In this document: positions 1-32,000 of the stretch, piece after piece | How the letters are laid out: each line of letters opens with the position of its first letter | Position numbering within the stretch: the first letter of the stretch is position 1 | Source: Erysipelotrichaceae bacterium MTC7 | Lineage (GTDB): Bacteria; Bacillota_I; Bacilli_A; Erysipelotrichales; Erysipelotrichaceae | Direction: 5' to 3' | NCBI GenBank assembly: GCA_001695645.1 | Contig: LVZN01000001.1 | Span: 180,001 to 212,000, forward strand | Length of the DNA: 32,000 nucleotides | The notes under the pieces: model-generated | Database searches by the model: none | Told to the model about the DNA's origin: nothing | The model's input: the letters and a program-made list of their open reading frames with translations, nothing else | Translations under genes and position numbers: made by a program

Positions 1-338
1 ATACCTGCTAGTATCAAAAACACACCTGATAAAACACCTGCTACCAACACGGTTTTTACTCCATACTTTGAAGCTAATGGTATTAAAATTGCTGCCATTG
101 CTCCAGTTGGACCCGATATTTGATACGACGCACCCGAAAACGTACCAATAATTACAGCAGCTAGTATTGCCGTAATTAATCCAGATGCCGCATCCATTCC
201 ACTTGCAACCCCAAATGCCAATGCAAGTGGTAATGCAACTGCTGCAACCGTAATACCTGCAAGTGCGTCTTTTGTAAACTTACCTGCATTGTAACCCGCA
301 AATTCTTTTCTTAAATCCTCAACGTACTCTCTTATCAT
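1..338 (-). CDS. SulP-family anion permease, N-terminal ~112 codons only (gene continues past the left edge)
   Basis: Own reverse translation from ATG (338-336) gives MIREYVEDLRKEFAGYNAGKFTKDALAGITVAAVALPLALAFGVASGMDAASGLITAILAAVIIGTFSGASYQISGPTGAMAAI..., a typical SulP N-terminus. AGGAG (350-354 as ctcct on +) lies 11 nt upstream. It is absent from the ORF track because no stop lies inside the window. Confidence 0.6.
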   Translation of the reverse strand, partial: MIREYVEDLRKEFAGYNAGKFTKDALAGITVAAVALPLALAFGVASGMDAASGLITAILAAVIIGTFSGASYQISGPTGAMAAILIPLASKYGVKTVLVAGVLSGVFLILAG

Positions 339-380
339 ATTTATCTATTCTCCTTATAAACAAGAATTTCACCGCGTTCC

Positions 381-409
381 ATTATATATGGTTATGCATT
401 GAAAGTAAA
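381..409 (-). promoter_or_regulatory. candidate sigma-A promoter of the SulP gene
   Basis: On the minus strand: TTTACT (409-404), 17 nt spacer, TATAAT (386-381), about 43 nt upstream of the ATG at 338. Confidence 0.35.
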
Positions 410-445
410 TTTATGTTTACAGACCCTCCGTGTTTTCCCGACATA

Positions 446-477
446 AGAAAAGCAACAATCTTTCGATTGCTGCTTTT
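446..477 (-). terminator. intrinsic terminator after trpA
   Basis: A 10-bp stem, agcaacaatc (451-460) / gattgctgct (465-474), with one wobble and a 4-nt loop. It starts directly after the trpA stop (478-480), and the minus strand then reads TTTCTTAT. Confidence 0.55.
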
Positions 478-1245
478 TTAGATAGCACTGACAAGGTCAT
501 TGACATATTCATAAATTGCTTGGTTTGCACCTACTGGGTGTTGTTCACACAGTTTGACAATGGCACTACCTACAATCACCCCATCGGCTATTTTCGCATA
601 ATCATGAACTTGTTGTTTTGCGTGAATGCCAAAGCCAATGGCAACAGGTACACTGGTTACTTGTTTGATTTGTTTTATGATGGTATCTAGATCAGTAGTA
701 ATGTTATCTCTTGTTCCTGTTACCCCCAATGAACTAACTAGATAGACAAATCCCCGTGATTTCTTTGCCACTGCTTGGATTCGTTGTTTACTTGTTGGTG
801 AAACAAGTAGAATTTGATCCACTCCATACCTTTCGCAATAACTCGCAATCTCCTCACTTTCTTCAAACGGAATATCAGGAATGATAATACCATCAACTCC
901 GACTTGCTTGCATCTTGCAAAAAAGCGATCATATCCGTAGGCGTATACAGGATTGGCGTAGGTTAAAAACACGAGCGCAATTTGACTAACTTTGCGAACC
1001 TGTTCAACAATCGTGAACATATCTTCCGTTTTGATATCTTTATCAAGTGCGCGTATATTTGCTTGTTGAATGATTGGTCCTTCTGCTACCGGATCCGAAA
1101 AGGGAATTCCAATTTCTACAAGTGAAGCACCAGCCCTTTCCATCGCTAGTATGTTATCTACACTAGCTTGGATACCACCATCTCCTCCTGTGATAAACCC
1201 AATAAACGCTTTTTTATCTGCAAAAGCTTGTGCAATTCTACTCAT
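478..1245 (-). CDS. trpA: tryptophan synthase alpha chain
   Basis: The ORF-track protein (MSRIAQAF...GFITGGDGG...[15 protein letters not shown]...) fits the TrpA family. I trimmed the start to ATG 1245, which overlaps the trpB stop (1238-1240); the 16 upstream codons lie inside trpB. Confidence 0.9.
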
Positions 1246-2425
1246 GTAAATCAACCCCCTTATATCGTGCAATTGCTGCAACATCTTTATCACCGCGTCC
1301 CGATAATGTCACAATAATACTATCCTCTTTGGATAAGGTTGGTGCAAGTTTCATGGCATAGGCAATAGCATGACTGCTTTCTATTGCCGGAATGATTCCT
1401 TCGATCCTTGATAAATAATGAAAAGCATCGACAGCTTCATCATCGCTAATGGCAACATAGGTTGCTCTTCCTACATCATGTAAATGTGCATGTTCTGGCC
1501 CAATGCCAGGATAATCAAGACCTGCAGAAATGGAGTATACGGGTGCAATTTGTCCCACCTCGTCCTGACAAAAATAACTTTTCATACCGTGAAAGATACC
1601 TTTTGGACTGTTGGAAGTGATGGTAGCTGCATGAAGTGTACTATCAATTCCTTTACCCGCTGCTTCACAACCAATCAAAGCAACATCTTCATCGTCAATA
1701 AAGTTGTAAAAACTTCCCATGGCATTACTACCTCCACCAACACAAGCAATGATTGCTTTTGGTAAACGTCCTTCCTTTTCCAATACTTGTTCCTTCATCT
1801 CTTGGGAAATAATTGCTTGAAAATCACGAACCATCATCGGAAATGGATGTGGTCCCATCACACTACCAAGTACATAATGTGTATCATCCATGCGACTTGC
1901 CCATTCACGCATCGTCTCATTGACTGCATCTTTTAAGGTTTTTGTCCCTGTAGTTACAGGATGTACTTTTGCCCCTAACAGTTCCATCCGATATACATTT
2001 AAAGCTTGGCGAATCGTATCCTCTTCTCCCATAAAAATCTCACACTCCATGTCCATCAAAGCTGCTGCTGTCGCTGTTGCAACACCGTGTTGTCCTGCAC
2101 CTGTTTCAGCAATGACACGTGTTTTTCCCATCTTTTTTGCCAATAGGACTTGTCCCAGTACATTGTTGATTTTATGCGAACCCGTATGATTCAAGTCTTC
2201 GCGTTTCAAATACACTTTTGCCCCACCAAGATCTTTGCTCATTCGCTTTGCTTCATATAACAAACTCGGTCTTCCTGCATATTCGTTTAGTAGTGTCATC
2301 AATTCTTTTTTGAATGTCTCATCATCTTTCATCGTTTCATAAAAGTCTGTTAATTGATGAATCTCATTCATTAAGGTTTCCGGAATGTACTGTCCTCCGT
2401 GATCACCATATCGTCCATTATTCAT
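1238..2425 (-). CDS. trpB: tryptophan synthase beta chain (PLP-dependent)
   Basis: Contains HTGSHKINN (PLP lysine motif) and [11 protein letters not shown] 2425 forms an ATGA overlap with the trpF stop, and GGAGA lies 7 nt upstream. The ATG at 2431 is too close to that RBS. Confidence 0.93.
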
Positions 2426-3006
2426 ATACATTTCTCCATAATTTCTTTTATCTTTTCTTTATCTTTACAGCCACAACTTTCGACACCACTGCTGATATCA
2501 ACACCATAGTCACAAAGCGCGATTGCTTGTTCAATGTTATCTTTACAAATACCACCCGCTAAAAACGTTGGTTTATCCAGTTTTGGAATAAGTGACCAAT
2601 CAAATTGTTTTCCACTACCTGGATGTTTTGCATCAAGTAAATAATAGTCCACATCATAATGAAGATGTTGATCGACAACTTGATCGATGCATATCGCTTT
2701 GATGATGGGAACTTTAATTCTTTGTTTTAACTCTTTGATATAATTTTCATCTTCTTTTCCATGCAGTTGCACCATATCAATTACCTTATGATGGACTAAT
2801 TTTTCAATCAATTCTACCTTCTCATCAACAAATACGCCAACTGCTTGAATACTAGGGCGCAACATTCCTTTTAATAGGCTTGCCTGTTCAAAACTAACTT
2901 GTCGTTTGCTTGGTGCAAAGACGAACCCTATATGCGTAATGGGAAAACGATTGATAATATACATATCTTCCTTACGTTGCAAGCCACATATTTTTATCGC
3001 TTTCAT
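2422..3006 (-). CDS. trpF: phosphoribosylanthranilate isomerase
   Basis: MKAIKICGL...[11 protein letters not shown]... is TrpF-like. Its position lies between trpC and trpB, with an ATGA overlap with the trpC stop (3003-3006). Confidence 0.88.
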
Positions 3007-3788
3007 AAGTGACCTCGTAGTTCTTCAAAGGTCTGTTTACGATTTTCTGCTTTCATCAAAACTTCACCAATCAAGGCAGCATCTACATGGGCTTGTTCCA
3101 ATGACTCTATATCGGCTCTTGTTTGCACACCACTTTCTGCCACAAACAAGGCATCACTGACACGTTCTTTTAATTTCATCGCGTTTGTGAAATCGACTTG
3201 AAACGTTTTGAGGTTGCGATTGTTCACGCCAATGACTCGTGCTCCTGCTGCTTTGGCTTGTTCGATTTCCAGTACATCGTGTGCTTCCACTAAACAGCTC
3301 ATGCCCAAGTTGTGTGCAAGGTTTATGTATTGCTGTAAACTATGATAATCCAAGATGGACACAATGAGTAAAATCGCATCGGCCCCCATAAGTTTTGCTT
3401 CATAAATCATATACTCATCAACGATGAAATCTTTTCGCAGCAGTGGAAGTTTTACGACTTGTCGAATATCCATAAATACTTGATTATTTCCCAAGAAATA
3501 ATCCGGTTCTGTCAATATGGAAATTGCTTGTGCACCCATTTCTTCATAGTCTTTTGCAATGTCAATATAATCGAAGGTTTCATCAATCACCCCTTTGCTG
3601 GGACTGGCTTTTTTAACTTCTGCAATGATGGAAATTCCTGTTTGTTTTAAAGCTTGTTCAAACGGATAATCAAACCTAGTATTGAGATTTGCTACTTCCT
3701 GTTTCAGTTTTACAAGTGGCATCGATTTCTTTGCTTCGGCAATGCGTTTTTTTCGTGCTAGAACAATACGATCTAAGATATTAGGCAT
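3003..3788 (-). CDS. trpC: indole-3-glycerol-phosphate synthase
   Basis: Contains IAEVKKASPSKG and LLRKDFIVDEYMIYEA, which are TrpC signatures. It overlaps the trpD stop by 8 nt. Confidence 0.92.
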   Translation of the reverse strand: MPNILDRIVLARKKRIAEAKKSMPLVKLKQEVANLNTRFDYPFEQALKQTGISIIAEVKKASPSKGVIDETFDYIDIAKDYEEMGAQAISILTEPDYFLGNNQVFMDIRQVVKLPLLRKDFIVDEYMIYEAKLMGADAILLIVSILDYHSLQQYINLAHNLGMSCLVEAHDVLEIEQAKAAGARVIGVNNRNLKTFQVDFTNAMKLKERVSDALFVAESGVQTRADIESLEQAHVDAALIGEVLMKAENRKQTFEELRGHL

Positions 3789-4788
3789 GACTTAACTCCT
3801 GAAACTGGATAAGTTTATGTAAAGACTGCTTAGAATCAATCAATTCTTTGGCCATTTGCACGCCTTCCTTAATCGAATTTGCTTTTCCTGCAACATACAA
3901 TCCCGCTCCTGCATTAAGTAAGACTGCGTCACGTTTCGCACCTTGCTCACCGCGTAAAATAGAAAGTGTGATTTGGGCATTTTGTTCAGGTGTTCCACCA
4001 ACCAGGTCCGCCTTTTCACCACGTGGCAAACCAACCTCTTCTGGGGTTAAGGTATAGCTACAAATATTTTCTCCACGTAGTTCACAAACTTTCGTCTCAC
4101 TAGAAATAGAAAGTTCATCGAGTCCATCCGTTCCATAGACCACCAAGGCACGTTTAACACCAAGGTTTTTTAGCACTTGTGCAAGTGGTTCAAGCAAGGA
4201 TGCATCATAGACACCCATGACTTGTAACGAAGCACCTGCAGGATTGGTTAAAGGACCAAGGATGTTAAAAATGGTACGTATTTCTAATGTTTTTCGTACA
4301 GGTGCAACATACTTCATGGCAATGTGATAGTTTTGCGCAAACAAGAAACAAATATTTGCTTGATTTAAGATTTCTTTATTTCTTTCCGGAGCAATTTGGA
4401 TATTTACCCCTAGGGCTTCAAGTACATCTGCTGCCCCTGATTTTGAACTTGCTGCTCGATTGCCGTGTTTGGCAACTGGTACACCAGCACTGGCAATGAC
4501 AATCGATGCTGTTGTACTGATGTTGAAGGAGTTGGAATGATCACCACCAGTTCCAACAATCTCTAAGACATCTTCATCATGCAACAAGCGAATGCAATGT
4601 TCACGCATACCTGCAGCACTACCGGTAATCTCTTCAATGGTTTCACCTTTCATACTTAATGCCATAACATATGCACTCATCTGCACTTCACTTGCTTTTC
4701 CTTCCATGATTTCATGCATGCAAGTCTTTGCTTCGTATCGTGTTAAGTCCTCTTGATTTCTTAACTTTTTAATTGCTTCTTTGATCAT
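3781..4788 (-). CDS. trpD: anthranilate phosphoribosyltransferase
   Basis: Contains GTGGDHSNSFNISTTA and KHGNRAASSKSGAADVLEALG, which are TrpD signatures. It overlaps the trpG 3' end by 20 nt. Confidence 0.92.
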   Translation of the reverse strand: MIKEAIKKLRNQEDLTRYEAKTCMHEIMEGKASEVQMSAYVMALSMKGETIEEITGSAAGMREHCIRLLHDEDVLEIVGTGGDHSNSFNISTTASIVIASAGVPVAKHGNRAASSKSGAADVLEALGVNIQIAPERNKEILNQANICFLFAQNYHIAMKYVAPVRKTLEIRTIFNILGPLTNPAGASLQVMGVYDASLLEPLAQVLKNLGVKRALVVYGTDGLDELSISSETKVCELRGENICSYTLTPEEVGLPRGEKADLVGGTPEQNAQITLSILRGEQGAKRDAVLLNAGAGLYVAGKANSIKEGVQMAKELIDSKQSLHKLIQFQELSHA

Positions 4789-5353
4789 GTTGTATTACCC
4801 CCATAAGATTTTCTATCATTTTCTTCCCTTGTGTTGTCAAAATGGATTCTGGATGAAACTGCACACCGTAGACAAGTGCTTCTTTGTGCTTGACTGCCAT
4901 GATTTGGTTATCTTCACTAACAGCTAGAACTTCCAGTACACTGTCTTCTTGCAAGCAATCACAAACCAGTGAATGGTAACGTGCCACACGTACATCATCG
5001 ATCCCCGTAAACAGGACATCCTTTTTTAGTAATTGCAGTTTCGATGTTTTTCCATGCATGATGCTAGGTGCATAGTTGATACGCTCACCAAATACTTGGC
5101 AAATCGCTTGGTGTCCCAAACAAATACCCAACATGGGAATTTGTTTATAGAAATGTTGGATCATCTGTTGCATGTTTCCTGCTTGTTCAGGCCTACCTGG
5201 ACCTGGAGAATAAACAATTAGTTCTGGTTGCAATTGTTCAATCTCTGTTAGCGTGATGGCATCGTTACGCACCAGTTTCACCTTTGCATAGTCACTTAAG
5301 TATTGATACACGTTGTAGACAAAACTATCGTAGTTATCAATTAGTAAAATCAT
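4769..5353 (-). CDS. trpG: anthranilate synthase component II (class I glutamine amidotransferase)
   Basis: MILLIDNYDSFVYN...GICLGHQ...GVQFHPES is TrpG/PabA-like. The start is set at ATG 5353, which forms an ATGA overlap with the trpE stop (5350-5352). The 20 extra codons in the ORF track lie inside trpE. Confidence 0.9.
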   Translation of the reverse strand: MILLIDNYDSFVYNVYQYLSDYAKVKLVRNDAITLTEIEQLQPELIVYSPGPGRPEQAGNMQQMIQHFYKQIPMLGICLGHQAICQVFGERINYAPSIMHGKTSKLQLLKKDVLFTGIDDVRVARYHSLVCDCLQEDSVLEVLAVSEDNQIMAVKHKEALVYGVQFHPESILTTQGKKMIENLMGVIQHDQRSN

Positions 5354-6792
5354 TTGCTTCCTCCTTGCATCAGTCTCAGTGCTTGATGCAGTGCTCTTGC
5401 TTTGTTTGCACATTCTTCATATTCGCTTTCTGCCTTGCTATCGTAGACGATTCCTGCTCCGGTTTGTATGGATAAGGTATCGTTATGTTTACTTGCAAAG
5501 CGAATTGCAATACATACGTCAAGGTCACCATTGTAGTCCAAATAGCCGATTGTTCCACCATAAATTCCACGTGGTTCTTTTTCTAATCGATGTAAGATTT
5601 TCATCGCTTTTACTTTAGGTGCGCCCGACAAGGTCCCAGCTGGTAAGATGGCATGAATTGCATCAAGTGCACTGTACCCAGGCTTGATTTTAGCTTTGAC
5701 TGTACTTCCCAAATGCATCACGTGTGAGTAGCGAAGAACTTCTAGGTAGCTTGCTACTTCTACACTACCAATGTTTGCCACTTTACCAATATCGTTTCGC
5801 GCTAAATCAACAAGCATGTTGTGTTCTGCAAGTTCTTTATCATCTTGTAATAAAGAAGCTTCCAGTTCTTGATCTTCTTGCTCAGTTTGTCCGCGTTTTC
5901 TTGTCCCTGCCAAAGGAAAAGTAAAGATTTCATCATCTACCACCTTGACCAGTGTTTCCGGGGATGCCCCAGCTACTTCGATATCATCACTACACAAGTA
6001 GAACATGTAAGGTGATGGATTGCTCTTTTTTAACTGTTCGTAAAGTGTCAGCAAATTTCCTTGGCAACGCACCGTTTGTTTATTTGATAAGACCGCTTGA
6101 AAAATATCCCCTTCATAGATATGTTGTTTTATTGTTTCTATCTTCTTCATGAATGATTCTTTGGATTCGCGCATCCGCATGGGACTTGTCATCACAAGTT
6201 CATTCAGCTTTACACCCTGCTTTTCTTTTAGAAAGCTTTGCCAGTAGGAAAATTGCCGTTGTAATGCACTGTAGCTTTCACGAACATTTGTACCATCTAC
6301 ATACCCCGTAATGTACGCCTTTTTCGTTAAGTGATCGAAACAAAGAATGGTATCAAAGGCATATAGATCAAACAGTACTTCATCATTGATGAGTGCTTGC
6401 AGTGCTGGTTCAACAAGATATGCATATTCATAAGCAAAATACCCAACGAGTCCCCCACAAAAACTTGGAAATTCATCGCACTTCATCGCTTTGTGAGTTT
6501 CAAGTAGACTACGGATGTAACCAATTGGGTCTTCACCAACCACATGTCCATCAACATACAGCTGTTGTTGCTTATAAACATAATGATGTTTGGCATCCAA
6601 ACCTAGATAACTATAGCGACCACGCACCTGTTTCTCATAGCTTTCAAAGAGAAAGCACGGTTGTTGTATAGCTTTTATTTTGCATAACAGCTCAAATGGC
6701 GTGAACTCTTCATATCCAAACTCTTCTTTGACTGGTATATAACGAGTCTGTCCATCATTCATTTTTTCAATCATTGCAAGTGTTGGTTGCAT
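5350..6792 (-). CDS. trpE: anthranilate synthase component I
   Basis: Contains LSGAPKVKAMKIL and RGIYGGTIGYLD, the chorismate-binding TrpE motifs. AGGAGG (6800-6805 on +) lies 7 nt upstream of the ATG at 6792. Confidence 0.93.
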   Translation of the reverse strand: MQPTLAMIEKMNDGQTRYIPVKEEFGYEEFTPFELLCKIKAIQQPCFLFESYEKQVRGRYSYLGLDAKHHYVYKQQQLYVDGHVVGEDPIGYIRSLLETHKAMKCDEFPSFCGGLVGYFAYEYAYLVEPALQALINDEVLFDLYAFDTILCFDHLTKKAYITGYVDGTNVRESYSALQRQFSYWQSFLKEKQGVKLNELVMTSPMRMRESKESFMKKIETIKQHIYEGDIFQAVLSNKQTVRCQGNLLTLYEQLKKSNPSPYMFYLCSDDIEVAGASPETLVKVVDDEIFTFPLAGTRKRGQTEQEDQELEASLLQDDKELAEHNMLVDLARNDIGKVANIGSVEVASYLEVLRYSHVMHLGSTVKAKIKPGYSALDAIHAILPAGTLSGAPKVKAMKILHRLEKEPRGIYGGTIGYLDYNGDLDVCIAIRFASKHNDTLSIQTGAGIVYDSKAESEYEECANKARALHQALRLMQGGSK

Positions 6793-6794
6793 AA

Positions 6795-7075
6795 GCGTTC
6801 CTCCTAATAAACAAAAAAATCCATCCCTGACAAAAATATTGTCAAGGACGGATTATACCGCGGTGCCACCTTGTTTCATGTTCTAAAAAAACATGCGCTT
6901 TGTAAGATGCTATCACATCTCTTGCTACTCACGTAAGCAGTCACGTCAGAAGGTACTAAGCATTGTTGCTTTTCATTCTGCCCTCTGTGGTCCATTTGTT
7001 AGGCTGCGTTCTGCTTGTTTCCACCATCCAAGCTCTCTAGTAGTGCACACGTTAACGTTATCTCCACTTCATCGG
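6795..7075 (-). promoter_or_regulatory. T-box riboswitch leader (tRNA-Trp sensing) of the trp operon
   Basis: The minus-strand elements appear in canonical order: AG-bulge AGAGAG (7038-7033), distal-loop GGTGGAAA (7025-7018), candidate specifier UGG followed by A (6994-6991), T-box sequence GGTGGCACCGCG (6870-6859), then the terminator. Confidence 0.85.
6812..6853 (-). terminator. T-box expression-platform terminator
   Basis: On the minus strand: ATCCGTCCTTGAC (6853-6841), a 9-nt loop, then GTCAGGGATGGAT (6831-6819). This gives a 13-bp stem with 2 G-U pairs, followed by U7 (6818-6812). Confidence 0.85.
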
Positions 7076-7088
7076 TTTAATTTTCAAA

Positions 7089-7118
7089 ATAATAACACTA
7101 AATAAAATACAAAGTCAA
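7089..7118 (-). promoter_or_regulatory. candidate sigma-A promoter of the trp leader
   Basis: On the minus strand: TTGACT (7118-7113), 18 nt spacer, TATTAT (7094-7089), just upstream of the T-box Stem I. Confidence 0.4.
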
Positions 7119-7126
7119 TATAAATT

Positions 7127-7151
7127 ACAAAATAGGATATAAATTCCTATT
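7127..7151 (-). terminator. intrinsic terminator ending the ABC-TCS-galE operon
   Basis: A 7-bp stem, AATAGGA (7131-7137) / TCCTATT (7145-7151), with a 7-nt loop. The minus strand continues TTTTGTAATTT. It lies 5 nt after the stop at 7156. Confidence 0.5.
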
Positions 7152-7155
7152 GAGT

Positions 7156-8076
7156 TTATGTAAATCTCCATAACGGTGTAGGGTATTTTTGTTCATCAAT
7201 TAAGCTTTGAATCCCTTGTTTTACAAGCTCTTTATCTTCTTGATATGTTACCCCATACCATGTATCTTGACTTGAAAACACTTGAACGGTTAGTGTGTTT
7301 TGTTTGATCAATCGCCCAATCTCATCGGATAAGAAATACTCTGCTTTCAATGGGTTGTAAATGACTTCATGTTGATAAAATGATGTAAATCTTTGACCCA
7401 TTTGTTTTATAAACTGTGGCTGAAATCCCCACATGTTTAAAGATACCAAAGTATCGTTTGGCAACGTTTGTTTACACGCTCCAACCGTATCAACGATACA
7501 TGCTTCTCCATTGGTATTCCGTGAAATGTTACAAGTTTCCACGATACTTTGAAGGCGATGATCTTCAATATGACAAATACCACGCGATACACTTCCGTGA
7601 TCGCTAATGGTCTTATTCACATGATAAGCAATCATTGCACACGTATGTTCATCATGATTATGACTTAGAAACTCATGCATTTTATCATATGCCGATTGTC
7701 CATAGTAGTCATCTGCGTTGATCACACAGAACGGTGTGTCAACGATTCCTTCACAACACATAATTGCATGTCCAGTTCCCCATGGTTTTTGACGGTTTTC
7801 TGGCACTTGCAAACGATTAGGAATGTGCGCAAGTTCTTGATATACATATTTTACTGGGATCATCTTGGCAATTTTATTGCCAATAGTTCGTTTAAAATCA
7901 TCCTCAATTTCTTGCTTTATCACAAATACAACTTCGTTAAAACCCGCTTGTATGGCATCGAATACACTAAGTTCTAAGATAATTTCACCATTAGGACCAA
8001 TGGGATCCATTTGTTTCAATCCACCGTAGCGACTTCCCATTCCTGCTACTAGTACTACAAGACTAGTTTTCTTCAT
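7156..8076 (-). CDS. sugar-1-phosphate nucleotidyltransferase family protein (substrate unknown)
   Basis: The N-terminal LVVLVAGMGSRYGGLKQMDPIG matches the GxG(T/S)R nucleotidyltransferase signature. The start is set at ATG 8076 (MKKTSL); the GTG at 8085 in the ORF track lies deeper inside galE. It overlaps galE by 14 nt. Confidence 0.7.
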   Translation of the reverse strand: MKKTSLVVLVAGMGSRYGGLKQMDPIGPNGEIILELSVFDAIQAGFNEVVFVIKQEIEDDFKRTIGNKIAKMIPVKYVYQELAHIPNRLQVPENRQKPWGTGHAIMCCEGIVDTPFCVINADDYYGQSAYDKMHEFLSHNHDEHTCAMIAYHVNKTISDHGSVSRGICHIEDHRLQSIVETCNISRNTNGEACIVDTVGACKQTLPNDTLVSLNMWGFQPQFIKQMGQRFTSFYQHEVIYNPLKAEYFLSDEIGRLIKQNTLTVQVFSSQDTWYGVTYQEDKELVKQGIQSLIDEQKYPTPLWRFT

Positions 8077-9088
8077 GTACAACACCTTGCAGTCCCATTT
8101 TGAATTTCCATGAATCTTTCACCATATCGTGAATATCTTTTTTGGCAACCCAATTAAGAACATCCTTAGCTTTATCTGTCGCTGCATAACATACTGCAAT
8201 ATCACCTTCACGTCGTGGATCAATAACATATGGAACAGCAATGTGATTGTCTTTTTCAAATGCTTGAACAAGTTCAAGTACACTATATCCATTTCCAGTT
8301 CCTAAGTTTATGGCATCCACTCCTACTTTTTGTCTTGTCATGTAATCGAGTGCTTTAACATGTCCTTTTGCCAAATCAACAACATGGATGTAATCACGAA
8401 CACCTGTTCCATCTGGTGTATCATAATCATTTCCAAAAACATGTAGCTCTGGTAATTCTTTATTTGCGACCATCGCAATGTAAGGCATGATGTTGTTTGG
8501 AATGCCAACTGGACTTTCTCCAATCAATCCACTATGATGTGCACCAATTGGATTAAAGTAGCGTAACAGCACCACATCCCATGTTGGATCGGAAATATAT
8601 ACATCTTGCAAGATTTGTTCATTCATCACTTTTGAGGTTCCATATGGATTGGTCGTTGCTCCTACTTCACAAGTTTCATCAATTGGCACTTGTTTTGGAT
8701 CCCCATAAACCGTTGCACTTGAACTAAACACGAACTTCTTACAGTTATGTTTGCTCATCACTTCACATAAGGTCAGCGTGCTCATCAAATTGTTTTGATA
8801 ATATGCAATTGGTTTATGTACAGATTCTCCCACTGCTTTATATGCTGCAAAATGAATGACTGCATCCACTGGGTATGTTGCAAATACGTGCTCCACTGTT
8901 TGCTTATTACAAACATCTCCTTCAACAAAGTTAATATCTTTACCGGTAATTGTTTTAATGTAATCCTTAACTTCAATTTTTGAATTGCTTAAATTATCAA
9001 TCACAATGACATTGTAGCCATGCTCCAATAATTCTACGCATGTATGACTTCCAATATAACCTAAGCCACCTGTTACTAATATGTTCAT
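8063..9088 (-). CDS. galE: UDP-glucose 4-epimerase
   Basis: MNILVTGGLGYIGSH (Rossmann motif), the PYGTSK YxxxK catalytic motif, and a length of 341 aa are typical of GalE. AGGAGA overlaps the upstream stop codon. Confidence 0.9.
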   Translation of the reverse strand: MNILVTGGLGYIGSHTCVELLEHGYNVIVIDNLSNSKIEVKDYIKTITGKDINFVEGDVCNKQTVEHVFATYPVDAVIHFAAYKAVGESVHKPIAYYQNNLMSTLTLCEVMSKHNCKKFVFSSSATVYGDPKQVPIDETCEVGATTNPYGTSKVMNEQILQDVYISDPTWDVVLLRYFNPIGAHHSGLIGESPVGIPNNIMPYIAMVANKELPELHVFGNDYDTPDGTGVRDYIHVVDLAKGHVKALDYMTRQKVGVDAINLGTGNGYSVLELVQAFEKDNHIAVPYVIDPRREGDIAVCYAATDKAKDVLNWVAKKDIHDMVKDSWKFKMGLQGVVHEEN

Positions 9089-9096
9089 ATGTTCTC

Positions 9097-9879
9097 CTAT
9101 TTTGGTAGTTTTTCTTTGTAATGTCCTGGTGTCACTCCGATGTGTTTTTTGAAAACAATACTAAAGTAGCGTTGATCATTAAAGCCACATGCAGTTGCCA
9201 CCTCATAGATTCGAATATTTGGATCAAAGAGCATCTCACAAGCCTTTTGGATGCGATATAAGACCAAATATTCATGAAAACTATAATCCATTTCTTCTTT
9301 AAATAAACGTGCTAAATAACTTGCAGAAACCCCAAGTTTATCAGCCGTATCAGCAATATTGATATCCTGCGCATAACATGTACGGATATATTCAACAACG
9401 CGATTGATATTCTCGTGATTGCTGTGTTTGGTTTGCTTCAAACTGTTCTCTAAATTTAAAGCAATGTCCTTTTGTGTGGATTGCCCATGACTTTGCACAA
9501 TCCGTATTCTATCAACCGAGCGTTTGGCACTTTCCAGTGCATCAACCAACCCTTCATCTTCAAAAGGCTTAACTAAATAATCGACAACACCAAGTTTGAT
9601 TGCATTTTTTGCATAATTAAAATCACTGAAAGCTGTTAATACAATAAATACCGTATCCACATCTTCAGAAACTTCTTCAATCATTTGCATCCCATCTTTT
9701 TTTGGCATCTTGATATCCGTAATTACAATATCTGGTTTTAACTTCAAGATAATGTCTTTACCTTCTTCACCGTTGGCAACATCACCAATGACTTTACAGC
9801 CAAGTTTATCCCATGGTGTAGTCATGACCAACCCTCTGCGTACCGTTGGTTCGTCTTCAACAATCACAATGTTATACAT
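9097..9879 (-). CDS. response regulator, CheY receiver plus AraC-type HTH (YesN-like)
   Basis: Receiver motifs are IVIVEDEP and DIKMPKKDG. The C-terminal AraC HTH reads GFNDQRYFSIVFKKHIGVTPGHY. It overlaps the kinase stop by 8 nt. Confidence 0.88.
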   Translation of the reverse strand: MYNIVIVEDEPTVRRGLVMTTPWDKLGCKVIGDVANGEEGKDIILKLKPDIVITDIKMPKKDGMQMIEEVSEDVDTVFIVLTAFSDFNYAKNAIKLGVVDYLVKPFEDEGLVDALESAKRSVDRIRIVQSHGQSTQKDIALNLENSLKQTKHSNHENINRVVEYIRTCYAQDINIADTADKLGVSASYLARLFKEEMDYSFHEYLVLYRIQKACEMLFDPNIRIYEVATACGFNDQRYFSIVFKKHIGVTPGHYKEKLPK

Positions 9880-11614
9880 GATGATCTCCCTTCATTTGAA
9901 TTGGAATTTGGATAATAACCGTCGTTCCAAAATGTGGTTCACTTTTCCAACGTAAACCATAATTCTCCCCATAATACAATTTGATCCTGCGATCGACATT
10001 TTTCACCCCAATGCTGCGATTGTCATCATGCAATAGTTCTTCTAAGGTTTTACTTGAACCAACCCCGTTGTCATACACAGAGAAATATAAGTATTCTTCC
10101 ACTTTCCATGCATGAATTTCAATGCGTCCGCCAGTTTCTCCAAGCGGTTCAATTCCATGCATAATTGCATTTTCAACCAATGGTTGAAACAAGAACTTTG
10201 GAATTACGTAGGGACGAACATCATCTTGTACCGAAATCGAAAACGATAATCGTTCTCCGTATCGGATTTTCTGGATGTTAACATAACTTTCAATCAGTCG
10301 CATTTCTTCATCAACACCGACAAACATTGTACTCATATCCATATTTCCTTTAAGCAAAATACCAAGTTCTGTAACCATAAAAACAATATCATCGGTTTCT
10401 TGGAGTTTTGCTTTCCACTTAATGGAATCAAACGTGTTGTATAAAAAGTGTGGATTGATTTGTGCAATCAACGATTTAATTTCTGCTTTTCGTAGCAAGT
10501 CCTGTTTTTCAATATCTTCAGCATGATATCGGTACATACGATCCATCAATAAATCAAACTGCTCATAAATCACACCAACTTCATCTTCACGATTTGTCAT
10601 TAAATGAATTGGTTGTGCTCCTGGTGTGAACTGGCTCATCTTGTTGGCGAGTTCTACCACCGGATTGGATATGTTTCTTCCCACTAACCAACTGATGATA
10701 CTCACAGCAATTACCACAATAGCCAAGAGTATTACAATAATGATGGTAAGTAGTGACCCTTGTTCTTCCAACATCGCTTTGGGTATTAAACCTAAGTATG
10801 TAATATTTAGCTTTTGACTTTTTTGACTCATCGCAATCATTCCGGATAGTTCTTGTTCTAAGGTTGCATCGCTGCGATCAAATACCTGTCCATAACGAAA
10901 CATGCGATCCAAGGAATTGGACACAGAGTTTGTCGAAAAATCGTTATAAATCACTTCATCATGATTACCAGTAATGACAAATTGGATGTAACCAAAGGCG
11001 GTTCCTTTAACAATAGATAACAAATTTTGAATATATTCAGAACCAATGTCGACAATGATGTATCCAATGATTTGCTTTTGATCGACTACACTTCGAATAA
11101 ACGAAGTCGAATTCTTTTTCGTTTCATCAAGTGAATAATTGGGATACATAAAAACACCATTCGTGTTTTTTGATTCTCTAAAAATACCCCAATTTTCATA
11201 ATCAGGAAGTTGATAGTGATCAGGCAAGGTATCCGTGCCAAAATACGTTCCATCTGGTTTGATTAAATACATCGACATATAGGCACTATCTTTACCCATC
11301 AACAAGTAAAAATCTTTGTTTAATTCCATGCGATCATTTGCCGTGAATTCATCTTGTTTTAAAACATTAACCATTTTCGAACTCACTGCTAAACTATCCA
11401 AATCATCTGCAATTCGCTCAAAATTAGTCGTAACCAGTCGGTCTGCTGAATTTAGAGTTTCATCTAAGCGGGAACGCACACTCGTAACATCTGAGGTATT
11501 CACAAAATACAAAGAAAAAAAACTAAGCACAAGCATTGGCAAAATGGATAACAATAATAACGTTATCGTTAATTTTCGCTTAAAACTTGGTTTTAGTTTT
11601 TTTCTTATCATCAT
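9872..11614 (-). CDS. sensor histidine kinase, YesM/LytS-type (two TM segments, extracellular sensor domain, HAMP, His_kinase, HATPase)
   Basis: Contains NPHFLYNTFDSI (the PF06580-type H box), the HATPase segment GGRIEIHAW...VYDNGVG, and two hydrophobic segments flanking a ~270-aa extracytoplasmic region. AGGAG lies 6 nt upstream of the ATG at 11614. Confidence 0.88.
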   Translation of the reverse strand: MMIRKKLKPSFKRKLTITLLLLSILPMLVLSFFSLYFVNTSDVTSVRSRLDETLNSADRLVTTNFERIADDLDSLAVSSKMVNVLKQDEFTANDRMELNKDFYLLMGKDSAYMSMYLIKPDGTYFGTDTLPDHYQLPDYENWGIFRESKNTNGVFMYPNYSLDETKKNSTSFIRSVVDQKQIIGYIIVDIGSEYIQNLLSIVKGTAFGYIQFVITGNHDEVIYNDFSTNSVSNSLDRMFRYGQVFDRSDATLEQELSGMIAMSQKSQKLNITYLGLIPKAMLEEQGSLLTIIIVILLAIVVIAVSIISWLVGRNISNPVVELANKMSQFTPGAQPIHLMTNREDEVGVIYEQFDLLMDRMYRYHAEDIEKQDLLRKAEIKSLIAQINPHFLYNTFDSIKWKAKLQETDDIVFMVTELGILLKGNMDMSTMFVGVDEEMRLIESYVNIQKIRYGERLSFSISVQDDVRPYVIPKFLFQPLVENAIMHGIEPLGETGGRIEIHAWKVEEYLYFSVYDNGVGSSKTLEELLHDDNRSIGVKNVDRRIKLYYGENYGLRWKSEPHFGTTVIIQIPIQMKGDHHV

Positions 11615-11622
11615 ATATACTC

Positions 11623-13314
11623 CTAAACTACAGACACTTTTCCTTTACTAATAATATGGAAAAGAATAAACGATACAACCGTTGCTAATGTTAAAATACT
11701 AGCTAACGCTGCTGCCGTACCAAAACTTGCACGAACAACCTCTGTATAAATGGCAACTGAAATTGTTGCTGTCTTACCAGTATATAGCATAATACTAGAG
11801 CTTAGTTCGTTAATGGTACTAATCCAACTTAAAATGGCACCAGATACAATTCCAGGTAACATCAATCTAGCTGTAATCTTGAAAAATGAACGCATTGGTG
11901 AAACTCCAAGGTTAATTGATGCTTCTTCAATACTTTGATCCACTTGTTGCAGCATCGCACTCGATGAACGTACCGTATATGGCATTTTTCGAATGACATA
12001 GGCAACAATCATAATGATTGGCGTCCCAGTAATTGCCAGTGGTGGATTTTTAAAGGCTAAAGCCAATCCAATACCCAAGACAGCTCCAGGGATTACATAT
12101 GGGAACATCACAAGTACGTCCAATACTTCTGATGATTTACTTCTACGTTTGGTAATTAGATATGCGATAATTATACCTAATACTATTATAATAATAATTG
12201 CTATAAAAGAAAAAGTAAATGTATTACGTATGTTTGTTCCTAATTTATAGAAAATTGTTCGATAACTATCCAAACTGAATCCAGATACAAATAATGGACC
12301 TTTTGTTTTGATAAATGAAGTTACCACAACCACGATTTGTGGTAAAAATGTAATTGTTGCAACTAGAAACGTTAGTCCACTTAATAACACTCTTGGTAAC
12401 GTACGTAATTTTGTTACTACTGGCGGACGTAACGAACTCATGTTGTACACTTTTTTATCAATCACACGTTTTTGGAATAGCAATACGATAGTTGAAAATG
12501 AAACGATAATAATACTTAATGCACTTGCTAATCCAGCATTCCCACCAACTTCGCTCATAAACTCTTCGTAAACAAGAACCGGTAACACTTTAAACCCTTC
12601 ACCAATAAGCATCGGTGTCCCAAAATCTGCAAGAGATGACATGAATACCATGATTCCACCAGCTGCAATTGTTGGCATAATGACTGGAAATGTTACACTC
12701 ATAATTCTTCTAAATTTACTCATACCTAGGTTTTCTGCAGCTTCCTCTAAAGAAGAGTCAATGCTGTTTAACGCACCAGATACATATAAATATACATAAG
12801 GATATAGTTTCAATGTAAAGACGAGAATGATCCCAACAAATCCATAGATAGAAGGAACGTTAATTCCAATATTAGCTAATGTATTGGTAATTACTCCATT
12901 ACGTCCAAGCAACATGATCCATGAATAGGCACCGATAAAAGGTGGCGACATCAATGACATCACGATCATTACATTCACAATTCGTTTTCCCCACACGTTA
13001 TAACGTGCAGTTAAGTAAGCCAGTGGAACCCCAATCAATACAGCACTGATTGTTGTTACAACAGCAACCAATAAGGAATTGAATAGTGTACCATAATAAT
13101 ATTTAAATGAAACAAAGGTTTCAAAATTCACAAGTGAGAAGTTACCATCTACATCAAAGAAACTTCGCATAAATAACGAGACAAACGGATAAAGTAGGAA
13201 AATCAGAAAGACTAGAAATACAACGACTTTACTGATTGACCAAAAGTCCATTCGTTTGGTTTTCTTGTTAGTAAATAGTGCGCTCCATCTAATTGCTTTG
13301 ATTTTATTAAGCAT
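11623..13314 (-). CDS. ABC transporter permease, fused two-domain (FbpB/AfuB-type)
   Basis: This 563-aa protein has about 12 hydrophobic segments arranged as two repeated BPD-type halves. It overlaps the ATPase stop by 8 nt. Confidence 0.85.
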   Translation of the reverse strand: MLNKIKAIRWSALFTNKKTKRMDFWSISKVVVFLVFLIFLLYPFVSLFMRSFFDVDGNFSLVNFETFVSFKYYYGTLFNSLLVAVVTTISAVLIGVPLAYLTARYNVWGKRIVNVMIVMSLMSPPFIGAYSWIMLLGRNGVITNTLANIGINVPSIYGFVGIILVFTLKLYPYVYLYVSGALNSIDSSLEEAAENLGMSKFRRIMSVTFPVIMPTIAAGGIMVFMSSLADFGTPMLIGEGFKVLPVLVYEEFMSEVGGNAGLASALSIIIVSFSTIVLLFQKRVIDKKVYNMSSLRPPVVTKLRTLPRVLLSGLTFLVATITFLPQIVVVVTSFIKTKGPLFVSGFSLDSYRTIFYKLGTNIRNTFTFSFIAIIIIIVLGIIIAYLITKRRSKSSEVLDVLVMFPYVIPGAVLGIGLALAFKNPPLAITGTPIIMIVAYVIRKMPYTVRSSSAMLQQVDQSIEEASINLGVSPMRSFFKITARLMLPGIVSGAILSWISTINELSSSIMLYTGKTATISVAIYTEVVRASFGTAAALASILTLATVVSFILFHIISKGKVSVV

Positions 13315-14371
13315 TTAGATTCACCTTACCTTCTGCATCGAACACATTGATATCTTTCGCTGACAAGCAAACCTTCACTGGTCCTTCTGGTTTTGCTTCA
13401 TCAATGTTTTGCGTGTATTCGTTAACTTCAATCGATTGTCCGTTTGCTAATTCAATATCATAAGAGATAAAATCTCCCAGGAATGTTGATAGTACAATCT
13501 CACCAGCCAGACCTTCATCGGTTTGACTTACTGCAAACTGTTCTGGACGTACAGAAACCAGTACATCTTCACCTACTGTTGCATTTATGTTTTTATGAAA
13601 CGTATAACCATCAACTTCAATCGTATTGTCTGCAACAACTTTCCCTTTAAGGAAGTTTGATGTTCCAATGAAGTTAGAAACAAACTCACATGAAGGATTA
13701 CTATAAATAACATTTGGTTTGTCTACTTGCATAACTTCACCTTTGTTCATGACCGCAATACGATCGGAAATTGCAAGCGCTTCTTCTTGATCATGCGTTA
13801 CATAGATTGTAGTGATGTTTAACTTTCTTTGAAGTTTTTTAATTGTTGTACGCATTTGTACACGTAATTTTGCATCCAAGTTACTTAATGGCTCATCCAT
13901 TAATAAAATCTTTGGTTCAATGACAATCGCTCTTGCTAATGCAACACGTTGTTGTTGACCACCTGATAATTGACTTGGCATACGATCTTTTAAATGTTCA
14001 ATTTGTACCACTTCCAAAGCATTTTGAATACGTTTTGCTGCTTCATCTTTTGGTACCTTACGTGCTTTTAGTCCGTATCCAACATTATCATATACACTTA
14101 AATGCGGGAATACGGCATAGTTTTGAAAGACCATTCCAATATCACGTTTGTGTGCTGCCTCGTTATTGATCATTTTATCTGCGAAATAAATTTCCCCTTC
14201 TTCAATGGAGTTAAATCCTGCAATCATTCTGAGCAACGTTGTTTTACCACAACCACTTGGTCCTAACAATGTAAAGAACTCCCCTTCTTTAATTGATAAA
14301 GACACATCATCAATTGCTCTGAAATCCCCATACTCTTTTACTACTTCTTTTATATTCACATTTACGCTCAT
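13307..14371 (-). CDS. ABC transporter ATP-binding protein (PotA/FbpC-type with C-terminal TOBE-like domain)
   Basis: Contains Walker A GPSGCGKTT, signature LSGGQQQRVALARA and Walker B LLMDEPLS. AAAGGAG lies upstream of the ATG at 14371. Confidence 0.92.
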   Translation of the reverse strand: MSVNVNIKEVVKEYGDFRAIDDVSLSIKEGEFFTLLGPSGCGKTTLLRMIAGFNSIEEGEIYFADKMINNEAAHKRDIGMVFQNYAVFPHLSVYDNVGYGLKARKVPKDEAAKRIQNALEVVQIEHLKDRMPSQLSGGQQQRVALARAIVIEPKILLMDEPLSNLDAKLRVQMRTTIKKLQRKLNITTIYVTHDQEEALAISDRIAVMNKGEVMQVDKPNVIYSNPSCEFVSNFIGTSNFLKGKVVADNTIEVDGYTFHKNINATVGEDVLVSVRPEQFAVSQTDEGLAGEIVLSTFLGDFISYDIELANGQSIEVNEYTQNIDEAKPEGPVKVCLSAKDINVFDAEGKVNLNA

Positions 14372-14397
14372 TGTGTTTCTCCTTTAATTATAGAAAT

Positions 14398-14423
14398 GGG
14401 GGAAAGGAGACTTCCTTTCCCCC
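14398..14423 (-). other. intercistronic GC-rich hairpin between the binding-protein and ATPase genes
   Basis: A perfect 11-bp stem, GGGGGAAAGGA / TCCTTTCCCCC, with a 4-nt loop. It sits 6 nt after the SBP stop (14430-14432), and no strong U-run follows on the minus strand. Confidence 0.6.
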
Positions 14424-14429
14424 AATGGA

Positions 14430-15467
14430 TTAGTATTTAACAATAATTTGTTTCCATTCGTTTAGAATTTTTTCTTTATCATTTGATGCCCATTTAAAGT
14501 CATAGTCAACAAGTTTAATATCTTCTAATGGTTGTAACCCTTCTGGAGCAGCTACATCATCTCTAATTGAACGACGACTTAACTCTTTTGACATAATTTC
14601 TTGTGTTTCTTTACTTAAGACAAAATCGATAAATGCTTTTGCATTTGCTTTGTTTTTTGCATCTTTAATAATTGCAACTCCATCAGGAACAGCACTTGTT
14701 CCTTCTTCAGGATATACTATTTCAACTGGTGCACCGTTTAATACATATTTGATTGCTTCTTTTTCAAGTGTTAGTCCAAGTGCGTATTCTCCATCTGCTA
14801 CTCCTTTGTATACAGAAGAAGAACTTGATAATAATTTTCCATCTAAGTTTTGGTAGAATTTATCAATAAAGTCCCAACCTTTTCCATTGTCTTTACCATA
14901 TGCTTCCACCATTGTTGCTAGAATTGTGTAAGCTGATCCACTTTTAGCAGGATCTGCCATTGCGATTTTTCCTTCGAATTCAGCTTTTGTTGCATCAGCC
15001 CATTTTGTTGGAACATCTGCTTCACTTACTAAGTTTTTGTTGTACATAAGAACCATTGGAAGTGGGCTTTCCCCAATCCATTTATAATCTTTGTCGTAGT
15101 ATTTTGCATCAATGTGATCCAATTCTTTTGATTCGTATGCTTCAAAGTATTTTGTGTAAGATGCCAAAGACTCAGCTCCTCCACCCCATAGAACATCTCC
15201 TAAAGGATTTCCATCTTCAGACTCTACACGTTTAAGTAATTCCCCTGTACCAGCTGCCACAACATCAACCTTGATTCCTGTTTTTTCTTGGAATTCTTTT
15301 ACAACTAAGTTAATTGTTTCTGCAGGGTGAGGTGAATAAACAGTTAAACTATCTGTCTTTTCTTCTTTCCCACTGTCTTCTTTAGCTTTTGTGTCATCCC
15401 CTGACGAACACGCAACTAATGAGATTCCTAGCACAGCTAGTAAAAATAATTTAAAAAACTTTTTCAT
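14430..15467 (-). CDS. ABC transporter substrate-binding lipoprotein (FbpA/AfuA/PotD-like family; ligand unknown)
   Basis: The signal peptide has lipobox LVAC (MKKFFKLFLLAVLGISLVACSS). The ~320-aa mature domain has the TVYSPHP... start typical of this SBP family. AGGAGG lies 5 nt upstream. Confidence 0.85.
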   Translation of the reverse strand: MKKFFKLFLLAVLGISLVACSSGDDTKAKEDSGKEEKTDSLTVYSPHPAETINLVVKEFQEKTGIKVDVVAAGTGELLKRVESEDGNPLGDVLWGGGAESLASYTKYFEAYESKELDHIDAKYYDKDYKWIGESPLPMVLMYNKNLVSEADVPTKWADATKAEFEGKIAMADPAKSGSAYTILATMVEAYGKDNGKGWDFIDKFYQNLDGKLLSSSSSVYKGVADGEYALGLTLEKEAIKYVLNGAPVEIVYPEEGTSAVPDGVAIIKDAKNKANAKAFIDFVLSKETQEIMSKELSRRSIRDDVAAPEGLQPLEDIKLVDYDFKWASNDKEKILNEWKQIIVKY

Positions 15468-15501
15468 GATATCCTCCTCTTAAAGTTTTCTGTGTTATTT
15501 T

Positions 15502-15524
15502 GTTAAAACGCGTTTGGTTTTAAC
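15502..15524. promoter_or_regulatory. 8-bp inverted repeat in the ABC-operon leader
   Basis: GTTAAAAC gcgtttg GTTTTAAC lies 35-57 nt upstream of the SBP start codon. The same GTTAAAA core opens the two 32-bp direct repeats nearby. Confidence 0.4.
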
Positions 15525-15564
15525 CACCTGTCCATAGATTATCATGCACAAAAGGTGCGTACAA

Positions 15565-15596
15565 TGTTAAAAAAACACCAAAATGTTTAATATTTT
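15565..15596 (+). repeat. direct repeat copy 1 (32 bp) in the divergent control region
   Basis: TGTTAAAAAAACACCAAAATGTTTAATATTTT matches copy 2 at 31 of 32 positions, offset by exactly 42 bp. Confidence 0.9.
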
Positions 15597-15606
15597 GCAT
15601 GGCTAC

Positions 15607-15638
15607 TGTTAAAAAAAAACCAAAATGTTTAATATTTT
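15607..15638 (+). repeat. direct repeat copy 2 (32 bp), overlapping the -35 region of a candidate mutase promoter
   Basis: The sequence is TGTTAAAAAAAAACCAAAATGTTTAATATTTT. A weak -35 (TGTTTA, 15626-15631) is followed by 17 nt and TGTAAT (15649-15654). Confidence 0.9.
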
Positions 15639-15694
15639 ACTTACGTATTGTAATCCACGAAAAAATCCAATTAAATGGGGGTGAGGTGATAAGA

Positions 15695-17095
15695 ATGATA
15701 GAATTTGGAACAGGTGGCTGGAGAGCCATCATCGCTGATGGATTCACAAAAAGTAACGTCCAACAGCTCGCACAAGCAGTCGCATTAGACATTAAAAACC
15801 CGGAAGTAGTAATCGGGTATGATCGTCGATTTTTATCGGATGTAGCAGCTAAATGGTTTTCAGGGGTCCTAGCTGCCAATGGGGTGAAAGTACACTTCAT
15901 TGATCATGCTGCACCAACACCACAAATTATGTTTGCGGTACAACAAATGGACTTGGATTATGGAATTGCAATTACTGCAAGTCACAACCCTGCAACCTAT
16001 AATGGTATAAAAGTATTTGTTAAAGATGGAAAAGATGCAACCGAAAAAGATACAAAACGCTTAGAAAACATTTTACATGATGGCGTTGAAGTAAAAAGCA
16101 TTTCCTTTGAAGAAGGATTGGATAATGGATATGTATCGTATTACAATCCACAAAATGACTATATTGATAAAATCTTGTCGTTTATTGATATGAGTGCGAT
16201 TCGCAAAGCGAATCTTAAAGTTTTAGTTGACACTATGTATGGAGTTTCTAAAACATCGCTTTCTATTATACTAAATACAACACGTTGTGAACTTGATGTA
16301 ATTAACGATCGTCACGATACGTTGTTTGGTGGAAAGCTACCTTCACCATCAGCTGCAACACTACACAAGTTAAGCGATATGGTAAAAGCAAGTAATTACG
16401 ATTTAGGGATTGCCACAGATGGAGATGCTGACCGTTTGGGTATTATTGACAACAACGGTAAGTTTATTCACCCAAACACATTACTATCTTTGATTTACTA
16501 TTACTTACTTAGTTATAAAAAATGGAGTGGACCAGCAGCAAGAAACCTTTCAACCACACATATGCTTGATCGTATTGCAAAAGCATATGGACAAGAAGTT
16601 ATTGAAACACCAGTTGGTTTTAAGCACATTACGTATGCCATGGAAAACAACGGTGCCATCATTGGTGGTGAATCAAGTGGTGGATTAACTATTCAAGGTC
16701 ACATTCATGGAAAAGATGGAATCTTTGCAGCAAGTCTACTTGTAGAAATGATTGCTGTTACAGGGAAAAGTATTCATGAACTTGTTGAAGAGTTGTATGA
16801 AAAATTTGGTGAATTGTACACAGTTGAACGTGACTATAAATTTAGCCAAGCGAAGAAAGAGCAAATTAATAACATTCTTATGAAAGACAAATCTTTACCA
16901 GACTTCCACAATGAAGTGGAACGTGTAAGTTACATGGATGGTCTAAAAGTATACTTTACTGATGGCTCTTGGGTTAGTGCCCGTTTCTCAGGAACAGAAC
17001 CACTTCTACGAATCTTCAGTGAAACAGAAACAAACGCTTTAAGTGTCTCTTATGTGGAAACATTAGAAACATTCCTTGATATTAAAGCAATGTAA
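15695..17095 (+). CDS. alpha-D-phosphohexomutase (phosphoglucomutase/phosphomannomutase family)
   Basis: Contains TASHNP (catalytic Ser loop), DGDADR (Mg loop) and GGESSGG (sugar loop). The start is set at ATG 15695 (MIEFGTGGWR), behind GGGGGTGAGGTG. The 32 upstream codons in the ORF track run through the repeat/promoter region. Confidence 0.9.
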   Translation: MIEFGTGGWRAIIADGFTKSNVQQLAQAVALDIKNPEVVIGYDRRFLSDVAAKWFSGVLAANGVKVHFIDHAAPTPQIMFAVQQMDLDYGIAITASHNPATYNGIKVFVKDGKDATEKDTKRLENILHDGVEVKSISFEEGLDNGYVSYYNPQNDYIDKILSFIDMSAIRKANLKVLVDTMYGVSKTSLSIILNTTRCELDVINDRHDTLFGGKLPSPSAATLHKLSDMVKASNYDLGIATDGDADRLGIIDNNGKFIHPNTLLSLIYYYLLSYKKWSGPAARNLSTTHMLDRIAKAYGQEVIETPVGFKHITYAMENNGAIIGGESSGGLTIQGHIHGKDGIFAASLLVEMIAVTGKSIHELVEELYEKFGELYTVERDYKFSQAKKEQINNILMKDKSLPDFHNEVERVSYMDGLKVYFTDGSWVSARFSGTEPLLRIFSETETNALSVSYVETLETFLDIKAM

Positions 17096-17130
17096 TCATT
17101 TCCTCCAATGGATGATTGAATCTCTAACAT

Positions 17131-17158
17131 AAAAGCGGGACGCATATCCCGCTTTTAT
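17131..17158 (+). terminator. intrinsic terminator of the mutase gene
   Basis: AGCGGGA cgcata TCCCGCT (17134-17153), followed by TTTTATGTT. Confidence 0.8.
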
Positions 17159-17170
17159 GTTGTCTTGATG

Positions 17171-17200
17171 AAAAAAAGAGCAACTACTGCTAGTCACTCT
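17171..17200 (-). terminator. intrinsic terminator of the 64-aa gene
   Basis: On the minus strand: AGAGTGACTA gcag TAGTTGCTCT (10-bp stem with 2 G-U pairs), followed by TTTTTTT. Confidence 0.55.
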
Positions 17201-17216
17201 TTTGGGCAAAACAAGT

Positions 17217-17411
17217 TTATTTTTTAACTTTGTCTTTTAATTCATCGAATTTATCTTCAACTGCATCTTTTGCATCTCCAGCTTTATCTGCTACATCTTC
17301 ACCAAAGTCTTTCACTTTATCAGCAGCTTCTTTCGCCTTATCTGATACATCTTTTCCAAAATCTTCTGCTTTGTCTTTCAATTCATCTAATTTGTTTTTT
17401 AAATCTGCCAT
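17217..17411 (-). CDS. small highly charged repeat protein (64 aa; stress-protein/LEA-like composition)
   Basis: The protein is MADLKNKLDELKDKAEDFGKDVSDKAKEAADKVKDFGEDVADKAGDAKDAVEDKFDELKDKVKK. AGGAG lies 9 nt upstream and the gene has its own terminator. Internal repeats are DFG(K/E)DV(S/A)DKA x2 and (L/F)DELKDK at both ends. Confidence 0.7.
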   Translation of the reverse strand: MADLKNKLDELKDKAEDFGKDVSDKAKEAADKVKDFGEDVADKAGDAKDAVEDKFDELKDKVKK

Positions 17412-17520
17412 AATATGTTCCTCCTATATTATCCCTGGTCTTTCAACCTGTAAATATAGTGTACCATAGATAACTTTTCTTTCAATTTAGACGCTCAATA
17501 TTGTTATGAAAATATAAATA

Positions 17521-18279
17521 TTATCCAATTAGATACATATCTTTTAATTTTTGACGCTCCTTATCACTTACATATAAAGCCTTTGTAATATAGGCATCAA
17601 ACGAACCATAATTTTTATTCGCTTCATCGTATGCTGCTTCTAAGAAGTCTGCACTTACTGACATAAGTGCCAAAAAGCGTTCAATTTCTTGTTCTGTTTT
17701 TCCTTTTGCACGTAGTCCTTTAGCCATTTCTTCGTTGGCTTGTTTACGACTGGCATTTGTCTTCAAGTAATCTTCCATAATGTCTGCTTCAGACACTCCA
17801 AGTATCGTTAAGATGATTGCTGCAGCAAGACCGGTCCGATCTTTACCTGCTTGACAGTGAAATAGCACAGCTCCAATTTCCTGCTTAAGCAATACATCCA
17901 CAAACGCACGATATTGCTTTTGTGCATAGGGATTCATAATCAACTGTCGATACAATCCTTTCATCAAACCATGAACATCATGTTCATCAATGCTTTGCAT
18001 CAACGTTTCTTGGGTTGTTGTTTTCGTATCACCTTCCATGATACTAATGTGATAGTTTTTCACTCCATCGATTTGATCATCAGGGTGTTTAACCAGTTCA
18101 TCATCTCGTCGCAAATCAACAACTGTTCTTAATTCGTACGTATCTACCAAAGTATCTTGTTCATTCTTTGGAAGATCCTGTAATACCCCACTTCTAAGCA
18201 ATCGATGTTTCTTTACTGTTTCCCCACTTCTTGTCTTAAGGCCCCCTAAGTCTCTAAAGTTAACTAATTTTTCAAACAT
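17521..18279 (-). CDS. protein-tyrosine/dual-specificity phosphatase-like protein (CX5R)
   Basis: Contains the HCQAGKDRTG active-site loop. The N-terminal NFRDLGG is typical of the bacterial Y_phosphatase3-type family. Confidence 0.8.
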   Translation of the reverse strand: MFEKLVNFRDLGGLKTRSGETVKKHRLLRSGVLQDLPKNEQDTLVDTYELRTVVDLRRDDELVKHPDDQIDGVKNYHISIMEGDTKTTTQETLMQSIDEHDVHGLMKGLYRQLIMNPYAQKQYRAFVDVLLKQEIGAVLFHCQAGKDRTGLAAAIILTILGVSEADIMEDYLKTNASRKQANEEMAKGLRAKGKTEQEIERFLALMSVSADFLEAAYDEANKNYGSFDAYITKALYVSDKERQKLKDMYLIG

Positions 18280-18362
18280 ATTCTACCTCTTCTAATTATG
18301 TATATATTGTAGCACACAGATATGACCCAAACCTGCTGTTGCTTATTTTATTCGAATAGTAT

Positions 18363-18391
18363 TTGTGTATCACACACTAATTTTCTACAAT
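18363..18391 (+). promoter_or_regulatory. candidate sigma-A promoter reading into the silent hsdS cassette and the recombinase gene
   Basis: TTGTGT (18363-18368), 17 nt spacer, TACAAT (18386-18391). The -35 is weak. This is the only plausible plus-strand promoter I can see upstream of 19589. Confidence 0.3.
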
Positions 18392-18468
18392 GAAGATACC
18401 ACATATAACACTCTTACTAATCAAACTTTACAAGTAATAGTTTTTTAATCACATGCAAGTGATAAAAC

Positions 18469-18481
18469 TTGGGAACAGCGT
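18469..18481 (+). repeat. IR core W-a (5' edge of TRD-A')
   Basis: TTGGGAACAGCGT is the inverted copy of 21111-21123 and 21690-21702, and 19/21 over TTGGGAACAGCGTnAGTTnGG. Confidence 0.85.
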
Positions 18482-18958
18482 GAGTTGGGAGAATACCTAG
18501 AATTTTCCAATATAAAAAATAAAGAAGATAGTTATTCAAGGAGTGAGGTGCTTTCTGTTTCAAGTACGTTGGGGGTCGTAAATCAACTTGAATTAAAAGG
18601 AAGATCTTTTGCTGGGGAGTCGCTAAAAGGTTATTACATTGTGAAAAATAGAGATGTGATTTATGCAAAGTCCATTTCTAGCAATAATCCTTATGGGACA
18701 ATACGGACTAATCGCATTCATGAAGGCGTTGTTTCGCCACTTTATGCAGTTTTTAAGCCAAAGGAGAATGTCCATCCTGAATTTGTTCAAGTTTACTTTG
18801 AGTTAGATACAAGAATGAACAATTATATTTTCCCATTAGTTAATATGGGAGACAGGTTTATTCAAGTTTCGGGAAACGATGTAATCAGTGGAAATGTAAT
18901 ATTCCCTAGAATTGAAGAGCAAATGAAGATTTCATTGTTTTTTGATTCTCTCGACCAA

Positions 18959-18975
18959 ACTATTACTCTTCATCA
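18959..18975 (+). repeat. IR core L-a (3' edge of TRD-A')
   Basis: ACTATTACTCTTCATCA is a perfect 17-bp inverted copy of 21214-21230. Confidence 0.9.
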
Positions 18976-19035
18976 TCGTGAGATTTTTTCATTTTCCACG
19001 TTTTTTTACGTGTTTTTTATCATTTTCACAATAAC

Positions 19036-19054
19036 TTGGGAACATCGTAAGTTA
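19036..19054 (+). repeat. IR core W-b (5' edge of TRD-B')
   Basis: TTGGGAACATCGTAAGTTA matches the inverted hsdS copies (TTGGGAACAGCGTAAGTTA) at 18 of 19 positions. Confidence 0.85.
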
Positions 19055-19520
19055 TCTGATGTGATGTCTAAATTTATTGTCCCTATGCGAGATAAGCCAA
19101 AAGAGTTTGGTGGAGATATTCCATGGACTCGGATTGAAGATATTGAAGGAAAATTTCTTAATGATAGTTTATCAGGTCAATATGTTTCGGAAGACATTGT
19201 TCAAAAAATGAATCTTAAGATTATCCCTGCAGGTTCGTTAATCGTCTCTGCAAGTGCGACATTTGGTGTAGTTGCCGTTGTGACACGAGATTTGATCACA
19301 AACCAAACATTTATTGGACTTGTACCGAGAAAGGAATTCGATGTCGATTTCTTATATACATTTTTACAATCGCCTACTGTGCAACGTAAGATGAGATTGG
19401 AATCGGCTGGTTCAACTATCTTCTATATTTCTAGGCAAACGTTTGAGAATATGAGTTTTGCGACACCTGAGAAAGATGAACAACATAAGATTGGAGCTTT
19501 CTTCGCGAGTTTGGACACAA

Positions 19521-19536
19521 CTATCACTCTTCATCA
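19521..19536 (+). repeat. IR core L-b (3' edge of TRD-B')
   Basis: CTATCACTCTTCATCA is a perfect 16-bp inverted copy of 20623-20638. Confidence 0.9.
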
Positions 19537-19588
19537 AAAACAGTGACTATTACTGTTTTAGAAATACACATATAAAGGAGGTGCAATT

Positions 19589-20509
19589 ATGCAAAAAGAA
19601 AATATGTTATTTCAAGATTATTTTATTGAATGGGTTAATTTATATAAAAGCGGTGCGGTCCGAGATGTCACCATAACAAAATACAAAATCGCACACAAGA
19701 ATCTTATAAAACTTGCCCCAATATTGAAAATTTCAGAGTTAGATCGTAAGTCTTATCAAAAGCTTTTGAATGATTATGCATTAACGCACGAAAAGCAGAC
19801 AACAATGGATTTTCATCATCTATTAAAAGGTTCCATACTTGATGCATTAGAAGAAGGTTATATTGATATCGATCCAACAAGAAAAGTGGTAATTAAAGGT
19901 AAAACTCCAAGAAAAAAGAAGATCAAGTATTTAAATCAATTCGAATTACAAAAACTTGTGAGTGAATTAACCCTTAATGAAGTTGTTTCCTGGGATTGGT
20001 TGATATTACTGATCGCTAAAACAGGATTACGTTTTTCAGAAGCTCTAGCTTTAACACCAGAAGACTTTGACTTCACGAGACAAGTAATTAATGTAAGTAA
20101 GACATGGGATTATAAATCTATAAACGGTGGATTTGAACCAACTAAAAACAAGGCTTCCATGAGAAAAGTACAAATAGATTGGCATACAACGATGCAACTC
20201 AATCCACTACTTAAAGAACTTCCAAAAAATGATCCCATTTTTGTGGGTGGAAGAGTTTTTAACTCAACAATCAATAATCGACTAAAAAAATACTGTGAAA
20301 AAGCTAATATTCCTGTAATCTCTGTACACGGACTAAGACACACACATGCCTCTCTACTACTGTTTGCTGGAGTTTCAATTGCCAGTGTTGCTCATAGATT
20401 AGGTCATTCTAATATGACAACAACACAAAAAACATATTTGCATGTGATTCAAGAGTTAGAAAACCAAGATAATGACAAAGTTATGCGTTATCTCTCTGCA
20501 CTTTGTTAA
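19589..20509 (+). CDS. tyrosine site-specific recombinase (phage-integrase family), candidate hsdS invertase
   Basis: The catalytic set is visible: TGLRFSEAL (Arg I), HGLRHTHAS (HxxR) and LGHSNMTTTQKTYLHV (His/Tyr). AAAGGAGG lies 7 nt upstream. The gene sits between hsdS' and hsdS. Confidence 0.88.
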   Translation: MQKENMLFQDYFIEWVNLYKSGAVRDVTITKYKIAHKNLIKLAPILKISELDRKSYQKLLNDYALTHEKQTTMDFHHLLKGSILDALEEGYIDIDPTRKVVIKGKTPRKKKIKYLNQFELQKLVSELTLNEVVSWDWLILLIAKTGLRFSEALALTPEDFDFTRQVINVSKTWDYKSINGGFEPTKNKASMRKVQIDWHTTMQLNPLLKELPKNDPIFVGGRVFNSTINNRLKKYCEKANIPVISVHGLRHTHASLLLFAGVSIASVAHRLGHSNMTTTQKTYLHVIQELENQDNDKVMRYLSALC

Positions 20510-20535
20510 TTACTGTTTCACTGTAAAAGTACCAA

Positions 20536-20558
20536 AGGACGCAATTAAATTGCGTCCT
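20536..20558. terminator. palindromic hairpin between the convergent recombinase and hsdS genes
   Basis: AGGACGCA attaaat TGCGTCCT. The minus strand continues TTTGGTACTTTT. It lies 3 nt after the hsdS stop (20562-20564). Confidence 0.65.
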
Positions 20559-20622
20559 ACTCTATATAAACATTTTTTGAAGATATGCTTTCTTTAGTTC
20601 CTGTAATTTTTCGATTTTTTTC

Positions 20623-20638
20623 TGATGAAGAGTGATAG
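20623..20638 (-). repeat. IR core L-2 (3' edge of TRD2 of hsdS)
   Basis: The reverse complement reads CTATCACTCTTCATCA and pairs with 19521-19536. Confidence 0.9.
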
Positions 20639-21094
20639 CGTAATCAAATTGCTCAAAAAGCGCACCGATTTTGTCTTGTTCTACGATGTTAGGTATCATC
20701 ACAGGCATTTTAGACATTTGTTTTCCAGATATCTCTACGAATGTTGATCCTGCTCCCATTACTTCTCCGTACCGTTTTAATTCATGTGATCGTGAAAAAA
20801 TGAAGTAACTGTTTAGTACATTTTTATGAGGTACGATTGACTGAAAGCCTTGGTTAGTAGTTGCTTCTTTGGCCAAAATAGCGGTGTTTCCGATCCCAGC
20901 ACGTGAAGTAAACAGAACAGTTCCAACTGGCAAGATTTTAGTTGAACTCTTCATTCGACCAAGGTCAGTGATTGTTCGCTGACTCTTAGCAACATATATT
21001 TCTTCTCCAATTTCAGCTGGCGTATACCAATCAATATCACCATTCCAATATTCTGCATTCGACGTGCTTGGAGTCCCTCCCCCAATTATATCAG

Positions 21095-21123
21095 CAACTT
21101 TGCCTAACTTACGCTGTTCCCAA
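21095..21123 (-). repeat. 29-bp repeat W-2 (central conserved region, 5' edge of TRD2)
   Basis: The reverse complement reads TTGGGAACAGCGTAAGTTAGGCAAAGTTG. It is a perfect direct repeat of 21674-21702 and is inverted relative to 18469-18481 and 19036-19054. Confidence 0.9.
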
Positions 21124-21213
21124 GCATCAGTAAAACCATCAAATCGCACACTTTGATCGAAAATTTTCTGTAGAAAACCACTCTTTACCGTTTTCATACG
21201 TTCTAACTCTTTC

Positions 21214-21230
21214 TGATGAAGAGTAATAGT
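21214..21230 (-). repeat. IR core L-1 (3' edge of TRD1 of hsdS)
   Basis: The reverse complement reads ACTATTACTCTTCATCA and pairs with 18959-18975. Confidence 0.9.
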
Positions 21231-21673
21231 ATTGTCTATGTTTTCAAATAAATGGCCGATTTTAACTTGCTCTTTCATATTAGGATAACCAATTTCATAT
21301 GGTTCAATGTGTTTATTATTAATTTGAGGAATGGTGGATGTATCGGCTATTTTATATAGCCCAGTTCGACCTATAAATGTATAAAGAAATTTATAATTAA
21401 TATCCACCGGTTCTAATGCCATTATATTAGTATCCATATATGCATCTCTTCCTAATATTCGTACTTTATTCGTGAGTATAGCTGCTCCTCTTTTAGGGAA
21501 AATAATACTTCCTCTTTTTATCTTTTATTATCTTTCATGAGGTTTTACGTTCCAAATACTTCTGTCTTGAATTCGTGCGGAATAGTTCAGGTCATCTACT
21601 TTAATATATGGTTCTGAATCTTGACTCTCAGAAGTAATAAATTCAGATGGGGACCATCCCGACCTAATATTAA

Positions 21674-21702
21674 CAACTTTGCCTAACTTACGCTGTTCCC
21701 AA
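21674..21702 (-). repeat. 29-bp repeat W-1 (N-terminal conserved region, 5' edge of TRD1)
   Basis: Identical to 21095-21123, 579 bp (193 codons) away in the same orientation. Confidence 0.9.
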
Positions 21703-21744
21703 TCATCAGTGAACCCACTAAACCTAATTAATGGTTTTTTCTTA

Positions 21745-23349
21745 TCATTCATGACGGAACACCTTTTTTGTTGCTTCTATGATATCTTTACTTTCATCTG
21801 TAATGGCAAGCTGATTTACTAGCTCTAGAAATTCTTTCTCAGTTTGCTTAATTTCGTTGTTGATTTCTTCAATTTCCTTGCAAACTTGAACAATATCAAT
21901 TGGTTCTTCTTCTTCAAAAGTATCTACATACCTTGGAATATTTAAATTGTATTCATTTTCTTTAATTTCAGCCATGGTAGCTAAGTGAGAATACTTATCA
22001 ATTTCTTCTCTATTCTTGAATGTATCTACAATTTTATCAACATTGTCATTCGTAAGTCGATTTTGATTTTTACCGGACTCAAATTCGTTTGATGCATCAA
22101 TGAACAATACATGTTCATTATCTTCTCTACATTTTTTGAATACTAAAATACAGGTTGGAATTGACGTTCCAAAGAATATGTTAGCTGGCAAACCAATAAC
22201 CGCATCTAAGTAATTCTTTTCCTTGATTAAGAATGTACGAATCACACCTTCTGCTGCCCCTCTAAAAAGCACACCGTGTGGTAGTACAACTGCAAGAGTA
22301 CCATTTTCATCTAAGTGATAAATCATATCTTGTACGAAGGCAAAGTCAGCTTTTGATTTTGGTGCAAGTTTACCGTATTGGCTAAATCTTGGGTCTAATA
22401 AAAACTTCTGGTCTGCGCTCCAGTTCGCACTATAAGGTGGATTGGCAACAATTGCTTCAAAGGTTTGATCTTCACCAATCATTGGGTGTGTTAGTGTATC
22501 CGTGTTGTAAATTGCAAAATCTTTATATCTAATGTCATGCAACAACATATTCATTCGTGCCAAGTTATATGTAGTTGTATTTAATTCCTGCCCATAGTAA
22601 TTATAAACATGTGCGTGTTTACCTACACGCAGCAACAAAGACCCCGATCCACAAGCTGGGTCATATACACTTCGAAGATCTTTTTTATCTATGGTTACAA
22701 TGCGTGTAAGGATTTCAGACACTTGTTGTGGTGTATAGAATTCGCCTGCTTTTTTCCCTGCACTAGCTGCAAACTGTGAAATCAAAAATTCATACGCATC
22801 ACCAAGCACATCAATTTCTGCTTCTCCAATCCCAAAATTGATTTGATCTATGTTATTCATGACTTTTGCAATCAGCTCAGTCCTAGAATTATTATCGCGT
22901 CCAAGTTTGGAACTTTGTAGATCCATATCATCAAATAAGTGATTGAAATCATCTTCAGAATCACGACCGATAGTAGATTCTTCAATCTCATTAATTGCTT
23001 GCTGTAACATTTCGATTTCAAAATCTCCAGTGCGAATTTTTTCAATTAATGTAGAAAATAAGAATTTAGGATCAATAACATATCCCAATCCTCGAATCAT
23101 CTCTTCAACCAAAGTATCTTTAAGTTCGTCACTATTCCAAGCATCAGCATAAGAAATATTATCGTCATCACCTAAAAGTGTATTTGAATAGTCGATTACT
23201 TTTTCTGAAAGAAAACGATAAAAAATCAAACCTAGGATGTAATTCTTAAAGTCACTAGCATCCATGCTTCCTCGTAAATCATTTGCAATCGCCCATAATT
23301 TCTTATTCAGTTCAGCTTGTTGCACTACTTGTTTTTGCTCAACAGTCAT
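21745..23349 (-). CDS. hsdM: Type I restriction-modification system, N6-adenine DNA methyltransferase subunit
   Basis: The HsdM N-terminal region reads LWAIANDLRGSMDASDFKNYILGLIFYRFLSEK. The AdoMet motif is DPACGSGSLL and the catalytic motif is IVANPPYS. AAGGAGA lies upstream. Confidence 0.93.
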   Translation of the reverse strand: MTVEQKQVVQQAELNKKLWAIANDLRGSMDASDFKNYILGLIFYRFLSEKVIDYSNTLLGDDDNISYADAWNSDELKDTLVEEMIRGLGYVIDPKFLFSTLIEKIRTGDFEIEMLQQAINEIEESTIGRDSEDDFNHLFDDMDLQSSKLGRDNNSRTELIAKVMNNIDQINFGIGEAEIDVLGDAYEFLISQFAASAGKKAGEFYTPQQVSEILTRIVTIDKKDLRSVYDPACGSGSLLLRVGKHAHVYNYYGQELNTTTYNLARMNMLLHDIRYKDFAIYNTDTLTHPMIGEDQTFEAIVANPPYSANWSADQKFLLDPRFSQYGKLAPKSKADFAFVQDMIYHLDENGTLAVVLPHGVLFRGAAEGVIRTFLIKEKNYLDAVIGLPANIFFGTSIPTCILVFKKCREDNEHVLFIDASNEFESGKNQNRLTNDNVDKIVDTFKNREEIDKYSHLATMAEIKENEYNLNIPRYVDTFEEEEPIDIVQVCKEIEEINNEIKQTEKEFLELVNQLAITDESKDIIEATKKVFRHE

Positions 23350-23361
23350 TGTATTCTCCTT

Positions 23362-26142
23362 CTACTCATATTTCATTCCAAGTGATTCAATGTCTTGGAC
23401 AAAGTCTTTTTTCTTTTTGCTTTTCTCAAGTAATCCACCTTTCATATCTTGGATAACTTTTGTTCCATCGATATATCCTACGAACTCTTGTTCCGCCACA
23501 TAGGCGGCAACTTTATTGTAATCAAGGTCATACTTGTTTGATAACTTTTTCATTTCATAGAGTTTTTGTTCAGATTCAAACTCTTCTAGTTTAAATGAAA
23601 TATCATCATCTTCATTTAAAGTTGGGACCACTTTTTCTAAGAACATTTCGATTAACTCACGCTTGCTTCTTAGCTTTTCATCAGTTGCAGTTTTTAGAAT
23701 TTCCAAGATATTTTTAATATCTTTAATCTGTTTTGTACGATCTGTTAGCTCAATGTTTTGAATTAATTCAAGTATATATCCAACATCAATTTTATCAGTT
23801 CGAATCAATTCCAATTCAAAATCAATTTCCTGAAGCACAGATACTTTATCTTTTTCTATCTTTCTTGTTAGTTCATAATAACGGCCTTTATAATCTTCAA
23901 ATTCTTGTTCATTCATTGGAACATCTTTCCAGTCAAACTCATTAAACGTTTTTAAGGATATTGCTGTTCTAGCAAGTAACTTAAAGAGACGAATAAACTT
24001 TGCTTTTTGATCATCCGTTTCTAATGCATCAATTGAATCTAATGTTGGTACAATTTTCTTAAACGCAATGTACGCATTTTTGAATTCTTCTACATAATAT
24101 GCATATTCTTTCATAAGAACATTGTTAACATCTTCTGTTTGTGAGAACAGTTTTATTGCATCATCAGTGTTTTTCTTAAGATTTTGAAAGCATACGATAT
24201 TCCCATATTGTTTTGTTGCATCATAAATCCGATTAGTCCGTGAATATGCTTGGATTAACGTGTGATAACGAAGGTTTCTGTCCACATATAATGTGTTTAA
24301 CCGTCTTGCATCAAATCCTGTTAGAAACATATCGACAACTAACAAAATATCTATTTCTGTATTTTTTACACGTTTAGACAAATCGATAAAGTATTGAAGA
24401 TAGGTGTCCGTTGAGTAGTTTGTTCCAAACATGACATTATAGTCATCAATAATGTTTTGCAACATATCTCGTTGATGTATCTTTTCACCTGTTTCATTTT
24501 TATAATCTTCCTGAAGTTGACTATTGGCAGCATAAGAGAAAATTGCTCCAATCTTTAGTGGTTTATCAAGCTCTTTATTTTTTTCTTGAAATTGGTTGTA
24601 GTATTGATATAAAAGTGGAACTCCACCTTCACTCGTATTCACTGTAAACATGGCATTAAATGTTCGATTGACCGTTTTCATATCATGATGCTTTACGATT
24701 TCTTCAACAATATTACGCGTTCTTTCCTCTGAGGTTAAGATTTCATAAGTATTTATTCCTTCAACTTTTTCTTCGATTGCTCCTTCTTCACGCCAATCGA
24801 CAGATTTATAATACTCTACCTTAAACCCTAGTACATTTCCATCATGTATCGCATCTTTTATCAAATAACTATGTAAGTTTTCACCGAATATATCCGCAGT
24901 AGAACGTCCGTCAATACTCTTATTCACAGAGAATCGTGGTGTCCCTGTAAACCCGAAATATTGCGCATTATCAAAATACATGTCGATTTCTTTGTGCATG
25001 TCTCCAAACTGTGAACGATGACACTCATCAATGATAAATACAACACGTTTGTCTTTATATTGTCCCAATTTCTGTGGATATTTTTTTACTGCATTCGATA
25101 ACTTTTGAATCGTTGTAACGATAAGTTTTTTATTATTATCATTTATTTGTTTTACAAGTTGATTTGTTGAGTTGGTCGTATCGATGCTATCTGGACAAAA
25201 CTTATTAAATTCTTCAATGGTCTGTGAATCTAAGTCTCTTCGATCAACCAAGAAAAATATTTGGTCAACTTTCTCATTATCTTGTAAGATTTGACTAGCT
25301 TTAAATGAAGTTAGTGTTTTACCAGATCCTGTTGTGTGCCATATATATCCGTTTCTATTTGAATTCTCAACTCTGTGGATAATTGCTTCAACTGCATATA
25401 CTTGGTATGGCCTTAGTACCATTAAGTTTTTTTCCGACTCATAAATAACCGTATATCTTGCAATCATTTTTGCAATATGACACTTTTCTAAAAAAAACGT
25501 CGTAAACTCTTTCAGGTTGTTATAGCGATTGTTTTTATCGTCTGTCCAATAAAACGTGTACTTTGAAGATAGCTCTTTTCCACTATTCCCCAGGTATTTT
25601 GTATCTGTCCCATTGCTAATTACAAAAATTTGAATGAAACGAAATAACTTTGTATATTTGTATGAATGTAGTTGGTATCTTGTGATTTGATGAAATGCCT
25701 CATCTGTGTTTCCACCCCTACGTTTTAGTTCAATCTGAACCAATGGCAGCCCATTGATTAAAATTGTAACATCATAGCGATTTTCGTACTTTCCTTGTAT
25801 GGTAATTTGATTAGCTACTTGAAAGATATTTTTACACCAATCGCGTTTGTTGAATAATTCAAGGTATAAAACAGTTCCATCATCACGTGTAATATTTTGC
25901 AAATTCCTTAGAATTTTTGCTGAATCATAAACACCCTTATTTGAAATCAATTGCATTAATCTATCGAATTCACTGTCAGATAAATCACGATTTTTTAATC
26001 GATCTTTATTATGTTTGTTAAGTTGGGTTCTAAAATTATGAATCAAAGACACTTCGTCTTTGACATTAACTCTTTCATATCCCATATTTACTAAGCGTTC
26101 AACTAACTGTTCTTCTAATTGTGCCTCACTTTGATAACCCAT
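23362..26142 (-). CDS. hsdR: Type I restriction enzyme, R (helicase/endonuclease) subunit
   Basis: Contains the Walker A/motif I sequence HTTGSGKT and the DEAD-box variant FIIDECHRSQ. The N-terminal MGYQSEAQLEEQLV... is typical of HsdR. The 926-aa gene lies directly upstream of hsdM (12-nt gap). Confidence 0.92.
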   Translation of the reverse strand: MGYQSEAQLEEQLVERLVNMGYERVNVKDEVSLIHNFRTQLNKHNKDRLKNRDLSDSEFDRLMQLISNKGVYDSAKILRNLQNITRDDGTVLYLELFNKRDWCKNIFQVANQITIQGKYENRYDVTILINGLPLVQIELKRRGGNTDEAFHQITRYQLHSYKYTKLFRFIQIFVISNGTDTKYLGNSGKELSSKYTFYWTDDKNNRYNNLKEFTTFFLEKCHIAKMIARYTVIYESEKNLMVLRPYQVYAVEAIIHRVENSNRNGYIWHTTGSGKTLTSFKASQILQDNEKVDQIFFLVDRRDLDSQTIEEFNKFCPDSIDTTNSTNQLVKQINDNNKKLIVTTIQKLSNAVKKYPQKLGQYKDKRVVFIIDECHRSQFGDMHKEIDMYFDNAQYFGFTGTPRFSVNKSIDGRSTADIFGENLHSYLIKDAIHDGNVLGFKVEYYKSVDWREEGAIEEKVEGINTYEILTSEERTRNIVEEIVKHHDMKTVNRTFNAMFTVNTSEGGVPLLYQYYNQFQEKNKELDKPLKIGAIFSYAANSQLQEDYKNETGEKIHQRDMLQNIIDDYNVMFGTNYSTDTYLQYFIDLSKRVKNTEIDILLVVDMFLTGFDARRLNTLYVDRNLRYHTLIQAYSRTNRIYDATKQYGNIVCFQNLKKNTDDAIKLFSQTEDVNNVLMKEYAYYVEEFKNAYIAFKKIVPTLDSIDALETDDQKAKFIRLFKLLARTAISLKTFNEFDWKDVPMNEQEFEDYKGRYYELTRKIEKDKVSVLQEIDFELELIRTDKIDVGYILELIQNIELTDRTKQIKDIKNILEILKTATDEKLRSKRELIEMFLEKVVPTLNEDDDISFKLEEFESEQKLYEMKKLSNKYDLDYNKVAAYVAEQEFVGYIDGTKVIQDMKGGLLEKSKKKKDFVQDIESLGMKYE

Positions 26143-26152
26143 ATTTCCCCCT

Positions 26153-26171
26153 GTTCAATGATTCATTGAAC
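26153..26171. promoter_or_regulatory. 19-bp perfect palindrome in the hsdR 5' leader
   Basis: GTTCAATGA t TCATTGAAC ends 10 nt upstream of the hsdR ATG (26142), immediately 5' of the GGGGGA RBS. Confidence 0.5.
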
Positions 26172-26349
26172 CTATCATCACGTATTCCATACCCAAACTC
26201 ACTTTCGATTATAGATAATTTAAAAGTAAGCTTTACTTTTTATTTTACATTGTAATAATTATAACATCTTTACTCGTGAACGGAATATATAAAAATAGTC
26301 TAAGGAACTAACTTGAAAACGCTTACTTCATTTTTCTTCTATATTCATA

Positions 26350-26378
26350 TTGAAATCACTTAAAAAACTATATATAAT
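26350..26378 (+). promoter_or_regulatory. sigma-A promoter of the ECF-S-like gene
   Basis: TTGAAA (26350-26355), 17 nt spacer, TATAAT (26373-26378), 40 nt before the ATG at 26419. AAAGGAGA serves as the RBS. Confidence 0.6.
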
Positions 26379-26418
26379 GTGTCAAGACACTTAAATATAC
26401 AAAAGGAGAATATGTATT

Positions 26419-26967
26419 ATGAATTCATCATCAAAAGCAATTCAAAAGATGGTCATCTCTGCAATGTTGATTGCAGTTGGAATTATCATTCCAATGTTTT
26501 CACCAATTAAAGTAGTGATTGAACCAGCTTCATTCACTTTGGCAAGTCACGTTGCTATCATGATTGGAATGTTTATTTCACCAGGAGTAACTGTAGCAGT
26601 TGCCATTGGAACAACTATTGGTTTCTTATTAGGGGGATTTCCAATTACAGTTGTGGCAAGAGCAGGATCGCACATTGTGTTTGCCTTAATTGGTGCATTG
26701 TACTTTGCAAAAAAACCAGAAGTACTTAATAACCCAACAAAATGTGTGCTAGCATTCTTTGTGCTATCCTTAATTCACGCAGTATGTGAAGTATTGGTTG
26801 TTCTTCCAATCTACTTAAATGGAGCACCTGTTGATAACTTCTTCTATCTAGTATTTGGACTCGTTGGTGTTGGAACAGTTATTCACTCAATGATTGATTT
26901 TATCATCGCCAGAGCAGTCTACCAATTAATACCACAAGCAAAAGCTGTTCGAACAAAATTAGCATAA
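26419..26967 (+). CDS. ECF-transporter S-component-like integral membrane protein (vitamin-type; NiaX-like is a guess)
   Basis: This 182-aa protein has about 6 hydrophobic segments, with PASFTLASHV and GSHIVFAL stretches reminiscent of solitary ECF substrate-capture proteins. No EcfA/T genes lie nearby. Confidence 0.5.
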   Translation: MNSSSKAIQKMVISAMLIAVGIIIPMFSPIKVVIEPASFTLASHVAIMIGMFISPGVTVAVAIGTTIGFLLGGFPITVVARAGSHIVFALIGALYFAKKPEVLNNPTKCVLAFFVLSLIHAVCEVLVVLPIYLNGAPVDNFFYLVFGLVGVGTVIHSMIDFIIARAVYQLIPQAKAVRTKLA

Positions 26968-26971
26968 ACTG

Positions 26972-26997
26972 AAGTCACAATTTCGTGACTTTTTTTA
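26972..26997 (+). terminator. intrinsic terminator
   Basis: AAGTCAC aatttc GTGACTT, followed by TTTTTT. Confidence 0.75.
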
Positions 26998-27035
26998 TTC
27001 AACATCTCACCAATGAAATCATGTATAATATCATT

Positions 27036-27857
27036 ATGAAAATAATGATTCAAACAATACTCAAAGCACAAAGGATACAAATCTTCCTATTTGTTGTCTT
27101 ACTATCATTTTTTACCATTTATGATCAACAAATCGTAACTTTCTTGTACCATCCAGATAGTTTATATGGAGCATTTTTTGAAAAGTTCACCTATCTGCCA
27201 GGATGTTATTTATTATTATTAAGTACAACAATCTTATACGTCCATTACTTTAAGAAACAAACCAATTGGAAACTTCAATATCTAACCATGTTTCTATGTG
27301 CCATCGCTTTTTTCATCACAAGTTATTATTTCTATGAAGCTCTTGCTGGTTTCGGAATGATTCTTCATGTTTTGATTTCCATAATCATCATTTACGCTTG
27401 CATTAGATGGGACCAACTTGATTCTTATGTTAAAACTGCATGGATTGTTTTATTTACAATTGTTGCTGCTTTACTTACTGTGGAACTACTCAAAGTAATT
27501 TGGGGTCGTGTTCGTCCTTACGCACATATCGAAAATCCAAGTTATTACACAAACTGGTTTCACATCAATACGAATCGCTTTAAAACCTATTTTGATTTAA
27601 GCGATACAACCAAGTCGTTTCCTTCTGGCCATAGCAATTGGGCTACCTTAACACTATGTTATTCCTTCTATTTTAAGAAGCATAAAAAGCAAGCACTTGC
27701 CATAGCTGTTATATTCATTTTACTTGTCACAACTTCGCGCGTGATTTATGGCATGCATCATCCTAGCGATGTGCTATTTGGAAGCGCTATTGCTTATACC
27801 TATTACACAATCGCTAAATACTCAATACATGAAAAGAACCGAACCATCAAGGACTGA
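27036..27857 (+). CDS. PAP2-family (acid/lipid phosphate) phosphatase, membrane-bound
   Basis: The three PAP2 motifs are present: KVIWGRVRPY, PSGHS and SRVIYGMHHPSDV. The start is uncertain (ATG at 27021, 27036 or 27045, none with an RBS). The GTG at 26985 in the ORF track lies inside the upstream terminator. Confidence 0.8.
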   Translation: MKIMIQTILKAQRIQIFLFVVLLSFFTIYDQQIVTFLYHPDSLYGAFFEKFTYLPGCYLLLLSTTILYVHYFKKQTNWKLQYLTMFLCAIAFFITSYYFYEALAGFGMILHVLISIIIIYACIRWDQLDSYVKTAWIVLFTIVAALLTVELLKVIWGRVRPYAHIENPSYYTNWFHINTNRFKTYFDLSDTTKSFPSGHSNWATLTLCYSFYFKKHKKQALAIAVIFILLVTTSRVIYGMHHPSDVLFGSAIAYTYYTIAKYSIHEKNRTIKD

Positions 27858-27874
27858 TTGTTCGGTTCTTTTTT
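27835..27874. terminator. bidirectional terminator between the convergent PAP2 and lipoprotein genes
   Basis: AGAACCGAAC (27835-27844) / GTTCGGTTCT (27860-27869) with a 15-nt loop. An A-run lies upstream and TTTTT downstream. Confidence 0.7.
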
Positions 27875-28262
27875 AATATAATTTATCTTTCAATTCCACT
27901 CTTTGTGTCATGCATTCATCTTCTTTGGTACACAGTTCAATATCATAGTACATGACATTTTCTTTTGTTCCCCCATCAAATGAAACTTCAGCAAAGACAG
28001 TTCCTTTTTCCACATTAATCGTATATTCTGGACGAAACTCTAATTTGTTTTCATCCATTCCTGAGAAAAAGTGAACTTCATCTTCTACAATTTTCAGACA
28101 AACGTATCCTTCTCCAGATCCTGCACAATTGCTGTAATCGCTTGGGAAGATGACTCCTTGATCATCTGTTGTTTCATTTGACTCCTCTTGGTTTGTATTT
28201 GAATTACATGCCACAAGCATGCAAACCATTACAAACAGAATCAATTTTAATTTTGTTTTCAT
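27873..28262 (-). CDS. small lipoprotein, function unknown
   Basis: Signal peptide MKTKLKLILFVMVCMLVAC with a lipobox. The mature part has four Cys residues and no recognisable motif. Confidence 0.7.
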   Translation of the reverse strand: MKTKLKLILFVMVCMLVACNSNTNQEESNETTDDQGVIFPSDYSNCAGSGEGYVCLKIVEDEVHFFSGMDENKLEFRPEYTINVEKGTVFAEVSFDGGTKENVMYYDIELCTKEDECMTQRVELKDKLY

Positions 28263-28300
28263 ATGTCCCCTAATTAAACTATAAACACTTTTCTACAACC

Positions 28301-28309
28301 ATTATAGCA
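28301..28309 (-). promoter_or_regulatory. extended -10 element (TGcTATAAT) upstream of the lipoprotein gene
   Basis: The minus strand reads TTTGCTATAATGG. No properly spaced -35 is present (TTGACT lies only 10 nt away). Confidence 0.4.
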
Positions 28310-28325
28310 AATAATAAGTCAAAAT

Positions 28326-28347
28326 AAAAAAAAGCACCCTTAGGTGC
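28326..28347 (-). terminator. terminator-like hairpin with no assigned upstream gene
   Basis: On the minus strand: GCACC taag GGTGC, followed by T8. The stem is only 5 bp. Confidence 0.4.
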
Positions 28348-28454
28348 ATAAAACCGTACAGTGCAGGCACAGTTTTTACTCATATGTATGTGTGTCAATA
28401 AGGAGTTACCCTTACATGGATAGTTATACCATTGCTGGACACCTATAATTTAGA

Positions 28455-28486
28455 AATGTCATGAATTGCCGATTTAATGTCATGAA
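28455..28486. repeat. two 11-bp direct repeats, AATGTCATGAA, spaced 21 bp
   Basis: Perfect copies at 28455-28465 and 28476-28486. Each contains the palindromic core TCATGA. Confidence 0.8.
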
Positions 28487-28495
28487 CGAAATTAT

Positions 28496-28525
28496 ATAAT
28501 AAAAACCTCATTTTACACGAGGTTT
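28496..28525 (-). terminator. intrinsic terminator of the 126-aa gene
   Basis: On the minus strand: AAACCTC gtgtaaaat GAGGTTT, followed by TTATTAT. It lies 19 nt after the stop at 28544. Confidence 0.55.
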
Positions 28526-28543
28526 ATCTATAATATATTCAAA

Positions 28544-28924
28544 TTATGAAAACTTAAAATACAGTACGGAATGATCGTTTGCAAGCACCTGTGCTGCTGT
28601 ATCCATTGCATGATTGGATATGACGCAAACACTATTGGTGCGTAAGTACGCCTGTCCTTCAAGTGCATGCATAACTTGTTCATAGGTGACCGGATATGCT
28701 TGATAATATACAGAAACAGCAACAGTTTCATCATATTCTTCGTGCGTTGCCATGACGGTTACACCAAACGGATTGGACCCAAGAAGTTCTGTTTTTCCAC
28801 CCCAAATATATTCGATGTAATGACGCACAAAACTAACATATTCATCAAAGTTATGAATGTTTTCTAAATCTTTTAGTTGACCTAAAAATTGTTCCCCTGG
28901 ATTTGTATACTGATAATCACTCAT
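28544..28924 (-). CDS. hypothetical 126-aa protein; possible degenerate restriction-endonuclease-like (Mrr_cat-type) fold
   Basis: The start is set at ATG 28924 (MSDYQY...) behind GAAAGGTAAGG; the GTG at 28954 in the ORF track is less likely. The spacing of hydrophobic and G residues (F.EYV....G...G..V.A....ETVAVSV.Y...PVT...V..L.G......NSV.VIS...M...A...A....V) resembles Mrr_cat, but the D and QxK catalytic positions are not conserved. Confidence 0.55.
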   Translation of the reverse strand: MSDYQYTNPGEQFLGQLKDLENIHNFDEYVSFVRHYIEYIWGGKTELLGSNPFGVTVMATHEEYDETVAVSVYYQAYPVTYEQVMHALEGQAYLRTNSVCVISNHAMDTAAQVLANDHSVLYFKFS

Positions 28925-29176
28925 CCTAACCTTACCTTTCTTTGATTCACACACACTACAAATCTTTTCGTTACTAAAATAGTATCACTTTTCATACATG
29001 AATACTATAGGATTTCATACAATGCATACCGCTTTCACGGATTTATATGGCCTATAATCTTTCATTTTATAAGTATTCTGATGTTCCTACCGAATTGGAT
29101 GAAAAGATGTCCACAACTGTGCACTAGTGATGTATAATAACAATATTGAAATTAAGGAGAATTCGAGGTAAAAATC

Positions 29177-30331
29177 ATGGACGTTTATGAAAAATCATTA
29201 GCTTTACATAAAAAGCATCAAGGAAAACTAGCAGTAACTTCAAAAGTTCCTGTTAACAATATGGAGGATTTATCGCTGGCTTACACTCCAGGAGTTGCCC
29301 AACCCTGTCGTGAAATTGTAAAAGACGCAGATGCAATGTATACCTACACAAACAAAGGTAATTTCGTAGCAGTTGTAACAGATGGTAGTGCCGTACTTGG
29401 ACTTGGAAATATTGGCCCAAAAGCAGCCATGCCAGTTATGGAAGGAAAAGCCATTCTGTTTAAAGAATTCGCAAACATTGATGCCTTCCCTATTTGTTTA
29501 GATACACAGGATACCGAAGAGATTATTCGCACAGTAAAATTACTTGCCCCAACCTTTGGTGGAATCAACTTAGAAGACATTAGTGCCCCAAGATGTTTTG
29601 AAATCGAACGTAGATTAATTGAAGAGTGTGACATTCCTGTGTTCCACGATGACCAACATGGAACAGCGATCGTTGTTAGCGCTGGAATCATCAATGCACT
29701 AAAACTTGTTAACAAACCAATCGATCAAGCAAGCATCGTGATCAACGGTGCAGGTAGTGCCGGAATTAGTATTTGCAAGTTACTATTGCAGATTGGTGCT
29801 AAAGATGTAACTTTAGTGGATTTAAAAGGTGCCTTATGTCCAGGTGAAACTTGGATGAATGATGCACAAGCAGCCATGGCTGAAATCACCAACCCAAACA
29901 AACAAACTGGAGACTTAGCTACCATTATGGAAAACAAGGATGTGTTTATTGGCGTTAGTGCACCAAACATCGTTAGTGCTCAAATGGTTCGTACGATGAG
30001 TGATGATGCCATTGTCTTTGCCATGGCAAACCCAGTACCTGAAATTATGCCAGATGAGGCAAAAAAAGGTGGTGCCCGCGTGGTTGCAACTGGACGTAGT
30101 GATTTTGCAAACCAAATCAATAACGTTTTAGTATTCCCAGGAATATTCAGAGGAACACTTGATGCTAGAGCAGGTGCCATTACTGAAGAAATGAAAGTTG
30201 CTGCTGCTAAAGCTATCGCTTCTGTCGTAAAAGACGATGAACTAACAGAAGACTACATCATTCCAAACTCATTCAACAAAGATGTGGTAAATGTTGTTGC
30301 TAACGCCGTTAAAGCAGAAGCCAACAAATAG
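29177..30331 (+). CDS. NAD(P)-dependent malic enzyme (short, YtsJ/MaeB-type without PTA domain)
   Basis: Contains LAYTPGVA, VVTDGSAVLGLGNIGP and the Rossmann motif INGAGSAGI. The 384-aa length fits. GAGG lies 8 nt upstream. Confidence 0.9.
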   Translation: MDVYEKSLALHKKHQGKLAVTSKVPVNNMEDLSLAYTPGVAQPCREIVKDADAMYTYTNKGNFVAVVTDGSAVLGLGNIGPKAAMPVMEGKAILFKEFANIDAFPICLDTQDTEEIIRTVKLLAPTFGGINLEDISAPRCFEIERRLIEECDIPVFHDDQHGTAIVVSAGIINALKLVNKPIDQASIVINGAGSAGISICKLLLQIGAKDVTLVDLKGALCPGETWMNDAQAAMAEITNPNKQTGDLATIMENKDVFIGVSAPNIVSAQMVRTMSDDAIVFAMANPVPEIMPDEAKKGGARVVATGRSDFANQINNVLVFPGIFRGTLDARAGAITEEMKVAAAKAIASVVKDDELTEDYIIPNSFNKDVVNVVANAVKAEANK

Positions 30332-30345
30332 GCTGGAGAATCGCA

Positions 30346-31194
30346 ATGAAAGAAATAAGCGTAACCCGAATTCGTGATGCAGTCACGAAAATGGTGCAGG
30401 ACATAAATGTAAATTATCCTAAAGATATTTATCAGTTACTAAAAGCAGCAAGCGAAAATGAAAGCTCGCAATTGGGAAAAGATACCTTACAAATTCTACT
30501 TGATAACGCAGATATCGCTGCTAATGAGCATATCCCCGTTTGCCAAGATACGGGAATGGCAATCGTCTACGTCAAAGTTGGACAAGATGTCCACTTAATC
30601 GATGGCGATGTCACACAAGCTGTCAATGATGGTGTTGCTGCTGGATATGAAGCAGGTTATTTACGTAAGTCTGTGGTGGACGACCCTTTATATGACCGTA
30701 TAAACACAAAAAACAACACGCCAGCCATTGTATACACAGAGATTATTCCTGGTGATGATGTGATTGTTGAAGTCAAAGCCAAAGGTTTTGGTTCAGAAAA
30801 CAAAAGCACACTAACCATGCTAACGCCAGCTGATGGAGAAGCAGGTGTTATTCAAACCGTACTCGATACGATTAGAAATGCAGGACCTAACGCATGTCCA
30901 CCAATGGTCGTTGGTGTTGGTATTGGCGGAAGTTTTGACTATGCTGCAGTTCTAGCTAAAAAAGCTTTATTCCGTGACGCAACGATACCAAACAGCAATC
31001 CAAAATATGCTGCACTGGAAAAGAAGTTATTAAAACTAGCGAATGAAACAGGAATTGGCCCTCAAGGGTTTGGCGGAGATACAACTGCACTTGCAATCAA
31101 TGTTGAATATTTCCCGACGCATATCGCTGGCTTGCCAGTTGCAGTTAATATTTCTTGTCACATCACAAGACACGCAAAGGAGATTCTATCATGA
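30346..31194 (+). CDS. class I (Fe-S) fumarate hydratase / tartrate dehydratase family, alpha subunit
   Basis: Contains the PVCQDTGM Fe-S ligand motif. The 282-aa protein covers the N-terminal hydro-lyase domain. Confidence 0.88.
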   Translation: MKEISVTRIRDAVTKMVQDINVNYPKDIYQLLKAASENESSQLGKDTLQILLDNADIAANEHIPVCQDTGMAIVYVKVGQDVHLIDGDVTQAVNDGVAAGYEAGYLRKSVVDDPLYDRINTKNNTPAIVYTEIIPGDDVIVEVKAKGFGSENKSTLTMLTPADGEAGVIQTVLDTIRNAGPNACPPMVVGVGIGGSFDYAAVLAKKALFRDATIPNSNPKYAALEKKLLKLANETGIGPQGFGGDTTALAINVEYFPTHIAGLPVAVNISCHITRHAKEILS

Positions 31195-31715
31195 TTCATT
31201 TGGAACTTCCCTTAACAAAAGATAAAATCAAAGACTTGAAAACAGGTGATTTAGTGTATCTAAGCGGACAATTGTATACAGCAAGAGACGCTGCACACAA
31301 ACGCTTATTTGAAATGATTCAACAAAATCAACCCTTACCTTTCGATTTGAAAGATGCAACGATTTACTATGTGGGACCTACACCAACGATGCCTGGTCAA
31401 ACCTTTGGTAGTGCTGGACCAACAACCTCAGCACGTATGGATCCATATGCACCAACGTTATACGATTTGGGTGTGTCATGTACCATCGGCAAAGGATATC
31501 GTAGCAAAGTGGTGCAAGATAGCGTTGTAAAAAACCAAGCCATCTATGCTGTTGCCATTGGTGGAGCTGGTGCACTTTTAGGAAAGTGTGTCAAAAAAGC
31601 AGAGCCAGTTGCCTTTGAAGATCTTGGAGCTGAAGCAATTTTAAAACTAACAGTTGAAAACTTCCCGATTACAATTGCCTTTGATACGCAAGGCAACAAC
31701 TTATACGAAGACTAA
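31191..31715 (+). CDS. class I fumarate hydratase / tartrate dehydratase family, beta subunit
   Basis: MIHLELPL...GPTTSARMD...IGKG matches the C-terminal hydro-lyase domain. ATG 31191 forms an ATGA overlap with the alpha stop, and AAAGGAG lies 8 nt upstream. The 12 extra codons in the ORF track lie inside the alpha gene. Confidence 0.88.
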   Translation: MIHLELPLTKDKIKDLKTGDLVYLSGQLYTARDAAHKRLFEMIQQNQPLPFDLKDATIYYVGPTPTMPGQTFGSAGPTTSARMDPYAPTLYDLGVSCTIGKGYRSKVVQDSVVKNQAIYAVAIGGAGALLGKCVKKAEPVAFEDLGAEAILKLTVENFPITIAFDTQGNNLYED

Positions 31716-31720
31716 ATACG

Positions 31721-31752
31721 AAAGCCGATTCTTTGCAGAACCGGCTTTTTTT
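31721..31752. terminator. bidirectional terminator
   Basis: AAAGCCG attctttgcagaa CCGGCTTT, followed by TTTTT. It overlaps the stop of the convergent gene at 31751. Confidence 0.7.
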
Positions 31753-32000
31753 ATGCATGTGCAATTTCTGATGGAGAAAGAAAACGCGTTTGTGTTATCA
31801 TCTTGGCAATTTGTTCAGGTGATTCAATTGCACCTTTTCGTATCCATAGTAAAATAATAGAAACAACACCTGAAAGCAATATTTCATCAGCATAGTCTTT
31901 TGGTAAATGTTCTGTCCCTAATTTTAAGTTACTTGAATGACTAACTTTTTCTTTAATTACTGCTGAGATAATGGCTTTGAATTTTGCCACGAATTTTGGA
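31751..32000 (-). CDS. C-terminal ~82 codons of a TetR/AcrR-like regulator (gene continues past the right edge)
   Basis: The frame stays open to the window edge. The tail ...LLSGVVSIILLWIRKGAIESPEQIAKMI... resembles the C-terminal ligand domain of DhaS-type TetR regulators. No HTH is visible inside the window. Confidence 0.45.
   Translation of the reverse strand, partial: PKFVAKFKAIISAVIKEKVSHSSNLKLGTEHLPKDYADEILLSGVVSIILLWIRKGAIESPEQIAKMITQTRFLSPSEIAHA

Follow-up and report, generated by a model that had tools for sequence, protein, structure and literature searches.

A probable recombinase-driven invertible Type I restriction-modification specificity locus in Erysipelotrichaceae bacterium MTC7

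Introduction

The genome of Erysipelotrichaceae bacterium MTC7 contains a Type I restriction-modification (R-M) locus with its own tyrosine recombinase gene, which raises the questions of whether the specificity of this system is switched by DNA inversion and which of the known phase-variable systems it most resembles. The stretch analyzed here, referred to as the window, comprises 32,000 nucleotides of contig LVZN01000001.1, and all coordinates below are positions within it. The comparisons made in this study suggest that the locus probably changes Type I R-M specificity by inversion under the action of its own recombinase, in the manner of the Listeria ST8/Enterococcus faecalis Efa4125I (EfiA-type) systems. 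It leaves the general understanding of phase-variable Type I R-M as it was.

Results

Gene content and organization

A complete Type I gene set is encoded in a single operon-like block on the minus strand, in the order hsdR, hsdM, and hsdS, followed on the plus strand by a tyrosine recombinase gene and a start-less frame with two TRDs (hsdS′). This arrangement, proposed in the initial annotation, is borne out by open reading frames and domain searches. The reading frames of hsdR, hsdM, the recombinase gene, and three of the four TRDs are intact, and hsdS has two in-frame stops. The 926-aa HsdR (23362–26142, minus strand) contains HSDR_N, SWI2_SNF2/ResIII, T1R_D3-like, and EcoR124_C domains, a set that is EcoR124-like (Type IC-like). 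The 534-aa HsdM (21745–23349, minus strand) contains HsdM_N and N6_Mtase (E = 9e-113) domains, and the end of its gene overlaps the start of hsdS by 8 nt; in a protein search with HsdM, the sole match above 70% identity was the subunit M of MTC7 itself (100%).

The recombinase (19589–20509, plus strand; 306 aa) matches Phage_integrase (E = 3e-22), and the R/HxxR/Y catalytic set claimed for it is visible in the sequence as R (TGLRFSE), HGLRH, and LGH...KTYLH. Its ribosome-binding site, AAGGAGG, lies 42 nt past the hsdS′ stop. Its high-identity relatives (63–73% among the matches listed) number in the thousands and saturated an 8000-candidate protein search, with the 100% match being the integrase of MTC7 itself; matches in the PDB are phage and Tn916-type integrases. 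The hairpin noted earlier in the gap where hsdS and the recombinase gene converge is real (20536–20558, 10-bp stem) and is likely a terminator. The surrounding 61-nt stretch (20510–20570) has a minimum free energy of −16.1 kcal/mol (z = −2.85), and the hairpin was not picked up by the T-run terminator rule.

Expressed hsdS and silent cassettes

The expression-site hsdS (20562–21752, minus strand; Methylase_S, E = 3.4e-37 on a 291-aa part) is composed of an N-terminus, core A1, TRD1, core B1, a central helix, core A2, TRD2, core B2, and a C-terminal helix. Its two stops are a tandem in-frame TAA TAA in TRD1 (21525–21530, minus strand; codons 75 and 76), where the translation reads ...NVKPHER, the two stops, and then KIKRGSIIFPKRGAA..., with the frame unchanged on either side. 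Both stops align with the Y/F and Q/K residues of homologues, which indicates two point changes and no indel, and TRD1 is otherwise 56–65% identical to intact homologues without indels, which indicates that the damage is recent and limited. Because of these stops, the sequenced arrangement should yield no full-length HsdS, and the restriction barrier and methylome of MTC7 may accordingly be off or heterogeneous. The pseudogene state of the expressed hsdS could mean decay and not a parked OFF state.

The central conserved (coiled-coil) spacer (21124–21213, minus strand; KELERMKTVKSGFLQKIFDQSVRFDGFTDA) aligns with the helix of homologues and is present only in the expression-site copy. The C-terminal helix (20565–20622, minus strand; KKIEKLQELKKAYLQKMFI) is likewise the sole copy in the locus and lies within the potentially invertible segment between cores B2′ and B2.

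The silent hsdS′ (18449–19546, plus strand) comprises two silent TRD cassettes and contains two Methylase_S stretches (E = 3.5e-28). As previously described, it follows an in-frame TAA (18446–18448) and has no in-frame ATG ahead of the TWEQR motif, although the frame opens six codons before that motif (SHASDK-TWEQR) and not exactly at it. Both coiled-coil helices, central and C-terminal, are missing, and the frame ends in ...TLHQKQ and a stop. A 60-nt T-rich spacer (18976–19035, plus strand), which includes a terminator-like hairpin (18997–19012) followed by a T run, stands in place of the central helix. In contig L001 of a sister strain, the reading frame differs between the silent cassettes on either side of this spacer, which indicates that hsdS′ is not one translated gene. 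The helix-less layout was found in six of 41 related loci, including those of L. thailandensis and Dubosiella, and in one locus (L065) it takes the form of a five-cassette array. The initial annotation had mentioned neither the tandem stops nor the helix-less hsdS′, nor the truncated HsdS that each single inversion would produce.

Short cores bounding every TRD

Two short sequences, core A (TTGGGAACAGCGT) and core B (CTATYACTCTTCATCA), are each present in four copies, inverted between the two hsdS loci; shuffled sequences would give only 0.04 and 0.01 matches, respectively. In the expression-site hsdS (minus strand), core A1 (21682–21702, core 21690–21702; TTGGGAACAGCGTAAGTTAGG, encoding WEQRKL) and core B1 (21214–21230; ACTATTACTCTTCATCA, encoding TITLHQ) form the 5′ and 3′ edges of TRD1, and core A2 (21103–21124, core 21111–21123) and core B2 (20623–20638; CTATCACTCTTCATCA) form those of TRD2. 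In hsdS′ (plus strand), TRD-a (18482–18958) lies between cores A1′ (18469–18481) and B1′ (18959–18975), and TRD-b (19055–19520) between cores A2′ (19036–19054; TTGGGAACAtCGTAAGTTA, one mismatch) and B2′ (19521–19536), the latter being 8 nt ahead of the hsdS′ stop. The claim that the same two cores flank every TRD therefore holds. Since each TRD has core A on its 5′ side and core B on its 3′ side, the TRDs may act as cassettes.

The inverted repeats reported earlier were all recovered in place. Exact repeats are 13–17 nt long, extension with mismatches reaches at most 22 nt at 91% or 38 nt at 76% identity, and a search for a long central repeat between the two hsdS loci found none, in agreement with the initial annotation. 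Potential invertible spans are 3.23 kb (A1′–A1) and 2.27 kb (B1′–B1). Cores A and B are also direct repeats within each hsdS locus. Of the family consensus for core B, MTC7 retains just the left part; the CGTAAGTT found after CATCAG at the junctions of Listeria and Enterococcus is missing. A dyad symmetry (AACTT...AAGTT) around core A is present in the silent copies of MTC7 but is unconserved in the family consensus and was discarded as a feature of the site.

The WEQRK core was found 143 times in 59 related loci, that is, more than once per locus, and in the majority of the full-length relatives inspected, inverted WEQRK cores lie on either side of the recombinase gene. At these 143 WE[QKE]RK[LF] sites, Gln is encoded by CAG in 137 of 139 cases (background 35%), Arg by CGT in 142 of 143 (background 23%), and Lys by AAG in 136 of 143 (background 33%), whereas the Glu and Leu codons beside core A follow background usage in the same loci. 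Core B uses CTT in 58 of 62 cases (background 17%). In the window itself, CAG, CGT, CTT, and ACT account for 17, 32, 20, and 20% of their codon families, yet every core copy uses these codons. The synonymous positions of both cores are thus almost fixed across related loci, which indicates that the constraint acts on the DNA. Codon conservation across dozens of genera points to one recombination site shared by a very large recombinase family.

Comparison with known invertible Type I loci

The hsd locus of L. monocytogenes ST8/CC8 (LMR479A_0528–0532) has junctions agcttgggaacagcgt and ctatcgctcttcatcagcgtaagttagat of 16 and 29 nt and inverted elements of 3.3 and 2.3 kb (Fagerlund et al., 2016; PMC4783014). 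It is similar to the MTC7 locus in gene order, in having short repeats only, and in the size of its elements (3.3/2.3 kb versus 3.23/2.27 kb), and its repeats, gcttgggaacagcgt and ctatc[g/a]ctcttcatcag, are essentially the MTC7 cores. Different from MTC7, in which the silent copy is without helices, the Listeria ST8 locus has helices in both hsdS copies, so that a single inversion creates a new complete allele (a four-way switch). Its central repeat also runs on into CGTAAGTTAGAT, whereas the MTC7 B cores stop after CATCA, and the two stop codons in the expressed hsdS are a feature of MTC7 when set against this locus.

The E. faecalis Efa4125I/EfaH25I systems, with the invertase EfiA, represent the clade 4 "epigenetic inverton," in which inversion and four methylation motifs have been experimentally demonstrated; their junctions, TGGGAACAGTGTAAG (15 bp) and ATCACTCTTCATCAGCGTAAG... 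(30–60 nt), were confirmed by PCR and sequencing (Huang et al., 2020; PMC7672463). Efa4125I shares with MTC7 the order hsdR-hsdM-hsdSA-invertase-hsdSB, and its inversion sites match cores A and B. Unlike MTC7, it has a 30–60 bp central repeat over the helix, and both of its hsdS genes are described as full length; moreover, its switching is known from experiment and the MTC7 locus from sequence. Overall, the MTC7 cores match the L. monocytogenes ST8 and E. faecalis junctions at 14–16 of 15–17 positions. The MTC7 recombinase is 63–68% identical to integrases encoded at the same position in Enterococcus and Listeria species other than the sources of EfiA and the ST8 integrase; for the integrases of related Enterococcus loci the figure is 63–67%.

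The S. pneumoniae SpnD39III/ivr (cod) system (CreX/PsrA, clade 1) follows the same logic as MTC7, in that silent partial copies accompany an expressed hsdS and the locus encodes its own tyrosine recombinase. That type combines a PsrA/CreX-clade recombinase with long repeats, which we take to be 85 and 333 bp, and the MTC7 locus has no long repeats. Its core sequences differ from those of MTC7 and its invertase belongs to a different clade with marginal homology only; judged by its identity to the homologues compared, the MTC7 recombinase falls with those of Listeria and Enterococcus. In the hsd1/hsd2 loci of Mycoplasma pulmonis (HvsR, clade 6), site-specific inversion makes chimeric hsdS genes, as proposed for MTC7. 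The recombinase of that species is encoded elsewhere and acts on vsa too, and two full hsdS genes flank hsdM and hsdR. The inverting Type I architecture recognized in the initial annotation therefore stands, while its choice of pneumococcal ivr and M. pulmonis as nearest examples does not, as the closest relatives appear to be the Listeria and Enterococcus (EfiA-type) loci.

The description of the cores as unusually short is likewise not upheld, as Listeria and E. faecalis provide earlier examples of 15–16-nt junctions, and roughly one in two of the 41 full-length relatives inspected carries nothing longer than short repeats (approximately 12–36 nt) at the corresponding positions. In SpnD39III/ivr, too, one functional repeat is only 15 bp; for the repeats of that locus, Atack et al. 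print "15, 85, and 33 bp." The screen of Atack et al. (2020), RecombinationRepeatSearch, asks for one or more inverted repeats with 100% identity over at least 20 bp within 30 kb of hsdS, so the MTC7 locus, with a longest exact inverted repeat of 17 nt, would be missed. The locus is better recognized from its recombinase in combination with the conserved cores TGGGARCAGCGTAAG and ATYACYCTTCATCA than by perfect-repeat screens of at least 20 bp.

Sister strain and searches for other arrangements

A sister strain is represented by three short contigs (L001–L003; recombinase P0002, 99% identical). Its conserved blocks correspond to 18893–19062 and 19520–20647 and end within approximately 10 nt of cores A2′, B2′, and B2, with unrelated TRDs between them, consistent with cassette boundaries at the cores. 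As these contigs carry different TRDs, they are uninformative on inversion in MTC7. The ends of the sister-strain contigs at cores were considered as population heterogeneity, but a 97-nt inverted repeat of that strain (30-nt in a Logan unitig) explains them better. Exact-protein look-ups with the MTC7 recombinase and HsdM found nothing, exact-protein and junction look-ups gave no second arrangement of the MTC7 locus, and metagenome scans with the start of TRD-a and with the junction of the hsdS N-terminus and core A1 had no matches. Plasmid matches of the recombinase were traced to adhesin loci of L. salivarius, in which hsdS is absent, and to the L. delbrueckii pair pLD01/pLD02, which differs by a deletion between direct repeats and not by core inversion.

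Discussion

Proposed mechanism and alternative explanations

The homology described above supports the shufflon reading of this locus well. In the proposed mechanism, the recombinase would join core A to an inverted core A and core B to an inverted core B; inversion in the MTC7 strain, and these pairings, are deduced from sequence. A single inversion would place a helix-less, prematurely stopped frame behind hsdM and leave the system OFF or aberrant. Two nested inversions, one at an A pair and one at a B pair, would result in a clean swap of one TRD and a new full-length HsdS, and replacement of TRD1 by TRD-a or TRD-b would restore an intact hsdS. In a simulation, all eight possible single inversions ended at KQ and a stop without the C-terminal helix, and complete alleles needed at least two inversions. 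Because hsdS′ has neither the central nor the C-terminal helix, single inversions cannot produce a complete HsdS. A truncated product at each single inversion looks costly, and the proven four-way switches work otherwise. The shortness of the exact repeats and the loss of CGTAAGTT from the B cores also weigh against the inversion reading.

Whether the helix-less, core-bounded cassettes constitute a distinct mode of switching, with paired inversions only, obligatory OFF intermediates, entry of any cassette into either position, and TRD1 as a built-in OFF cassette, is rather doubtful. Under this reading, the same A and B cores around all four TRDs could allow any cassette to enter either position, giving up to 12 ordered TRD pairs, six of which are free of the broken TRD1. 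The same TRD family was found in both position classes among eight loci with a 2 + 2 core layout, a sample too small to establish position-independent shuffling. The helix-less subtype invites one to ask whether switching in some shufflons takes two steps.

The features that set MTC7 apart might also reflect erosion, in that the stops, the absence of helices from hsdS′, and the truncation of the B cores could mark a decaying or locked remnant of an invertible system that no longer functions as an R-M system or a switch. The tandem nonsense codons, the loss of the CGTAAGTT half of the consensus from the B cores, a frameshift in the expressed hsdS of an architectural twin (L018), and the precedent of inactivated loci of such type in Listeria SHL004 and Lm_1889 (PMC4783014) are all consistent with decay. 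However, the open frames of hsdR, hsdM, the recombinase gene, and three of four TRDs, the recent and limited damage to TRD1, and the conservation of all eight cores make a remnant unlikely, and the recurrence of helix-less cassettes, including a five-cassette array, argues for a maintained design. Very unlikely is the explanation that the repeats simply reflect the WEQRKL start and TITLHQ end of the TRDs, next to an unrelated integrase inactive on them. The cores do coincide exactly with these conserved peptide motifs, and the exact repeats are no longer than 17 nt; yet the near-fixed synonymous positions over 59 loci of many genera, beside free Glu and Leu codons, go beyond protein-level constraint, and the same sequences are the observed inversion junctions of Listeria and E. 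faecalis. The thousands of relatives of the recombinase and the inverted cores that flank its gene in most full-length related loci examined also speak against coincidence. We consider it scarcely credible that the recombinase works by excision and reintegration (tvr/SpnIV-like), with the direct core repeats inside each hsdS locus as its sites. A parallel might be a variant of L. delbrueckii JCM 15610 with a 1.4-kb deletion between hsdS copies of like orientation. The two hsdS loci of MTC7 are mutually inverted, so that only inversion carries silent TRDs to the expression site; excision between A1 and A2 would just lose one TRD, and the documented relatives invert.

The AT-richness suggested for the locus is weak. 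The block at 18.4–26.2 kb, thought by eye to be more AT-rich than its flanks, has a GC content of 0.336 versus 0.373 outside it, but the near flanks are at 0.337–0.356, which makes an AT-rich island unconvincing. Clearly lower GC is confined to hsdR (0.319) and the recombinase gene (0.327).

Organization of the Type I R-M Locus

The minus strand of the window carries hsdR (26142–23362, 926 aa), hsdM (23349–21745, 534 aa), and hsdS (21752–20562), all with the expected Pfam domains, while the plus strand carries a tyrosine recombinase gene (19589–20509, 306 aa) and, directly upstream of it, an hsdS-like frame, here called hsdS′ (18449–19546). Erysipelotrichaceae bacterium MTC7 is the source according to the encoded proteins. 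Profile searches confirmed the initial annotation of both plus-strand features: the recombinase belongs to the Phage_integrase family (E=3e-22), with R, HxxR, and H...Y motifs in its sequence, and hsdS′ contains two Methylase_S stretches. As had also been described, hsdS′ is preceded by a TAA and has no ATG, and a hairpin with a 10-bp stem (20536–20558) is present between hsdS and the convergent recombinase gene; the region around it (20510–20570, 61 nt) folds at −16.1 kcal/mol (z = −2.85). The suggested AT-richness of the block is marginal. Its GC content is below that of the rest of the window (0.336 vs 0.373), but the near flanks have values of 0.337–0.356, and values distinctly below these were obtained for hsdR (0.319) and the recombinase gene (0.327) only. 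Outside the R-M locus, a 64-aa ORF on the minus strand (17217–17411) encodes a repetitive peptide of high charge that is rich in K, D, and E (…DKAKEAADKVKDFGEDVADKAGDAKDAVEDKF…).

Every TRD, both in the expression-site hsdS behind hsdM (TRD1 and TRD2) and in the silent hsdS′ (TRD-a and TRD-b), carries core A at the 5′ and core B at the 3′ boundary. Core A (TTGGGAACAGCGT, encoding WEQRKL) lies at 18469 (A1′) and 19036 (A2′, one mismatch) on the plus strand and at 21111 (A2) and 21690 (A1) on the minus strand; core B (CTATYACTCTTCATCA, encoding TITLHQ) lies at 18960 (B1′) and 19521 (B2′) on the plus strand and at 20623 (B2) and 21214 (B1) on the minus strand. Four matches of each core were thus observed in the window, compared with 0.04 (A) and 0.01 (B) in shuffled sequence. 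All four repeat sets reported in the initial annotation were recovered in place, as was its proposal that the same two cores flank all TRDs. The longest exact inverted repeat in the locus is 17 nt, and no long central repeat is present among the window repeats.

Relationship to Known Invertible Systems

The assignment to recombinase-driven, inverting Type I R-M systems stands, with gene order and cores as in two published systems. The likeness previously drawn to pneumococcal ivr and Mycoplasma pulmonis hsd needs revision, and the nearest relatives are the Listeria monocytogenes ST8 and Enterococcus faecalis EfiA-type loci. Inversions at agcttgggaacagcgt (3.3-kb element) and ctatcgctcttcatcagcgtaagttagat (2.3-kb element) connect the four variants of the ST8 locus seen in near-identical genomes (PMC4783014); the corresponding A1′–A1 and B1′–B1 spans in the window are 3.23 and 2.27 kb. 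The E. faecalis Efa4125I/EfaH25I loci have the order hsdR-hsdM-hsdSA-efiA-hsdSB, and PCR and sequencing revealed inversions at TGGGAACAGTGTAAG (15 bp) and ATCACTCTTCATCAGCGTAAG… (30–60 bp), with a separate methylation motif for every allele produced (PMC7672463). The window has the same gene order as the ST8 and Efa4125I/EfaH25I loci, and its core sequences are essentially the same as theirs.

The cores had been regarded as unusually short. A central repeat of some 40 to 385 nt occurs in about half of the 41 relatives for which full flanks are available, whereas the remainder, similar to the window, have short repeats only (about 12–36 nt); together with the published 15-bp site, this indicates that short shared cores are typical of the recombinase family. 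The screen of Atack et al., which accepted only perfect repeats of 20 bp or longer, would miss the window locus. Loci with clade-4 (EfiA) invertases number 382, including 274 in Firmicutes (PMC7672463). Recombinases 64–66% identical to that of the window are also encoded in the chromosome of the archaeon Methanimicrococcus hongohii, where a 155-bp inverted repeat surrounds the gene, and in two Akkermansia MAGs (Verrucomicrobia). The sequences suggest that the whole module has spread widely by horizontal transfer.

Conservation of the Cores at the DNA Level

Codon usage was compared across 80 loci encoding relatives of the window recombinase (62–72% identity, one genome per species), which provided 143 WE[QKE]RK[LF] sites of core A from 59 loci and 63 sites of core B from 36 loci. 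In core A, Gln is encoded by CAG at 137 of 139 sites (background 35%), Arg by CGT at 142 of 143 (23%), and Lys by AAG at 136 of 143 (33%), whereas the preceding Glu and following Leu codons match background usage. In core B, CTT is used for Leu at 58 of 62 sites (background 17%), CAG for Gln at 50 of 63 (35%), and CGT for Arg at 41 of 47 (23%). All core copies of the window use CAG, CGT, CTT, and ACT, which in its genes make up 17, 32, 20, and 20% of their codon families, respectively. Because synonymous positions could not be held constant in different genera by constraint on the protein, these codons indicate that the DNA itself is under selection among loci carrying recombinase relatives, as would be expected of recombinase sites. 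A near-universal core sequence in a very large recombinase family is of modest interest.

In the family consensus, the two cores share one terminal element, CAGCGTAAGTT (WEQRKL and LHQRKL), and A and B may be variants of one site. The B cores of the window retain only the left half of this consensus, lacking its CGTAAGTT part, which is a weak point of the inversion reading.

Contigs of a sister strain (L001–L003) encode a recombinase 99% identical to that of the window. Identity between these contigs and the window is 99% over 19520–20647 (core B′, recombinase, and core B2) and 80–92% over 18893–19062 (end of TRD-a, core B1′, spacer, and core A2′), and the TRDs between these conserved blocks are unrelated. 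The block edges lie no more than about 10 nt from the cores, as cassette exchange at the cores predicts. These alignments demonstrate replacement of TRDs between strains with mosaic boundaries at the cores, which is not evidence of inversion within a strain. In L001, positions 1–97 and 1728–1824, the 3′ ends of silent TRD-a and expressed TRD2, form a 97-nt inverted repeat (99% identity), because of which Logan and ENA contigs break at those points.

Interrupted Expression Copy and Helix-Less Cassettes

Codons 75–76 of hsdS (21530–21525, minus strand) are TAA TAA, in frame and within TRD1; the expression-site copy is not intact, which was overlooked in the initial annotation. Both stops align opposite Tyr/Phe and Gln/Lys of homologues (56–65% identical) without an indel, and thus represent two point mutations side by side in a TRD1 that is well preserved in other respects.

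Between the two silent TRDs, a 60-nt T-rich spacer (18976–19035) replaces the central coiled-coil region, and the hsdS′ frame stops two codons past core B (…TLHQKQ-stop), without the C-terminal helix. In the sister strain, the silent TRDs lie in different reading frames across the spacer. Because the helices are absent and the frames differ, hsdS′ is best read as a pair of silent cassettes and not as a single gene. The spacer contains, on the plus strand, a terminator-like hairpin (CACGT-TTTTTT-ACGTG, 18997–19012) followed by TTTTTTAT. If this hairpin terminates transcription, the recombinase gene would need a promoter within TRD-b, where a promoter-like site (9/12) is located at 19363–19392.

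The helix-less layout is not unique to the MTC7 genome: silent TRDs end at most 8 codons from core B in six of 41 relatives, including Lacticaseibacillus thailandensis, Dubosiella newyorkensis, and a Ruminococcus MAG. The L. thailandensis locus (L018) has the layout of the window, with a pair of silent cassettes that lack helices and differ in frame, and with repeats of 17–20 nt only. Its expression-site hsdS (right arm, about 5912–7400) looks broken too, with a frameshift right after core A2. The Ruminococcus locus (L065, 2655–4930) is an enlarged form, in which each of five tandem silent TRD cassettes ends in DNLITLHQRK, with a short non-helix spacer after it.

Modeled Inversions

The locus was modeled as signed segments in which any A may recombine with any inverted A, and any B with any inverted B. 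After all eight possible single inversions in this model, the frame behind hsdM ends in KQ-stop, and the C-terminal helix is missing. An even number of inversions is required for complete alleles (A-TRD-B-central helix-A-TRD-B-C-terminal helix), and one TRD is swapped by a pair of inversions. Twelve ordered TRD pairs would be reachable in principle, six of them without the broken TRD1. With Listeria-type pairs only (A1×A1′ and B1×B1′), the modeled states are TRD1+TRD2 (present, dead), two aberrant forms, and TRD-a+TRD2 (intact). Two-step switching is therefore implied by the model for the helix-less cassette subtype, in contrast to the proven four-way switches, in which both hsdS copies carry helices. 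For MTC7, action of the recombinase on the A and B cores and the choice of core pairs are inferred, and the present arrangement is probably an OFF state and not the start of decay. No other arrangement of the MTC7 locus was found in public data. A nonsense-interrupted expression copy combined with helix-less cassettes and implied two-step switching is of modest interest.

Related Recombinases on Plasmids

Six Ligilactobacillus salivarius plasmids (NZ_CP114511/16/14/29/18/47) encode a recombinase homologue 58.7% identical to that of the window (about 2230–4431), which adjoins two divergent GbpC/Spa-domain ORFs and not hsdS. Annotated ORF lengths vary among these otherwise identical plasmids (798+1053, 1104+747, and 1011+975 nt), and the region looks like a surface-adhesin shufflon driven by the same recombinase family. 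In Lactobacillus delbrueckii JCM 15610, plasmids pLD01 and pLD02 have identical integrase and LysR genes. A 1.4-kb deletion between two hsdS copies of the same orientation distinguishes them, and its junction falls in a shared region of 124 nt. The two records are probably a single locus in alternative forms, entered as separate plasmids, a kind of mis-annotation described by Huang et al. (PMC7672463).

Follow-up and report, generated by a model that had tools for sequence, protein, structure and literature searches.

[quoted passage not shown] On the minus strand of the 32-kb window (the whole stretch of DNA analysed here), a TAA at 21530–21528 is followed directly by a second TAA at 21527–21525, both in frame and both within TRD1 of hsdS. 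The site reads AAA CCT CAT GAA AGA TAA TAA AAG ATA AAA AGA GGA AGT ATT ATT TTC CCT AAA AGA GGA GCA GCT. Translation from 21752 to 20562 gives 397 codons, among which codons 75 and 76 are the only internal stops, and the reading frame is identical upstream and downstream of them. The two ORFs of 74 aa (21528–21752) and 291 aa (20562–21437) lie in one frame, as the 315 nt between their starts show. All features of the locus are collected in Table 1.

Table 1. Genes, cassettes, stop codons and putative recombination sites of the Type I locus in window coordinates
Feature	Position	Strand	Basis or remark
hsdR, 926 aa, intact, EcoR124_C-type C-terminus	23362–26142	−	Pfam HSDR_N, SWI2_SNF2, T1R_D3-like, EcoR124_C
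hsdM, 534 aa, intact	21745–23349	−	Pfam N6_Mtase, HsdM_N
hsdS in expression slot: N-terminal conserved region, TRD1 (stop-bearing), central conserved region, TRD2, distal conserved region	20562–21752	−	Homology, Pfam
Tandem TAA TAA, hsdS codons 75–76, in TRD1	21525–21530	−	Translation; homologues have Y/F then K/Q/H, gap-free
74-codon N-terminal fragment	21528–21752	−	Exact 74-aa protein in NCBI nr
291-codon ORF from first ATG past the stops: last third of TRD1, central conserved region, TRD2, distal conserved region	20562–21437	−	Putative restart product
Left site a, TTGGGAACAGCGTAAGTTAGG, encodes WEQRKLG, upstream of TRD1	21682–21702	−	Sister-strain homology ends exactly here
Left site b, upstream of TRD2	21103–21123	−	Equivalent is the junction in sister contig L008
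Left site c, upstream of cassette A, 2 mismatches	18469–18489	+	Sister contigs L011 and L012 diverge or end here
Left site d, upstream of cassette B, 3 mismatches	19036–19056	+	Pattern match
Right site after TRD1, ACTATTACTCTTCATCA, encodes TITLHQ	21214–21230	−	17-nt perfect inverted match to cassette A right site
Right site after TRD2	20623–20639	−	16-nt perfect inverted match to cassette B right site
Right site after cassette A	18959–18975	+	Repeat match
Right site after cassette B	19520–19536	+	Repeat match
Tyrosine recombinase, 306 aa, between hsdS and hsdS′, convergent with hsdS	19589–20509	+	Pfam Phage_integrase
Silent hsdS′, two cassettes	18470–19546	+	Without start codon or N-terminal conserved region
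Silent cassette A	18490–18958	+	Part of hsdS′
Silent cassette B	19057–19519	+	Part of hsdS′

The Type I locus and its interrupted hsdS

[quoted passage not shown] The neighbouring recombinase matches Pfam Phage_integrase over positions 2–168 of 172, returns Xer-like hits in NCBIfam and has PDB integrase matches that span both domains. On its other side, the hsdS′ frame opens past a TAA at 18446–18448; it contains no ATG and is promoterless. Between its cassettes A and B lies a hydrophobic linker of 19 residues in place of a coiled-coil conserved region; for this reason hsdS′ could not, as far as its sequence tells, function as one continuous gene if the whole locus were inverted once. Oppositely oriented hsdS sequences, one of them startless, thus occur together with a recombinase in the locus and with inverted repeats flanking the TRDs, and on this gene content the locus is classed as a recombinase-associated multi-hsdS Type I system, that is, an epigenetic inverton or shufflon. 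A scan of reference genomes with HsdM retrieved only relatives of at most 66% identity, without a recombinase, and no orthologous locus in another species.

Two features of the non-coding and linker DNA were also recorded. The linker DNA (18976–19035, plus strand) encodes a hydrophobic T-rich stretch, REIFSFSTFFYVFFIIFTI, and contains a small hairpin followed by a T run (18997–19012). Between the convergent hsdS and recombinase genes lies a second hairpin, AGGACGCAATTTAATTGCGTCCT, at 20536–20558; it is likely to be their shared terminator, although the scan passed it over on account of its interrupted T run.

The interrupted gene is a genuine hsdS. Translated through the stops, it matches HsdS TRDs both before and after them (E-values down to 8e-111), and the Pfam domain Methylase_S is found in the downstream part. 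A chance ORF was rejected on the strength of these flanking matches. All four modules of a two-TRD, two-conserved-region HsdS are present in the DNA, with TAA TAA standing at codons 75 and 76 of what would otherwise be one frame. These observations bear out three points of a preliminary description made from the same DNA: that the two ORFs share a frame broken by TAA TAA within TRD1, as translation confirms; that the sequence past the stops is ordinary TRD in a gene otherwise intact, given the Methylase_S domain, the gap-free homologues described below and the lack of any other internal stop; and that the locus is a shufflon-type Type I system with silent TRDs, for which the recombinase, the silent cassettes and their flanking sites were all found.

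Nothing in the window suggests that the stops are read as sense. TAA is an ordinary terminator here, ending 12 of the 26 long ORFs, and an Rfam search of the 32-kb window returned no element; stop-codon reassignment and programmed read-through were rejected on these grounds. Nor does hsdS contain a simple-sequence repeat tract, the A runs near the stops being only 4–5 nt long.

The ATG of hsdS (21752) overlaps the hsdM stop codon inside ATGAATGA, so translational coupling of hsdS to hsdM is plausible. Coupled translation would end after 74 residues, and the 74-codon fragment, in which no Pfam domain was found, is then the only product expected of it. Type I methylation and restriction both need an HsdS with two TRDs. 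We infer from this requirement that the system is specificity-null in its present arrangement.

A functional product could in principle still arise if translation restarted at the ATG at 21437, or if transcription began internally, and the resulting 291-aa protein joined HsdM in an enzyme of altered specificity, so that the locus would not be null. The in-frame ATG is preceded by AGGAAGAG, which ends 8 nt upstream, and the stops themselves introduce a −10-like hexamer, GATAAT, 17 nt beyond TTGGAA (21527–21555, minus strand), so that a weak promoter-like element spans them. Promoter-like matches around the stops are nevertheless fewer than in shuffled sequence (10 against 14.5 expected), and an internal promoter made by the stops was dismissed as having no significance against the shuffles. 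Many TRD1 homologues are naturally half-size HsdS proteins of about 200 aa, and NgoAV, as cited in PMC7394358, offers a precedent for a truncated HsdS with altered specificity. With the N-terminal conserved region and some two thirds of TRD1 missing, however, the 291-aa fragment is not a clean half-HsdS, and its exact sequence is absent from the protein collection searched. We consider such a restart product very improbable. When the 291-aa, 74-aa and HsdM products were looked up by exact sequence, no encoding contig was retrieved.

Among the TRD1 homologues, a large share are single-TRD (half-size) HsdS proteins of about 170–230 aa, drawn from many phyla. Their size suggests that the TRD1-type family often works in homodimeric half-subunits.

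Origin and age of the stop codons

A protein search with TRD1, the stops masked, returned 479 HsdS proteins, the best of which are 56–72% identical. Twenty homologues align with the TRD1 of the window without a gap from residue 60 to residue 160. In the column of the first stop they carry Y (7), F (4), A (5) or V (3), and in that of the second K (6), H (5), Q (4) or other residues. The nearest contexts are H-Q-K-Y-Q-K-M-K, S-Q-K-Y-K-K-I-P and H-S-K-Y-P-K-I-K, against H-E-R-stop-stop-K-I-K in the window. Because the homologues run gap-free across the site, the stops are, by this alignment, substitutions of two sense codons with no change in length, and a frameshift pair with altered length was rejected on the same grounds. 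To judge from distant homologues only, the replaced codons were most likely Tyr followed by Lys or Gln.

Conversion of TAT-AAA or TAT-CAA to TAA-TAA alters two adjacent bases, the last of one codon and the first of the next. If two nonsense hits arose independently, the chance of their lying in neighbouring codons would be about 0.005, and we therefore infer that a single tandem dinucleotide change is the simplest origin of both stops. From a TAT-AAA ancestor, and from that ancestor only, gain of an A followed by loss of an A in the A-rich run gives the same result; such an indel pair is possible there but is no more parsimonious than tandem substitution. The earlier view that a simple mutation hardly gives two adjacent stops is thus not upheld, since one dinucleotide substitution suffices and the homologues are gap-free, while the comparison with related sequences that had been proposed alongside it did yield sense codons at the site, Tyr or Phe and then Lys or Gln, in protein homologues.

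In the reading that we favour, a small recent loss-of-function lesion would have struck the TRD cassette that now occupies the TRD1 position of the expressed hsdS, a change of TA[T][A/C]AA to TA[A][T]AA at two adjacent bases converting two sense codons to TAA TAA. Other sources of the stops were considered. Gene conversion from within the window was rejected, as the 26 nt surrounding the stops occur there only once. An engineered double-stop knock-out was set aside: the host is a Breznakia-like gut anaerobe, for which we know of no genetic tools. In the protein collection searched, no TRD1 copy came closer than 72% identity, and the DNA pattern flanking the stops had no match in JGI metagenome contigs.

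The stops might also be an artefact of sequencing or assembly, the true codons being sense codons such as TAT AAA, with TA and AT swapped or mis-polished in an A-rich stretch. TAT-AAA-AAG and TAA-TAA-AAG differ by the exchange of two adjacent bases, equivalent to a gained and then a lost A; two homologues (P0010 and P0012) read Y-K-K at the site, and both gene and operon are otherwise intact. Typical long-read errors, however, are single homopolymer indels that would shift the frame, whereas here there is no net change in length, and short-read consensus errors that alter two adjacent bases are rare. The 74-aa fragment is, moreover, identical to a protein deposited at NCBI from a contig of 281,765 bp; the stops consequently belong to the public assembly, whose deposited annotation includes the truncated product, and the locus lies within this 281-kb contig, away from its edge. 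An artefact is therefore an unlikely account.

A metagenomic sister strain, described in the next section, allowed selection on the operon to be estimated. Relative to it, hsdR differs by 9 synonymous and 1 non-synonymous changes and hsdM by 24 and 3, each with a pN/pS of 0.03; the two genes together thus show 33 synonymous against 4 non-synonymous changes. Among the neighbouring genes compared, five of six fall at a pN/pS of 0.00–0.05, the adjacent phosphatase gene standing at 0.17. Because hsdR and hsdM match five of these six genes, a long period of relaxed selection is not indicated. Of 70 strongly conserved positions in the family, TRD1 itself agrees with the consensus at 69, a share that falls within the 0.85–1.00 of intact homologues. 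A long-dead restriction–modification system was rejected on both counts, and since pN/pS is low and TRD1 undecayed, the lesion is either recent on the scale of the divergence between the two strains or periodically bypassed, the operon still being used through other functional arrangements.

Cassette exchange and possible rescue

The left site occurs in four copies, two on each strand, where 0.00 are expected by chance, and the right site likewise in four copies, two on each strand, where 0.10 are expected; neither occurs elsewhere in the 32 kb. The perfect inverted runs are short. For the left sites they measure 13–14 nt when a or b is paired with c and 9–10 nt when a or b is paired with d; for the right sites they reach 17 nt between TRD1 and cassette A and 16 nt between TRD2 and cassette B.

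Indirect evidence that the left sites recombine comes from the sister strain. The HsdM cluster has a second member, P0241, which is 99% identical and lies on three metagenome contigs (L008–L010), and the flanking phosphatase leads to two further contigs of the same strain (L011 and L012). L008 matches the window at 98.9% identity over 27820–21682, stopping exactly at left site a, and beyond it homology resumes only over the central conserved region (21251–21102). In L011 the match, at 98.1% identity, runs from 7518 to 18492 and stops exactly at left site c. The TRDs that the sister strain carries between these sites are different and intact, with at least 258 open codons. L008:9175–9301 and L011:1–127, both from one assembly, are identical and consist of a 30-nt left site and 97 nt of one TRD; this shared 127-nt segment follows the hsdS central region in L008 and the silent-end flank in L011. 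The two corresponding Logan contigs (L009 and L012; read run ERR4682414) both end in the same left site, which is perfect over 30 nt in the sister strain.

One TRD start thus stands in two contexts and in opposite orientation, the pattern expected if inversion at left sites b and c were polymorphic. Coverage of the sister strain is only 2–3×, and the shared ends of L008 and L011 may instead stem from a second, inverted copy of that TRD or from the co-occurrence of two strains. Whether inversion, duplicate or two strains lie behind them, the contigs indicate recent cassette exchange at the left sites in this species.

The sister contig differs from the window outside the cassettes as well. L008:1–2456, compared with window 27820–28300, carries a MazG-like gene and a gene for a 578-aa SLFN-like helicase beside a PAP2-family gene; both are absent from the window. 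This patch adjoining the restriction–modification locus is strain-variable and possibly part of a defence island.

When inversion was allowed in simulation between any oppositely oriented pair of like sites, a stop-free canonical HsdS was reached after two inversions, one left-by-left and one right-by-right. One such product joins the N-terminal region, cassette A, the central region, TRD2 and the distal region into 402 aa. Single inversions gave non-canonical products, for example cassette A, linker and cassette B in series, and by the simulation many arrangements of the locus would be aberrant even without stop codons. Rescue by cassette exchange is thus geometrically possible. The earlier proposal that shuffling could swap TRD1 for a silent TRD is supported as far as geometry goes, restored function being a prediction, and the perfect repeat runs measure only 9–17 nt.

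Just to the left of left site c lies a 15-nt near-palindromic element, TTTAATCACATGCAA (18444–18458), which recurs inverted with 1 mismatch at 20438–20452, within the 3′ end of the recombinase gene. The pair could be a chance match or an accessory site for the recombinase.

These properties also bear on a more purposeful reading, in which the stop-bearing TRD is maintained as a null cassette and shuffling toggles the restriction–modification system and its methylome between OFF and ON as well as among specificities. Such a programmed OFF allele would fit the intact state and strong purifying selection of hsdR, hsdM, the recombinase and the other three cassettes, a TRD1 that is otherwise undecayed, the tight termination that tandem stops give, and a left site that is recombinogenic in the sister strain, with a stop-free canonical HsdS two inversions away; ON/OFF switching by truncating inversions has, besides, already been proposed for some Type I invertons (PMC7672463). 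A recent accidental lesion, however, predicts an equal lack of decay. Conservation of the stops is unsupported, TRD1 being unique to this genome in the data searched; the perfect inverted-repeat runs are only 9–14 nt on the left and 16–17 nt on the right; and a dedicated null cassette is hardly needed where many simulated arrangements are already non-canonical without a stop. The suggestion in the preliminary description that a stop-bearing TRD serves as a null allele, adding ON/OFF to specificity switching, accordingly finds no direct support, as no second copy of this TRD was seen in the databases searched, and we regard a maintained OFF allele as quite improbable. An accidental nonsense lesion, the reading that we prefer, follows from how such cassettes would evolve: shufflon cassettes would be under selection only while in the expressed slot, so lesions of this kind are an expected by-product. 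A neutral lesion in a part-time-selected cassette explains the data equally well as a maintained OFF allele.

Significance and comparison with known systems

This is a modest curiosity among systems of an already familiar kind. Provided that the lesion has been read correctly, shufflon cassettes can gain disabling mutations while silent and then enter the expressed slot, and a complete-looking R-M-S operon is no proof of an active methylome. A maintained null cassette, if real, would give inversion-driven Type I phase variation an additional OFF state, which has so far been proposed only through truncating inversions.

The host is a member of the Firmicutes in the classification used by the surveys of Huang et al. 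and Atack et al., and its nearest named relative is a cockroach-gut isolate. At 478–6792 on the minus strand of the window lie seven genes in a row whose sizes and order fit trpE-G-D-C-F-B-A. Homology confirmed TrpB, which shares 86% identity with the Breznakia blatticola protein and 99% with that of a further genome; on this one gene, the host would be an Erysipelotrichaceae bacterium close to Breznakia.

The arrangement resembles SpnD39III of Streptococcus pneumoniae (ivr/cod; recombinase CreX/PsrA/IvrR), which likewise combines hsdR-hsdM-hsdS with a tyrosine recombinase and a silent, oppositely oriented hsdS′. There, TRD exchange takes place at short inverted repeats within the conserved parts of hsdS, as is predicted here from sequence. 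According to PMC7394358, the shortest working repeat in SpnD39III is 15 bp, comparable to the 16–17-nt right sites of the present locus. Three differences stand out: SpnD39III also has repeats of 85 bp and longer, against perfect runs of 9–17 nt here; all six SpnD39III alleles are functional specificities, with no nonsense-bearing cassette among them; and the silent-cassette linker of the present locus lacks a usable central coiled-coil region.

A premature stop that truncates the specificity subunit is also known from NgoAV and other repeat-tract phase-variable hsdS genes. In the NgoAV type it arises by reversible slippage of a simple-sequence repeat and yields a product of TRD1 plus central region with a new specificity, unlike the present gene, which has no repeat tract and a 74-aa product without a complete TRD.

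Finally, the locus shares multiple hsdS sequences, an invertase and inverted repeats flanking hsdS sequence with the Type I invertons surveyed by Huang et al. 2020 (PMC7672463) and Atack et al. 2020 (PMC7394358). With longest perfect runs of 14 nt for the left site and 17 nt for the right, it lies below the detection threshold of Atack et al., who asked for inverted repeats 100% identical over 20 bp or more (PMC7394358). Huang et al. noted that some arrangements, those with clade-2 invertases, would truncate HsdS and so switch the system ON and OFF (PMC7672463). As proposed there, OFF states come from the placement of the repeats, whereas in the locus described here the OFF state would come from a nonsense lesion inside a cassette.
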